64,000 nucleotides of DNA from Nitrospirota bacterium (GTDB lineage Bacteria > Nitrospirota > UBA9217). The position numbers were made by a program, and so were the translations under genes. Position 1 is the first letter of the stretch. The number at the start of each line of letters is the position of its first letter. A model generated the notes under the pieces. The model did no database searches. It saw only the letters and a list, made by a program, of their open reading frames with translations, and was not told the DNA's origin. The stretch lies in assembly GCA_963740085.1 (NCBI GenBank), contig CAVUCU010000004.1, positions 32,001 through 96,000 of the forward strand, given 5' to 3'. Shown piece after piece: positions 1-64,000 of this stretch.

Positions 1-1083
1 AAGTTCGACGTCACGGACACGACAAAGCCGGTCCCTGACCTGATCGTCCATAGAGGGAAGATCAGAAAAGGGACCTTTAAGACCGGCGATGCGATACTCG
101 CGAAGGTCGAGACCGATAGTCGGGCTGATATCGCCAGGCACCATACGGTAACGCATATTCTCCACGCAACGCTCCGTTCAGTGCTCGGCGAGCATGTGAA
201 ACAGGCGGGATCGCTTGTATCGCCTGATCGTCTCCGCTTTGATTTCACTCACTACACGGCGCTCACGGAACGGGAGAAAGAACGGGTCGAAGAGCTGGTG
301 AATGAGCGTATTTTCGAGAACCATCCCGTGGACACAACGGTCATGGACATCGATCAGGCCATTGCCGCCGGCGCCATGGCGCTCTTTGATGAGAAATACG
401 GGGACAAGGTCCGGGTGGTCACCGTGAAGGATGTGAGCAAAGAGCTCTGCGGCGGGACCCATACCCGTGCGAGCGGAGATATCGGCATGTTCAAGATCGT
501 TTCCGAGGCCGGCATCGCCGCCGGGGTCCGCAGGATCGAGGCGCTGGCCGGAAGACGGGCGTATCGGGAAGTAAAAAAAGAAGAGAAGAGCCTTCGGGAG
601 ATTGCCCAGGTGCTGAAGTCATCTGACGCCGACGTTGTCGAAAGGGTCGAGAAGCTGCTGGCACAGCTCAAAGAGAGCGAGAAAGAGCTTGACCGGATGA
701 AACACAAGCTCCAGTCCTCGCAGGCAGGCGATGTGATCGGGGAGGCAAAAGAGATCAATGGCATCATGGTGCTTGCCAAGCGGGTTGATGGAATTGATGC
801 CAAAGATCTGCGGGATTTCGGGGACAAGCTCAGGGACAAGCTCGGGTCGGGCGTTCTGGCGCTCGGTTCGGTGAAAGACGACAAGGTGAGCCTGATCGTG
901 ATGGTCTCAAAGGACCTGACGACGCGGTTCCATGCCGGCGCTCTCATCAAGGAGATGGCGCTTGTCCTGGGCGGCACGGGCGGGGGCAGGGCGGATCTGG
1001 CCCAGTCCGGAGGAAAGGACCCCGGGAAACTCGACGCGGCGCTCGACGCACTGTTCAACGCGGTAAAAAAAGCTGCCGGATAG
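1..1083 (+). CDS. alaS: Alanine--tRNA ligase, C-terminal part (5'-truncated by window)
   Basis: Frame open from base 1; RHHTVTHILH, QAGSLV..DRLRFDF, ELCGGTH, GIAAGVRRIEA editing-domain motifs and C-Ala GGGR..LAQSGG. Confidence 0.97.
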   Translation, partial: KFDVTDTTKPVPDLIVHRGKIRKGTFKTGDAILAKVETDSRADIARHHTVTHILHATLRSVLGEHVKQAGSLVSPDRLRFDFTHYTALTEREKERVEELVNERIFENHPVDTTVMDIDQAIAAGAMALFDEKYGDKVRVVTVKDVSKELCGGTHTRASGDIGMFKIVSEAGIAAGVRRIEALAGRRAYREVKKEEKSLREIAQVLKSSDADVVERVEKLLAQLKESEKELDRMKHKLQSSQAGDVIGEAKEINGIMVLAKRVDGIDAKDLRDFGDKLRDKLGSGVLALGSVKDDKVSLIVMVSKDLTTRFHAGALIKEMALVLGGTGGGRADLAQSGGKDPGKLDAALDALFNAVKKAAG

Positions 1084-1156
1084 GCCCCCGATAAATGAGT
1101 GTGCCGCCGGTTTCTGTAATCGATCTCTTTCCCGTGCTCGCACCGGCTTTGAGTTA

Positions 1157-1165
1157 TGTTATAAT
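1157..1165 (+). promoter_or_regulatory. Extended -10 sigma70 promoter for phasin gene
   Basis: TGtTATAAT about 30 nt upstream of ATG 1194; SD AAGGAGG follows. Confidence 0.5.
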
Positions 1166-1193
1166 CAGGTATATCTAAACCAAGGAGGTCAAC

Positions 1194-1514
1194 ATGAATG
1201 TTGCGGATGTCATCAAAAGGGCAATGCTTGCAGGGCTGGGAGCCCAGGAAAAGGCCAGGGAATTGGTCGACGAACTGGTCAAGGCAGGGGAACTTTCCAA
1301 AAGCGAGGCCTCCACTCTGGTGAAGGAGTGGGCGTCCAAGGCCGAGGAAAGCACCAAGGATATGGACCTTAAGGTCAAGGACGCCATCGCGGGTGCATTT
1401 GAAAAGATGAATATCCCGACTCGCGACGACCTTGAAAAGCTGGAAAAGAAGATGCAGGGCATCGCGGCGCGACTTTCGAAACTTGAAGGCGGCGAGGGGA
1501 AAGGCGGGGCATAA
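1194..1514 (+). CDS. Phasin / PhaF-PhaI-like granule-associated protein
   Basis: KRAMLAGLGA..EKA.ELVDELVK.GELS and NIPTRDDLEKLE pattern; SD AGGAGG. Confidence 0.8.
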   Translation: MNVADVIKRAMLAGLGAQEKARELVDELVKAGELSKSEASTLVKEWASKAEESTKDMDLKVKDAIAGAFEKMNIPTRDDLEKLEKKMQGIAARLSKLEGGEGKGGA

Positions 1515-1519
1515 GTTCG

Positions 1520-2037
1520 GGGCCCCGGCGCTTCCAAGTCTCTTGTTGGGCGGGAAAACAAGGACCTCTCTGTCAGATCAACGGATCGGACAGGCCATCA
1601 CGTCGGCGGGCCGGAATGTGTCCGTTCACCTTGTGGAACGGACGCGCCTGCGATGGTTTCTCGCGCCCGGCAGGCGCACCCTTCTGAAAAATTCCCCCCT
1701 CATCGATCATTGGCCGAGCGTGGGGGAATGTCTCTGGACGATGTTCGAGGAATTTGGGCCCGCACTCATCCGGCCCGGACAGAGCCGGCATCCAGACCGG
1801 ACAAATTACCCCATCGATTATTCATGGAACAGCCGACCATTAACGAAGCAGGAGCACCGTTCCCTCTCTCTCGGTGCCTTGTCGGAAAGGCTTTTTGCTC
1901 ATGAATCGTCCATGACCCGCACGGGAGTGATGAAAGCCGGGTTTTTCTGCTGTCTGACATCATCCGGTCTTTGGTCTTTTTTTAAAAACGTGCTCCTCTA
2001 TTCTTCTCTCCTTTGGGGGGAGGGGTCATGCGAATGA
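1520..2037 (+). pseudogene. Decayed, internally deleted AarF/UbiB (ABC1 kinase) remnant
   Basis: SVGECLWTMFEEFGPALIRPGQ resembles UbiB RLRLALEELGPTFIKLGQ; ASRPDKLP in another frame resembles STRPDLLP; about 0.5 kb; follows a phasin gene. Confidence 0.55.
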
Positions 2038-2059
2038 GCTTGGAGAAAGGCTTTTAAAA

Positions 2060-3157
2060 ATGAAAGTAATGAACAAAGGATTAAAAGTCTTTGTCGTCGC
2101 GTGGGGAACAACGCGAAAGTGGGTAAAGAAGAAGTCGTGGTTGTCATTCCTCGTCGCTACCGCTGCCTTGCTGTTCTGCATCCATTTTTATATCGCTCTC
2201 TTTGTTCCGCCATCCAACGAGAAGGTCTGGAAAGAGATCCATGTGACCGAAGGAATGAGCTTTAAGGCGATCGCCGGGGAACTTAAGAAAGAAGGCATCA
2301 TCCGCTACCGTGGATACTTCGAGATCATCGGCAGGCTGCAAGGTATCAGCCGCAAGGTGCGCGCGGGCTACTACGGGTTGAGCACGAGCATGAGCCTTTG
2401 GGAGGTCCTGGACCAAATTCGAACGGGAAGGATCATTGAATACGAGGTAGTGGTCCCGGAGGGATATAACCTGTACCAGATCGGCTGGACGCTGTCCGGC
2501 ACTCCGCTCATCTCCCAACCTCATGACTTCATCGATCTGGTGAAAAACAAGGCCTATGTCCACTCTCTCGGCATTGACGCTGATACGCTTGAAGGATATC
2601 TGTACCCGGATACGTACTATCTGCCTAAAGGCATCAAACTTGAAGATATTCCCAAAAAGATGGTCCAGCGATTTAAGACGGTGTTCACGGACAGCAAAAG
2701 AAACCGCGCGAAAGAGATGGGGTTCACCGAGCAGCAGATCATTACGCTCGCTTCGATCGTTGAAAAAGAAGCCAAGGTGGATTCGGAGCGGAAGCTCATC
2801 GCTGCGGTATATTATAACCGGTTGAAGCGGGGAATGAGACTCCAGGCGGACCCGACCGCGGTATATGGCACCAAGGCTTGGATCACGAAGGTCACCAAGG
2901 CGGACCTCAAGCGGCGGTCTCCTTATAATACTTACCTCCACAAGGGGCTTCCCCCGGGGCCGATCGCGAACCCCGGCGAGGGCTCAATCCTGGCCGCGCT
3001 CTATCCCGAAAAGGTGGACTATCTTTTCTTTGTCGCTCAGGGAGACGGCAGCCACTATTTCTCAAAGGATTTCAATTCGCATGAGAAGGCCATCGGCAGG
3101 TATCGGTCGAGCATGAAGAAGGCGATGCAGCAGGCGAAACAGAAAGAAAATAGATAG
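2060..3157 (+). CDS. mltG: Endolytic transglycosylase MltG (YceG)
   Basis: N-terminal TM; LEGYLYPDTY, ASIVEKE, NRLK.GMRLQADPT, SPYNTY..GLPPGPIANPG. Confidence 0.95.
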   Translation: MKVMNKGLKVFVVAWGTTRKWVKKKSWLSFLVATAALLFCIHFYIALFVPPSNEKVWKEIHVTEGMSFKAIAGELKKEGIIRYRGYFEIIGRLQGISRKVRAGYYGLSTSMSLWEVLDQIRTGRIIEYEVVVPEGYNLYQIGWTLSGTPLISQPHDFIDLVKNKAYVHSLGIDADTLEGYLYPDTYYLPKGIKLEDIPKKMVQRFKTVFTDSKRNRAKEMGFTEQQIITLASIVEKEAKVDSERKLIAAVYYNRLKRGMRLQADPTAVYGTKAWITKVTKADLKRRSPYNTYLHKGLPPGPIANPGEGSILAALYPEKVDYLFFVAQGDGSHYFSKDFNSHEKAIGRYRSSMKKAMQQAKQKENR

Positions 3158-3247
3158 GAGACCATTGGTGCAACACCAGCAAGGGTACAATTCCTCAGAG
3201 TGAGGAACAACGCAAAGGCAGAAACCTTCCGCAAGATATTCCGCAAA

Positions 3248-3625
3248 TCAGCCGTAATTTCCCCGCGCAGTTCCGCCGTCAAACGTATCGCCTGACCTGT
3301 GTTCCCCGCGGCTTCTCAGGAGGGAATACGAGATCGCCGTTACGGCCTTGGCGCGAGCCTCTATAATCGGTCCTTTTGAACATAGGCCTCGATCTTTGAT
3401 CATGGTGACGAGGACTTCCTTGAGGTATTGCGATTGCCAGATGATATCGAAGATGGCCTCGTAGCGGGTGCCGGGCAGATCGAGCGTGGTCACGATGAGA
3501 TTGAGCGTTTCCGCGATATGGATTTTCAGTATATCGTCGGTCGTTGTTGGGGTAAAGACCATGATGTCCGCGCGGTTGAGCGGGTTTTCGCACCGCGGTG
3601 TAAAGACGCCATGAGTATCTTTCAT
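3248..3625 (-). pseudogene. Degenerate receiver-like protein remnant
   Basis: LNRADIMVFT..TTDDILKIH....NLIVTTLDLPG resembles an atypical receiver domain; no clean start or end. Confidence 0.3.
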
Positions 3626-3691
3626 AAGATCTGGAAGAAAGGTTGCCCTATTTTCATCCCTTGACCGGCGCAAGGTGCCGTATAAAAGCAA

Positions 3692-4543
3692 TTACTCCCG
3701 CTGCCTCGGATCAAGCGCGTCGCGGATGCCTTCGCCGAGCAGATTGTAGCCGAGCACGGTGATGAGGATAGCAAGGCCGGGGAAGGCGGAAAGCCACCAG
3801 GCGATCTCGATGTTGTCCTTGCCGGAGGAAAGAAGACTGCCCCAGCTTGGGGTGGGGGGCTGAACGCCGAGGCCGAGAAAACTCAGGGCCGACTCGATAA
3901 GGATCGCGCCGCCGATGCCCATGGTGGCGGAGACGAGGATCGGGGAGAGGCCGTTCGGCAGAACATGCTTCATGATGATGCGGCTGTCGGTGGCGCCGAT
4001 GGCGCGCGCGGCGAGCACGAACTCACGCTCTTTGAGCGAAATGAACTCAGCGCGGATGAGCCGGGCCGGTTCCATCCAGCTGGTAAGCCCGATCACGATC
4101 ATAATGTTGATGATGCTCGGCTCCAGGATCGCGATCACGGCCAGCACCAGAAATATCGTAGGGATGCTCAGCATGATGTCAACGGCCCGCATGATCGCAC
4201 TATCGATGGCTCCACCATAGAAACCTGCAATGGCGCCGAGAATGATGCCGATGATCGTAGAGATCCCGACTGCCACGAAACCCACCTCAAGCGAGATCCT
4301 TCCGCCCCAGAGCATGCGCGAGAACACGTCCCTGCCCAGATCATCCGTCCCCAGGAGATGGGAAAAGCTGGGGCCGATCAGGATGTTCTTGATGTCGATG
4401 GTTGACGGATTATAGGGTGCGATCAGCGGCGCGCAGATGGACAGAATGAAGACGAGCAGCACGAGCATCCCGCCGATGACGGCGAACTTGTTCTTCATGA
4501 GGTAATGAAGTGTCTGCGATGTGAAGGATTCTGATTTGCCCAT
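3692..4543 (-). CDS. Peptide/nickel ABC transporter permease (OppC/DppC)
   Basis: HLLGTDDLGRDVFSR, EFVLAARAIGA EAA loop, LSFLGLG..PPTPSWG; start set at MGKSESF. Confidence 0.93.
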   Translation of the reverse strand: MGKSESFTSQTLHYLMKNKFAVIGGMLVLLVFILSICAPLIAPYNPSTIDIKNILIGPSFSHLLGTDDLGRDVFSRMLWGGRISLEVGFVAVGISTIIGIILGAIAGFYGGAIDSAIMRAVDIMLSIPTIFLVLAVIAILEPSIINIMIVIGLTSWMEPARLIRAEFISLKEREFVLAARAIGATDSRIIMKHVLPNGLSPILVSATMGIGGAILIESALSFLGLGVQPPTPSWGSLLSSGKDNIEIAWWLSAFPGLAILITVLGYNLLGEGIRDALDPRQRE

Positions 4544-4556
4544 TTGAAATAATTTC

Positions 4557-4626
4557 TGCCACCCCGAACGAAGTGAAGGGTGTGGTTCGATCAAATTAAG
4601 GATTCTTCGCTTCGCTCAGAACGACA
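4557..4626. repeat. REP-like imperfect inverted repeat
   Basis: TGCCACCCCGAACGAAGTGAAGGGT ... ATTCTTCGCTTCGCTCAGAACGACA arms between the two permease genes. Confidence 0.55.
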
Positions 4627-4660
4627 AACCAAAAATTCACGAGTCTTACTGGCGGCCCTC

Positions 4661-5632
4661 TTATTTCAATCTCACCCTCGGATCGGTAAAGGCATATGCG
4701 ATGTCCGCCAGGAAGTTCCCGAGCAAGGTCAGGAACGCCACGGGCACCAGTATCCCCATGACGAGGTTATAGTCCCGCGACAAGACCGACTGGAACATAA
4801 GCTGACCCATGCCGGGAATGCCGAAGACCTGTTCAATGATCACACTGCCGCCGATGATGCCGGGGAGTGACAGGCCGAGGATGGTAATAACCGGCATGAG
4901 CGCATTCCTGAGCGCGTGTTTGTAAATGACCACGCGCTCGGAAAGCCCCTTGGCCCTGGCTGTGCGAATGTAATCCTGCCTCATGACCTCGAGCATGTTA
5001 TTCCGGACATAACGCGAGAATCCGGCCAGACCGCCGAACGACAGCACGAAGACCGGCAGGATCAGATGACGGAACCTGTCCGCGAGCCTGCCCCAGTCCG
5101 AGAGTCCCGTCACATCCAGGCTCTGGATGCCGGATATCGGAAGCACGCCCCACTGCACACCAAAGAGATAGATGAGCAGAAGAGCCAGCCAGAACGAAGG
5201 CGTGGAAAATCCTATGAAGACGAACATGGTCGTGAACCGGTCAAGGAGCGAGTATTGCCGGGTGGCGGACATAATTCCGATGGGTAGAGCGATCAAAAGG
5301 ACCAGTCCGAGCGAGAGCAGGTTTATCGTGAGCGTGATCGGGAGGCGTTCAAGGATCTTGTCCTTGACCTTGCGGCCATCGGCAAAGGCCTCGCCGAAAT
5401 CAAGGGTCACGAACTTAGTGAGCCACGTGGCGTATTGCTTGTAAAAGGGCTGGTCAGCTCCGTACAGCTTGCGGAGCCGCTCACGAGCTTCGGCGGACGC
5501 CTTTGCTGAAAACTCCATCTGCGCCTCGGCGGGACCGCCCGGGGCGAGTCGCATGACGCCAAAACTCAGCAGGGTGATGCCGAGGAGGATGGGAATCATC
5601 AGGAGCGCGCGTTTTATGACGTAGAAGAGCAT
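4661..5632 (-). CDS. Peptide/nickel ABC transporter permease (OppB/DppB)
   Basis: LAPGGP, QY..WL..FVTLDFG, DYIRTARAKGL, HALRNA, E.VFGIPGMG. Confidence 0.95.
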   Translation of the reverse strand: MLFYVIKRALLMIPILLGITLLSFGVMRLAPGGPAEAQMEFSAKASAEARERLRKLYGADQPFYKQYATWLTKFVTLDFGEAFADGRKVKDKILERLPITLTINLLSLGLVLLIALPIGIMSATRQYSLLDRFTTMFVFIGFSTPSFWLALLLIYLFGVQWGVLPISGIQSLDVTGLSDWGRLADRFRHLILPVFVLSFGGLAGFSRYVRNNMLEVMRQDYIRTARAKGLSERVVIYKHALRNALMPVITILGLSLPGIIGGSVIIEQVFGIPGMGQLMFQSVLSRDYNLVMGILVPVAFLTLLGNFLADIAYAFTDPRVRLK

Positions 5633-5641
5633 CGGTTGGCT

Positions 5642-5896
5642 TTATTCCGTGACCTTGTATACGAGATCGAAGGGCTTTGCGTGCTGGGAAAGCTTGATGC
5701 CGGTAAACTGGCCGCGGATGGCCTTCTGGACCGGTTGGTGGTCGAACTCCAAGCCATCGATCTTCTGAGTGAAGTCGGTGTTGTTTCCCTTGAGGTGAAT
5801 GGTATCACCGATCGCGAGATCGCCGAAATCAAGCTTGACCGCCGCAACGGAAGTTTTTTCAAAAAACCGTATAACCGACCCGATCCGCTCTTCCAT
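5642..5896 (-). CDS. Small beta-barrel protein (translation elongation factor-like / U32 peptidase C-terminal-like)
   Basis: EERIG.V..FF.K.SVAAVKL...L.IGDTIHLKG..TDFTQ pattern; start set at MEERIG. Confidence 0.7.
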   Translation of the reverse strand: MEERIGSVIRFFEKTSVAAVKLDFGDLAIGDTIHLKGNNTDFTQKIDGLEFDHQPVQKAIRGQFTGIKLSQHAKPFDLVYKVTE

Positions 5897-6054
5897 AGGC
5901 GTAATCATAGTATAAAACTCATGCCATTTCAAGGGAAAAGGGCACGGGGGGAAAAAGGAGGTCAGAATAGAGACAGAAAGAAGGCGGATGGATGCAACCT
6001 TTTTCGTTCATCGCCTGCTCGTCTGCCACCAGTGGTCCCGACGGGACATAGCGC

Positions 6055-6083
6055 TTGACAATGCGGAGGAGTGTGAGTATTAT
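6055..6083 (+). promoter_or_regulatory. sigma70 promoter of tRNA cluster
   Basis: TTGACA-17-TATTAT. Confidence 0.75.
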
Positions 6084-6123
6084 ATGGCCTACCAGTCAGG
6101 GTATAAAGGGAGCTTTTGTACCG

Positions 6124-6200
<77 letters not shown>

Positions 6201-6278
6201 TTGTAATTGGAAATTGAAGGTTGGAAATCGTAAATCTGAAATTTTCAATCTGTAATTTTCAATGGAGCGTAGCGACAT

Positions 6279-6355
6279 GCGCCTGTAGCTCAGATGGATA
6301 GAGCAACAGCCTTCTAAGCTGTGGGCCAGGGGTTCGATTCCCTTCAGGCGCACCA
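6279..6355 (+). tRNA. tRNA-Arg(TCT)
   Basis: ACAGC-CT TCT AA-GCTGT; acceptor GCGCCTG/CAGGCGC; CCA. Confidence 0.97.
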
Positions 6356-6449
6356 ATAAAAGAACAGACGTGCGCAAGCGCGTGAAGGAAAATTGAGAAG
6401 GTCTCCTTTCAGACGTGAATAGAATCAAATGCGGTATACGGATTGTTTG

Positions 6450-6478
6450 TTGACAAATCAAACGTGGCACTATAAAAT
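6450..6478 (+). promoter_or_regulatory. sigma70 promoter upstream of tRNA-His
   Basis: TTGACA-17-TAAAAT. Confidence 0.7.
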
Positions 6479-6523
6479 TAATTGGTTTCTCAATCCGCAA
6501 TCCGCTTTCTGAAAAAATAACAT

Positions 6524-6600
6524 GGTGGGCGTAGCTCAGTTGGTAGAGCTCCAGGTTGTGGCCCTGGTGGCCGCGGGTTCAAGCCCCGTCGCTCACCCCA
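6524..6600 (+). tRNA. tRNA-His(GTG)
   Basis: G-1 encoded; CCAGG-TT GTG GC-CCTGG; C73 then CCA. Confidence 0.97.
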
Positions 6601-6662
6601 AATTTCGATCGTAGAGACGGTCACGTCGGCCGTCTCTACAGCTTTTATAAGGTGTTTTTGAC

Positions 6663-6739
<77 letters not shown>

Positions 6740-6798
6740 GAATCACCTTGCAAGATCAGCACCCGGCAAAGAACGAGAAGGGAACTGCTTTCCTGCGG

Positions 6799-6921
6799 CC
6801 AGAGGGGTGCAGGGGAGATGCTCCGCTGCGGTTCGGGGGAGAAACCAGAGGGGGCAGGCCTCCTCTGGGGAGCCCTTCATGGGCGACGGCTGCACGGTTC
6901 GACTCCTGCCGGGCGCACCAG
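6799..6921 (+). repeat. tRNA-linked structured module copy 1 plus duplicated 3' end of tRNA-Arg(TCG)
   Basis: 6832-6889 matches 7209-7266 at 56/58 nt; 6896-6921 is identical to 6715-6740. Confidence 0.9.
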
Positions 6922-7034
6922 GATACCGCAAAGGAACAAACGACGGACGAGAGACGAGGGATGAGAGACGCATGCGCGTCCATCGTCCTAGCGCGCAAAG
7001 AGAGCGGTCGTCTATCGTCCAGCGAGTTTTTATC

Positions 7035-7111
7035 GCGCCTGTAGCTCAGCTGGATAGAGCGTTGGCCTCCGAAGCCAAAGGTCGTGGGTCCGACTCCCGC
7101 CAGGCGCACCA
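7035..7111 (+). tRNA. tRNA-Arg(CCG) with atypical T-loop (TCCGACT)
   Basis: TTGGC-CT CCG AA-GCCAA; acceptor GCGCCTG/CAGGCGC; CCA. Confidence 0.9.
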
Positions 7112-7175
7112 GTTTAATAATCAATGACAGGCAATATGCGCGGCAAAATGGGTCGGCGAAATAGAGGGTCCACGA

Positions 7176-7294
7176 CCTGAGGGTTTCAGGGGAAGCATTC
7201 CCCTGAGTTTCGGGGGAGAAACCAGAGGGGGCAGGCCCCCTTTGGGGAGCCCTTCATGGGCGACGGAGTGGGTCCGACTCCCGCCAGGCGCACC
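7176..7294 (+). repeat. tRNA-linked structured module copy 2 plus duplicated 3' end of tRNA-Arg(CCG)
   Basis: Same 58-nt core as copy 1; 7268-7294 is identical to 7084-7110. Confidence 0.9.
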
Positions 7295-7411
7295 GTCAAA
7301 AAAGAGGAGACAAAAAAGGATTAACGAGGGACGAGAGATGAGGAATGTAATTCGTTTTTCGTCTTAGTGAGCGAAGCGAACGGTCGTCAATCGTCCCATC
7401 ATTTTTTTATC

Positions 7412-7440
7412 TTGCATCAGGCGTTAAAGATAAGTATAAT
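7412..7440 (+). promoter_or_regulatory. sigma70 promoter for tRNA-Lys/Leu and tig operon
   Basis: TTGCAT-17-TATAAT. Confidence 0.65.
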
Positions 7441-7475
7441 AACCGCTCTTTGTATCTGATACTCTCATCGCGTAT

Positions 7476-7551
<76 letters not shown>

Positions 7552-7632
7552 TATTAAAACTCAGGGAGCAGTGAGCAGCAGGCAGCGGATCACGAAGGCT
7601 GCTTTACGTTCACTGCTTTCTTTGTTCCTGAA

Positions 7633-7715
7633 GCGAGAGTGGCGGAACTGGCAGACGCGCCAGACTTAGGATCTGGTGGGCGACCATGGGGGTTCAAGTC
7701 CCCCCTCTCGCACCA
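7633..7715 (+). tRNA. tRNA-Leu(TAG)
   Basis: CCAGA-CT TAG GA-TCTGG, long variable arm, acceptor GCGAGAG/CTCTCGC, CCA. Confidence 0.96.
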
Positions 7716-7828
7716 TGATAGTTCAGAGTTCGGAGTTCAAAGTTCGGAGGGAGATCGTAACGCACCTTGCGCCATGAACCTTGAAGACCATACAATCTCA
7801 ATCTACTCTTATTACAAGGTGGTATCCC

Positions 7829-9115
7829 ATGAAATCAGTGATAGAAGAAATAAATCCGGTAAAGAAAAAGATCAATATCGAAATTGAGCACGAGTCCGTG
7901 GACAAAGAGATGGACAAGGCGATCAAGGACGTTGCCAAAAAGGCAAAGATACACGGTTTCCGTCCCGGTAAGGCACCGAAAAATATCGTGGAAAAACATT
8001 ATGGCGAAGAAGTCCGGTCCGAGGTCACGAACAGGCTCATCTCGGATTCGTACCTCATGGCGCTCCGGGAGCACAATCTCAGCCCCGTGGATATGCCGAA
8101 GATCGAGAACATAACGACGCTTGCAAAGGGCTCTTCGCTGAGCTTTACCGCCATCGTGGAAGTACGCCCGAGCATAACGCTTGGCACCTACGACGGCATT
8201 GAAATCAAGGAACGGGACCTTGCGGTGACCGACGAAGAATTGAATCAGACGCTTGACCGTCTCCGTGAGATGTATGCGCAGCTTGAAGTTGTCGAGGGGC
8301 AGGCTCTCGCGAAGGATCACACGGCGATCATCGATTTCGAGGGGTTCCATGACGGAAAGACCATCGAAGGCGCCAAGGCCACGGACCATATGCTGTCCAT
8401 CGGATCGGGCAATCTGATCCCGGGGTTTGAGGAGCAGCTTATCGGCATGAAGAAGAACGAGACGCGGGATATCAAGGTCACGTTCCCGGCGGATTATACC
8501 AATAAGGAAATAGCGGGCAAGGAAGCGCGCTTTACGGTAACGCTCAAAGAGATCAAGCAGAAAGTCCTCCCCGAGCTGAATGATGAATTCGCGAAGGATA
8601 CCGGCGGCAACAAGACGGTTGAAGAGCTGAGGGCGCGGATCAAGGAAGATCTCCAGGCACGAAAGCGCGACGAGCAGGGGTCTGCCCAGCGCGAGGAATT
8701 GATGTCGAAATTGGTGGACGCTCATGAGTTCGATGTCCCGCAGGGCATGGTGGAACATGAACTGCAGACCATGGCGAGGCAGCAGGCCACCCGCTTCGCC
8801 CGGCAGGGCATGGACCTCAAGTCCTTTGATGCAAAGAAGTTCATGGAGAAGAACCGGGACCTGGCCGTGAAACGGGTCAAGGGAATACTGCTGCTCGAAG
8901 AGATAGCTGAAAAAGAGAAGGTCGACGTTACCGACCAGGAATTATCCGCGTCCATCGCGGCGATGGCGAAGGAAGCGGGACAGACCTCGGACGCCGTCAG
9001 GAAATATTATGAGTCTCAGGACGGGGGCCTTGATAACCTGCGCGCCTCACTGGTCCAGGAAAAGACTTTCGGTCTCTTGATTTCCCGTGCAAAGAAGGTT
9101 TATAATAATCAGTAA
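7829..9115 (+). CDS. tig: Trigger factor
   Basis: GFRPGKAP ribosome-binding motif, FKBP domain ([10 protein letters not shown]); precedes clpP. Confidence 0.97.
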
Positions 9116-9219
9116 GAAGGATCAAAGAATTCAGGCTGAGAGGGCATAACCTCACTGAGAGACCCGGGAATTTATCTTTGGTGCTTTCGTTTTTCAGTGA
9201 CAACCGCGAAGGAGAATAC

Positions 9220-9825
9220 ATGTCATTGATCCCCATGGTAATAGAACAGACAAGCCGGGGCGAGCGGGCGTACGATATTTACTCCCGGTTGTTGAAGGAC
9301 CGGATCATCTTCCTCGGCACGCCTATCGACGACATCGTGGCGAACACCGTGATCGCGCAGCTCCTTTTCCTTGAAGCCGATGACCCGGACAAGGACATCT
9401 ATATTTACATCAATTCTCCGGGAGGCATTGTGACCGCCGGGCTTGCTATCTACGACACCATGAATTACATCAAGTCTCCGGTCTCGACCATTTGCATCGG
9501 ACAGGCCGCGAGCATGGGTGCGCTGCTTCTGGCATCGGGCGCCAAGGGCAAGAGATTCTCTTTGCCGCACGCCCGTATCATGATCCACCAGCCCATGGGC
9601 GGGTTCCAGGGACAGGCCACGGACATCGAGATCCATGCCAAGGAAATGCTCAAGATGAAGGACACGCTGAACAAGATCCTGGCGAACCATACGGGGCAGC
9701 CGATCGAGAAGATCCATGAGGATACTGACCGGGATTATTTCATGTCCGGTGAAGACGCGAAGGCATATGGTCTTGTTGATGAGGTCATTGCCAAGAAGGT
9801 GCCCGCACTGGTGAAGGAGAAGTGA
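9220..9825 (+). CDS. clpP: ATP-dependent Clp protease proteolytic subunit
   Basis: [30 protein letters not shown] (Ser), IMIHQP (His). Confidence 0.98.
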
Positions 9826-9829
9826 CCCC

Positions 9830-11072
<1,243 letters not shown>

Positions 11073-11074
<2 letters not shown>

Positions 11075-11160
11075 TCAGAAGCAGGAGTCAGGAGCCAGTA
11101 TTCAGGAGTCAGAAGGAATATTTTTATTCTGACTCCCGGCTCCTGGCTTCTGACTCCTGA
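11073..11160. repeat. Heptamer-repeat hairpin (AGTCAGG-type) between clpX and engB
   Basis: Left arm of AGTCAGA/AGTCAGG/AGCCAGT/ATTCAGG units; right arm of TCTGACT/CCTGGCT/CCCGGCT units. Confidence 0.85.
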
Positions 11161-11169
11161 TCTCTCATC

Positions 11170-11778
11170 ATGAAAATACTCTCAGCCGAATTCGTCATCA
11201 GCGCCGTCGGACCGAAGCAGTTCCCGCAGGACGGCAAACCCCAGATCGCCATTGCCGGCCGTTCGAATGTCGGGAAATCATCGATCATCAACTCTCTGCT
11301 TCACCGGAAGAACCTGGTCAAGACGAGCCAGACGCCCGGCAAGACCCAGCTTATCAACTTCTTCGTCATCAATGAATCCTTCTACTTTGTGGACCTGCCG
11401 GGATACGGTTATGCCCGCGTCCCCCATGCGGTGACCGATGCCTGGGCGCCGATGATCGAGGGGTATCTGAAAAACTCGCCGCGTTTGTCCGCCGTCGTCG
11501 TTCTCCTGGACTGCAGGAGAGAACTCGATGAGCGTGACGTCCAATTGATCGAATGGCTCCGGCAGTACGATATCCCGGTGATATACGCACTGACCAAGAC
11601 CGACAAGCTGAACCGGCAGGAGACCGACCGTGCCCGACGGAGCATGAGCGGGGCACTGGGGACCGCTTATGACCTGGTCCTCACCTCCGCCAAAAGCGGG
11701 CAGGGAATCAAAGAACTCTGGTCCGCAATAATAAAAAAATTAAAAGAACCGAGTGTCGGAAATCAGGGGTCAGGGTAA
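11170..11778 (+). CDS. engB: Ribosome biogenesis GTPase YihA/YsxC
   Basis: GRSNVGKS, PGKT, DLPGYG, TKTD; follows clpX. Confidence 0.96.
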   Translation: MKILSAEFVISAVGPKQFPQDGKPQIAIAGRSNVGKSSIINSLLHRKNLVKTSQTPGKTQLINFFVINESFYFVDLPGYGYARVPHAVTDAWAPMIEGYLKNSPRLSAVVVLLDCRRELDERDVQLIEWLRQYDIPVIYALTKTDKLNRQETDRARRSMSGALGTAYDLVLTSAKSGQGIKELWSAIIKKLKEPSVGNQGSG

Positions 11779-12201
11779 CACTATCGATCGTCTTTTTTCT
11801 TATTTTCTGATTTCGATTTCGGTTCCTGACTTCCCGGCTTTCAGCCCCTCCCCATTTCATTTGTGAATCCCCACAGCGTAAAACCCTCCTTTGTCATTTT
11901 CGAAAATACCTGGTATTGCCTTAGATGCCACCATTGCCAATTGGCCGAGACCCCGCCAGTGTGGGGGTATCCCTGGATTTGTTAAGCAGAACCCAAATAG
12001 AGTATAAGCCTTATAACGCACTAAGGGTGCAAAGTCCTCGTTGAAAAATGTAGTTTTCAAATGCCGCTCTTGCGGTGACTTTCAGAAAGAAGTCCAGAAT
12101 ATACCATAAAATAACACGTACACGCAGAACTTTTCTGTATTGAGGCCGATGATTATATGGTCTTGTCATAGACTCTTAGGAGGGCACGGCCGTCCAATAA
12201 C

Positions 12202-13404
12202 TTATCCAAGGGTGAGATATCCCTCCGGGGCAAGACTGGTTGCCAGCATCACCATGTTGATATCGCGATGCTCCCTCCAGCTGCCGGCCTGTCTGTTTGC
12301 AGGTTCAAGCCAAAAAGTCTCAATAACCTCACCAAGCGGTGTATATCGCATCAAGTGTTCGGTTTGCGAATGCAGGCGGCGCTTCATCTTGAAATCGCGA
12401 GGAGTTCGCCTGATCAGGCCCTGCAGCTTCTCAATTGAATGTAATCCTATCGCCAAACCAAGTTCCCGAAATGCAAGCCGCTCGGTGGCAGGAAGCATCA
12501 GGGGATTCTTTCCCCTTGTGTAGGCTTGCAAGCCGATCAGTGAAGAATCCAGGAGAACATCCAGAAGGGCGGCTTGATCAAACCCTTCGATTATGATCAA
12601 TTGAGCCAATTTGCATGCAGTGCCCAAGAGTTCGCCGATTCCAAGGGGGTCATCGGTTACCCAACTTTTCCCTTCACCTATGCCGGCCATGTCTTTAATC
12701 TCTGCGCTGAGGTCGAATTCCGCGGTTTTATTGGGGACTTTTACTGCAGTAGACTGGAGCTGGAGACAGGTGATGAAGCCATCAAGAGGATCGTGCTGCC
12801 CCATCGAGGCTACAAGCGGATGCGAGAGGTCAATGCTCATTTTCCAGTACATGCGTTTCCGGTCGCCGGACGAAGGTACATAGACGAATTTGTCGTGCGC
12901 GGTTTTCGCAAGTTCGATCGCCCATTTGTTGTAGATCGGATCTCCCGTGACCCGGCTTGATCTATTGAGAGCGTGCATCCACTTCGTCAGGTAATGATAA
13001 TATTGTCCGTCTCGATCCCATTCCAACTGTTCATCATAGGGATCACCGGGACCGCGCTCGTTCATCCCCTTGCCGATCCGTAACCCTCCGCGTGTAGGGT
13101 GCGATCTGCCTTCCTGTTCAGAGAGACCGCTTATCCAGCCGGTTCTTGGATCATCTTCACGGTGTCGTCCGAGTATGAAATGAACCTGATCGACGAGGTG
13201 CAACGCGAGCTTTTTGAATTGTTCATCACGTGTCCGAAGATAAAGTCCCAGGAAGTTGCAAACGGCAAACGCGTCTGTCCACAAGTATCGCCGTGGCGTG
13301 GTACTGTCCGATAGCAGCCCGGTTAGATTGGCAAACTCGCTCATGAGATTCAAGGCTATAGAACTGGAGGCGTTTTGCTCCATGTTTCCCCTAACGCTCT
13401 TCAT
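12202..13404 (-). CDS. Conserved hypothetical protein (RYLWTDAF / DGQYYHYLTKWMHAL motifs)
   Basis: 400-aa ORF with protein-like motifs (RMYWKMSIDLS, GQHDPLDG, RLAFRELGL, HRDINMVMLAT); TGaTATAAT 7 nt upstream; alternative start 13383. Confidence 0.75.
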   Translation of the reverse strand: MKSVRGNMEQNASSSIALNLMSEFANLTGLLSDSTTPRRYLWTDAFAVCNFLGLYLRTRDEQFKKLALHLVDQVHFILGRHREDDPRTGWISGLSEQEGRSHPTRGGLRIGKGMNERGPGDPYDEQLEWDRDGQYYHYLTKWMHALNRSSRVTGDPIYNKWAIELAKTAHDKFVYVPSSGDRKRMYWKMSIDLSHPLVASMGQHDPLDGFITCLQLQSTAVKVPNKTAEFDLSAEIKDMAGIGEGKSWVTDDPLGIGELLGTACKLAQLIIIEGFDQAALLDVLLDSSLIGLQAYTRGKNPLMLPATERLAFRELGLAIGLHSIEKLQGLIRRTPRDFKMKRRLHSQTEHLMRYTPLGEVIETFWLEPANRQAGSWREHRDINMVMLATSLAPEGYLTLG

Positions 13405-13460
13405 GATTATGATTATATCACTTGTTCCAGAGATTGATTTTTACGAGCGGCAGGGTACGG

Positions 13461-13770
13461 GGGATACGGGCGCCGATGATCGAGGGGTATCTGAAAAACT
13501 CGCCGCATTTGTCCACCGTCGTCGTTCTCCTGGACTGCAGGAGAGAACTCGATGAGCGTGACGTCCAATTGATCGAATGGCTCCGGCAGTACGATATCCC
13601 GGAGATCTATGCACTGACCAGGAACGACAAGCTTAATCGGCAGGAGACCGAGCGAGCCCGACGGAGTACCAGCGCAGGGCTGGGAATCTCTGACGAACTG
13701 GTGCTGACCTCGGCAAAGAGTGTGCTGGGGATCAAGGAACTATGGGGGGTAATAATAAAAACAATTGAAG
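13461..13770 (+). pseudogene. Duplicated 3' half of engB
   Basis: Direct repeat of about 11444-11740 (APMIEGYLKNSP...LTSAKS..GIKELW..IIK); lacks G1-G3 motifs. Confidence 0.9.
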
Positions 13771-13868
13771 GAGCCAGGAGTCAGAATTCAGGAGTCAGGA
13801 GAATAATTGTAATAGATTTTTTATCTTTGCTGCTGCTTTCCGTCTTTTATTTCCTGACTTCTGACGCC
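13769..13868. repeat. Heptamer-repeat hairpin (AGTCAGG-type)
   Basis: GCCAGGAGTCAGAATTCAGGAGTCAGGAG, nearly identical to 45450-45478; pyrimidine arm ending CCTGACTTCTGAC. Confidence 0.75.
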
Positions 13869-13889
13869 CCCTTTTTTAAAGGGGCTTTC

Positions 13890-14026
13890 ATGGAAATTTT
13901 GTCGACCTCACCGGTTCGCTGTTCTGGGCTACTGCGTTCAGTCTTATCTTCTTTGCATCGATCGGCACGACTTTCGGCTTTCTCGCTGAAAATCAGATAG
14001 TTGTAACCGATCGGGTCCGGACCTAA
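13890..14026 (+). CDS. Possible small membrane protein (about 45 aa, needs one extra base near start)
   Basis: SD AAAGGGG then ATG; shifted frame reads NFVDLTGSLFWATAFSLIFFASIGTTFGFLAENQIVVTDRVRT*; span is 1 nt short of a codon multiple. Confidence 0.3.
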
Positions 14027-14073
14027 CCTCTGTATGTTATTCCATATTTTAATTTGCTTCAATTCCATTTTCA

Positions 14074-14102
14074 TTGACAAGCGAAATGTCCTCTGATATA
14101 CT
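14074..14102 (+). promoter_or_regulatory. sigma70 promoter for the cytochrome gene (leader about 260 nt)
   Basis: TTGACA-17-TATACT with extended TG. Confidence 0.65.
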
Positions 14103-14369
14103 CTTGCTGTTTCTTCTTTCATTAAGGCGATGAAGAATGCCTGACCGCATATTTTCATTCACTTTTTCACTATCGCGAGTATACTATAGACCACCCGTTT
14201 TATGCATTTCGGACATCGTACGACAGCCTCAGAAACAGTGTGTTAATGGAATGCAGTTTGATGAATGAAAGGAGGTGGCATCAACAACATTCCCGCTAAA
14301 TTTTTTTTTAGATAGTTTGCGACAGGCTCTAGGCGTGAGAAAAAAAAATTACAGGAGGTAACAAAGGTT

Positions 14370-16933
14370 ATGAAGATTTATAAGCACAAATATGTTTTTT
14401 TGGTATTAGCTTTACTATTCATCCTGCCGTTGATGTTCGTTGGATGTTCGGGCAGTGATGGATCGGACGGCGCGAACGGCGCGGACGGCACGAACGGTAC
14501 GAACGGTACGAATGGCACGACAGCAAAAGCCAATGAACAGTGCCTTCTCTGTCACGGCGCCGGTGGCATAGCGGCCATCGCAGTTATGCACACGGTTTCA
14601 CCGCTTTCCTCCACCACAGCACCGCTTACCGTGGATGGTGCAAATGTGGATATCAACGAGCAGAGTGCCGCACAGCTGGCCGGGCTTACCATGGTAGGCA
14701 CGATTGATCTCGTCACAATCGCGACCGTAACTCCGGTTGTCAATTTCACGGTGAAAGATTCCGCAGGCCACGGTATAATCGGCCTCAATAACACTCAGTT
14801 TGCATATGCAATAGCCAGACTTATGCCGGCTACTGCCACGAATAAGGAGTATTGGGAATCCTACATGGTGACCTCCGCCACCTCACGCCCCGGCACCGAT
14901 TCCGAAGTTGCCAATAATGCGGGTCTGGTGGATCACCTCGACGGCACCTATACCTATACCTTCAACAAAGACCTCACTACCGTCCCCGGTATTGCCAGCT
15001 ATGCGACGACTTCGAACCTGACGCACCGCATAGTGGTCCAGATTTCAGGTACCGTTAATGGAGGCTCGCTCAATGACAGGGCGATAGACATTGTTCAGGA
15101 CTTCGTGCCGACAGGCTTGTCCGTTGATTGGGCCACAGCGAAGGCCGCAGCGACGTTGCATAACATCGTTACGGCGGATGCCTGTAATACATGCCACTAT
15201 AAGATCGGTACTACCACCCCGCACGGTGGTCGTGTTGACTCGCAATACTGCGTGGTATGCCATACGTATCAGCGTGCTAACGGTCGTTCCGCATCGGCCC
15301 CGGATTCTACCGGTGCAATGACCGGCAGCACCTACCTCGTCACCGGCCAGGTGGACGTTGGTAGTGAAACGACATCGACCGCTGGAGGCTTTGCGACCGG
15401 CGAATTCGTCTCCATGGTCCATAAGCTCCACATGGGCGAGGGCCAAAATACGCATGGGACCGTGCAGGGACTGAAACTTACCGGTTGGAACTATGGCGGC
15501 GTCCTGTTCAACGAAGTCACCTATCCCCAGGATGCTCGCAATTGCAAAAAGTGCCATAATGGTACCCAGGGCGATAACTGGATGAACACTCCCAGCCGGA
15601 AGGCTTGCGGTTCCTGCCATGACAACGTAAGCTTTGCAGCGTCTGTTCCGGTAGGGTTCGTTGCCCATTCAGGTGGGGCCTATGCCAATGATTCAGGCTG
15701 CGGTGTCTGTCATCCTGCCACCGGCGGTCTGGCGGGTATTGCCGACAAACACGTTCCTGTCATTTCGCCCGATCCGGCCGACCCGCGGCTCGGCGGCACC
15801 AACAGCCATACCAACGGGTCGTATGTTGCGGCGACAGGCGCACTTCCGACCGGAGCCGCTGGAATCACGTACGTTATCAGCAGCGTGACCAAGACGGCCA
15901 ATCATCCGTCCATCACATTCGCGCTCAAGAGTAGCTTGAGCGGCACGATGGTATTCTCTACCCCGACCTCGACGACCAGCGAACTGATGCCCAACTTCGC
16001 GGATCTCCGAGCGTATACTTTGTATGGGCAGAGCCCCAGGACGGCATCACCGCACCTTCTGATTTCAACAAGTCCGCCAGCGCCTACATCAAGGATGTCT
16101 GGAACGGTGCCGTGACTACCTCCACCATGACCGGCCCCGACGGCAGCGGCTTCTACACTCTCACCATGACCGGCACGACCATCCCCTCTACTGCGGTGAT
16201 GCTCACCGGAGGAGTCGGCTATACCTACGGCTCAGGGTCGCCCGAACTCGTCCAGACGAACCTGTCAGCCTATCCGTACACTGCGGCAACCAAAGTAGGC
16301 GGTCTTGCTGTTCCTCCGCCAAACGTATGGAAGGTTGCAGCAACCTACACCGGCCGCCGTGTTGCCGTGGACACTGCAAAGTGTAACGCGTGCCACGGTG
16401 CACTCGGGGTAGCTCCCACGTTCCATGACGGACAGCGAAACAATGCACCGACCTGCTCGTTCTGTCACAATCCGAACAGAACAAGCAGTGGCTGGTCCGC
16501 GAACGCCAGCACCTTTGTTCACGCAATCCACGGAGCAAGCAAGCGGACAGTCCCGTTCGTGTGGCATGCAACCAGCGAGACGGATAACTTCGGGAAAATT
16601 ACCTACCCGAACCTGCTGAACAACTGCTTGGCCTGCCACGTGGCTGGTTACTACGATTTCTCAGCTGCGACCTCCCTGGCTCAGGAGCCGAATCGCCTGT
16701 TCGAGACCGTCGCAACCGGTACACTCGCTTCGAGCTCAACTGGCTCGTTCGCGTATTCGCCCTATATCACGCAGGATGTGGATTACGGCAGCGCGGGCTC
16801 GGCTAACAACCTGGTGACGTCACCAACCGCCGCCGTGTGTTTCGCCTGCCACGACACCAGCGCGGCAAGGTCTCACATGGAGATAAATGGCGCGGCGATC
16901 TACCAGACGCGGAGCACTGCGATCCAGCCGTAA
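14370..16933 (+). CDS. OmcA/MtrC-family multiheme c-type cytochrome lipoprotein (frameshift near 16000, garbled 3' end)
   Basis: Lipobox MFVG-C; 10 CxxCH (6 before, 4 after the shift); LVDHLDGTYTYTF, MVHKLHMG, YPQDARNC; adding one G at GCGGATCT restores GSPSVYFVWAEPQDGIT.. and joins both ORFs. Confidence 0.88.
14451..14520 (+). repeat. 9-bp tandem repeats encoding a collagen-like G-X-Y linker
   Basis: GSDGSDGANGADGTNGTNGTNGT directly after the lipoprotein Cys. Confidence 0.8.
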
Positions 16934-16990
16934 GAACAGGCGGTGTATGACTGACAACGTGCTGATTCATTAGCGCATGAAAAATCATCA

Positions 16991-17020
16991 AGGCGGACTC
17001 TTCGGAGTCCGCCTCTTTTT
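16991..17020 (+). terminator. Rho-independent terminator
   Basis: AGGCGGACTC-TTCG-GAGTCCGCCT plus T-tract. Confidence 0.9.
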
Positions 17021-17068
17021 CCTTTTTTTCGTCCGGAATTACATAATTGCGGCTCAAAGAAATAGCAT

Positions 17069-17097
17069 TTGACAAACAATATTCTCTCGTGTAAAGT
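17069..17097 (+). promoter_or_regulatory. sigma70 promoter
   Basis: TTGACA-17-TAAAGT. Confidence 0.55.
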
Positions 17098-17205
17098 AAA
17101 AAAAATCGTGCGGAAAGTTTAGTTCATGCTCGCGAAAATGACTTTCCGGAGGAACGGTCGAATCGCAGGTGTTCAGTAAATCGGAGTACAAGGAGGCAGA
17201 AGCAG

Positions 17206-17557
17206 ATGAGAGTCAGGGTGGCAGTTTATCTTTATTATTCATAGTGACGGCTTTAATAGTCAGCACAGCCGGTTGTTCCAAATTCTCGCAACCTTCGGAT
17301 GCTCAAATTCTCAAGGCAATAGAGATTCCGGGGTTTTGAAGGGTAAATCATTTACGATAACATCGCCCTTGGTAATCATGGAACGGGGAAAGCAAAATAA
17401 AGATGGTTCCTGGACGGTAAGAGTAAGATAACCCTTACGATGCAGCTGCCGGACGGGAAAACACTCTGAGCCGAAAGAAAATAATACCTATTTCAGAATA
17501 TTTAAAGGAAAAGACAGTTCTGGTCATAGCGTCTGGAAGGCGATTCTCGGCTCGTGA
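17206..17557 (+). CDS. Small lipoprotein (about 115 aa), interrupted by frameshifts; absent from ORF track
   Basis: SD AAGGAGG; MRVRVAVYLLLFIVTALIVSTAG-C lipobox; shifted frames continue SGVLKGKSFTITSPLVIMERG.. and ..YFRIFKGKDSSGHSVWKAILGS*. Confidence 0.55.
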
Positions 17558-17724
17558 TCGTTCCAGGATTTACGAAAAAAGAGGGGTAACATGCTCCGCT
17601 CAGAGCCGGCACTACTCCTTTTTCCTAGGATAGCTGATGGACAATGTTTAGGAGTTCCAAGAAAGGAGGAATCATTTTGAGAATTGAGTGGACGATACTA
17701 AGATATGTGAGCGGACCAAGAGTT

Positions 17725-18979
17725 ATGCGAGCAGCAGTAGTCGGGTTTACCCTGCTTCTGTTGTCTCTGCCATCCCTGTCCCCGGCAGTCAACCTGTCGG
17801 GCGATTCCAATACCTATGTGCAATCCCGAGAGGATGCAGACAAGCAGAAGATCCTCGGTACTTACGAATATCTCAATTTTTCCGTTCATGATCCCGGAAA
17901 AGAGGTGTCGTTTCATTTCGGCGGTTGGCTCCGGTATGACCTGAAAACCGAAGAGTTCGGCAACAAATCGAACAGCGACCTTCAATACGGCTATCTCAGT
18001 TATAAAAGTGCGAGCAACAATGCCGTCGTTAATCTCGGCCGCGTCATGGTATTTGAAGGCGTAGCAGCGGAGAGAGTAGATGGCATGTACGCAAGAACCA
18101 ACCTAGCCAAGGGTTTCGGCGTATCGGCTTTCGGCGGAAACCCGGTAGAGACGGAAATTGACCTTCCGGGGAACAATGTCATCTACGGAGGCCGGCTGTC
18201 ACATCAGATACCCGGCCTGTACCGGATCGGAGTCTCTGCGCTAAAGGAAGAAAAGAACAGCGAAGACTTCCGCAAGGAAGAAGGCATCGATCTGTGGTTC
18301 CGGCCGATCAACAAAGTCGAGCTTATGGGCAATTCCAAGTATAATGAGATAACAAAAGACTGGGCGAACCATTCCTATTTCCTTGTGCTCGGTCCCTTTG
18401 CCAGGGTACGGTTCAACACTGAGGCATCCGTAATCAATTACAAGGACTACTTCACCGGCGCGACGTCCTCCGCCTTTAGTTTTCAGCCATCCGTCCTCAC
18501 CAGGACAAAAGGTCAGAATACTGGGAGAGCATATCGCTTTTGGTTTGACTGACAACCTGAATATCTCGTTGGACTACAAGGGGTACTCCTACAGCATCGC
18601 AGGTGACGCAAAATACTACGGCGGTAACATCAGGTATAGCGTGGTAAAGGCCGGGGGTGCAGGGCTGTCGTTGCACAAGATGGACGGCGATGACAACCGT
18701 CTGAAGTATGATGGTTCCCGGGCCTACCTATTTGGAAAGTTCGGCAAGGCTGATGTCACCCTGGACGCGCTTGACGTCAAATATAAGGAAGCCATCAACG
18801 GCGTCAAGGATGCATATTCTGTGTCGCTCGCTGCGGCCTTCGAACTGGCTGAAAAGCTGAAGGATGGTTTCGATGTCGAATATTCGAAAAATCCGGATTT
18901 CGAAAAGGATATACGGACATTCTTTAAATTGATCTACAGTTTTGATATTGGCTACGGCAAGCGGAAGGAGGGGGTGTAA
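17725..18979 (+). CDS. Outer-membrane beta-barrel porin of porin-cytochrome conduit type (ExtB/ExtE-like), frameshift near 18500
   Basis: Signal peptide; alternating aromatic beta-strands; LGR.MVFEGVAAERVDG; C-terminal KLIYSF; ORFs 17644-18552 and 18545-18979 join via ..KVRILGEHIAFGLTDNL. Confidence 0.75.
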
Positions 18980-18980
18980 C

Positions 18981-19423
18981 ATGAAGATGAAGCGGTAAAG
19001 ATAGTCTTTCTGCTGCTCCTGCCGGTATTGGCCGGAATGCTGTTCGCCTGCGCGAAAACGGCGAGCATGGCGGCATGGCATCCGGTGGAGGTATCCTATC
19101 CTCCGATGTGCAGCGACTGCCACACTGACGACAGGGCAGCGATGAATCACACGAGCGATTTTAGCACGAGGCACAAGTTCTATGCGAGCCAGAACGAACG
19201 GACCTGCAGCGTCTGCCATAAAGAGGCATTCTGCTCCGATTGTCACGCGCATGTGGAGGAACTGAAGCCGAGCGACAACTACAAAGATTCCCCTGAACTT
19301 GCGCTCCCCCACCGGGGGGATTATCTGAACCAGCACAAGATCGACGGCAGGATCAACCCTTCATTATGCTTTCCGTGCCATGGCCGTCAGAATAATGAGA
19401 GGTGCAAAGCATGTCACCGGTAA
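18981..19423 (+). CDS. Pentaheme lipoprotein cytochrome c (ExtC/ExtF-like), 1-bp shift near start
   Basis: VKIVFLLLLPVLAGMLFA-C lipobox; CSDCH, CSVCH, CSDCH, CFPCH, CKACH; HRGDYL..HKIDGR. Confidence 0.85.
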
Positions 19424-20238
19424 ATAAAATGATGATGCTCGGCGTGCTCATCCTCGCGGGAATGCTGGTTCTGGGAGGGTGCGGCAGTTCGACCGCGAAT
19501 TCCGAGACACCGTTCAACTCGACCGCGGGGCATCCGTCAGGGTGGCTTCCGGCGGGACACGCGCAGCCAGCACAGGCTGCTCCGGATTCTTGTTTCGAAT
19601 GTCATGGGAGCGATTTGTCGGGAGGCATTTCAAAGGTATCTTGTACTCCCTGCCATTTGAATGGATCGCCTTTCGTATTGACGAATTGTACGTCCTGTCA
19701 CGGGAATCCGCCAACAGGCACAGTCGCACCAAATCAGGTCGGAACGCATGCGGTTCACAATGCGCTGCCCAATGTTGCAAATGTTTGTAATTCCTGTCAC
19801 AACGGCGCAGGGTCCGGTACGCTGAAGCACGATAACAGTGCAGTGGATGTGATGTTCTTGAGCTCCTACAATGCAAAAAGCGGAACCGCTTCCTATGACT
19901 CAGCAAGCAGCACCTGTTCCAAGGTCAGCTGCCACGGGGGGCAGACGACACCTGGTTGGCTGTCGGGAGCGACGATTGACGTAACGCAATGCACAGGTTG
20001 CCACGCTTACGGTACTGCCGAATATAACAGCTTCGTCTCCGGTCAGCACGATTTCCACGTGAATACGGAGCATTTCCCCTGCGATCGGTGTCATGACACG
20101 TTGAAGCTTCCCCTCAACCATTTTACCTCATTGAATACCTCGGTGATGGAAGGTCCTGAATCGGCCACGATCAATAGTAATGTGAACTACAACGGCACTT
20201 CATGCGCGCCGATCTGCCATGGAACTCGAAACTGGTAG
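19411..20238 (+). CDS. Multiheme lipoprotein cytochrome with CxxxxCH/CxxCH motifs (ExtD-like)
   Basis: Lipobox LGG-C; HPSGW; six CxxCH plus CSKVSCH and CAPICH; start 19411 or 19429. Confidence 0.85.
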   Translation: MSPVNKMMMLGVLILAGMLVLGGCGSSTANSETPFNSTAGHPSGWLPAGHAQPAQAAPDSCFECHGSDLSGGISKVSCTPCHLNGSPFVLTNCTSCHGNPPTGTVAPNQVGTHAVHNALPNVANVCNSCHNGAGSGTLKHDNSAVDVMFLSSYNAKSGTASYDSASSTCSKVSCHGGQTTPGWLSGATIDVTQCTGCHAYGTAEYNSFVSGQHDFHVNTEHFPCDRCHDTLKLPLNHFTSLNTSVMEGPESATINSNVNYNGTSCAPICHGTRNW

Positions 20239-20280
20239 CAGTCACGAAATGACGATGTGAACGTATAGTAACAGAAAGTG

Positions 20281-20309
20281 AAGGCCCGGACGAAAATCCG
20301 GGCCTTTTT
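20281..20309 (+). terminator. Rho-independent terminator
   Basis: AAGGCCCGGA-6nt-TCCGGGCCTT plus TTT. Confidence 0.85.
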
Positions 20310-20369
20310 AATTTACCAGCTCAGTTCCTGCGCAGGCGAGGAAGATGATAAAAAAGCTATACTGTGGTT

Positions 20370-20580
20370 TCTTAGTAAAGATAAGCTTCTCTCCTGCAAT
20401 GAGACCACTGCTTCGGTGACCATCGTAAAAAAGGGGCAAACCATTGGGGAAGAGGTTACAAATACCAGGTGGCGAACCCCGGAGAAAGGTCGTATACGGA
20501 CAGCTTCGGAAGGAGATTGGCCCGACCCTGCGGCGGCTGCATGAATTCAAAGCGGTGAAACTTCTACGGACACGACTTGC
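20370..20580 (+). mobile_element. IS200/IS605 TnpA 5' remnant
   Basis: YKYQVA then, in the next frame, RRKVVYGQLRKEIGPTLRRLHEFKAVKLL, matching TnpA CKYHVV.PKYRRKV.YG.LR..IG.ILR.LC..KGV; ends before the HUH motif. Confidence 0.7.
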
Positions 20581-20582
20581 CC

Positions 20583-21089
20583 TCACTCCTCTTCTAGTTG
20601 TCGAAGGGGGGACCTACCGCGAGGTCGCACGGCAGAGTTCGGTTGTTCTGCGCCGTTGCCACGTATTGCTGCGCCCGGCGCATAGGGATCTACCGGCGGC
20701 GTATTGGGTCTGACGGATGATGCGACGTTCCTGGTTTCGTGGGCGATATACATTTCATAGGGTGATCCGTCGGCACCTTTCAGCGATATGCTGTCCTGTC
20801 GCACTTCAACGATCCGCGACCCGTCCGGGAGAATATCGTTTGGTCGGAAAAAAGACTGCTCGCCCTTCGTAACCATAAGTACTGCGCCGGTAAAAGTAGG
20901 GCTTTGTATCGTTCCTATGAGGCGATATTCCTGCACCGAGGCTGGTTGCGCTTCTGTTCTGTCGGCTGAGAACAATGTCGTGGAAAAGAAGACAAACAGC
21001 ATGAAAGAAAAAGTACAGACCGTTTTTCTTATTAATGATCTCTTTCTCATACGCGACAAACGTACCTTGGTAAGGATACCTCGTGGCAT
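20583..21089 (-). CDS. GspC/PilP-like exported protein (T2SS protein C HR-domain-like)
   Basis: N-terminal TM then YRLIGTI....GAVL....GEQSFFR.ND.LPDG.RIVEV..D.I.L. Confidence 0.55.
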   Translation of the reverse strand: MPRGILTKVRLSRMRKRSLIRKTVCTFSFMLFVFFSTTLFSADRTEAQPASVQEYRLIGTIQSPTFTGAVLMVTKGEQSFFRPNDILPDGSRIVEVRQDSISLKGADGSPYEMYIAHETRNVASSVRPNTPPVDPYAPGAAIRGNGAEQPNSAVRPRGRSPLRQLEEE

Positions 21090-21256
21090 CGGCCGATGTC
21101 AATAATCGTCAATGCAGTGATTCGGCTCTTAGCGTCGTTTAAATGGAACGCCACGAACGGGCGACGGAGATCCATCTTCATGATCATCCCATTCACTCAG
21201 CATACTGTGCAGATTTCGTCTTCTCTTGGCAGTAGGGCGGGTCATTCCACAACGAG

Positions 21257-22150
<894 letters not shown>

Positions 22151-22261
22151 TCATAAGCACAATTTACTGCACATGCAAGAGCACCGAAGACTCTAAGTCA
22201 ATATTTGAATGCAACAAGACAATCGTTGAGCGATTTCGATATTCATATTCGTGCTTGTTCG

Positions 22262-23605
22262 TTACAGGATATATCTGCTCAGGTCCTCGCTCTTCATGAC
22301 GTCGGCGAGTCGCTTCTGCACATAGTCCGCGTTGATCGCGACTTTGCTTCCCTTTTTTTCGGGAGCGTCAAAGGAGATCTCGTCGAGCAGTCGTTCCATG
22401 ACGGTGTGGAGCCTGCGGGCACCGATATTCTCCGTGCGTTCATTCACCTTGGCCGCGATGTCGGCGATTTCCTCGATCGAGTCCGTGGAAAAGGTAATCG
22501 AGACCTCTTCCGTGGCAAGGAGAGCGACCTGCTGTTTGATAAGCGCGTTCTTCGGCTCGGTCAGAATTCGGATGAATTCCGCCTTGCCCAGCGAATCCAG
22601 CTCGACCCGTATCGGGAACCGGCCCTGGAGCTCCGGGATGAGGTCGGACGGCTTGGATATATGGAATGCGCCGGCCGCGATGAACAGGATATGGTCCGTC
22701 CTGACCGGACCATACTTGGTCGTGACCGTCGACCCTTCGACGATCGGCAGGAGGTCCCGCTGAACACCCTCGCGGGATACATCCGGACCATGTGCTTCTC
22801 GGCCCGCTATCTTGTCGATCTCATCGAGGAACACGATGCCGGACTCCTCGATTCTCTGGACCGCCTCCTTGATGACCTTGTCCATGTCGATGAGCTTAGC
22901 GGCTTCTTCCTGAACGAGGAGACGGAGCGCGTCCGTTACCTTTACCCTGCGACGCTTGGTCTTTTCGGGGAGGAGCCCGCCGAGCATCTCTTTCAGGTTC
23001 ATCTCGATCTCTTCCATGCCGATATTCGAGATGATACCAAAGGGCATGACCTTTTCCTTCTGCTCAAGCTCAACCATCCGTTCGTCAAGCTTGCCCTCGT
23101 GGAATTGTTGACGAAGTTTTTCGCGCGTGCTGGTGTGTTGCTGTTCCTGTTCAATCGAAGAGGTTTCGGACCCCGGCAGTGTTCTGGGAGGCGGCAGCAG
23201 AAGGTCAAGAAGACGCTCCTCTGCCATGGCCGCTGCTTTCTCCCGGACCTGTTCCGTCATCTCGTTTTTAACCATATTGACGCCGATCTCGGTAAGGTCG
23301 CGAATGATGGACTCCACGTCACGGCCTACATACCCGACTTCGGTGAACTTGGAAGCCTCGATTTTGAGAAAGGGGGCCTGGACGAGCCTCGCGAGTCTGC
23401 GGGCGATCTCGGTCTTTCCCACGCCCGTGGGACCGATCATGATGATGTTCTTCGGCATGACCTCGTCGCGGAGGTCTTCAGACAGGCGTTGACGCCTCCA
23501 GCGATTCCGGAGCGCAATGGCGACGGCTCGCTTGGCCTTGTGCTGGCCGATGACATACTTGTCGAGCTCTTCGACAACCTGTCGTGGCGTGAGAGAATTT
23601 TTCAA
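22262..23605 (-). CDS. hslU: ATP-dependent protease ATPase subunit HslU
   Basis: [37 protein letters not shown]; TTG start with GGAGG. Confidence 0.98.
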
Positions 23606-23625
23606 AAAAACCTCCGGATAAATAC

Positions 23626-23710
23626 AGTAGTCAGGAGTCAGTAGTCAGGAGAAAAATGGATCAGCATTCGTTGCTTATTCTGGCTTCAGGCTCCTGACTA
23701 ATGTCTCCTG
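23626..23710. repeat. Heptamer-repeat hairpin between hslV and hslU
   Basis: CAGTAGTCAGGAGTCAGTAGTCAGGAG / TTCTGGCTTCAGGCTCCTGACTAATGTCTCCTG. Confidence 0.8.
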
Positions 23711-23713
23711 CGT

Positions 23714-24256
23714 TTACAACTCTTCTATCGTAATTACACTATTCGTATAAATGCAGATCTCCGCTGCGATCTTCATCGCCTCTTCCACGATCGCGCGGGT
23801 GTCGAGTGTAGTGTGGTCGATGAGCGCCCGGGCTGCAGCAAGGGCATAGGGACCGCCTGAGCCGATGGCGGAGATCCCATTTTCCGGTTCGATCACATCT
23901 CCGTTGCCGGAGAGAATAAAGGAACGCTCATGATCAGCGACGATCATCAGGGCTTCGAGCCGGCGAAGGACCCTGTCCGTTCTCCAGTCCTTTGCAAGCT
24001 CCACTGCGGCGCGCGTGAGGTTGCCATGGTACTGATCGAGCTTTGATTCGAATTTTTCGAAGAGCGTGAACGCGTCGGCAGTTGCGCCTGCGAAACCGGC
24101 AAGGACCTTATCATTATACATTTTGCGGACTTTTTTTGCATTGTGTTTCATCACGGTTGCACCGACGGTCACCTGGCCATCGCCGGCGATCGCTGTTTTA
24201 CCGTTCCGTCGGACTGCGAGGATCGTTGTACCGTGCAGGGGTGTTATTTCACTCAT
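23714..24256 (-). CDS. hslV: ATP-dependent protease subunit HslV
   Basis: [10 protein letters not shown] (catalytic Thr), [19 protein letters not shown]. Confidence 0.98.
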
Positions 24257-24328
24257 GCTGCCTCCATCGTTTCATGATGGACGGTGGACGATTATGCCTA
24301 CGCTCTTCGTCCCTCGTCATTCGCCCGT

Positions 24329-25222
24329 CTAGTTCTTCCGCTTGATCGCTCTCGGATGCGTCTTGTCATATACCTCCATCAGCGAGTCGAGGTTCACATG
24401 CGTGTAGCGCTGGGTGGTTGAAAGGCTCGCGTGTCCAAGAAGTTCCTGGATGGCGCGCAGGTCCGCGCCGGACTCCAGCATGTGAGTGGCATAGCTGTGC
24501 CGAAGCGTATGCGGACTAGCCTTTTGCTGAAGGCCCAGCTGTTTTCTGTGGTTTTCTAAAATACGCTGAACAGTGCGCGCTGTCAAGCGTTTTCCTGACG
24601 GTCCGATGAAGACGGCGGCAGTTTCAGCGATGCGGGACGGGCAGGTCAGATACGCATTGATTGCTTCACGAGCCTTATTACCGATCGGTACGATTCGTTC
24701 CTTGCGGCCCTTGCCTCTGATGCGGACAAGACTGCCGTGTGTGTCTATGTCTTCCCGGTTCATGCCGATGAGTTCGCTCGCACGGATGCCGGTGGAGTAA
24801 AGGGTTTCAAGTACGGCACGGTCTCTCAGTACGATGCAGCGGCCTTCAGGTTTCATCGAGTTCGGCGATTCCATGAGTCTTAACGCGTCGTCAGCGGTCA
24901 GCACGGCAGGAAGACGTTTTTCACGGCGCGGTGTAGCGACCAGTCGGGCCGGATTGCTCGAGAGTATCCCTTCACGGTTCAGATACCGGAAGAACGACCG
25001 GATGGCGGAGAGTTTTCTTGCTATGGATGATTTCTTCACCTCGCCCTGCATGAGGCGGGCGATGAACCGCCGAAGCGTTTGATGGTCAACTGCAGACAGC
25101 TCTTTATCGCCGAGAAAGGTGGAGAGTTGTTCGAGATCGGAAAGATAGCCCCGCAGCGTGTGAGGAGAAACGTTTCGCTCATTTCTGAGGTAGGAGAGAA
25201 AATCAAAAATGTGTTTGCGCAT
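24329..25222 (-). CDS. xerC: Tyrosine recombinase XerC
   Basis: TGIRASEL, GKGRKERIVP, HTLRHSYATH, LLGHASLSTTQRY; topA-xerC-hslVU context. Confidence 0.93.
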   Translation of the reverse strand: MRKHIFDFLSYLRNERNVSPHTLRGYLSDLEQLSTFLGDKELSAVDHQTLRRFIARLMQGEVKKSSIARKLSAIRSFFRYLNREGILSSNPARLVATPRREKRLPAVLTADDALRLMESPNSMKPEGRCIVLRDRAVLETLYSTGIRASELIGMNREDIDTHGSLVRIRGKGRKERIVPIGNKAREAINAYLTCPSRIAETAAVFIGPSGKRLTARTVQRILENHRKQLGLQQKASPHTLRHSYATHMLESGADLRAIQELLGHASLSTTQRYTHVNLDSLMEVYDKTHPRAIKRKN

Positions 25223-25343
25223 GTGGATACTTTAGCGTAACAGCCGCAAATTTGCAAGGGAAGAGGTGAATTGTGCATGGGTTGATACCGGCTGCCGATG
25301 AGCAACGTGGAAAGGAGGAGATCATTTGGCCGGGAGTATCTTG

Positions 25344-27953
25344 CTAAGATTTTGCGGGAGAGATAGATGCCGATGATCTCTTTTTTCTTGAAGGCTTCTT
25401 GGCCGCTTTCCTGGATGGTGTGCGTTTTTTTCGCCCGCCGCCGTTGTTCGCATTATCACGACGAATCGCCAGCAGTTCATAAGCTCGTTCTGGTAACATT
25501 TCCTCGAGGCGGTCGCTCCGCGTGAGGCTGGCATTGGTTTCCCCATCGGTGACATAAATGCCGAACTTGCCCTCTTTGGCCAGAACCGGTTTGCTGCTCA
25601 CCGGGTCATTGCCGAACTCGCGCAACGGAGGCTTTGGTGCAGCGCGGCGGCCGTACTGGCGAGGTGTAGCAAGCAGCGCAAGGGCTTGTTCGACGGTAAT
25701 ATCGAAGATCTGTTCTTCGCTCGCGAGCGTACGACTTTCCTTGCCCTTGGTGATATAGGGGCCATAGCGACCATTTTGTGCGGTGATCGCCACTCCGTCA
25801 ACCGGATCAACGCCCACCACGCGTGGAAGTGAGAGCAACCGCGCAGCGTCCTGGGGAGTGACGTGAGCCGGATCCATTGTCTTGAACAAGGACACCATCT
25901 TCGGTTTGTCGAGCCCGGGTGGGGGCGCATCAGGAGTACCCAGCTGAACATACGCGCCAAAGCGTCCGCTCTTGATGAAGAGAGGCAGACCATCCATTTG
26001 GCCGATCGGGTCGGTCCCCTTTGGCGCAGTGAGGAGTTTCAGCGCCACCTCCAGTGTCAGCTCATCGGGCGTCATGGTATCGGGAACGCTGGCTGTTTCT
26101 TCACCGCGGCGAACGTAGGGACCGAATTTCCCCGGCTTAACCACGACCTCAAGACCGGTCTCGGGGTCAATGCCGACGGGGAAGGTGTTGATCGCCGAGG
26201 CATCGATCTCATCGAGGTTTATAGCAACGCGTTGCTTGAGCCCAACGAGACCCTGGTCATTGCCGAAATAAAAATCAGCGAGCCACTGTTCCTTCTTCTG
26301 CAGACCCTGCGCGATCGCATCGAGATCTTCTTCCGTGTTCGCGGTAAAACTGTAGTCGACAAGACCTGAGAAGTGCTTTACCAGCAGATTAATGACGGAG
26401 AACGCGACCCAGTTGGGTACGAGCGCCTGGCCTTTTTTCCAAACGTAGCCGCGATTGACGATCGTTTGCATGATGGATGCCCAGGTTGAGGGACGGCCAA
26501 TGCCCAGTTCCTCAAGTTTTTTGATCAGCGACGCTTCAGTGTACCGCGCGGGTGGCTGCGTTACGTGTCCGCTCGGAGTGATGTCGGCAATATTTACCTT
26601 GTCACCAACAGCAAGCTTCGGCAGCAGCGCTTCACCCTTGATGTTCTCGGTATCGTCGTCCGTCGATTCCTCGTATACCTGTCGGTAGCCTGCAAAGGTG
26701 ATCGTAGTGCCGCTTGCGGTGAATTCGCAGTCAGCTCCATTGCTCAGTGCGCCCAGGCGTATGCTGACGGTGGTGCCGATCGCGTCGGCCATCTGCGAAG
26801 CGAGGGTGCGCTGCCAGATCAGCTCATACAGGGCAAGATCCTGCGAGTTCAGCTCGCTCTTGAGTTCGCGCGGTGAACGCATCGGCGTGCTCGGACGGAT
26901 CGCTTCATGGGCTTCCTGGGCGTTCTTCACTTTTGACGAGTAGGCGCGAGGGGTTGGGTAGAGGTATTGCGGGCCGTACAACTTCCCCACTTCCGCGCGG
27001 ATCTCCGCAAGCGCTTCATCGGAGATCACCACATTGTCCGTTCGCATATACGTGATGAAACCGCGTTCATATAAACCCTGTGCGACACGCATGACCTGTG
27101 CCGCGGACAGGCGTAATTTCCGGCCGCCCTCCTGTTGAAGGGTTGATGTCATGAACGGCGCCTTTGGCGTCGATCGGTAAGGTTTTTCCTCGACGCTTCG
27201 AACCGTGAGAAGCGTTTGGTCAAGGCCTGCGGCCAGCGCCATTGCCCGGGTCTTGTCGATTACGATGACCTTGCCGCTGGCACGACCCTGGCTGTCAAAG
27301 TCCTTGCCCGTAGCGACTTTGGTGCCGTCGAGTGTGACGAGCGTGGCGATAAAGGGAGGTGTTGTTGCCGTTGAAATATCGATACCCCAGTATCCGGCAG
27401 CGACATGAGCGATGCGTTCACGTTCGCGTTCCACCACGAGACGGAGTGCGGGGCTCTGAACCCGGCCGGCCGATAAGCCGCGATTTACGCGTCGCCACAG
27501 CACCGGAGACACCTCGTATCCAAAGAGCCGATCCAGTATCCGGCGGGTCTCGGCAGCGTCAACCAGCCCGTGGTCGATGCCGCGGGGATTGGCGAGCGCG
27601 TGTTCGATAGCGGATTTGGTGATTTCATGGAACACCATGCGTCGCACCGGTATCTTCGGCTTCAGATGCTCAACAAGGTGCCACGAGATCGCTTCGCCCT
27701 CGCGGTCTTCGTCGGTCGCGAGATACAGGGCGCTTGCGTTTTTCAGTGCTTTCCGGAGATCGCGCACAACCTGAGTTCCGCGTTCGGTGAGCTCGTAGGT
27801 GGGTTTAAATCCATTGTCAACGTCGACCGCGAGCCCTTTGCTTGGGAGGTCTGCAATATGGCCCACAGAGGCGCGCACATCAAAGGCATCACCGAGATAT
27901 TTTGCGATGGTTTTTGCCTTTGCCGGTGATTCAACAATGACGAGGGATTTCAT
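25344..27953 (-). CDS. topA: DNA topoisomerase I with Cys-free C-terminal repeats
   Basis: LVIVESPAK, ATDEDREGEAI, SAGRVQS, ITYMRTD; four G(R/K)(F/Y)G.Y repeats; basic tail. Confidence 0.97.
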   Translation of the reverse strand: MKSLVIVESPAKAKTIAKYLGDAFDVRASVGHIADLPSKGLAVDVDNGFKPTYELTERGTQVVRDLRKALKNASALYLATDEDREGEAISWHLVEHLKPKIPVRRMVFHEITKSAIEHALANPRGIDHGLVDAAETRRILDRLFGYEVSPVLWRRVNRGLSAGRVQSPALRLVVERERERIAHVAAGYWGIDISTATTPPFIATLVTLDGTKVATGKDFDSQGRASGKVIVIDKTRAMALAAGLDQTLLTVRSVEEKPYRSTPKAPFMTSTLQQEGGRKLRLSAAQVMRVAQGLYERGFITYMRTDNVVISDEALAEIRAEVGKLYGPQYLYPTPRAYSSKVKNAQEAHEAIRPSTPMRSPRELKSELNSQDLALYELIWQRTLASQMADAIGTTVSIRLGALSNGADCEFTASGTTITFAGYRQVYEESTDDDTENIKGEALLPKLAVGDKVNIADITPSGHVTQPPARYTEASLIKKLEELGIGRPSTWASIMQTIVNRGYVWKKGQALVPNWVAFSVINLLVKHFSGLVDYSFTANTEEDLDAIAQGLQKKEQWLADFYFGNDQGLVGLKQRVAINLDEIDASAINTFPVGIDPETGLEVVVKPGKFGPYVRRGEETASVPDTMTPDELTLEVALKLLTAPKGTDPIGQMDGLPLFIKSGRFGAYVQLGTPDAPPPGLDKPKMVSLFKTMDPAHVTPQDAARLLSLPRVVGVDPVDGVAITAQNGRYGPYITKGKESRTLASEEQIFDITVEQALALLATPRQYGRRAAPKPPLREFGNDPVSSKPVLAKEGKFGIYVTDGETNASLTRSDRLEEMLPERAYELLAIRRDNANNGGGRKKRTPSRKAAKKPSRKKRSSASISPAKS

Positions 27954-28036
27954 AAGAGTTTAAACCTTTTAGTCGAAACGTCCGAAGAGACAGCGCAAGT
28001 ATTGTTCATGTTCTGATAGACTGCTTCAACAGCCGG

Positions 28037-28513
28037 TTAATTCCATGCGGTATTTTTAATCCGCCGGAGATTCGCAGAAGAACTATGCTCATGATCATGC
28101 GGGGAGACGAAGAAGATAAGGGCAATAAGGTTCTTGATATGGTCAAGCTCGATCCGTTCAGTATATGCCGTCATGGCCTTTTCCAGCAATTCTTCCCGCT
28201 GGTCCTCGGAGATGATCCCGAGGTGGGTGAGCTTTGATACAAAACCAAAAGCTTCAACAGTAAACCGTTCGCGTTCTTCCCGGTTCATCGTCCTCATCCG
28301 TATGGAAGATGCCTTCAGTTCTCGCGTGATGAGGCTTTCTGATTGGTTCTGTACGAGGGTCTGCATGAGGGTGAGCGCAGCGTCAGCTTCAGTGAGCCGG
28401 AAACCGCTGTTCAGCAGAGTTTGCATGATCTTGCCTTCGTTATCGAACAACTCCTGTTTGTTTCGAACCTGGTCCGCGATAATCGAGACGAGGTCCATCA
28501 TCTGTTCGTCCAA
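28037..28513 (-). CDS. Smg/DUF494 family protein
   Basis: Lies between dprA and topA; L.NSGF...EADAAL, R....EERERF..EA.GF..KL..LGII...QRE. Confidence 0.8.
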   Translation of the reverse strand: MDEQMMDLVSIIADQVRNKQELFDNEGKIMQTLLNSGFRLTEADAALTLMQTLVQNQSESLITRELKASSIRMRTMNREERERFTVEAFGFVSKLTHLGIISEDQREELLEKAMTAYTERIELDHIKNLIALIFFVSPHDHEHSSSANLRRIKNTAWN

Positions 28514-28627
28514 AAAAATCTCCTTTGTGTTTACTACAGAGGCACAGAGAAAACTTATATTAATTCAAAAATACTTTTCTCCGTATCTCGGCGTCTCTGC
28601 GGTAGACAATGACTTTTTACGACCGTC

Positions 28628-29761
28628 TCAATCTTCCCGAACAAAATACTTCCCGGGAAGCTGTTTCGTCATTCCTTTCAACTCCAGATTGATCAGGACT
28701 CCGCTCAGTTTCCCGGCATTGGCGCCGCTTTCCTTCATAATGATGTCAATGTGCTTCGGTTCATTCGTAATACAGCAAAGCACGGTTGTTTCTTCGCGGG
28801 TAAGCGCAGGCAAGGGGCGGGAAGATATGGCTGAACCCTTATCCTGCTTGTCCATCCCGAGGTTCTTCAGGATATCTTCGACGCCTTCTACGAGGATCGC
28901 GCCCTGCTTGATCAGGCTATTCGTGCCCTTGCTGGTTAACGAGCCGATGTTCCCCGGTACGGCATAGAGCCTGCGGCCCTGTTCGAGCGTGTACTTGGCG
29001 GTGATGAGCGAGCCGCTGTCCTCGGCAGCCTCGATGATAACGGTTCCCCGTGACAGCCCGCTGATGATCCGGTTCCTGGCCGGGAAGTAACCCGATTCAG
29101 GTTGTGTGCCAAAAGGGTTCTCGGTCACCACGGCCCCGCGCCCCGCGTGGCTGATCTCTTCCATCAGGCCTTTGTTCTCTGGCGGATACACGACGTCAAT
29201 ACCGCATCCGAGTACTGCTATGGTCCGGCCTTTTGCCGCAAGTGAACCACGATGCGCCTGGGTGTCGATCCCCCTCGCCATGCCGCTGACAATAGTAAAG
29301 CCTGCCGAAGAAAGTTCTGATGCGATCCGTCGCGTGACGGTTATCCCATAGTGAGTGGGTTTGCGGGTGCCGACGATCGCAATGGAGTTTCTGTCTTGTG
29401 CCTGCAGTTCGCCTTTCACGTACAGGTAGGGCGGCGAATCCGGTGCATTCCTGAGGCTTTCGGGATACGCAGGGCTGTCGGCCGTCACGATCGCAACGTT
29501 CGCTTCAGCCGCTTTCGCGACCTCCTGTTCCGCATGTTCCTGCCAGGGGAAGGACCCTATCGCCGCGGCGACCTTGTCGGACAACATGCCGATCTTCCGA
29601 AGCTCCTCATGAGAAGCGAAGAGTACACGCTCCGGTGAACCGAAAAGGTCGACAAGTTTCCTGAACGTGATGCGTCCGACCCCCGGAACGCTGCTGAGTC
29701 CTATCCAAGTGAGGGCCGGATCGGAATTGTTTTGTATGAGGCTGTCCGTGTGTGTACTCAT
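28628..29761 (-). CDS. dprA: DNA-protecting protein DprA (Smf)
   Basis: AIVGTR, IVSGMARGIDT.AH, FPARNRIISGLS, SGSLITA. Confidence 0.96.
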   Translation of the reverse strand: MSTHTDSLIQNNSDPALTWIGLSSVPGVGRITFRKLVDLFGSPERVLFASHEELRKIGMLSDKVAAAIGSFPWQEHAEQEVAKAAEANVAIVTADSPAYPESLRNAPDSPPYLYVKGELQAQDRNSIAIVGTRKPTHYGITVTRRIASELSSAGFTIVSGMARGIDTQAHRGSLAAKGRTIAVLGCGIDVVYPPENKGLMEEISHAGRGAVVTENPFGTQPESGYFPARNRIISGLSRGTVIIEAAEDSGSLITAKYTLEQGRRLYAVPGNIGSLTSKGTNSLIKQGAILVEGVEDILKNLGMDKQDKGSAISSRPLPALTREETTVLCCITNEPKHIDIIMKESGANAGKLSGVLINLELKGMTKQLPGKYFVRED

Positions 29762-29780
29762 TCCGCACTTAAGGTTAGGA

Positions 29781-29808
29781 ATTATACAGTCTCAGGAAAG
29801 ATAGTCAA
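29781..29808 (-). promoter_or_regulatory. sigma70 promoter of dprA operon
   Basis: Minus strand TTGACT-16-TATAAT. Confidence 0.55.
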
Positions 29809-30386
29809 GAATTTTTTTCGGACCGTTCTCAATTATGATCTCGATTAACGTTCGATTGCACAATATGCCAGTGCAGAGAAAAATCAGGGGAGTTACATTA
29901 AATGTCTTGAGAACCAATGTCCAGACAGTTTCCCGAATGTTCCCTTATCAGCCGGAACGGAAAACTGCAGGGAGGCGATTGCGCGGTGTTTAGTGTCAGG
30001 TCGGTCATTCCCTTTTGTGCTGTCACCTTCGTTTCTCATTGCCTCAGCTGCATATGACGAGGTCATGTCTTTCATCAATGTGAATATTTATGAGGCGAGC
30101 GGGGGGGGCATTTTCCACTCAGGCAGCATGGTCTGATGGCATGAATGAGGCTCCCGCTTACACTCAAGTTTTACCATCATCCACCTGAACGATAAGGATT
30201 CATTAAATATGATCCTGGAAGTGCGGCGCTTCACTCTTTTCAGAGACTTGCTCGTTGTTTAGATGCTCTTATGAAACCAAGGATTAGAACGATGTTTCTT
30301 TGCATTTTTGATAAATTAACGTCAAGTTTAGCATTCTTGCAAAAACTTACTCTTGCATGCATCCTTTAGATTCAATGTGATATCTT

Positions 30387-30402
30387 TGGCACATAGGATG
30401 CA
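30387..30402 (+). promoter_or_regulatory. Putative sigma54 (-24/-12) promoter
   Basis: TGGCAC-ATAGG-ATGCA with GG-N10-GC spacing, AT-rich upstream. Confidence 0.55.
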
Positions 30403-30709
30403 TGTACTCTAAAGTCGAAATGGAATATGTCCATAGGCAGACGATGATTATAGACCGGTAATTCGTTAGATCAGCATCCGGCCCGCATTATTCGTGATCG
30501 TCGCGTTATTTTCCGGCAGTGCCGGACTATTTTTTGCCTTCATAGTTGCAAAGATTATTAACAATGCAACTATTCCTTGTATGAGCTCACTTTCGGTGCG
30601 CGTTTTATGGTCATAGTTTACCTCGTTCTTATTGCGAAGGGAGGTGAAAGGGAACAATAAGCATCTGATCTGATATCCAGGTTTTTAAATTATAAGGAGG
30701 CATTCGGTA

Positions 30710-32119
30710 ATGAAAAAAGTACTTCTAGTGGCAATGTCGTTCGTCCTTTTGACCGCAGGCTTTGCAGCGGCTGCTGATGAAACCTCATGGCTTGAGATCG
30801 GCGGTGATTACCAATACAGGTTTGATTCGCTCAAAGGTACGGTTCATGAATACTATAATTTCCAGGATGTTCTGCCCTGGCAGCTCGGAGGTATGACGAC
30901 CCCCCCGCCGGACACCGTAAAAAGTTATGATGTCAAGAACGATTCGCTCATGACGAACCGCTTCGGTCTGAACTTGAAGGCAAACGCCCTGGAAGACGTT
31001 AGCGTCAAGGCTCGTTTTATCATGTACAAAATATGGGGACATGAGACCTCGGGGCCCGCTGACGGCTCCTTTTTCTCGGACAGGGCAACGGGACCGAACG
31101 ACGGCACGATCGGCCACATACCCCAGGACAACACATTACGGGTAGATTATGCTTATGCCACTGTTAGCAATATCGGACAGCTGCCCCTCTGGTTCTCCGT
31201 GGGCAGGAGGCCGACCACGGGCGGCGTCCCCACGAACATAAAAAATAATGAAGAAAAGACCGGCAGCGCGGGCGTACCCGCCATCCTGGTCGACTACGCC
31301 TTCGACGGCGCTACCATAGGTTATGCTCCGGATATAGAGGCAATGCCGGGCGCGTTCGTAAAACTCTGCTACGGCAAAGGTTTTGACAGCGGTTTTTCTA
31401 CGCAGACCGGTTCCTCTCTCAAGGACACGTCATTTTACGGTATAATGGCGGCACTGTACGACACTGAGAACCTGCGGGCACAAGTGCAATATCAGAGAGG
31501 TGCTCACATTTTCGATGCGCCTTCCGATGGCAGTGCCATGACCGGGCCAGTACAGCACAACCTCGGCGACATCGACTGGGTTGGCGGCGTTGTTATGGGG
31601 AAAGTATCCGATCTAAACCTATTTTTGTCCGCCGCTCAAAGCAAGACCCATCCTAATGACGAGCTGTTCCAGGTCGGTACCGTTCCTGTTGCCGGTCTGA
31701 TGTACGATGCAGGCAGTAATGCGGAAAGCCGTACCGGTACTGCCGTGTATATCGGCGGACGTTATGACATCGATTCCCTGGGCACGAAGATCGGCGTGGA
31801 ATACAATCAGGGATCGAAAAACTGGATCGGCATGGTGCCAGCCGCGGATGACAGCTGGACGAGCAAACTCGGGACCCGCGGCAGTGTCTACGAAATCTAC
31901 GTCATCCAGGAGTTGAAGAACCCGCCTATTTCCAAGAAGGGAATGGCCTTCTTCAAGCTCGGCTATCAATACTACAAGTTCGACTATACGGGCAGCAACA
32001 ACTGGGTCGGAGCTCCGAAGAAGATCTCAGACCTGGCAACCAGCCCCGAGAACGCGCAGATGCTGGCGCCGGTCGAAAAGGCGACGGATATCTACTTGAC
32101 GTTCGAGGTCCGATTCTAA
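30710..32119 (+). CDS. DUF3373-family outer-membrane beta-barrel protein
   Basis: Signal peptide; SVGRRPTTGG, DYAFDGATIGY, KLGTRG; terminal Phe (FEVRF). Confidence 0.8.
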   Translation: MKKVLLVAMSFVLLTAGFAAAADETSWLEIGGDYQYRFDSLKGTVHEYYNFQDVLPWQLGGMTTPPPDTVKSYDVKNDSLMTNRFGLNLKANALEDVSVKARFIMYKIWGHETSGPADGSFFSDRATGPNDGTIGHIPQDNTLRVDYAYATVSNIGQLPLWFSVGRRPTTGGVPTNIKNNEEKTGSAGVPAILVDYAFDGATIGYAPDIEAMPGAFVKLCYGKGFDSGFSTQTGSSLKDTSFYGIMAALYDTENLRAQVQYQRGAHIFDAPSDGSAMTGPVQHNLGDIDWVGGVVMGKVSDLNLFLSAAQSKTHPNDELFQVGTVPVAGLMYDAGSNAESRTGTAVYIGGRYDIDSLGTKIGVEYNQGSKNWIGMVPAADDSWTSKLGTRGSVYEIYVIQELKNPPISKKGMAFFKLGYQYYKFDYTGSNNWVGAPKKISDLATSPENAQMLAPVEKATDIYLTFEVRF

Positions 32120-32252
32120 ACTCTACCGGCGAGCTTGCAGAAATGGCACGTCGGAGACTGAAAGAAAAAGGCTATAGGGTAAATGTTCTGAACGCAAAGA
32201 TCAGAGGAGATAAGAACGAATAGGTTATAGACTCTCTATCGCAGATCCCCTC

Positions 32253-32290
32253 AGCCCCGGATGGCAGTACGCCGCCGGGGCTTCTTTTCT
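32253..32290 (+). terminator. Probable terminator
   Basis: AGCCCCGG...CCGGGGCT followed by TCTTTTCT. Confidence 0.6.
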
Positions 32291-32548
32291 TCATAAAGCA
32301 GCGACCTGTGGTGGCAATCAGCTCCATACGGATCATTCAAATGCCGCAGCAGGCGCACGATTGCATGAAAGTTATAACGGCATTCTGCATCTCTTGCTTA
32401 TTGATTGCCGTTGCAAGAGGTAGTAATATAGAAAGCAGCTGAATGATAAGCGCAAGATTTCAAGATGCAATCTGCACTCATAGATTTTCAGTCTGGAAGA
32501 GATCAAGGTTTTTCTATTAATTGCTGACAGGAGCATCAAAGTCATCAT

Positions 32549-33157
32549 ATGCAGAGGGTGATTAAGGCAGTCCTTTTTGATTTCGGCGGCGTGATCGCAG
32601 ATGAGGGTTTTTGGAAAGGACTTCAGGTCATCGGGAGAGAGAACGGGCTCGATCCTGATGAATTTTTCCGGACGGTTGATGCGCTCATTTACGAGACGGG
32701 GTATCTTGTCGGCAAGGCGGATGAAGCACTGTTCTGGAACACGGTCAGGAGCAAGACCGGTATCCGTGGCACTGACGCTGAGCTTACAAACGAGATACTG
32801 AAGCGATTCACGCTCAGACCGGACATGATCGTCTCTGTGGACCTTCTCAGGTCAAAGGGGTTCATCGTTGCCATGTTGAGCGATCAGACGAACTGGCTCG
32901 ACGAAATAGACAGGCAAACAGCTCTGTTCCGGCACTTCGACACGATATTCAACTCCTTCCGGCTCCACAAAAGCAAACGCGACGCGTCCGTGTTCGGGGA
33001 TGTATGCGCAACTCTCGGTGTCAAGACGGGAGAAACGCTTTTTGTCGATGACAATATCAATCACATCAAACGGGCACAGGGGCAGGGGCTCCAGACGATC
33101 CATTTTGTGGACATAGATGATTATAACAAGCAGATGGGTAAATTGATGCAGCGATGA
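32549..33157 (+). CDS. HAD-family phosphatase
   Basis: LFDFGGVI, LSD, K, FVDD motifs. Confidence 0.9.
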   Translation: MQRVIKAVLFDFGGVIADEGFWKGLQVIGRENGLDPDEFFRTVDALIYETGYLVGKADEALFWNTVRSKTGIRGTDAELTNEILKRFTLRPDMIVSVDLLRSKGFIVAMLSDQTNWLDEIDRQTALFRHFDTIFNSFRLHKSKRDASVFGDVCATLGVKTGETLFVDDNINHIKRAQGQGLQTIHFVDIDDYNKQMGKLMQR

Positions 33158-33317
33158 GGGGATCACTTGCGGATCAAATTCTTCTCAAAATTTAAAGAAA
33201 TCTGCATACTTTTCACCACGGACTATCGGGATTGAAAAACACTGAGAACTAAATCTTCAATTTATTCCCGTGTTCATGAGTGTGCATTCGTGTAGACTTG
33301 AACGACCTGATCAGGAT

Positions 33318-33866
33318 TTACCATCCAAGGGCTTTTCTTGCCAACTCCACTAATCCGAAAACCTTCAGATCCACAAGCGTGCCGCTCATCTGTGCGGCGC
33401 GGAGATAGTCCTGTACCTTATGGATCGGGACCTCGGTCACTTCAATGATCTCGTTGTCGTCTCCGCCGTTCTTGCCCACATGGACAAGCTCCGTGCACAG
33501 ATAGGCCCGGAGCGCTTCGGTAGAGGCGCCTGTCGAGATCGGTCCTTCTGCGAGAAATTCTATTTTCCCCGCTGACCAGCCCGTTTCTTCGATCAATTCA
33601 CGATTCGCTGCTGCTTCCATGGCTTCGCCGGGCTCAACAAGTCCCGCGGGGAGTTCGATGACGTCCCGGCCCATCGGCGGACGGAACTGCTTTTCAAGAA
33701 TTACGTTACGGGAAGGAGTGACAGCGACCATGAGCACGATACCGCTGACGCCAACGCGCTCGAGGGCCTCCCAGGTGCGCACCGCCCCCCTGACATCGCG
33801 GTAGGTGATCTCCACCGCGCTCATAAAGTTGCCTTTCCAGACGGTTTTTTTGCTGATGATTTCCAT
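33318..33866 (-). CDS. NUDIX hydrolase (ADP-ribose pyrophosphatase-like)
   Basis: QFRPP, ELPAGLVEPGE....AANRELIEETG Nudix box. Confidence 0.92.
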   Translation of the reverse strand: MEIISKKTVWKGNFMSAVEITYRDVRGAVRTWEALERVGVSGIVLMVAVTPSRNVILEKQFRPPMGRDVIELPAGLVEPGEAMEAAANRELIEETGWSAGKIEFLAEGPISTGASTEALRAYLCTELVHVGKNGGDDNEIIEVTEVPIHKVQDYLRAAQMSGTLVDLKVFGLVELARKALGW

Positions 33867-33874
33867 AGGTGAGG

Positions 33875-33962
33875 ACAGTAGTCAGGCGTCAGTAGTCAGT
33901 AGCCGGCATAAAGGATTCTGAATCAACATGCTGGATTCCGGCTCCTGGCTGCTGTCTCCTGG
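33875..33962. repeat. Heptamer-repeat hairpin
   Basis: CAGTAGTCAGGCGTCAGTAGTCAGTAGCC / CCGGCTCCTGGCTGCTGTCTCCTG. Confidence 0.75.
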
Positions 33963-33966
33963 AGCT

Positions 33967-34578
33967 TCATAGCCACTTCTTCAAATCCAGCGTCAGGGCC
34001 GCAGGTATGATGGTGTCTACTTCGCGGTACCGTTTTCGGCCTGCTTTTACAAACATGGCCTTCTGCAATTTCTTTTCTTCCTCATAGTGATCAAAGATAG
34101 GGAAATCGGCTTCAGGAATGTCTTTTGTAAAAAGCCCGCAGCCTTCGAGGTGTACCGCGCGGCGCGGGCCGCGGATTGTGGGGCCAAAGATTCGGCAGAT
34201 GTGCGGTCGCTGGTTATAAATCATGCATGCGCCGTTCTCGAGCGCCGGGCAGGACATCTTTGCCGATCTGCGGGAGATCGAGTCGATGGCGGGCAGCGTT
34301 TTGAGCAAGGGATCTTTGCGGGAAAAGGCTTTTTTCTTTTCCAGGATATCGATCTGTTCATTTGCTCTTGCGATGACCCTTTCCCTGACGGGAGCGGAGA
34401 GTTGTTTCAAGGCATTGCGCAGATAGATCGCGTCGAGCAGTGTGATGTCGAAGAATCCGACAGAACAGCACTCATGGCACCCTTGTTTGCAGCCGACACC
34501 GTGTTTTGATGCAGCCTTGGTGAAGACGGTATTTGATCGTTCGAGGAACTGGCCGTACTTTTTGATTATTCGGTTCAT
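33967..34578 (-). CDS. YkgJ-family cysteine cluster protein
   Basis: CKQGCHECC, CPAL...C.IY..RP.ICR. Confidence 0.85.
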   Translation of the reverse strand: MNRIIKKYGQFLERSNTVFTKAASKHGVGCKQGCHECCSVGFFDITLLDAIYLRNALKQLSAPVRERVIARANEQIDILEKKKAFSRKDPLLKTLPAIDSISRRSAKMSCPALENGACMIYNQRPHICRIFGPTIRGPRRAVHLEGCGLFTKDIPEADFPIFDHYEEEKKLQKAMFVKAGRKRYREVDTIIPAALTLDLKKWL

Positions 34579-34610
34579 TACACAATGCCTTTCTGTAAAG
34601 AGTGTTGTGG

Positions 34611-34640
34611 ATTATACGGGCTTGACAGGCCATTTGTCAA
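34611..34640 (-). promoter_or_regulatory. sigma70 promoter for ykgJ-nudix
   Basis: Minus strand TTGACA-18-TATAAT; overlaps palindrome TTGACA-N7-TGTCAA. Confidence 0.6.
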
Positions 34641-34819
34641 TATGAAGCGTAATGTCGGGGAGAGGCAGAGGTGTGCGGGACTTACAAACGAACTTATCTG
34701 CCAGATTACTGAGTGATCAAATCTTCCCAAAGGGCAGGAGACGCCGTTGATTCGGTCTTTTCTGTTCCGGCTTGCCCGGGTTAGGTAAAGACCGGAAAGG
34801 TTCTGAGGGTGTCTCGAGG

Positions 34820-35638
34820 CTACTTTTGCATTCTCTGTCTCATTGCTTCATACAGGACCACTGCGGAGGCGGTTGCCACATTCAACGAGTCGATTGTTTC
34901 CGCCATGGGAATGCGAACGCGAAAATCGACTTCGGCCATGATATCCGGTGGCAGTCCAGCGCCTTCCTGGCCTAAAATAATCGCAGTCGGTTTTTTAAGG
35001 TCGAGATCAAAGTGGGACTTTTCACCGGTCACGACGGTGGCGACGGTTTGAAAAGCCCTCTGCTTGCAGAGCTTCAAGAATGCGCTCGTGTTCGCGACGC
35101 GCACCACGGGAAGCCGGAGGAGACTGCCCATTGATGCCCTTATTGCCTTGGCGCTGTAGGGATCAACGGTATTGGGCGCCAGCACGATGCCGGCCGCGCC
35201 CACAGCCTCGACCGTTCTGATGATAGTGCCAAGGTTGCCCGGGTCCTGTAGCTGATGGCAGATGATAATGAGCTTTGAGGCATGATCGAAAAGCTCATCA
35301 TCGCGATGCTCCTTCATCTTAACAACCGCCATCACCGGTTGAGGGGTTTTACTCTCCGATATTCCGTCGATCAGATTGTCCGAGATCCAGAGAATATCGA
35401 TCGATCTGGTTTCCGCCAGCTTGATCACACCCTTGCCATGATGTTGAACAAGAGCTGGCGAGGCCACGACCGTGGTAACGCCGACCTTGTCCCGAAGCGC
35501 CTCTTCGACCATTTTAACGCCTTCGATCAAAAAGACCTGTTCCTTTTTCCGGAGTTTCGGGTCGGACAGGGAGCGCAAGTGTTTTATAATGCTGTTGTCT
35601 TTGCTCGTGATCGGCTTATGAGGGCTGGATTGCTGCAT
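34820..35638 (-). CDS. TrmH/SpoU-family RNA 2'-O-methyltransferase
   Basis: QDPGNLGTIIRT, K.IRASMG, LGQEGAGL, IPM....SLNVATA; start set at MQQSS. Confidence 0.92.
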   Translation of the reverse strand: MQQSSPHKPITSKDNSIIKHLRSLSDPKLRKKEQVFLIEGVKMVEEALRDKVGVTTVVASPALVQHHGKGVIKLAETRSIDILWISDNLIDGISESKTPQPVMAVVKMKEHRDDELFDHASKLIIICHQLQDPGNLGTIIRTVEAVGAAGIVLAPNTVDPYSAKAIRASMGSLLRLPVVRVANTSAFLKLCKQRAFQTVATVVTGEKSHFDLDLKKPTAIILGQEGAGLPPDIMAEVDFRVRIPMAETIDSLNVATASAVVLYEAMRQRMQK

Positions 35639-35825
35639 GAAAGGGAGTATAACATAGGTCGGCCTATGGCCACAACCAAAGATAAAATCTTTGACACGGG
35701 AAAAATCTGATAAAGACAATGATAACAGCGGATCAAGCAAGGCATTATCATGGTTCTTCATAATGCAATCCGCTTTTATCCATGTCAAAGGTTCTCTTTT
35801 TCCTGCTTCCGCAAGGGAACTGTCG

Positions 35826-36098
35826 TCATATTTTCATCGTTCGAAACGCTTCCTGATACTGCCGCTCCAGTTCCTGCCATCTCTTAAGTGAATCGTAACT
35901 GCTCTGCCAGGCATCATAGTCTTCTTTATATTCAGGGTGGTCCTTCAATTTATTGTCCAGGAGTTCCTGAATAAAAACCTCGGTGGTCTTGTTATGCTTC
36001 CGCTCCAGGATGCCGAGGGACTTTTGGATTCTCTGCATGGTATTTTTACATAGGTTCAGTTCCCGGGCAAGGGATATCTCATATTCATCGTATGGCAC
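35826..36098 (-). CDS. Hypothetical protein (90 aa, helical)
   Basis: GGAGGAG SD then GTG; PYDEYEISLAREL... Confidence 0.6.
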   Translation of the reverse strand: MPYDEYEISLARELNLCKNTMQRIQKSLGILERKHNKTTEVFIQELLDNKLKDHPEYKEDYDAWQSSYDSLKRWQELERQYQEAFRTMKI

Positions 36099-36355
36099 GA
36101 TTCTCCTCCAACTCTTGATTAAAATTGCTTTCCACAGGTTTTCACCGAGGGACGCACACGGAGATATACAACGCAAAGAAACTTCTCAGGGAGATAGATA
36201 CTTTTATCTTCCCCGCGGTGTTCTACAGCCTTTCTGCCGCGATTGCCCGGTTGTTTCGGTATTCGTCATTTTATCATCCGTGGCAAATACCCACAGCGGT
36301 CACTCGCGAACTGATTAAAATTAGTTCAATTGTCTGCAAAAAACAAGAAAATAAT

Positions 36356-36388
36356 ATACTTGACAAAATTAGTCAAGTTTGTTATGTT
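36356..36388 (+). promoter_or_regulatory. Promoter overlapped by IscR/Rrf2-type operator
   Basis: ACTTGAC-N7-GTCAAGT palindrome (36358-36378) covering TTGACA-17-TATGTT; similar imperfect site at 36308-36327. Confidence 0.75.
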
Positions 36389-36462
36389 TTTAGTGAATGA
36401 TAGTGAAGACGGAATCAGTCCTCTTTGATGAGGGGATGAGCCTTCACCGGTAAATATAAAGT

Positions 36463-36936
36463 ATGAAACTGTCAACAAAAGGTAAATATGGCGTCCGGGC
36501 CGTGTTTGAGATCGCAAGGCACTACGGCAAAGGACCTATTTCGATCAAGGAGATCGCAGAGCGGCAGGGAATTTCGTTCTCCTACCTCGAACAGATCCTG
36601 CATAAGCTCGGCAAGGCCGGATTGATCGAGAGCGTTCGCGGTCCCGCAGGGGGGTATTTACTTGCGCGCAAACCATTGGAACTGACGATAGGCGACATTG
36701 TGCGCGTGTTGGAGGGGCCGATAGCCCTTTCTCATTGTCTGGAGCCGGGAGAAGAGGCTGATTGCTGCCAGACCGATGACTGCGTGGCCAGAATGGTCTG
36801 GGCCAAGGTTGGCGCAAAAATTGAGGAAGCGCTCGACAGCATCAGCTTTCATGATCTCTTGCAGCAGCATCAAAAAGAACCGCTTCTCCTCAAGCCGAGG
36901 AGAAAAACGGTTTTGGCGGGAAAGGGGGCATGTTGA
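36463..36936 (+). CDS. iscR: Rrf2-family regulator (IscR-like, Cys-containing)
   Basis: MKLSTKGKYG, SYLEQI..KL, S.RGPAGGY; C-x8-CC-x4-C; heads iscS-iscU. Confidence 0.85.
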   Translation: MKLSTKGKYGVRAVFEIARHYGKGPISIKEIAERQGISFSYLEQILHKLGKAGLIESVRGPAGGYLLARKPLELTIGDIVRVLEGPIALSHCLEPGEEADCCQTDDCVARMVWAKVGAKIEEALDSISFHDLLQQHQKEPLLLKPRRKTVLAGKGAC

Positions 36937-36937
36937 T

Positions 36938-38122
36938 ATGAGAAAGGTTTATCTTGACCACGCGGCCACAACGCCGGTCCACCCGAAAGTTCTGGAGGCC
37001 ATGCTCCCCTATTTTTCGGCAAAGTTCGGCAATCCTTCCAACCTGCACGACGTCGGCAGAGAGGCGAAGAATGCGGTAGAAGAGGCGAGGGCCAAAACGG
37101 GGACGCTTATCGGGGCCAGGGCCGATGAAATATTCTTTACCGCGAGCGGCGCCGAGTCGAACAATTTTGCGATCAAAGGCCTGGCACAGGCGAACAGCCA
37201 GAAAGGCAAACATATTATCGTATCGCAAATAGAGCATTTTTCCGTTCTTCATCCGGCGAAAACGCTCGAGAAATCAGGCTTCACGGTCACCTATCTGCCG
37301 ACGGACAAACAGGGGCTCGTGAGCCCCGATGATGTAGCCAATGCGATCACCAAGGAGACGATTCTTGTCTCGATCATGCACGCGAACAACGAGATCGGCA
37401 CCATAGAACCGATCGAAGAGATAGGCAGGATCACCAAGGAACGGGGCGTACTGCTCCACACCGACGCGGTTGCGACAACCGGATGGATCCCGGTGGATGT
37501 AAGGACCCTGGGCGTTGATGCCCTTTCGTTCTCTGGCCACCAGTTCTACGGACCCAAGGGAGCGGCCGGGCTCTTTGTGCGCAAGGGCGTCAGGATAAAA
37601 CCGCTGATTGAAGGCGGTATTCAGGAGGACGGGAGGCGTGCGGGCACCGAGAATGTGCCCGCCATCGTGGGTCTGGGCAAGGCATCGGAGATCGCCGCGG
37701 CAGAGATCACCAGCCGGATGAGATATCTTGCCCCGCTCAGGGACCGTCTCCAGAAGGGACTCAGTGAAAAGATCGACCACCTGGTGATCAACGGCCATCC
37801 AACGAAAAGACTGCCGACTAACCTGAACATCTCACTGTGGTATGTGGAAGGCGAGTCTATGCTCCTGTTCCTGAATATGCAGGGGATCTCGGTATCGAGC
37901 GGATCGGCATGCACCTCACGTTCGCTCAAGTCGTCGCATGTGCTCACTTGTATCGGCACGGACGCTGCCGTCGCGAACGGGACACTGCTGATGTCGCTGG
38001 GGATGGGGAACACGGCGGAAGACATCGACTACGTGATAGAAACACTTCCCCCCATTGTTCACCGTCTGCGGGAGATGTCACCGCTCTATGAGGACATGAT
38101 AAAAAAAGAGAAAGGAAAATGA
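36938..38122 (+). CDS. iscS: Cysteine desulfurase (IscS/NifS)
   Basis: YLDHAATTP, FGNPS, ANNEIGT, RAGTEN, SSGSAC; the PLP-lysine motif reads SGHQFYGPKG rather than SGHK. Confidence 0.92.
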   Translation: MRKVYLDHAATTPVHPKVLEAMLPYFSAKFGNPSNLHDVGREAKNAVEEARAKTGTLIGARADEIFFTASGAESNNFAIKGLAQANSQKGKHIIVSQIEHFSVLHPAKTLEKSGFTVTYLPTDKQGLVSPDDVANAITKETILVSIMHANNEIGTIEPIEEIGRITKERGVLLHTDAVATTGWIPVDVRTLGVDALSFSGHQFYGPKGAAGLFVRKGVRIKPLIEGGIQEDGRRAGTENVPAIVGLGKASEIAAAEITSRMRYLAPLRDRLQKGLSEKIDHLVINGHPTKRLPTNLNISLWYVEGESMLLFLNMQGISVSSGSACTSRSLKSSHVLTCIGTDAAVANGTLLMSLGMGNTAEDIDYVIETLPPIVHRLREMSPLYEDMIKKEKGK

Positions 38123-38132
38123 GGAGGATATT

Positions 38133-38561
38133 ATGGAACAGTACAGCTCAAAAGTGATGGAACATTTCGCCCAGCCGCATAACGTGGGCGAGATCGAGAA
38201 CGCCGACGGTGTCGGCACGGTGGGAAATCCGGTGTGCGGCGACGTGATGCGTCTTTACATCAAGGTGGAGAACAACATCATCACGGACGCAAAGTTCAAG
38301 ACCTTCGGGTGCGGCGCGGCGATCGCCACAAGCAGCATGGTGACGGACCTGGTGAAGGGAAAGAGCATCGACGAGGCGCTCAAAATATCCAATGCTGCCG
38401 TGGCTGAAGCACTCGGCGGTCTGCCGAAGGTGAAAATGCACTGCTCGGTGCTGGCCGAGGAGGCGCTGAAGTCCGCCCTCGACGATTACTATAAGAAGCA
38501 GGGCAAGCCGTCACCCGTTAAGATATCCCCTGACGCGGGACATGAAAACGAGATGGAGTGA
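38133..38561 (+). CDS. iscU: Fe-S cluster scaffold IscU/NifU-N
   Basis: GNPVCGD, FGCGAAIA, KMHCS. Confidence 0.95.
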   Translation: MEQYSSKVMEHFAQPHNVGEIENADGVGTVGNPVCGDVMRLYIKVENNIITDAKFKTFGCGAAIATSSMVTDLVKGKSIDEALKISNAAVAEALGGLPKVKMHCSVLAEEALKSALDDYYKKQGKPSPVKISPDAGHENEME

Positions 38562-38640
38562 TGCAATTGCGGATTGCGTGAAAAGAACCAGCATTAATCT
38601 GCGTTCATTCGTGTGAATCCGCTTCCGAGAGAGTGACTCT

Positions 38641-38883
38641 ATGGACGTAAAGGACATTAAACCTGATGAAATTCTGGACTGCGTGAACTTGGCCTGTCCC
38701 ATGCCGATCTTCAAGGCATCAGGTAAGATCAAGGAAATGAAGCAGGGCCAGGTTCTTGAAGTTCAGTCCGACGACGAGGGCATTGAAAAGGACATGCCTG
38801 CGTGGTGCGAGATGACCGGCAACGAATACATCGGCCTGATCAAGGAAAACGGCGAATATCGCGTATATGTTCGGAAGAAGTAG
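38641..38883 (+). CDS. Sulfurtransferase TusA family
   Basis: LDC..LACPMP, D...D.PAWC..TG. Confidence 0.9.
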   Translation: MDVKDIKPDEILDCVNLACPMPIFKASGKIKEMKQGQVLEVQSDDEGIEKDMPAWCEMTGNEYIGLIKENGEYRVYVRKK

Positions 38884-39215
38884 CCTCCTTATCCTATGAC
38901 GGCCATACCGGCGCGGGCGATCCCGCTTTGCCCCTGGCGGTGTTTCGGAACACATTATCACTCTATTTGCATCACGAGTATTCTTTGCGGGTCAATGAGC
39001 TCGTCCAACTGGAGAACATTGAGGAGGGGATGACGATCAGTTGCAACTCGGGTGAAGCAATTGACCCGCGGCACGTGAAGCGTAAACGCCAGAAACGCCT
39101 TTTCAACCAATTCGCGCAAGAGCTCATCGAGACCGCTTTCCCGCCTAAAAACGAATCTGCGCCAGGAACAAGCATGAAATTCCGTTGCCTGCGCACCCTG
39201 CTTCCTGCTTTCCGT

Positions 39216-39244
39216 TTGACAATACCTGGACGATAGTTTATTAT
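39216..39244 (+). promoter_or_regulatory. sigma70 promoter
   Basis: TTGACA-17-TATTAT. Confidence 0.7.
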
Positions 39245-39269
39245 CAAAACGCATACGAAAGGGGCTTTG

Positions 39270-40334
39270 ATGCAGACAATAGCATCGCTAAAAGAAGGCG
39301 ACTGGGTCGAGGATATCTACCTCGTCACCTCGAAACAGATCTCGACGGCGAAGAACGGCGTGACGTATCTGTCGCTGAAACTGGCCGACAAGACCGGAGA
39401 GATCGATGGCAGGCTGTGGGATAATGCCGATGAAGTCTCCGGGAAGTTCGAGCGTGAGGATTTTGTCCGAATCAGGGGGATGGCCTCGGTGTATCAGGGC
39501 TCGATGCAGATCAAGATGAAGACGCTTGAAAAGGTGGATGACTCCAGGGTGGATGTTGCGAGCTTTCTCGAGACATCTCCACGAAACATAGATGACATGG
39601 TGAAGGAGCTGCGGACCGTTGCGGCTGCACTTCCCAATGGCTATCTCCGGCAGCTCATGAATGCCTTTCTTGACGATGCCTCCTTTATGACCTTGTTCAA
39701 AAGAACGCCTGCCGCAAAAACGCTGCATCATAATTATATCGGCGGGTTGCTTGAGCACATCGTCGAACTTGTTGCGCTTGCCCGCGATGTGGCAAAGCAC
39801 TTTCCCTCAGTGGACCTTGACCTGCTGACCGTGGGTGCCTTCCTTCACGACATCGGCAAGGTGAAAGAACTTGCGGTCAGAAAATCCATCGAGTATACGA
39901 CCGAAGGGCGGCTCATCGGGCACATCTCTTTGGGGTATGAGATGCTCGTTGAGAAGGTAAACGCAATCCCGTCCTTCCCCGCCGAACTGACCCTGCTGTT
40001 GAAGCACATCATGCTCTCTCATCACGGCGAATACGAGTTTGGCTCTCCGAAGAGGCCTAAGATCCAGGAGGCGATCATCATCAACTACCTGGATGACCTT
40101 GCGGCCAAGATCAACAACTTCCAGTCGACGATCAAAAAAGAGAAAGTGGCCGAAGGCGCATGGACAAGCTACAGTAAAATGCATGACCGGTATCTCTACC
40201 ATGCCAGGAGTGTGCTCTCTTCCGCTTCGGGAGAAGGGCCTGAAGACACTGAAGAAAATAAAAAGCACGGGGGCAGGAAGGCGGCCCCGGGCGGGGAAGT
40301 GGATGTGTGCGGCAAACTGCCGCTCGATATTTAG
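39270..40334 (+). CDS. 3'-5' exoribonuclease YhaM/Cbf1-like (OB fold + HD)
   Basis: L.DKTGEI..RLWD, PAAK.LHH...GGLLEH, LHDIGK, SHHG..EFGSP. Confidence 0.9.
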   Translation: MQTIASLKEGDWVEDIYLVTSKQISTAKNGVTYLSLKLADKTGEIDGRLWDNADEVSGKFEREDFVRIRGMASVYQGSMQIKMKTLEKVDDSRVDVASFLETSPRNIDDMVKELRTVAAALPNGYLRQLMNAFLDDASFMTLFKRTPAAKTLHHNYIGGLLEHIVELVALARDVAKHFPSVDLDLLTVGAFLHDIGKVKELAVRKSIEYTTEGRLIGHISLGYEMLVEKVNAIPSFPAELTLLLKHIMLSHHGEYEFGSPKRPKIQEAIIINYLDDLAAKINNFQSTIKKEKVAEGAWTSYSKMHDRYLYHARSVLSSASGEGPEDTEENKKHGGRKAAPGGEVDVCGKLPLDI

Positions 40335-40475
40335 AAACAAGCACGAAATACGAATATCTAAATCCGAAACAATGTCAAAATTCAGATGAACCAATACACT
40401 TGTTTAATTCATTTGAGCTTATAATTTATTTAGGAGTTAGTGCTTCACTATTAGGATTTGCTTTGAGGGGTTCTT

Positions 40476-41381
40476 ATGTTCGGTGTTCTCCGCAGTTTGC
40501 GTGACGGGCTTGCTAAGACCAGAAAAAACTTTACGGACAAGGTCGGTTCACTGATCCTGGGCGAGAAGATCGGCGAATCGTTCCTCGACGAACTCGAGGA
40601 GGCGCTTATCGCTTCGGATGTCGGCGTCGAGACTGCGTCATTCGTCCTCAAGGACCTGAGGGAACGGTTCAAGCGCAATGAACTGTCTTCTCCCGAACAG
40701 GTAAAGGACCGGCTCAGGCAGATACTGTTTGAGATCCTCTCTGCACGGTCTCCGATATTTTCCCTTACCGCATCTCCGTCGGCGGTGCTCGTCGTTGGCG
40801 TGAACGGCACGGGCAAGACCACTACCATCGGCAAACTGGCGAACCGGCTTCAGGCAGAGGGAAAGAAAGTGATGCTTGCGGCGGCAGATACCTTCCGTGC
40901 GGCGGCATCGGAGCAGCTGTCGATATGGGGGGAGCGCGCGGGAATACCGGTAATCAAACACAAGGAAGGCGCCGACCCCAGCGCGGTGGTATTCGACGCC
41001 GTCTCGGCGGCAAAGGCCCGGGCAGTGGATGTGCTCATCGTGGATACGGCCGGAAGGCTGCACACGAAATCGAACCTCATGGAAGAACTCAAAAAAGTGC
41101 GCCGCATTCTGTCTCGCGAACTGCCGGGCGCGCCGCATGAAACCCTGCTCGTCCTCGACGGGAACACCGGTCAGAACGCACTGGTTCAGGCAAAGATGTT
41201 TCATGAGACGGTGGGCGTCACCGGCATCGTGCTCACGAAGCTGGACGGCACGTCCAAGGGCGGTATCGTCTTCGCCATTTATAAGGAGCTGTTGATCCCG
41301 GTAAAGTTTGTGGGCATTGGCGAGACCATTGAAGACCTGAAGAGCTTTGATCCAAGGGAGTTCGTGGATGCGCTCTTGTGA
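40476..41381 (+). CDS. ftsY: SRP receptor FtsY (NG domain only)
   Basis: GVNGTGKTTT, DTFRAAA, DTAGR, TKLDG. Confidence 0.97.
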   Translation: MFGVLRSLRDGLAKTRKNFTDKVGSLILGEKIGESFLDELEEALIASDVGVETASFVLKDLRERFKRNELSSPEQVKDRLRQILFEILSARSPIFSLTASPSAVLVVGVNGTGKTTTIGKLANRLQAEGKKVMLAAADTFRAAASEQLSIWGERAGIPVIKHKEGADPSAVVFDAVSAAKARAVDVLIVDTAGRLHTKSNLMEELKKVRRILSRELPGAPHETLLVLDGNTGQNALVQAKMFHETVGVTGIVLTKLDGTSKGGIVFAIYKELLIPVKFVGIGETIEDLKSFDPREFVDALL

Positions 41382-41471
41382 ACAGCGCAGAGGGCAGAGA
41401 GCATAGAGCGTTGTGCAAAGAATTTAACCCTCTGCGTTTAGCCGTATGCGCGGCTCAAATTTCGGAGAACT

Positions 41472-41744
41472 ATGGAACGCGTGCAGGTAGAGATATTCGG
41501 TCAGATGTACAGCATCAAGGGCAAGGACGATCCCGCCTATATCCAGGAACTGGCCGCGTTCATTGATGCTAAGATGAAGGAAATACAGAAAGGGACGGGT
41601 ACGGTCGATCCTCACCGGGTGGCCATCCTGATGGCGCTTACGATTACCGATGAGCTTTACCGTTTGCGCAAGCGATATGGAATCCTTGAACAAACATCTG
41701 AGAATGTCGCCAGTCGACTGCTTGATCTTACAGAAAACCCCTGA
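41472..41744 (+). CDS. zapA: Cell division protein ZapA
   Basis: V.IFGQ.Y.I......YIQELA..ID.KM, RVAILMAL.I.DEL. Confidence 0.9.
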   Translation: MERVQVEIFGQMYSIKGKDDPAYIQELAAFIDAKMKEIQKGTGTVDPHRVAILMALTITDELYRLRKRYGILEQTSENVASRLLDLTENP

Positions 41745-41911
41745 GAAACAGCGGCCAAACCGTGCTTGTTCCGAATAGCCTGTGAGGGAACGCGGCAATA
41801 TCATCATGTATCCGGTTGAAATACAATAAATTTAATGCGCCCCGGTGACAGGGCGCACCCCATTTTCCTCTTGCCATTTTCAGCTGGTTCTGGTATATAA
41901 TAGTATAAATA

Positions 41912-42098
41912 AAAAATGTCCCCTGCTTTGCCCGTGATGATGTAACTTGTTCCTCGTGAACAAAAAATTACGGGAGCTGTCACTGAAAAGGGTGTGCATG
42001 CCCAGATTGGACTGGGAAGCCTAAACTTTTAGACATGGCGCCCACCTGGTTAATCCAGGAATCAAGTTTATCCACACGGCAAAAGCGGGGGATTTTTT
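41912..42098 (+). ncRNA. ssrS: 6S RNA
   Basis: About 185 nt after zapA; closing stem TCCCCTGCTTTGCCCGTG / CACGGCAAAAGCGGGGGA; internal GGGAGC and CCCACCT motifs; TATAAT upstream. Confidence 0.85.
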
Positions 42099-42542
42099 AA
42101 TATTTTGATTCAATAATAACGGTTTCATAATCACACGAACGCGTAGTCAGCGCGAATTCGAAAGGGGCGGGTAGTTCAGGCTCCGGCGCTTGTGATAGTG
42201 CTCAAGAAACAGCGGTTTACTGAGACGTTTTCAACGACACGAACCTAATAAACGAGTGTTCTCAGTTCCGCGACCAGATTGTTTTACCGGCATGGTAACA
42301 TAACGAGACTATGGGGATTTTTATGCATACATATATTCACCGAGAGGAAACACCAGGGAGAGATGTTCCGGAGACATTGCGCGCGAAGGTCGTTCACCAG
42401 ATGCGGTTTGCGCAATCTCCTGGAAAATCGGCAACATCCCGGATCTCCGCTCAAGTCCCCGGTCCCCTGTTGTCCTGATCTGGATCAATCCGGCCCCCTC
42501 ACTATTACAGGTCCCGTGTAAGCCCCCCCGCAGTTAAGAACG

Positions 42543-43889
42543 TTGGGTCTTAAAAATCTCAAGAAACAAACGCAGAAAGAATCGCTGCCCATCGAGCCTT
42601 CCCTGTCGCCTCTGGCGTGGAGAATGCGTCCCCGCGTCCTGTCCGAGTTCGCGGGACAGAAGCATATCCTGGGTACGGGCAAGCTTCTGCGCAGGGCCAT
42701 TGAGACCGATCGGTTCATGTCGCTCATCTTATATGGTCCGCCCGGCGTAGGTAAGACCGCGCTTGCGCACCTGATCGCGGAGCGAAGCAGCGCTCACTTC
42801 GTATCGCTCAATGCCGTCACCGCCGGAGTGGCCGATATCCGGAAGGTAACGCACGAGGCGACGCAGGAACGGGCGCAAAGCGGCAAAAGGACCCTCCTCT
42901 TTATCGATGAGATACACCGCTTTACACGGGTACAGCAGGATGCACTACTGCCCGATGTGGAGCGGGGGAATATCACACTGATCGGCGCCTCAACACAGAA
43001 TCCCTTCTTTGCCATTATTCCAGCGCTCTCCTCACGTTCGCAGATCTTTGAGTTCAAACCGCTCGACGATGAAGATCTTAAAACGCTCATCCTTCGCGCG
43101 CTTGCCGACAAGGACCGGGGACTCGGTAACCTGGCGGTGACCCTGACGCCGGATGCTCTCGACCTCATTATTGCTAAATCCAACGGCGATGCGCGGCGGG
43201 CGCTGAATGCCCTTGAACTCGGCGTTCTCTCGACCGTACCGGGTCCCGACGGCGCAATCCTCTACGATCTCCATACGGCAGAGGAGTCCATTCAGAAGAA
43301 GGCGCTGGTCTACGATGAAGACGAACATTACGACACGATCTCCGCGTTCATTAAAAGCATGCGCGGGAGCGACCCTGACGCGACGCTCTACTGGATGGCA
43401 AAGATGATCGCTGCCGGTGAGGACCCGTTGTTCATCGCACGCAGGATCGTTATCGCCGCGAGCGAGGACGTCGGGAACGCGGACCCGAGGGCGCTCTTTG
43501 TGGCCGTTTCCGCATACCAGGCAGTGGAGCGCATCGGCATGCCTGAGGGCAAACTGCCGCTCGCGCAGGCGGCTGTGTACGTTGCCTCGGCGCCGAAGAG
43601 CAACGCGTCGTACCTCGGCATCAAAGAGGCGATGAGGGACATTGAGGAAGGGCGGCTTATGCCGGTACCGGACCATCTGAAGGACGCCTCATACAAGAGC
43701 GCGGGCCGTCTCGGGAGAGGCAAAGGCTACAAATATCCGCATGATTTTCCGGGCCACTATACGGCCCAGGACTACCTCCCGCAGAAGCGGGAGTATTACC
43801 GGCCCTCGGAGCAAGGCGAAGAAAAAAGGATCAAGGAACGCCTTGCCGGGCTGAAGAAGAGATACCAGGAGGAACACGGACATGATTGA
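42543..43889 (+). CDS. rarA: Replication-associated recombination protein A
   Basis: [51 protein letters not shown]. Confidence 0.96.
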
Positions 43890-45438
43890 GTATATTGTAG
43901 TGTTGATTGTAGGTCTTGCCATGGGCCTGGGTGCAGGCCTGCTGATCAAGGGAAAGTCAGCTGCAGGCAAGATCAAGGAAGCTGAAACGGAAGCGGCGAG
44001 GATCATTGCCAATGCCGAGCGCGAGGCGGAGACCAAACGCAAGGAGGCGGTGCTCGAGTCCAAGGACAAATTCTATCAGGCGCGGTCTGATTTCGAGAAG
44101 GAGACCCGGGAAAAGCGCCAGGAGATCCAGAACCAGGAACGTCGGCTCACACAGAAGGAAGAGAGCCTTGAAAAAAAGACCGACCTTATTGAAAAGCGGG
44201 AATCCGATGCAGTGCGGCGCGAGCGGGAGCTGACGGCGAAGGAAAAGATCGCGCAGGAAAAAGAGGAGCGCTTCGAGAAGGGGATCCACGAGCAGAGGCA
44301 GATGCTCGAAAAGATCGCGAACATGACCGCCGAGGAGGCAAAGCGCCAGCTCATGGTATCCATGGAAGACGAGGCCAAGTATGAGGCGGCCAAGACGATC
44401 AAACGGATCGAGGACGAGGCCAAGGAAGAGGCGGACAAGAAGTCGAAGAACATCATGAGCCTGGCCATCCAGCGGTACGCCAGCGACTATGTAGCCGAGG
44501 CCACGGTCTCCGTGGTCAATCTTCCCAATGATGAAATGAAAGGCAGGATCATCGGGCGCGAGGGCAGGAACATCAGGGCACTCGAGGCAGCGACGGGCAT
44601 CGACCTGATCATCGACGATACGCCGGAAGCGGTCATTCTGTCGTGTTACGATCCGCTTCGGAGAGAGATCGCGAAGCTTACCATTGAACGCTTGATCCAT
44701 GATGGACGCATCCATCCTGCCCGTATCGAGGAGATCGCCGAGAAGGTCAGGAAGGACCTCGATATCACGATGAAGGAGGAGGGAGAAAAAGCCGCCTTCG
44801 ATCTCGGCCTCCACAATATTCATCCCGAGATCATCAAACTTCTCGGGAGGCTCAGGTTCCGGACGAGCTATGGCCAGAACGTGCTGATGCACTCGCGTGA
44901 GGTCGCCTATTTCGCCGGCATCATGGCCGCGGAATGCGGCGTGGATCAGAAACTGGCGCGCCGCGCCGGTCTTCTGCACGACCTTGGCAAGGCGATAGAC
45001 CATGAGGTGGAGGGGACCCATCCTCAGATCGGCGGCGACCTGGCCAAGAAGTACGGTGAGAACCCCAAGGTGATCAACGCGATCATGACCCATCACGGAG
45101 AAGGGGAACCGAACTGCGTGGAGTCCGTTCTGGTCGCAGCCGCGGACGCGCTTTCAGCGGGAAGGCCGGGTGTGCGGCGCGAGACGCTCGAGAGCTATCT
45201 GAAGCGGCTTGAGCAACTCGAGACAGCCGCGAATTCCTTTAAAGGGGTCGAGAAATCCTACGCCATCCAGGCGGGGCGGGAGATCCGTATCATTGTCAAA
45301 CCGGAAGATCTCTCTGATGCGCACTCTGCCCAGCTTTCGCGCGATATTGCGAAGAAGATAGAGACCGAGATGTCCTATCCCGGTCAGATCAAGGTCACGG
45401 TGGTACGCGAGAGCAGGTATGTGGAGTACGCGAAATAG
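43882..45438 (+). CDS. rny: Ribonuclease Y
   Basis: TM plus coiled coil, KH ([13 protein letters not shown]), HD (LLHDLGK), AIQAGRE. Confidence 0.98.
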
Positions 45439-45444
45439 CAGAAA

Positions 45445-45537
45445 CAGGAGCCAGAAGTCAGAATTCAGGAGTCAGGAGTAAAGGGAGACACATTAAAATC
45501 TTTATTCTGGCTCCTGTCTACTGCCTCCTGACTTCTG
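45445..45537. repeat. Heptamer-repeat hairpin between rny and ymdB
   Basis: CAGGAGCCAGAAGTCAGAATTCAGGAGTCAGGAG / TTCTGGCTCCTGTCTACTGCCTCCTGACTTCTG. Confidence 0.85.
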
Positions 45538-45553
45538 CATCTAAGGGGGTTCA

Positions 45554-46333
45554 TTGAAGGTCCTTTTCATCGGCGACATCATCGGCGAGCCGGGCAGGAA
45601 GATGGTTCGGCAGCAGCTGCGCGGTCTCCGGGACCTGCACCATCCCGATCTCGTTATCGCGAATGGAGAGAACTCGGCGGGCGGGTTCGGGATCACGTCC
45701 GAGATAGCCGATGAGCTGTTCTTTCTCGGCATCGACGTACTGACGTCGGGCAATCACGTGTGGGACAAGAAGGAGATCGAACCCTACCTGTCCAGGCAGG
45801 ACCGGCTCATCAGGCCGGCCAACTATCCCGAAGGCAATCCCGGACGCGGCAGTGTGGTCATCTCCACCGAGAACGCGGGCAAGGCCGCGGTCCTGAACCT
45901 CGAAGGGAGGGTCTTCATGTCGAACCTTGCAGACCCGTTCCGTGTTGCCGAACAGGAGATCGAGAGGCTGAAAAAAGAAACGCCTGTCGTGATCATTGAC
46001 TTTCACGCGGAGGCCACGTCCGAGAAGATCGCCCTTGCCTGGCACCTGGACGGCAAGGCAAGCGCGGTGATCGGGACCCATACCCATGTCCAGACAGCCG
46101 ACGAAAGGGTCCTTCCGGGCGGGACGGCCTTTATCACCGATGCGGGCATGACGGGGCCCACGGATTCGGTCATCGGCGTGAAGAAGGAACAGGCTATCGC
46201 GCGTTTTCTGTATCAAACCCCGCACCGGTTCGAAATACCAAAGGGCCCGGTGCATCTCTGCGCGGTCATCGTCGACGTCAACGAGACTACGGGGAAGGCG
46301 AACTCCATAGAACGAATATATGTGAAATCCTAA
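45554..46333 (+). CDS. YmdB-like (TIGR00282) metallophosphoesterase
   Basis: GDIIG, NGEN, SGNH, DFHAEATSEK, GTHTH; follows rny. Confidence 0.95.
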   Translation: MKVLFIGDIIGEPGRKMVRQQLRGLRDLHHPDLVIANGENSAGGFGITSEIADELFFLGIDVLTSGNHVWDKKEIEPYLSRQDRLIRPANYPEGNPGRGSVVISTENAGKAAVLNLEGRVFMSNLADPFRVAEQEIERLKKETPVVIIDFHAEATSEKIALAWHLDGKASAVIGTHTHVQTADERVLPGGTAFITDAGMTGPTDSVIGVKKEQAIARFLYQTPHRFEIPKGPVHLCAVIVDVNETTGKANSIERIYVKS

Positions 46334-46445
46334 ATCCGAAGCTCTCAAGTTCTAAACAATATCGAATAACCAAAATATTGAAAATTCTAATGTTTGAATT
46401 TCGTGCTTGTTTAGGAATTCGCGTTTCGGATTTGGTGCTTGTCTC

Positions 46446-47648
46446 ATGAAAACTCACATTGTAACCGTTTCCCAGCTTACCGCTCAGATTAAAAACCTCC
46501 TCGAAGGGTCATTTCCCGAGGTCTGGGTGGAAGGTGAGCTCTCGAACCTCAGCATCCCCCAGTCCGGCCACGCCTACTTCACGCTCAAGGACGAACGCGC
46601 CCAGATCCGCGCGGTCATGTTCCGCTCCTCACTTCGGTTCCTCAAGTTCACGCTCCAGCACGGGATACAGTTACTGTGCCGGGGGAGGGTCAGCGTCTAT
46701 GACCCGCGCGGCGAGTACCAGATCATCCTCGACTACATAGAACCCAAAGGCGTGGGCGCACTCCAGCTTGCCTATGAACAGCTCAAGGCGCGGCTCGACA
46801 AGGAAGGGCTCTTCGACCTTGACCGCAAGAAGCCGCTCCCGCTCCTTCCGCTGCGCATCGGTATTATCACCTCACCGACCGGCGCCGCGATCCGCGATAT
46901 GCTCCGCGTGATCAAGCGGCGCCATCCCAAGATGCATATTCTTCTCTATCCCGTGCCGGTGCAGGGCCTCGATGCCGCCCCCGCTCTTGTTGAGGCAATA
47001 CGCTATTTCAACAGCGAGAAGATCGTCGAGGTGATGATCATGGGCCGCGGCGGCGGGTCACTCGAAGACCTCTGGGCCTTCAATGAGGAATCGGTGGCGC
47101 GAGCGATCGCTGCATCGAAAATTCCGCTCATCTCGGCGGTCGGTCACGAGACGGACTACACGATCGCTGATTTCGTCGCTGATCTCCGGGCCCCGACGCC
47201 CTCTGCCGCAGCTGAGATGGTGGTGGAGAGCGAGGAGCGTTTTCGGGACACCATTCATTCTCTTGAAGTCCGGCTTGTCGGCCGAATGGAACAGATGATA
47301 GATACGGCGCGCGCATCGCTCCGAGAGAATATCCGTCTTCTGGGAGATCCGAGACGAAGACTTGAACAGGTCGTGCAACGGGTGGATGAACTGGTCCGCC
47401 GGATGGCGCTGGGGCTTCGGCAGCATGTGCGCAGGGATCGGGCGCAGCTCACTTCTTTGATCGCGGGTCTCGACCATTTGAATCCGCTGGGTATCCTTTC
47501 GCGCGGATACAGCATAACCAGAAAAATGCCTGATGGGGTGGTCCTCAAAGATGCCGCGGCGGTCATGTCCGGTGACCTGATCAGCACCCGGCTCAACGAG
47601 GGCGAGGTGTTGTCCCGGGTGGAACGGCATGACCCCCCTGACAGGTGA
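46446..47648 (+). CDS. xseA: Exodeoxyribonuclease VII large subunit
   Basis: WVEGELSN, SGHAYFTLKD, RGGGSLEDL, VGHETD, TPSAAAE. Confidence 0.97.
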   Translation: MKTHIVTVSQLTAQIKNLLEGSFPEVWVEGELSNLSIPQSGHAYFTLKDERAQIRAVMFRSSLRFLKFTLQHGIQLLCRGRVSVYDPRGEYQIILDYIEPKGVGALQLAYEQLKARLDKEGLFDLDRKKPLPLLPLRIGIITSPTGAAIRDMLRVIKRRHPKMHILLYPVPVQGLDAAPALVEAIRYFNSEKIVEVMIMGRGGGSLEDLWAFNEESVARAIAASKIPLISAVGHETDYTIADFVADLRAPTPSAAAEMVVESEERFRDTIHSLEVRLVGRMEQMIDTARASLRENIRLLGDPRRRLEQVVQRVDELVRRMALGLRQHVRRDRAQLTSLIAGLDHLNPLGILSRGYSITRKMPDGVVLKDAAAVMSGDLISTRLNEGEVLSRVERHDPPDR

Positions 47649-47731
47649 TAGACATCGAACCTCGCAGATGCCCTTGACCGGGCTGAAGCGAGCGCCCGCG
47701 ATTGCCGGAAGGGGTGTGTGTAGTTCTCCTT

Positions 47732-47760
47732 TTGACACCCGGCCCCTCTTGTGGTACATT
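47732..47760 (+). promoter_or_regulatory. sigma70 promoter, probably leaderless
   Basis: TTGACA-17-TACATT, then 7 nt to ATG 47768. Confidence 0.65.
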
Positions 47761-47767
47761 ACAAACC

Positions 47768-49861
47768 ATGCAGAAAGATATCGGCCAGGAAGATATACTT
47801 ACCCCTGAAGTGCACGATGTCATGCGCGCCCTCGTTTCGGCGATCAGGACAGTTAAGATCTATCCCTCCAATAATCCCATTTATTCCCAGTCAATAAAAA
47901 AATCCTTTGAACTGCTGGACCATTTCCTGGCCACGGCGCAGGAATACACTGTGGGCGTGCAAAAGACCAATTTCACCTATCGGCGCACGCCTGTCGGGAA
48001 AGAGGCGCAGCTGAACAGGGCCATTGCCCAGGACCTGTTCACGAAAGGGATCCGTGAGATCGTCCTCAGCGCCGGCGTGACCGAGGCGGAACTGCTGGAG
48101 CTTTGTCGGGCCCTCGCCCTGTCATCGGAAGAGCTGGCGATGAAGAACGGCATCTCTTCGATCCTCTGGGAACAGGGCGCTGGGCATATCAAGGTGTCCG
48201 AGGCGGGTCTTGATGAAATCATAACGACGAAGATATCAATGGGTTTGATGGATAAGACCGCAGCGGGGACCACGGCAACAACGGAAATTCCCGCGCCAAC
48301 TGCGGCCAGCAAGGGAAAGGTATTTTTTGGCCGCACACTGGTACTGAGCGACCTTATCAGCGATCCCGCGGGGTTCGCATACAGCATGCTTGATCTTGCA
48401 AAGCAGACACACGCTGAGGATGAAACCGTGGAGGACCGTCTGTATGCCCTGTATCAGGAAGCCGGCCGAAAGATAGAATCCGAGCATGCCGGACAGGGCG
48501 ATGGCATGTTCGAGAGCCTGGGCAAGTCCATTCTGTCCCTTGAACCAAACTTTCGAGAAGCACTCGTGGCCGGTAAATTGTATAAGGATCTGGACACGGA
48601 AATGGCGGCTGAACAGCAAACCGACGCCGAACAGGGCATGCCCTACGAGATTCATGAGGTCCAGACAGGACGTTTTTCTCATGCCTGGACCGTACAGCAG
48701 GTGTCAACACTCCTAAAGAAATCATCATTAAAAAAAAAGGCCCTTCCCTCAACACCGCTGTTGTCCCCCGCTGAGGTGAAAGCTGCGCCCCTGTCCGAGA
48801 ACATCCCCGAGATCGCACGGGAAATGGCCGAGTACAGTCCGGAAGAGCTGGAACAGCTCAAAGTTCTGGGAGAGGCTGGCAGAGAATCGGACACCTTCCA
48901 TGCAGCAGTACACACCTTCATCAGTTTGCTTTCCCTCGCGAAGAATCCCCTGCACGATGCGCCAGAGGAGAAGGAAGTAGCCCATTTTTCCAGCGTGGTC
49001 CACCAGCTCGAGGACATACTGACCTTTTTTTTGAAGGAAAAGGACTACGACCGCGCTCTGGGTATTATCCATGCGCTTCGGAAGCCGGTAGACCCGGCTT
49101 TCCAGTCGCGAATAAAAGAAGCTCTTAAAAGAACAGCGTCCAAGTCCATCATTGTGGCGGCGATCGGCGAGCTGAAAATACATCCAAAGGGTTCTCGAAA
49201 ATACCAGTCAGCCTATGCCTACATATCAGAACACGAACGGGAAACAACGGAAATCCTTCTGGAGCTCATGGCGGAAGAACAGGACAGGCTGAAGCGGATC
49301 TTCTATCTCGATCTCTTGAAAGATATCGGCAGGAACCAGATTGCACTGCTCGGGGAACTGCTTACAGACGGGCGCTGGTATTTTGTCCGCAATATCGTGA
49401 GCCTTCTGGGGGAAAGCAAGACGGACCAGGCGCTCACCTTTCTCCGAAAGGCGGCGGACCACAAGAATGTCCGTATCCGACAGGAAGTCATCAAAGGGCT
49501 GTTCACTGTCGGCGGGAAAAAGGCGGCAAGTATTCTGGTGAAGCTGCTGCGCGACAAAGATGCCGGCGTCCAGGTGACGGCGATCCATGCATATGGCGAC
49601 TTTCCCGGCATCGGTGCGGAGGAGTCAAGACCCCTGATCGAGTTCCTGGAGGAAAGGACCCTGAAAAAAAAGGACCAGGAACTGACGATCGAGGCGATCA
49701 AGGCACTTGGAAAGATCGGCGGACGGGAAGCGACGGAATTTTTAAAACGATATTCAATCACCCGGTGGTGGAAACCCCGAAAACTTCAGCAGGAACTCAA
49801 GGCCGCGGCGAAACATGCCGGTGACGAGATCGAGAGGAGACAGGGTGATGGCGGACGATAA
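47768..49861 (+). CDS. HEAT-repeat protein with uncharacterised N-terminal domain
   Basis: C-terminal D.RWYFVRNIV.LLG, H.N.RIRQE.IK.L, D.D..VQ..AI.A repeats. Confidence 0.8.
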   Translation: MQKDIGQEDILTPEVHDVMRALVSAIRTVKIYPSNNPIYSQSIKKSFELLDHFLATAQEYTVGVQKTNFTYRRTPVGKEAQLNRAIAQDLFTKGIREIVLSAGVTEAELLELCRALALSSEELAMKNGISSILWEQGAGHIKVSEAGLDEIITTKISMGLMDKTAAGTTATTEIPAPTAASKGKVFFGRTLVLSDLISDPAGFAYSMLDLAKQTHAEDETVEDRLYALYQEAGRKIESEHAGQGDGMFESLGKSILSLEPNFREALVAGKLYKDLDTEMAAEQQTDAEQGMPYEIHEVQTGRFSHAWTVQQVSTLLKKSSLKKKALPSTPLLSPAEVKAAPLSENIPEIAREMAEYSPEELEQLKVLGEAGRESDTFHAAVHTFISLLSLAKNPLHDAPEEKEVAHFSSVVHQLEDILTFFLKEKDYDRALGIIHALRKPVDPAFQSRIKEALKRTASKSIIVAAIGELKIHPKGSRKYQSAYAYISEHERETTEILLELMAEEQDRLKRIFYLDLLKDIGRNQIALLGELLTDGRWYFVRNIVSLLGESKTDQALTFLRKAADHKNVRIRQEVIKGLFTVGGKKAASILVKLLRDKDAGVQVTAIHAYGDFPGIGAEESRPLIEFLEERTLKKKDQELTIEAIKALGKIGGREATEFLKRYSITRWWKPRKLQQELKAAAKHAGDEIERRQGDGGR

Positions 49862-51281
49862 AGTCGATAATCGCGGAGAGGCAAGGCAGTCCTTTTACGC
49901 GAGACAACTTTTAATCGACTCGGCGCGGACCGCATTCCAGCAGCTCGCCGCCATCTTGAAAAACGCGACCCTGTATCCGGAAGCCCACCCGCATCTCCTT
50001 GGCGCAGCGGATAAATTCCGGGACAAGGTCGAAGAATTGCTTGCGGGGCGAAAGGAAGTGTCTTTCTTTCTTGTAGGAGGGGAACTGTTTTTTGAGAAGA
50101 TATCCATTCCGATCGATCAGTCGCTTTCCCTGCTCCTGGAACAATTCACCACGAGGGACGTGGGCGGGATCGTCTTCACACCGGGACTTACCTCTCAGGA
50201 ATTGATCCGGCTTGCCAGTCTCATGAACAAAGAACCCGCGGTTCTCGCCGGACAGGGGGGCATCCATGCTGTCATCGAAAAAGAGGGAATCCGGCACATT
50301 GTGCTTCACAACGTGGTGCTTGTCGAAAATCAGGTAGGTGACGACATCAAGTCGGGGAAAAAGAAGGCCTCCGAGGTGTTCAAGGACGCAGTCGACACGG
50401 TGAAGGAGATGGTCGAGGCAATGCATTTTGGCCAGTTGTCCAGTGTGCGAAAAGTGAACTCGGTCGTACAAACCATGGTGGACAGCGTCCTGGATAACCG
50501 GGACGCGCTCATCGGCATGACCAATCTCAAGATGTACGATGAATACACCTTTGCCCACTCCGTGAACACGTCGATCCTTGCGTCCTCCCTCGGGACCTAT
50601 CTCTCGTTCGACAAGTCGCAGGTCGCCGCCCTGGGTATGGCGGCACTGATGCATGATATCGGCAAGGTGGCGGTTCCCCTCGAGATCATCAATAAACCCG
50701 GCAAGCTCACGCCTGAAGAGTGGAATCACGTGAAACGGCATCCCGTCGAAGGGGCGCTGCTTCTCATCGATATTCCGGGTGTGTCCAGGCTGGCCATGGT
50801 GGGGGCTTTTGAGCACCACCAACATGGAGGAGACCGGGGCTATCCGCAGGTGAACGGTCAACACAAACGGCATCCCTTTTCTCAGATCGTGGCCCTCGCC
50901 GATGCTTATGAAGCACTCACTGCGGCGCGGGTGTATTACAGCGTCCAGATGCCACCGAACCAGGCCATCCAGATTATGATCAAGAACCGGGGTATCACCA
51001 GCGACCCCGTTCTCCTCAAGGCGTTCGTCAACATGGTCGGCATTTTCCCCATAGGGACCCTTCTTAAGCTGGACACGGGTGAGGTCGGCCTTGTCCTTCA
51101 TCAAACGCGCGATTTGATGCGCCCCCGCGTTCTGATCCTGAACCGGTTCGATGGATCGGAAAAGGAGACTGGTCAGGAAATAAGTCTGCTGGAGACCGTG
51201 GGAGGAAGGCATCGGCGTTCCATTGTCGGCACCATTGATCCGAATACTGCCAAAATTGATTTAAAGAAATATCTTGAATAA
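49848..51281 (+). CDS. HD-GYP domain protein (putative cyclic dinucleotide phosphodiesterase)
   Basis: DEYTFAHSVN, MHDIGK, KPGKLT..EW, EHH....RGYP, AD.YEALT. Confidence 0.9.
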   Translation: MADDKVDNRGEARQSFYARQLLIDSARTAFQQLAAILKNATLYPEAHPHLLGAADKFRDKVEELLAGRKEVSFFLVGGELFFEKISIPIDQSLSLLLEQFTTRDVGGIVFTPGLTSQELIRLASLMNKEPAVLAGQGGIHAVIEKEGIRHIVLHNVVLVENQVGDDIKSGKKKASEVFKDAVDTVKEMVEAMHFGQLSSVRKVNSVVQTMVDSVLDNRDALIGMTNLKMYDEYTFAHSVNTSILASSLGTYLSFDKSQVAALGMAALMHDIGKVAVPLEIINKPGKLTPEEWNHVKRHPVEGALLLIDIPGVSRLAMVGAFEHHQHGGDRGYPQVNGQHKRHPFSQIVALADAYEALTAARVYYSVQMPPNQAIQIMIKNRGITSDPVLLKAFVNMVGIFPIGTLLKLDTGEVGLVLHQTRDLMRPRVLILNRFDGSEKETGQEISLLETVGGRHRRSIVGTIDPNTAKIDLKKYLE

Positions 51282-51435
51282 GGGCGCCGGTGGGAACCGT
51301 TGCTGCGATCGTCTCTGGTTAGCATTCCTGAGGCACGTTTCTTGTATTTATCCTTGATTTTGTCAGTCCGTTGCGGATATAATTATTTTGTCGCGCTTTT
51401 CTTTTTTGGCCCGACATCGCGGGGTAAGCGATCAT

Positions 51436-51663
51436 ATGGCGGAAAAAAAATTTGAGACGGCACTGGCGCGGCTCGAGGAGATCGTTCAGAAGCTTGAGCA
51501 GGGAGACCTCCCGCTGGAGCAGTCGCTGAAATTGTTCGAGGAGGGGATAAGGCTTTCTCGCATCTGCAACACCCGGCTGGAAGAGGCCGAGCGCAAGGTG
51601 GAGGTCCTGCTCAAGGATAAGGCAGGAAATATGATCGCCAAACCGTTTGAAGAAGAGGAATAA
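51436..51663 (+). CDS. xseB: Exodeoxyribonuclease VII small subunit
   Basis: FE.AL.RLEEIV.KLE.GDLPLE.SL.LFEEG. Confidence 0.95.
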
Positions 51664-51764
51664 CGGAAACAGGCGCTAGATTACAAATGACAAATCCCAA
51701 ATAAATTGCAAAGTCATAATTCCAATTTCTCAACCATTTGGAATTTGGAGCGTGCTTCTCACTT

Positions 51765-52655
51765 ATGGATATAGCATCATATCTTTCCAAAAAAAAAGCC
51801 ATCGTTGACAAGGCGCTCGATAAACTCGTTCCTTCCGCGAAGCTGTTCCCGACCTCGGTCCATGAGGCCATGCGCTACAGTCTCTTTGCCGGCGGCAAAC
51901 GGGTGCGGCCCATTATGGCCATTGCCGCTGCAGAGGCGCTCGGCGCAAGAATAAGCGGCCTGCTTCCCCTGGCAGGGTCTCTGGAACTCATTCACACGTA
52001 CTCGCTGATCCACGACGATCTTCCCGCCATGGATGATGATGATTTCAGGCGCGGGCGGCCGACCTGCCATAAGGTATTTGGCGAGGCCATTGCCATACTT
52101 GCGGGGGACGGGCTTTTGAACATGGCATTCGAAGTACTGTCCGATCCCCGCCGGATCAAAGCGGTCCCCGCGAACAGGCTCATTGCCATCATCAAAGAGA
52201 TCAGCGCTGCATCCGGCGTCCTTGGCATGGTGGGAGGGCAGGTAGTTGACATGGAGTCCGAGGGCAGGGAAATTGATTTCCCCACGCTCGAATACATCCA
52301 TACGCACAAGACCGGAGCGCTCATCCGTGCCTCGGTGCGGGTCGGCGCTGTCTATGCGAAGGCAAACGAGAAAAGGCTCAAAGACCTGACCCGGTACGGT
52401 GAGCTGGCTGGCCTCGCTTTTCAGATCGTTGATGATATCCTCGACATTACGGGTAAGCGGGAGGAGATCGGCAAGGACATCGGCAGCGACCTGAAGAAAG
52501 GCAAGAGGACCTACCCGAGCTTTTATGGTCTCGACGACTCATGCCTGAGGGCCGCCGAGGTTGCGGACAAGGCGATTTATGCCCTGCGGGACTTTGACCA
52601 TAAGGCAGACCCGCTCAGGGAATTGGCGAACTATATTGTGAAGAGAGTGAATTAA
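51765..52655 (+). CDS. ispA: Farnesyl diphosphate synthase
   Basis: GGKRVRP, SLIHDDLPAMDDDD.RRG, KTGAL, FQIVDDILD. Confidence 0.96.
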   Translation: MDIASYLSKKKAIVDKALDKLVPSAKLFPTSVHEAMRYSLFAGGKRVRPIMAIAAAEALGARISGLLPLAGSLELIHTYSLIHDDLPAMDDDDFRRGRPTCHKVFGEAIAILAGDGLLNMAFEVLSDPRRIKAVPANRLIAIIKEISAASGVLGMVGGQVVDMESEGREIDFPTLEYIHTHKTGALIRASVRVGAVYAKANEKRLKDLTRYGELAGLAFQIVDDILDITGKREEIGKDIGSDLKKGKRTYPSFYGLDDSCLRAAEVADKAIYALRDFDHKADPLRELANYIVKRVN

Positions 52656-52660
52656 ATAAT

Positions 52661-52728
52661 GGTGTCAGGGTTCGGGGTCCAGGGGTCAGGTAAAACCCTG
52701 AGAACCCTGACGACTGAACCCTGAACCC
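52661..52728. repeat. Heptamer-repeat hairpin between ispA and dxs
   Basis: GTGTCAG GGTTCGG GGTCCAG GGGTCAG / CCCTGAG..CCCTGAC GACTGAA CCCTGAA CCC. Confidence 0.8.
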
Positions 52729-52740
52729 AACGAGGTACTC

Positions 52741-54669
52741 ATGATTCTCGACAAAGTGAACAATGTTCAAGAACTAAGGACGCTGCCTCAGGCGGAACTG
52801 CCGGCGCTTGCCGAGGAAATCCGGCAGGAGATAATCGCGGTGGTGTCGAAGACCGGCGGTCACCTGGCCTCGAGCCTCGGGGTCGTGGACCTGACCATCG
52901 CCTTGCATTACGCCTTCGATACGCCGGATGACCGCATTGTCTGGGACGTGGGCCACCAGGCCTATGCGCATAAGATCCTTACCGGCAGACGGGATCGGTT
53001 CCCCTCACTCCGGCAGCACGGCGGGATCAGTGGTTTTCCGAAGCGCGAGGAAAGTTCTTACGACAATTTCGATGTCGGGCATGCAAGCACGTCCATATCC
53101 GCGGCCACCGGCATGATCGCAGCCAGAGACATCAAGGGCGAGAACTTCCGGGTGATCGCGGTTATTGGCGACGGGTCCATTTCAGCCGGGTTGGCATTCG
53201 AGGGAATGAACCAGGCGGGCCACCTGAAAAAAAACCTGATCGTCATCCTGAACGACAACGAGATGTCCATATCACCGAATGTCGGGGCACTCTCCTCTTA
53301 TCTCAGCAGAATGATGACCGGACATTTTTATACAAAGCTGCGGCAGGACGCCAAACACTTTTTGCAGGGCATCCCTCGGGTCGGTGAATCCATGTTCAAC
53401 CTGGCCAAGAGGGCCGAAGATTCCATCAAGGGTCTGATGGGACCGGGCATGCTGTTTGAAGACCTCGGTTTCCAGTATCTGGGGCCTCTTGACGGGCACA
53501 ATATCGACCAGCTCCTCCAGTCCTTTGAGAACATAAAGGATTATCCCTGGCCGGTGCTGGTCCACGTGATCACCCGGAAGGGGAAGGGTTGCGAGTTCGC
53601 GGAATGCAATCCGTCACAGTATCACGGCACACCGCCCTTCGATCCGGCGACGGGCAAGGTCGTATCAAAGAAACAACCCATCAAGAGCTACACCGAGGTG
53701 TTTGGCCAGACCATGATCAAGCTCGCCGAGGAGAACGACAAGATCGTCGCCATATCGGCGGCCATGTCCGAGGGTACCGGGCTCGACCTGTTTGCCGAAA
53801 AATTCCCCGAACGTTTTTTCGACGTGGGCATCGCCGAATCCCACGGCATCACCTTTGCGTGCGGCCTTGCGGTGGAAGGGATGCATCCGGTAGCGGCCAT
53901 TTATTCCACCTTTATGCAGCGCGCCTACGACCAGGTTGTGCACGATCTCTGTCTCCAGAACCTGCCGGTGACGCTCGCGCTTGACCGGGCTGGTCTCGTC
54001 GGAGAGGATGGACCGACACACCACGGTGTATTTGACATCGCATATCTTCGTCATGTCCCCAATATCGTCGTTATGGCGCCGAAGGATGAGAACGAACTGC
54101 AGCACATGATCAAGACCGCAATCGAATACGAGGGGCCCACGGCGGTTCGGTATCCTCGCGGCACCGGTAACGGCGTTCCCATGGACCAGGAACTAAAGAC
54201 TCTTGAGATCGGGAAAGCGGAGCTGATCAGGGAAGGGCGGGACGCCGCGATCATCGCCATCGGCACGATGGTCACCCCATCGATCGAAGCGGCCGAGAGA
54301 CTCTCCGCAGAGGGGATCTCCGTGGCGGTGATAAATGCGCGGTTCGTAAAACCGCTCGATAAAGACATGATCCTTTCCGTGGCGAAGAGAACAGGCCGGA
54401 TCGTAACGGTGGAGGAGCACGCGCTCCTGGGCGGTTTCGGCAGCGCCGTGCTCGAGTCTCTGGATGCACAAGGGGTGACGGGCATCAAAACCCACCGCAT
54501 CGGACTGCCGGACACGTATATCGAACACGGCCCGCAGGCCGTTCTCAGGCACAAATACGGCCTCGATGCGAGCGGTATCTTTTCTTCCGTCAAGGAGTTC
54601 GTTGAAAAGTCCCGTCCCAAAGCTGTTTCTCCTGTTACGCCGCTTCGGACAGTGGATGTGGAACGGTAA
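52741..54669 (+). CDS. dxs: 1-deoxy-D-xylulose-5-phosphate synthase
   Basis: [37 protein letters not shown]. Confidence 0.98.
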
Positions 54670-54756
54670 GGTGAGCGCAAAAAATTCCCGCGCCGTTTCT
54701 TTGTCGCTGCTCTTTTTTACGGCGAGCACGTTGCGGGAATCGCCGGTTAAAGACCG

Positions 54757-55095
54757 CTATGGTTTTTCATATCCATAGTTCCCTGTTCGAATTTCCGTGA
54801 CCCTGCCGTTTTTCAGGACAACAATTCGTATAAACTGGCTCGGCCCGAGATTATATGTCCATTCTTCGACCGTTACGAGTACCTTTTGTTTGGTGTCCGC
54901 ACTGAGTCTCTGGGACACTTCTTCCTGATGGGAATCCCGAAAGTCAGGGTCACCGCATTTTGCCACCACATCGGCGCTTCTGTCGTCAGTTGAAATGATT
55001 CCGCCTTGACAGCTGAAAGAATCGGCGTATGCGTCAAGCCAGAGAAGTGTAAGCGTCAGGGCAAAAAGAACGGAAAGAAAGCCTGCTTTTCTCAT
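54757..55095 (-). CDS. DUF2845-like exported protein
   Basis: Signal peptide; DSFSC...IIS.DD....V.AKCG.P, EEWTYN.GP. Confidence 0.75.
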   Translation of the reverse strand: MRKAGFLSVLFALTLTLLWLDAYADSFSCQGGIISTDDRSADVVAKCGDPDFRDSHQEEVSQRLSADTKQKVLVTVEEWTYNLGPSQFIRIVVLKNGRVTEIRTGNYGYEKP

Positions 55096-55257
55096 ATGCA
55101 CAACCTCCGTGCGCAACGTTGATGACATCTGTATCTGAAAGTAGTTTAGATCAATCCGGGAGAAACATCAATAAAAAACCGATTTCGCAACGGTTGTCCG
55201 TTGACAGCCTTATCCGCTTCTGACAGGCTCATGTCACGAAGCGTATGATGCGAACTT

Positions 55258-56030
55258 ATGTTTATCGCGATGAACAAGCAGGCAAATAAAAAAACAAGCA
55301 AGATACGCATCGATCGTCTGCTCGTTGAACGGGGACTGGTGGAAAGCCGTGAACGTGCCCAGTCGCTGATCATTGCCGGTCAGGTGCTGGTGAACGAACA
55401 GAAACAGGACAAGTCGGGAGCGATGGTTCCCGAAGGTGCAGAGATCCGCATCCTCGGTGGACAGCTTCCCTACGTGAGCCGGGGTGGACTGAAGCTTGAG
55501 TCAGCATTAAAAGAATTCAAGGTGTCCGTTTCAGGTAAGACAGCCCTCGATGTGGGAGCGTCGACCGGCGGCTTTACCGACTGCCTGCTCCAGCATGGAT
55601 GCAAAAAGGTCTATGCCGTGGACGTGGGCTACGGCCAGATGGCGTGGAAGCTCAGGCAAGATCCCCGCGTGGTCGTTATCGAGCGCACCAACATTCGCAC
55701 AATGGACCCGTCGCTCATCCCGGTGCCCGTCGATATCGTGGTGATCGATGCTTCGTTCATCTCCCTCGAAAAAATCATTCCTTCCGTTCTGCGGTTTGTC
55801 GGGCCAGAATCGGAACTGATAGCGCTCATCAAGCCTCAGTTCGAAGTCGGGAAGGGGCAGGTGGGGAAGGGGGGTATCGTGCGGGATGAGGGCATGAGGA
55901 TAGCTGTTGTCGAGAAGATCGGGCTTTTTTCCACGAAACAGGTCTCAAGGTCACCGGCGTGATCCAGTCGCCGATTACCGGACAGGATGGAAATGTGGAA
56001 TATCTTCTTCACGCGTTTAAGCGTGAATAA
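55258..56030 (+). CDS. tlyA: TlyA-family rRNA methyltransferase (frameshift near 55925)
   Basis: RIDRLLVERGL, YVSRGGLKL, DVGASTGGFTD, LIKPQFE; shifted frame supplies SPITGQDGNVEYL. Confidence 0.93.
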
Positions 56031-56035
56031 GATAT

Positions 56036-56497
56036 AGTTCGGAGCAATGAGTTCGGAGTTGGGAGTTAATATACAGGGTAGGGTGAAATGCGTGACGAGC
56101 TTTTTGATTTTGAAAACCTGAAGGTTTATCAACGAGCGTTGGAATATGTTGATTTTGTCTACAGGGTTACTAAAGCCTTTCCGAAAGAGGAACTATTTTC
56201 CCTTACCGATCAGTTCGGAAGAGCTGCGACATCTATATGCCTGAACATTGCAGAAGGCAGCGGCGGGAGCAAGCCGGAGATTCAATCAATATGTAAAAAT
56301 AGCACGAAGATCGACGAGAGAATGCGTTGCGATTAGTGAGATATCTTGCAGGCAATCCTATTTTGATGAAGAAACGAAAACACAATCGAGAATGTTCTGC
56401 ACAGAAATATCGAAAATGCTGAGCGGGCTTATGAAGTCACTTTGAAGGCAATTCGCTCCGAACTAATTACTCCGAACTCCCAACTCCTGACTCCCTA
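56036..56497. mobile_element. Cassette: heptamer inverted-repeat arms enclosing a four-helix-bundle gene
   Basis: 56036-56058 AGTTCGGAGCAATGAGTTCGGAG pairs with 56456-56478 CTCCGAACTAATTACTCCGAACT (21/23); mobility is inferred only. Confidence 0.55.
56088..56445 (+). CDS. Four helix bundle protein (23S rRNA IVP / Avd-like), frameshift near 56280
   Basis: FENLKVYQRA, FPKEELFSLTDQ..RAATSI.LNIAEG, then F.QY..IARRS..EC..EISKMLSGL in next frame. Confidence 0.9.
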
Positions 56498-56501
56498 CGC
56501 A

Positions 56502-57290
56502 TCACGCCGTTAAGCGGCCCGCGAACTCTTCCCCCAGAACCACGATCGACTCGATGTCCAGATAACGCGGCGCGGTCTTGTCCAGGAGCAGCCGGCATTG
56601 TGCGGGGAAATTATCATCAGGAACGGCATCATAGAACAGCAACAGCGCCGGATAGTGAGGGAAGAAACGGAATTCAAATGCAGCGTCGTGATTCCCTTGT
56701 ATCGTTGCTTCGTTACCACCGAACCTCAAGCATGCTTCTTTCAGCGCATCGACCTTTCCTGAAAAATGCCCGGCGATCACATCCTCAACATGGCCGGCCC
56801 AGGCCTTGTCCTTTGCGTGGGATGCAGGCACCGAGCCGAAGGTTATCCACTCTCCTGAAGGGGCCGGTGGATCAGGCATGCAAAGGTGGTTGGAGATCAG
56901 TATGGATATCCAGGGCCTCGGTTCCCTGCCTCCAGCGTCAATGATCTTCTCTTTCGTGATGAGATAATTCTCGTTCAGGAACCTGATCGCAAGCTCATCG
57001 TGACCAATGAGGGTGGCGCCGAACAGGGACGCAACTTTCTTGAAATCCAACGCACGGACCCTGGGTTGCAATGCTGCCAGTGCCTGCTCATACACGGTGC
57101 CCGGCGAGTCGCGTTGTCCAATGTCCGCCTCCCGGAGAGACACGCGCCCGGCCTCGGTCATCGAGGGGCACGCATCCGGCGATGCCTGGCCGGTTGCCAG
57201 CTTCGCGGCGAAACCGAAACAGCTTGGGAGTCCGCACCGGCCGCAATTGGTCTTCGGCAGGAGCCTGTAGATCTCGACCGCGGTCTTCAT
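56502..57290 (-). CDS. Fe-S domain plus DUF3786-like protein
   Basis: LPKTNCGRCGLPSCFGFA..CP motif; EWITF..VP, FP..P....YD...D.FPA. Confidence 0.8.
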   Translation of the reverse strand: MKTAVEIYRLLPKTNCGRCGLPSCFGFAAKLATGQASPDACPSMTEAGRVSLREADIGQRDSPGTVYEQALAALQPRVRALDFKKVASLFGATLIGHDELAIRFLNENYLITKEKIIDAGGREPRPWISILISNHLCMPDPPAPSGEWITFGSVPASHAKDKAWAGHVEDVIAGHFSGKVDALKEACLRFGGNEATIQGNHDAAFEFRFFPHYPALLLFYDAVPDDNFPAQCRLLLDKTAPRYLDIESIVVLGEEFAGRLTA

Positions 57291-57418
57291 GACGGTACCT
57301 TACTGCCTTTTGATCTTCCTGTCAAATGACCTGGATCATGCATCCTTCACTCTCTTGACTTCTTTCCTTTCCGTTGTTAGTATCCGTTATCCATCGTGCG
57401 CACCCAGGAGGGCCCTTC

Positions 57419-57844
57419 ATGGAATGGACGGAGAAGCTGGCGACCGGCATCAGCACGATCGACAGCCAGCACAAAGAGCTGTTCAAACGGATCAACAACC
57501 TCGTTAACGCCATCAAACAGCAGCGCTGCAAATCCGAGATCGACGGGACGATAAAGTTCCTTGATGATTACGCGCGGTTACACTTTTCCGAGGAGGAAAA
57601 ACATATGCGCGAGTCGAACTACGGGGGGCTGGAGGAGCAGCGGGAGGATCACAAAAAATATCTTGCCGCGCTTGCAGATCTGAAGGAACAGGCGTCGCTG
57701 CCACGGATACAGGGCGGCTCCTATGATCTTTCCGCCACCACGAACCAGGTGGTGGTGGACTGGATCGTCGACCATATCATGAAGGTGGACATGAGGTTCG
57801 GCGGAGTTCCTGAAAAGCGGGAAGAGTTCGGTAAAATGAGTTAG
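57419..57844 (+). CDS. Bacteriohemerythrin (probable extra base near the C-terminus)
   Basis: W.EKL.TG...ID.QHKEL, HFSEEE, W..DHI..VD; SD AGGAGG. Confidence 0.9.
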   Translation: MEWTEKLATGISTIDSQHKELFKRINNLVNAIKQQRCKSEIDGTIKFLDDYARLHFSEEEKHMRESNYGGLEEQREDHKKYLAALADLKEQASLPRIQGGSYDLSATTNQVVVDWIVDHIMKVDMRFGGVPEKREEFGKMS

Positions 57845-57893
57845 GAGCCGGAAATCAAATGATCTTCCGGATTTTAATCCAATACGCACTTGA

Positions 57894-60800
57894 TTAATGT
57901 CTGTCCAGTATTTCCCGGACCTTCTTTAAAAAATCCGAAGGGCTGATGGGTTTCATGACGAAATCGAGGCCGGCTTCGAGGATCCCTTTTCTGCTCACGG
58001 ATTCAGTCGTATATCCGCTCATGAACAGAACCTTGATATCCGGGCGGATCTTTTTTATCTCCAGATACGCTTCCTTCCCGTTCTTCTTCGGCATGATGAT
58101 ATCGAATACGAGGAGATCGATCCGATTCCTGTTGGCGAAGAACTTCTGCACGGCGTCCTCACCATCAGCGGTTTCAATAACCTGGTAGCCGGAGCCTTCC
58201 AACACATATCTGGCGAGGTCACGTACGGTTTTGTCGTCCTCCGCTAAAAGCACGGTCTCCGTTCCCCGAGTGATCTCGGCATGGGCAGGGGCCGGCTTGT
58301 CGACGGAAGCCGTGGCGAGCAAGGGCAGGTATATGTCAAACGTCGTCCCTTTTTCCGGTTCGCTGCAAACAGTGATATAACCATTGTGCTGCTTTATGAT
58401 GCCGTATACCATCGAGAGACCCAGTCCGGTGCCTTTCCCGACCTCCTTGGTCGTAAAAAATGGCTCGAAGACCCTGCATCTGATGTTCTCATCCATGCCG
58501 ATCCCGGTATCCGCTACCGACAGGCATGCGTACTTCCCTGGCCTCCCGAAGGAATTGATCCTGATAAAGTCCTCTCCCAGCGTAGCCTTTTTCGTTTCTA
58601 TCCGCAATAGCCCGCCGTTCGGCATGGCATCCCGCGCATTGGCGGCAAGGTTCATCAGGACCTGTTCGATGTGTATGCTGTCGGCCAAAACCGACAGATC
58701 TTCTTCTGCGAGCATGGTCTTGAATTCGATGTCCTCGCCGATGACCCTTTGCAGCAGATACCCCGCCCGCCCGATAATGCCGTTCAGGCCGGCCGGTTTC
58801 AGGTCAAGGATCTGCTTCCGGCTGAAGGCAAGGAGGCTCCGCGTCAGATGGGCTGCCCGTTCGGAAGAGGAGATGATCTGCTCCGCAAACAGATGTTCCT
58901 GGCTGCCTTCTTCCATCTTCATCAGGAGCAGATGGCTGTATCCGATGATCGCCGTCAGAATATTGTTGAAGTCATGGGCTATCCCGCCCGCAAGCTGACC
59001 CACAGCCTCCATCTTCTGCGCCTGGCGGAGCTGGTTTTCGAGGAGTTTCAACTGGGTGATGTCGGTTATCAGGCCGTCGTAGGCTATCAGGCGTCCTTCA
59101 TCGTCATATCGCGAGACCGGCGCGTTCCTGACCCAGCGGATGGAGCCGTCCTTGTGAACGATCCTGTGTTCAAAGGAGGATGCAGGCGCTCCTGAAAGGA
59201 TCTTGGCCGTCTTTGCGATAACAGCCTGTCTGTCCGCATCGAATATCATGCGATACCAAAGGCCGGGATCTGCCTGGTGTTCCGCCGAGGTGTAGCCGGT
59301 CACGTTAGCGCAGCCCGGGCCGTGATAGATTGAGATCGCATGCCCGTTTTCAACAATGACCGTATAGATGTAATCCGTTACCGACTCGACGAGATGCTTG
59401 TAGCGTTTTTCACTGTCCGACAGGGCACTGAGCGTTTCCTTCCGGGATTCTTCAACGCCGATAGCGGACGCGACGATCCCCAGGAACTTCAGCTCATCTT
59501 CGGCAAGCAGTGGATCAATTTGATAAACCACGCAGAGTGAACCGACGAAGACGCCGCCGAAGGACACGGCCTTGCCAATATAGGTCTGTAATCCGTAGCG
59601 ACCCACGTTCGGATCTGTTTGTGCGTAGGGAGTTGCCGGAAGGTCCCGGATCACGCAAACATCCTCCGCTCCCTTTTTGATAACATCGTAGCAAATATGG
59701 CCGTCGGGCTTATCTCTGGGTTCAAAGTCCGGCGGCGTGTTCCATTGTCCCAGCGCGTACAGGGTGTTCCCTTCCAGACGATTGTAAAGCGCGCAGGTTG
59801 CATCCAGCTGTTCCCCGCATAAGGCAACGAGACGATTGATGTTCACATCCGGGTCGGGTCCGAAACTTAAGAGACACTCGTTCAACATTGACAGCCGCTT
59901 TTCCGATTGTTTGCGCGCGGTGACATCCTGAACAGCTGAGATCATCATGTCCTGCTCGGATAAGGGAATATTGAAGGCAGTGACGAGCTTCTTTTTCCCC
60001 GTCATGGTCGTTATTTCTATGTTTTCCCATCGCATCCTTGACGGATCACCGCTGGAAATATCGGACAAGATCCTGTCTCTTATCTCTGTTCTGTAAGCAG
60101 GGTCCGGATATACATGATTGAAAAATTCTTCCACATTCACAAGAACATTTTTGGGCCAGCCGTATATTTCTTCGAAGGCGGTGTTCATGTAGATTGTTTT
60201 GCCGTCTGTGATGCTGTGCACTGCAAGCCCGATCGGAAGATTGATCATGACCGCTTCAATGAACGCATTGCGCTTGGTAAGGTCAATTTCCATCTTCTTT
60301 CTCAGAGATATGTCCCTGACCAGCTCGATCCCTGCCACGATCTTGCCGGTTTCGTCCCTGAGAGGAGATGCGGTTATTTGAAGATAGCGCGTTCCCTGAT
60401 CGCTCAAATGGGTCCGTTCGGCTGAATGAATCCTTCCGTCCTGAAAGGTTTCTTCCAGGATGCAAGATGGGCACACGGAGTCGCGGTGCTGATATGCCTG
60501 GTAACAATATTCTCCAATATGGTTGCCATATATGTCCTTGTGGACCTGGTTCTCGTAGATTATCTTGAAGGACGTGTCACAGATGGTGAGTCCTTCGCCG
60601 ATCGCCGCGAGAATAGCCTGTGATCTGTTCCTTTCGTTGATCAGTGCGATCTCGGTATTCTTCTTCGCCGTAATATCCTGGCCGATGCTTGTCGTTGCGA
60701 TGACGTTCCCCTCAGAACCGTGGAGAACGGTGTTGCTCCAGGCGATGGTTCGGCGTTCCCCTGATCTCGTGATGATCTCGTTCTCAAACTGCCTGGGGAA

Positions 60801-62423
60801 TTCCGCAGTCAGGACCGTATTGAGAAAGACGTCCTTGACACGATCCCGAACCCCCTCGGGAAGAAAGTATGCGAACCAGTCCTGACCCAGTACCTCATCT
60901 CTGCGCCAGCCGGTCAGCTCAAGCAGAAAGTCATTGCAGAAAATGATGGTCCCGTTCAAATCCAGGTTAACGGCCAGCAGCTGGACGCCCTGAAGCATCT
61001 CGTGATAGCGTTGCTCCGAATCACGCAAAATCCTTGCCGCCAGCTTGCGTTCGGTGATGTCCCGGATGATGCTCTGGAAGAAACTCTTCCCCTTGACCTC
61101 GATGACGCGGGAACTGACCTCAACGGGAAATGTCGAGCCGTCTTTTCGCCTGTGCTCGGTCTCAAAAATAAAACCGTCATGGTCGCGTATCTGCTGCATC
61201 TGCGCGCTAACTTCGTCGACCGATTCGACGGACCGGAGGTCCCTGATGGAAAGGCGCAGCAGTTCATTGCGCGAATAGCCGTATACCCGAAGCGCACGAT
61301 CATTGGCCTGCAAGATCTTTCCTCCGGGTTCGATGAGCATGATAATATCGTTCGCATACCTGCTCAGATAGTCATATTGGCGTGTCAGGAGATCATGCTC
61401 GATCTCAGCCTGGTATTGCAAACGATCGTTCTCTGCTTTTTTTTGCCTCCACCAGAAGCTTATGATCAGTCCCATAGCAGAGATAAGCATGATCGTCACA
61501 AAGGACATGAGCCGGCCCTGTGCGCGGACGGGTGCGTAAATTTCCTCGATATCCATCTTGGAGACCAGAAACCAGGGAGTATCGGGAATTGCCCGCGTCG
61601 ATGCAAGGACCGGTACCGAACGGTAATCGATGCCTTCGAACGTGCCCTGGAGTCCTTGCAATGCCAAGGCCGCGGGCAAGCGCTCGTTGCCCAGCGGGAT
61701 GCGCAGGGTGAGGGCGGTATTTTTTTTGTGGCGGAGCTCGTTCAGAAAGAGGACATTGTCTCCCTCCTTGCGGATGAGCAGCGTCTCAGCGCTCCTGCTT
61801 GTCCCGGGCCATGTCCTGAGCAGCGGGTAGAGGAATTCCTCCGGATTGAGCCGGATGAAAATAGCGCCGAGCGGAATGGCCTTATTTCCTTCATGCATGA
61901 TGAGCGGTGAGGCAATATCGAGGTGAGGAAGCGTATAGCCCGAGCCCTTATGAAAATCGGACATCATCACCTTTTGAGATCGCAGTGCTTCTTGTACCAA
62001 CGTTGCAGCACGAATGCCGATCGTTGTATCCTTGGGCGAGGTGGCCAGCAGTACTGCTCCCCGGGGGTCAACAAGGAGGATGTCTTTGTAGTTAGGGTTC
62101 TGCTCGAATGATTTCATCCACTGAACGATCTCGCGCCGGGCGAAGGATGATCCAGGGTGTTGCAGCAGCCGCTGGACCGCTGATACGATGATGGCATTAT
62201 GGGCAATCGAGTTTGCATCATAGATGCGTTCATTGCGCCAGTTGGCGATCTGATTGACCTTCAGATCCGCGATGGCCGAGAGCTCGTCCTGGATGTTCTT
62301 TTTGATCTGCTGTTTTTGAAAATCGTAGTAGACGTACCCGGCAATCCCAATGCAGAGCGCCAGGATGAGGAAAAGGATGAAAAGTCGAGACTGTGTATGT
62401 CCGAAGTCAGGACGCAGTGACAT
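57894..62423 (-). CDS. Hybrid sensor histidine kinase (TM-Cache-TM, 5 PAS, GAF, HisKA, HATPase, REC)
   Basis: AGGIAHDFNN H-box, NL..NARDAM, DTG.G, FEPFFTTK..GKGTGLGL, receiver DIIMP. Confidence 0.95.
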   Translation of the reverse strand: MSLRPDFGHTQSRLFILFLILALCIGIAGYVYYDFQKQQIKKNIQDELSAIADLKVNQIANWRNERIYDANSIAHNAIIVSAVQRLLQHPGSSFARREIVQWMKSFEQNPNYKDILLVDPRGAVLLATSPKDTTIGIRAATLVQEALRSQKVMMSDFHKGSGYTLPHLDIASPLIMHEGNKAIPLGAIFIRLNPEEFLYPLLRTWPGTSRSAETLLIRKEGDNVLFLNELRHKKNTALTLRIPLGNERLPAALALQGLQGTFEGIDYRSVPVLASTRAIPDTPWFLVSKMDIEEIYAPVRAQGRLMSFVTIMLISAMGLIISFWWRQKKAENDRLQYQAEIEHDLLTRQYDYLSRYANDIIMLIEPGGKILQANDRALRVYGYSRNELLRLSIRDLRSVESVDEVSAQMQQIRDHDGFIFETEHRRKDGSTFPVEVSSRVIEVKGKSFFQSIIRDITERKLAARILRDSEQRYHEMLQGVQLLAVNLDLNGTIIFCNDFLLELTGWRRDEVLGQDWFAYFLPEGVRDRVKDVFLNTVLTAEFPRQFENEIITRSGERRTIAWSNTVLHGSEGNVIATTSIGQDITAKKNTEIALINERNRSQAILAAIGEGLTICDTSFKIIYENQVHKDIYGNHIGEYCYQAYQHRDSVCPSCILEETFQDGRIHSAERTHLSDQGTRYLQITASPLRDETGKIVAGIELVRDISLRKKMEIDLTKRNAFIEAVMINLPIGLAVHSITDGKTIYMNTAFEEIYGWPKNVLVNVEEFFNHVYPDPAYRTEIRDRILSDISSGDPSRMRWENIEITTMTGKKKLVTAFNIPLSEQDMMISAVQDVTARKQSEKRLSMLNECLLSFGPDPDVNINRLVALCGEQLDATCALYNRLEGNTLYALGQWNTPPDFEPRDKPDGHICYDVIKKGAEDVCVIRDLPATPYAQTDPNVGRYGLQTYIGKAVSFGGVFVGSLCVVYQIDPLLAEDELKFLGIVASAIGVEESRKETLSALSDSEKRYKHLVESVTDYIYTVIVENGHAISIYHGPGCANVTGYTSAEHQADPGLWYRMIFDADRQAVIAKTAKILSGAPASSFEHRIVHKDGSIRWVRNAPVSRYDDEGRLIAYDGLITDITQLKLLENQLRQAQKMEAVGQLAGGIAHDFNNILTAIIGYSHLLLMKMEEGSQEHLFAEQIISSSERAAHLTRSLLAFSRKQILDLKPAGLNGIIGRAGYLLQRVIGEDIEFKTMLAEEDLSVLADSIHIEQVLMNLAANARDAMPNGGLLRIETKKATLGEDFIRINSFGRPGKYACLSVADTGIGMDENIRCRVFEPFFTTKEVGKGTGLGLSMVYGIIKQHNGYITVCSEPEKGTTFDIYLPLLATASVDKPAPAHAEITRGTETVLLAEDDKTVRDLARYVLEGSGYQVIETADGEDAVQKFFANRNRIDLLVFDIIMPKKNGKEAYLEIKKIRPDIKVLFMSGYTTESVSRKGILEAGLDFVMKPISPSDFLKKVREILDRH

Positions 62424-62886
62424 GAAGGGGCGCCTCTTTTCGTCGTAAGTGTTCGATATCGAAGAGTATTGGTACTACAACGATGGCCTGGAATGATCGA
62501 AATGCACGACACGAATTCGCTCACCATACCCAACGCGTCGTCATCCTGAAGGTTTTAATCAGAAATCAGGCGGTCTTCAACTGCCCTGTACCCCGGGTCG
62601 GGACGTTCGGGGACAACGGATAGTGGTTGCGGAATGGTCATGGTCATTGATGAACCGATTTTATCAGACAGTGTTCGTTTTGTCAATGAAGCCATACCCT
62701 TATAGATATCAACCCGCTCAGGGTGATCGAGCTCAGAATGCCCTTGATGCTGCAACCGCCGCAATGAGCCAAACAGGACACGATCATGCTTCTCAAAGAC
62801 ACTTTTCGTTTGATTTTATCCCGCCGTGATGTTATTATTTTCGGCACTGCTCAAAAAGAGCAGAATGTCACGAGGTTGCCGACAAA

Positions 62887-64000
62887 ATGATGAAAAGATG
62901 GTTAAAAATAATCCTTAAAACGGTCGCGAAGGCCTCCTTGTTCGCCTGGGAACAGTTCAAGAGATTCTGGTTCACCGTCGCGGCGCCGTGGCTCAAGGGC
63001 CTCACCCCCGGGAAGGTATTGAAGCTGCTGGGGCTCGCTTTCGTGGCGGGCATTCTCTTTGTTGTATTCCTGTTCTTCATTTATTCGTTCGGCCTGCCGA
63101 CCATGGAGTCGCTCAAGGACTACAAACCGAGCCCGGGCACGATGATCCTTGCCGACGACGGTCGCGTACTGGGTCAGATCAAGATCGAGAAAGGCATCTA
63201 CGTGCCTTTCAAGCGCATCCCGAAGTACATGGTGAACGCGCTTCTGGCGACCGAAGACCCGCGCTTCTACCAGCACACGGGCATCGATTACCGGGGGATA
63301 CTGAGGGCGGCGCTCAAGAACATTGTCGAGGTCCGCGTGGCGCAGGGCGGCAGCACCATCACACAGCAGCTCACCAAGGTGGTGTTCCTCTCGCCGGAGC
63401 GGAAGATCAAGCGCAAGATCAAGGAGATCATCCTGGCGCGCAGGCTCGAGAAAGAGCTGACGAAGGACGAGATCCTCGAGCTGTATTTGAACAAGGTCTA
63501 CTTTGGCCACGGCGCCTACGGCGTGCAGATGGCGTCCAGGACCTATTTCGGCAAGAATATCTGGGAGGTCAACCAGGCGGAGGCGGCGCTCCTTGCGGGG
63601 CTCCCCAAGTCGCCCTCGGCCTATTCGCCCTATAGCGACATCGACCTGACCAAACTCCGGCAATCGCATGTGCTCAAGCGAATGGTTGCGGAGGGGTATC
63701 TTACCGAGGAACAGAGCAAAAAGATCTATGACCAGCCTCTCAACCTCGAGAATCTGCGGTCACAGGAAGACATAGCTCCCTTCGTCGTCGATTATGTCCG
63801 GAAATACATCGAGAAGAAATACGGGCCTGACAAGCTTTACGAGGGAGGGCTCAAGGTCACTACCTCCATTGACATGGACCTTCAGCGCACCGCGGGCATC
63901 GCCCTCAAAGAGGGGCTCCGCGCGCTCGACAAGAGGCAGGGTTTCCGCGGGCGCATCGGGTTCAAGCAACTCAAGTCCACGCCGATCGATTGGGGTTCAC
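62887..64000 (+). CDS. Class A penicillin-binding protein 1A (3'-truncated by window)
   Basis: TM anchor; transglycosylase motifs EDPRFYQHTGID, QGGSTITQQL, RKIKE, LELYLN; not in ORF track because no stop in window. Confidence 0.93.
   Translation, partial: MMKRWLKIILKTVAKASLFAWEQFKRFWFTVAAPWLKGLTPGKVLKLLGLAFVAGILFVVFLFFIYSFGLPTMESLKDYKPSPGTMILADDGRVLGQIKIEKGIYVPFKRIPKYMVNALLATEDPRFYQHTGIDYRGILRAALKNIVEVRVAQGGSTITQQLTKVVFLSPERKIKRKIKEIILARRLEKELTKDEILELYLNKVYFGHGAYGVQMASRTYFGKNIWEVNQAEAALLAGLPKSPSAYSPYSDIDLTKLRQSHVLKRMVAEGYLTEEQSKKIYDQPLNLENLRSQEDIAPFVVDYVRKYIEKKYGPDKLYEGGLKVTTSIDMDLQRTAGIALKEGLRALDKRQGFRGRIGFKQLKSTPIDWGS

Follow-up and report, generated by a model that had tools for sequence, protein, structure and literature searches.

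The four-helix-bundle gene (PF05635/TIGR02436) lying within 56036–56492 of the window (the whole 64,000-nt stretch of Nitrospirota DNA analyzed here) is flanked by five AGTTCGG-type heptamers on one side and five inverted CCGAACT-type heptamers on the other. Similar arms bracket many other members of the protein family, and the type of unit tracks the clade of the protein. The reading that we favor, with a probability of about 55%, is that gene and arms form a compact element, the arrays of which are the cognate sites of the element's own protein and are able to pair into an RNase III-type stem. The relevant features of the window (coordinates, strand, description) are the following.

7720..7749, plus strand, solo array AGTTCAG AGTTCGG AGTTCAA AGTTCGG, 4 nt after tRNA-Leu
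11073..11160, no strand, empty heptamer hairpin of AGTCAGG type, between a stop codon and the next start codon
13769..13865, no strand, empty heptamer hairpin of AGTCAGG type
23625..23699, no strand, empty heptamer hairpin of AGTCAGG/AGTAGTC type
33876..33962, no strand, empty heptamer hairpin of AGTCAGG/AGTAGTC type
45440..45538, no strand, empty heptamer hairpin of AGTCAGG type
52664..52728, no strand, empty heptamer hairpin of GTCAGGG type, just upstream of dxs
55258..56030, plus strand, tlyA, rRNA 2'-O-methyltransferase, upstream host gene (TIGR00478, 240.8 bits; FtsJ and S4 domains)
56000..56035, plus strand, hairpin spanning the tlyA stop codon and abutting the left arm (inverted repeat of 15 nt, 93%)
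56036..56070, plus strand, left arm, five heptamers AGTTCGG AGCAATG AGTTCGG AGTTGGG AGTTAAT (sequence, repeat search)
56088..56445, plus strand, PF05635/TIGR02436 four-helix-bundle gene, 118 codons if read through (profiles), split by an extra base at about 56280
56458..56492, plus strand, right arm, five inverted heptamers CCGAACT AATTACT CCGAACT CCCAACT CCTGACT (sequence, repeat search, duplex energy)
56502..57290, minus strand, convergent host gene (FeS and DUF3786 profiles), right-hand boundary of the junction

The heptamers listed in an earlier, sequence-only reading of this DNA match both arms exactly, and the inverted repeat of 23 nt with 21 matches that it claimed is found at 56036–56058 and 56456–56478 (91%, spacing of 397 nt). 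An alternative register gives 31 nt with 77% complementarity. The arms pair better than expected by chance: their RNA duplex has an energy of −34.6 kcal/mol, vs −18.6 ± 3.4 (best −33.1) in 300 shuffles of the right arm, and they are paired in both the MFE and the centroid folds of the element. Folded as a whole, the RNA of the window copy does not depart significantly from expectation (z = −1.25). The window contains 25 copies of AGTTCRG, for 15.8 ± 3.9 expected, a count attained in 1 of 100 shuffles; the signal proper lies in their clustering, five being at the element and another three at 7720–7747. Terminal inverted repeats with defined ends are found in the element family, and the outer right end of the window copy has drifted from the common terminal sequence.

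The gene fills the gap between tlyA and a convergent gene, as had been proposed, between the tlyA stop at 56028–56030 and the stop of the minus-strand gene (56502–57290). As assembled, the tlyA ORF stops at 55962 and the C-terminus typical of its family continues in another frame until the TAA at 56028–56030; the T-run at 55925–55930 has one base too few to hold the frame. A promoter-like site precedes tlyA (55220–55249), and none was found between tlyA and the cassette. The stem of the hairpin over the tlyA stop codon is maintained via paired changes across five orthologous junctions. The tlyA junction is filled in all six orthologous junctions of a set that was retrieved through the gene itself, and the element is inherited at this place within a group of related Nitrospirota genomes. 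Two contigs that are 94% identical over 6.3 kb have one and five right-arm units, respectively.

The read-through translation scores 104.7 bits against PF05635 (cut-off 33.8; residues 9–113 on profile positions 1–106) and 96.8 bits against TIGR02436 (cut-off 24). The assignment to the four-helix family stands, but the gene is not intact in this assembly, a +1 frameshift having been overlooked: frame 1 covers 56088–56336 and the remainder lies in a different frame up to 56445. The extra base at about 56280 is missing from all five orthologous copies, and a real mutation and an assembly error are indistinguishable here. As assembled, the window copy lacks an intact ORF of about 115–130 codons, and three of its five orthologues are disrupted as well. 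Among relatives there is purifying selection, with dN/dS of 0.04–0.19 in 10 of 15 pairs, those with unsaturated dS. By sequence, the closest relatives of solved structure are 2gsc_A (E = 4e-14) and 2rld_A, both deposited with five chains, and similarity to them predicts a four-helix-bundle fold and a homopentamer for the window protein. A search with one intact relative retrieves 13,733 clusters (50% identity) at an E threshold of 1e-3 and 1,287 at one of 1e-10. PADLOC assigned no family to the protein.

The layout of the arms was compared in 69 related copies from 67 loci, with 321 neighboring ORFs of the same loci as controls. At least three in-phase RGTNNNN units are present upstream in sense in 43/69 copies (9/321 controls) and downstream in antisense also in 43/69 (14/321 controls). 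Arrays on both sides in the orientation of the window are found in 31/69 copies and in 0/321 controls, shuffled flanks give this layout in 9/1380 cases, and the reverse orientation of both arrays is found in 0/69 copies. Ungapped arm-to-arm scores of at least 12 are reached by 48.6% of 70 copies, vs 0.9% of 326 controls. The period of the arrays is seen at lag 7 alone, plus lag 8 in three copies. The C-poor, G-rich array is always on the 5′ side, and arrays usually have four to five units of 7 nt (8 nt in some clades). When plasmid-borne copies were read by eye, 15 of 18 had inverted arrays and three had direct arrays. The sequence-only reading would have been refuted had other four-helix genes lacked such arms; this is clearly not the case, and the arms belong to the gene family rather than to this one locus. 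With a strict threshold (12/14 matches at lag 7), an array on either side is found in 41/69 copies and 45/321 controls, figures that are too low, as the arrays are interspersed with variant units. Inverted 7-mers in common between the flanks (53/69 vs 45/321) provide a leaky control because control genes border hairpins too. The proposed siting at gene junctions also holds: the flanking genes are co-directional for 32 copies, convergent for 14, and divergent for four, and another 14 copies run antisense to both neighbors.

Of the 51 rows in a protein clade that has 100% support and spans many phyla, 40 have AGTTCGG-like units, which are found in 0/14 rows outside it. CGTTCGG units belong to a subclade of five rows (99% support), and other clades have units such as GTGAATA, GGTGACA, GGGAGTA, or 8-mers. 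Sister rows with common units are L068/L069 and L066/L067. AGTTCGG accompanies proteins that are 50–95% identical in Nitrospirota, Thermodesulfobacteriota, Planctomycetota, Omnitrophota, and Bacteroidota, and units are unchanged between paralogues despite dS of 0.7–1.2. Locus L010 contains two different elements 340 nt apart, each with its own unit, and L031 does likewise. Unit changes on the protein tree number 22, vs 21–22 with shuffled labels, in a comparison in which most non-AGTTCGG labels are singletons and the classifier merged CGTTCGG with AGTTCGG. The covariation of unit and protein would equally follow from simple joint inheritance of arms and gene.

That arms and ORF form a discrete unit is seen from three paralogues of one contig, in which similarity is confined to arms and ORF (about 430 bp, 76–85% identity), unlike orthologues, in which it extends into the flanks.

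The window-wide hairpin family of the sequence-only reading is real. Six further heptamer hairpins exist, and their units are of AGTCAGG or GTCAGGG type and not AGTTCGG. The cargo-free AGTTCRG units reported near 7719–7748 are indeed present, as a one-sided direct array at 7720–7749, with no exact inverted unit closer than 16242. The empty hairpins of the window are not footprints of the AGTTCGG element, as had been suggested, because their units differ and because a profile search finds no second PF05635/TIGR02436 member in the 64 kb. Rfam places no family on any hairpin and finds no rRNA in the window. At junctions orthologous to that of the hairpin upstream of dxs, related genomes have other unit families. 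In the DNA examined there are more empty hairpins, of many unit families, than genes. Inverted heptamer pairs fall into two size classes: short loops of 0–200 nt are found in 25 pairs over 764 kb, one of which contains the four-helix gene, and loops of 300–700 nt in 31 pairs, 29 of which contain it. One of five AGTTCGG-type short-loop hairpins has an ORF remnant, and L011 (3583–3787) is a deletion intermediate that retains both arms and the first 32 codons. No alternative cargo gene was found in six long unfilled inverted pairs that were inspected. The pair of L027 bridges two successive elements, a response-regulator gene separating the right arm of the first from the left arm of the second; that of L011 encloses several ordinary genes; that of L004 is apparently a spurious pairing within coding sequence; and those of L020, L024, and L060 have non-coding loops of 154–227 nt.

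Heptamer arrays described without a partner gene include the STRR heptamers of cyanobacteria. Further examples are the TAACTGA repeats (PMC4679880), the 70 and 75 convergent GGGAATC pairs of two Xanthomonas genomes (PMC4692102), and the paired intergenic arrays of G. metallireducens termed "class 3 global regulator sites", of which eight pairs lie between consecutive genes with, in the accessible part of that account, no four-helix gene nearby (PMC2700814). The roles proposed for such arrays are IHF/HU sites, G-quadruplexes, and translational control, and the accessible sections of these three papers contain no link between arrays and PF05635 genes (PMC2700814, PMC4692102, PMC4679880). The paired intergenic arrangement of the Geobacter/Xanthomonas type is found in the six empty hairpins of the window and in the filled one. 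Like the published arrays, the empty hairpins have four to five units per arm, on opposite strands and between consecutive genes, and they lie near 3′ ends and seldom between divergent genes. Read as its reverse complement, the unit of Geobacter corresponds to the AGTCAGG/ATTCAGA type of the window. Unlike the published arrays, those described here bracket a PF05635 gene, and their unit varies with the clade of the gene.

This abundance of arrays without a gene suggests a different explanation, which we regard as possible but rather unlikely. The heptamer hairpins might be elements of the host that bind nucleoid proteins, shape transcript ends, or form G-rich structures, and their loops would be preferred by an unrelated selfish four-helix ORF whose protein ignores the repeats. 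The number and variety of empty hairpins would then be expected, as would the gene-free pairs of G. metallireducens and the Xanthomonas pairs (PMC2700814, PMC4692102), and the presence of different unit families at one and the same junction in related genomes. Locus L024, in which inner arms are nested within outer arms of a different unit type, is also consistent with it. However, across phyla the type of unit goes with the clade of the protein instead of the host genome, side-by-side elements in one locus retain different units, and the similarity between paralogues takes in the arms, all of which argue against such independence.

The distribution of the copies suggests that the element is mobile. 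Many copies start ATAGTTCGGAG and finish CTCCGAACTAT. Insertions are found within rRNA and within a histidine-kinase domain, where cassettes divide the kinase into two translationally coupled ORFs, and cassettes are present inside cas operons, which may be why the family appears as "CRISPR-associated" (PMC10910872, in the part accessible); both situations have an impact on annotation. One could regard the arrays as the DNA ends of a cut-and-paste or copy-and-paste element, the protein assembling these ends for a host recombination or replication enzyme and the RNA stem being incidental. The defined outer ends, the several copies at unrelated sites on one contig, the insertions within the kinase domain and rRNA, and the lack of an RNA-type bias among arm mismatches (see following) all fit this transposon, which we nevertheless consider improbable. 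The cassette is transposase-less, as claimed from the start: its sole ORF is the helical-bundle gene, with no transposase or catalytic domain, no fused domain is found in the family (a single match has 210 aa), and no recombinase- or transposase-like neighbor lies beside it in the window. Paralogues are just 76–85% alike, and therefore no recent jumps are visible; no near-identical copies and no empty allele of a filled site were seen among those examined. Target duplications are ambiguous because the flanking AT is its own complement, and the 13/15 direct repeat that flanks the window copy, which may be due to chance, is absent at the kinase insertion. Furthermore, the arms are near-perfect in rRNA, as expected where RNA pairing matters.

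Neisseria Correia elements are miniature inverted-repeat elements that are cut by RNase III when transcribed, and REP/RAYT systems are comparable. Like these, the elements described here are small, have inverted repeats, lie at gene junctions, and have empty forms that far outnumber the coding ones. They differ in that their arms are tandem 7-nt arrays instead of unique terminal repeats and in that their only ORF is a 118-aa helical bundle without a transposase fold.

Over 70 elements, the duplex energy of the arms has a median z of −3.0 and lies below −2 in 43. In the best-aligned arms outside rRNA there are 168 mismatches in 1350 columns, 106 of them of transversion type, and a test for RNA-level selection shows no bias toward G·U wobbles (30 in sense, 32 in antisense). 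The order of units between the arms of 37 elements is mirrored in 13, co-linear in 12, and tied in 12, so that neither order prevails; co-linear arms, suspected from the window, L004, and L005, are not borne out by these counts. Because unit type but not unit order is common to the arms, and because G·U bias is lacking, a fixed register of the stem is not conserved. Looping out as one stem, as had been envisaged, is thus energetically plausible, but not as a stem of defined register.

One copy (L070, on an Azospirillum plasmid) lies inside a bacterial LSU rRNA gene (508 bits), and its heptamer-built arms form a near-perfect, long stem (fold z-score of −10.06). Because this copy is inside a 23S rRNA gene, the element can be seen as an ORF-bearing rRNA intervening sequence (IVS) living outside rRNA. 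In the 23S rRNA IVSs of Coxiella, Leptospira, and others, the same protein family is encoded in the loop of a stem with complementary ends, and such ends also enclose the ORF of the window copy (23 nt, 91%). The Coxiella IVS has a 28-bp terminal stem and tandem heptamers before its S23p ORF; RNase III cuts at the first repeat, the copy number of the heptamer differs between strains, and the ORF is reported to be decaying and probably untranslated (PMC4990558, in the part accessible). The earlier statement that no mechanistic description of the pairing exists was therefore too strong. Contrary to rRNA IVSs, the window copy lies between tlyA and the DUF3786 gene and not in a 23S rRNA helix, and its arms are imperfect and register-free. 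In contrast with the decaying Coxiella ORF, the purifying selection mentioned above acts on relatives of the window gene.

Avd, a pentameric four-helix bundle that partners nucleic acid and the reverse transcriptase in diversity-generating retroelements, is distantly related to the window protein. PF05635 has been described as resembling Avd (PMC10053308, in the part accessible). The gene would then be a retroelement accessory gene or its remnant, which we find very improbable: the similarity is weak (bAvd 17 bits, DivGenRetAVD NF033474 17.3 bits, PHROG "Avd protein of DGR" E = 1e-5), the scores are far under the cut-offs (40 and 80 bits, the latter for NF033474), the ORFs of 53.5–59 kb include no reverse transcriptase and no template/variable repeat pair, the neighbors are tlyA and the DUF3786 gene, and the family protein has no match in phage records. 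This reading is refuted at the window locus, barring a trans-acting reverse transcriptase that needs the protein. Finally, although heptamers are the commonest intergenic tandem repeats of prokaryotes (PMC6344855), the accumulation of functionless short tandem repeats by chance and slippage in AT-poor intergenic DNA deserves almost no credence, being contradicted by the controls (0/321) and shuffles (9/1380), by the fixed orientation (31/69 vs 0/69), by the clade-specific units, and by a unit conservation that outlasts saturated synonymous divergence.

Under the favored reading of a compact element with cognate arrays, binding, cleavage, and mobility are what we infer for the window element. 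A cassette with no promoter of its own would be transcribed by read-through from the upstream gene, and its arrays would pair in the transcript, with several possible registers, to give an imperfect 25–35-bp stem around the ORF. RNase III would cut this stem, as is in print for rRNA IVSs, and we propose that an insert cuttable in this way is for that reason tolerated in operons, in rRNA, and even in a coding region. The protein, whose solved relatives are pentamers, would recognize its own unit with roughly one subunit per unit; array length is mostly four to five units, and the solved relatives were deposited with five chains. Recognition of its own unit would explain a conserved unit without conserved order or register and the change of unit from clade to clade. 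Arrays would lengthen and shorten fast by slippage, new insertions would be rare, and loss of the ORF would give rise to empty hairpins. Several observations count against this reading: the sloppy stem outside rRNA, which lacks both a G·U bias and a set order of units, the ordinary whole-element fold of the window copy, the surplus of empty hairpins over genes, the lack of a cognate gene within 64 kb for the empty hairpins of the window, the direct arrays of three plasmid copies, and the disruption of the window copy and of three of its five orthologues.

A more general and clearly more tentative proposal is that PF05635 proteins are the trans-acting partners of the intergenic period-7 repeats of prokaryotes, each clade reading its own word of 7–8 nt with about one pentamer subunit per unit. 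Gene and arms might then represent, in its autonomous form, a class of repeats that lacks a transposase, with the empty hairpins as its non-autonomous offspring or binding sites. If so, the heptamer excess that has long been noted would be accounted for, and nature would provide a collection of small proteins whose 7-nt recognition code can be read; should each unit be read by a single subunit, modular proteins that bind nucleic acids could be drawn anew from this family. PF05635 is a very large family without known function, and the layout connects this orphan family with the most frequent of the unexplained short repeats in bacteria. The arrays of the Geobacter, Xanthomonas/Nostoc, and Beggiatoaceae papers were each described without a partner protein, and no published family-wide link between four-helix genes and heptamer arms was found in a literature searched mostly outside subscription journals. 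The clade-specific coupling of gene and array merges two open questions into one, namely whether the protein binds its own unit.

Two minor observations concern individual clades and loci. When L015 was searched for an empty allele of the second element of L010, the downstream contexts of the two loci proved to differ. Residues 36, 67, 100, 103, 106, and 112, numbered on the window protein, are candidate specificity residues that distinguish the CGTTCGG and AGTTCGG clades, a lead that comes from one clade.

The four-helix-bundle gene lies between two arrays of 7-nt units in inverted orientation, whose wording, on re-reading both arms, is identical to that of the sequence-only reading:

56036-56070, left arm: AGTTCGG AGCAATG AGTTCGG AGTTGGG AGTTAAT
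56458-56492, right arm: CCGAACT AATTACT CCGAACT CCCAACT CCTGACT

A repeat finder recovers the 23-nt inverted repeat reported there (complementarity 91%) and gives a second pairing register of 31 nt (77%). The RNA duplex of the arms has an energy of -34.6 kcal/mol, against -18.6 ± 3.4 in shuffles (n = 300), and the arms are paired in the minimum-energy fold of 56030-56505 and likewise in its centroid fold. As a whole, the fold of this stretch is not unusual (z -1.25). Read-through translation between the arms gives a full-length PF05635/TIGR02436 protein by profile match, with 2gsc_A and 2rld_A (five chains deposited for each) as its nearest solved relatives by sequence. As assembled, the ORF is disrupted by a single extra base at ~56280 that is missing in 5/5 orthologous copies. 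The tlyA gene is also frameshifted (six T at 55925-55930, seven needed); with the seventh T, its frame leads to the usual family C-terminus and a TAA at 56028-56030. These two single-base indels within ~360 nt may be assembly errors; the extra base and the tlyA shift can alike be read as either mutation or assembly error.

The cassette fills the gap between tlyA and a convergent gene, as had been noted, spanning from the tlyA stop (56028-56030) to the stop of an FeS/DUF3786 gene. A promoter-like site is located before tlyA; between tlyA and the cassette none was found, nor was an intrinsic terminator. The tlyA stop codon is spanned by a hairpin (56000-56035) that adjoins the left arm and has its equivalent at the related loci L001, L002, L018, L059, and L061; in orthologues it is maintained by paired changes (TTCACGC/GCGTGAA, TGTATGCC/GGCATACA, TTTATGC/GCATAAA, TTCATG/CATGAA). 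The cassette is also flanked by a 15-nt direct repeat (56009-56023 and 56502-56516, 13/15 identical), which may have arisen by target duplication or by chance, or may represent a split terminator; a comparable likeness of left and right flanks is visible in orthologues of the window copy.

The layout is general. The window protein has 701 word-sharing relatives (best at 95% identity), and a genome scan gave 67 loci in Nitrospirota, Thermodesulfobacteriota, Planctomycetota (Scalindua), Omnitrophota, Bacteroidota, Actinomycetota, Chloroflexota, and others, which with the window hold 71 copies. Nearly all have AGTTCGG-like units 5′ and their reverse complement 3′. Leaving out two copies with flanks that are short or contain N, at least three in-phase RGTNNNN units occur upstream in sense in 43/69 copies and downstream in antisense in 43/69, against 9/321 and 14/321 control ORFs (at least 150 aa, same loci). 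The expectation that other four-helix genes carry such arms is borne out, as such runs of inverted units stand on both sides of 31/69 copies and of 0/321 controls. Shuffled flanks give 9/1380, and the reverse layout occurs in 0/69 copies. Arm-to-arm ungapped scores of at least 12 are found in 48.6% of copies (n = 70) and 0.9% of controls (n = 326), and lag-7 self-match averages 15.7 and 17.4 of 28, with ~11 at lags 5, 6, 8, and 9. To reach beyond the clade of the query protein, 18 of the 41 plasmid records matching it were sampled (mostly cyanobacterial, some mutually orthologous) and their flanks judged by eye: arrays are inverted in 15/18 and have the same orientation on either side in 3/18 (L071, L075, L077). 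One of the latter, the Pseudanabaena plasmid L071, has ~16 CTAAAAG copies upstream and CCAAAAG copies downstream. Wherever arrays are inverted, in window hairpins, loci, and plasmids alike, the C-poor, G-rich arm is on the 5′ side, with the reverse layout at L060 7911-8151 as sole exception. A PF05635-array link as a family property was not found in the accessible portions of the literature searched, which covers few subscription journals.

Units are clade-specific. A tree built from 65 intact proteins contains a 51-row clade (100% support) with AGTTCGG-like units in 40 rows, against 0/14 rows outside it; CGTTCGG is the unit of a five-row subclade within that clade (99% support). The long-branched rows L043, L044, L052, and L058 have other words. 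Outside the 51-row clade one finds the heptamers GTGAATA, GGGTGTA, GGTGACA, GGGAAAA, GAGGACG, and AGTCAGG, and the 8-mers AATTGAGG, ATAGTGCG, and GGAGATAA. Sister rows have their unit in common, and locus L010 holds two family members, 340 nt apart, with separate units, as does L031. This tracking of protein by unit, across phyla and inside single loci, weakens the main rival explanation, a passenger ORF landing in hairpins of the host. Covariation of unit and protein nevertheless arises from co-inheritance alone, so that the passenger reading is less probable rather than rejected. The match consists mostly of one deep split and a few switches, and hence does not make strong statistics; the count of label changes on the protein tree is uninformative. 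The pattern is consistent with a family protein that would read its own units.

The protein is under purifying selection (dN/dS 0.04-0.19 in 10/15 orthologous or paralogous pairs, those with unsaturated dS) and the arrays turn over fast. The main-clade unit profile is A85 G T T75-83 C48-58 G63-65 G66-73, positions 2-3 being set by the search pattern. The arms are not mutual copies (168 mismatches in 1350 best-alignment columns, 106 of transversion type); the sense strand shows 30 G·U-compatible mismatches, the antisense strand 32, and among 37 elements the unit order between arms is mirrored in 13 and co-linear in 12, with 12 ties. Unit number changes rapidly: in one MAG, the contigs L001 and L059 share 94% identity over 6.3 kb, yet the right arm counts one unit on one contig and five on the other, and the left arms differ as well. 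The six orthologous tlyA junctions show wide differences. Hence, selection appears to act on word and orientation rather than on a fixed stem. Three single-contig paralogues are alike only over arms and ORF (~430 bp, 76-85%), whereas likeness between orthologues in different genomes extends through the flanks. It follows that these insertions took place long ago and that the cassette forms a discrete unit.

By crude ORF calls, 32 cassettes share the sense of the two co-directional genes around them and 14 run antisense to both neighbours; the flanking genes converge in 14 cases, the arrangement of the window copy, and diverge in 4. Plasmid cassettes occur between nrd genes and in cas operons (cas6-gene-cas4 twice, cas10-gene-cmr3 once; cyanobacterial plasmids L071, L073, L076), and the latter location may explain the listing of the family as 'CRISPR-associated' in the accessible part of a large clustering study. 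Cassettes are also inserted in rRNA and within genes. The Azospirillum plasmid copy (L070) is embedded in a gene for bacterial LSU rRNA (508 bits, model positions 877-1667), with arms that pair into a long and almost perfect stem (z -10.06). In L009, L010, and L015, a cassette interrupts a histidine kinase at HATPase_c profile positions 33/35, with overlapping stop/start codons at each side of the cassette; translation of the right arm supplies the N-terminus of the 97-aa C-terminal piece. In L010 this is a 1494-aa PAS kinase (418-5555), its split arrangement being conserved in the three genomes. The second L010 member (5586-5945; 31% identical, GTGAATA arms) immediately follows the kinase stop and precedes a response-regulator gene, making two orthogonal cassettes within 1.1 kb. 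The window has an uninterrupted PAS histidine kinase (57894-62423, minus strand; 1509 aa) with an N-terminal region like that of the L010 kinase; its C-terminal architecture is unlike, and it is thus not an empty allele.

The window and the 67 loci (764 kb) contain 274 period-7 arrays and 60 inverted pairs, which form two size classes.

Inverted pairs by loop length, with the number containing the gene
Loop 0-200 nt: 25 pairs, gene in 1
Loop 200-300 nt: 1 pair, gene in 0
Loop 300-700 nt: 31 pairs, gene in 29
Loop 1000-1500 nt: 3 pairs, gene in 2

Empty pairs are spread over many unit families. One, at L011 3583-3787, is a deletion intermediate in which codons 1-32 survive, with 89% identity to an intact copy 2.3 kb off. 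At L024 (~5940-6420), CGTTCGG arrays and their gene are nested in outer ATTGCGG/ATTTCGG arrays, an arrangement suggestive of one element having inserted into another hairpin's loop. Cassettes would move, and empty hairpins might be descendants of filled ones or sites acting in trans. RNase III excision is in print for rRNA copies: the available text on the Coxiella IVS describes a 28-bp terminal stem with RNase III cleavage mapped by RACE, three tandem heptamers of strain-variable copy number ahead of the S23p ORF, and cites an older idea that the IVS is a mobile element and that its ORF acts in this mobility (PMC4990558). Non-rRNA copies may be cut in the same way.

The window has further heptamer arrays:

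7720-7749, solo period-7 array, one-sided, 4 nt after tRNA-Leu
11073-11160, inverted pair between genes
13769-13865, inverted pair between genes
23625-23699, inverted pair between genes
33876-33962, inverted pair between genes
45440-45538, inverted pair between genes
52664-52728, inverted pair between genes, upstream of dxs

Of the window-wide hairpin family proposed earlier, the six inverted pairs stand, but their units are of the AGTCAGG/GTCAGGG type, not AGTTCGG. A profile from 74 family members (every intact copy in hand) finds no second family gene in the 64 kb. The junction upstream of dxs has three unit families (GTCAGGG, CAAATCA, CAAGGGT) when the window is compared with L001, L002, L018, and L061. 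In the portions available of earlier reports, G. metallireducens has eight opposite-strand pairs of about five heptamers each between consecutive genes, interpreted as possible IHF/HU sites (PMC2700814), their unit being the reverse complement of the AGTCAGG type. Those portions also describe, in a study of Xanthomonas and Nostoc, convergent GGGAATC pairs (70 and 75 in two Xanthomonas genomes), for which that study found no function (PMC4692102), TAACTGA repeats in Beggiatoaceae (PMC4679880), and tandem heptamers as the most abundant intergenic repeats in a survey of periodic repeats, which states that a clear functional clue is lacking (PMC6344855). The solo array follows the last tRNA of a seven-gene cluster (6124-7715), and a 6S RNA gene is found at 41917-42095 (104.9 bits).
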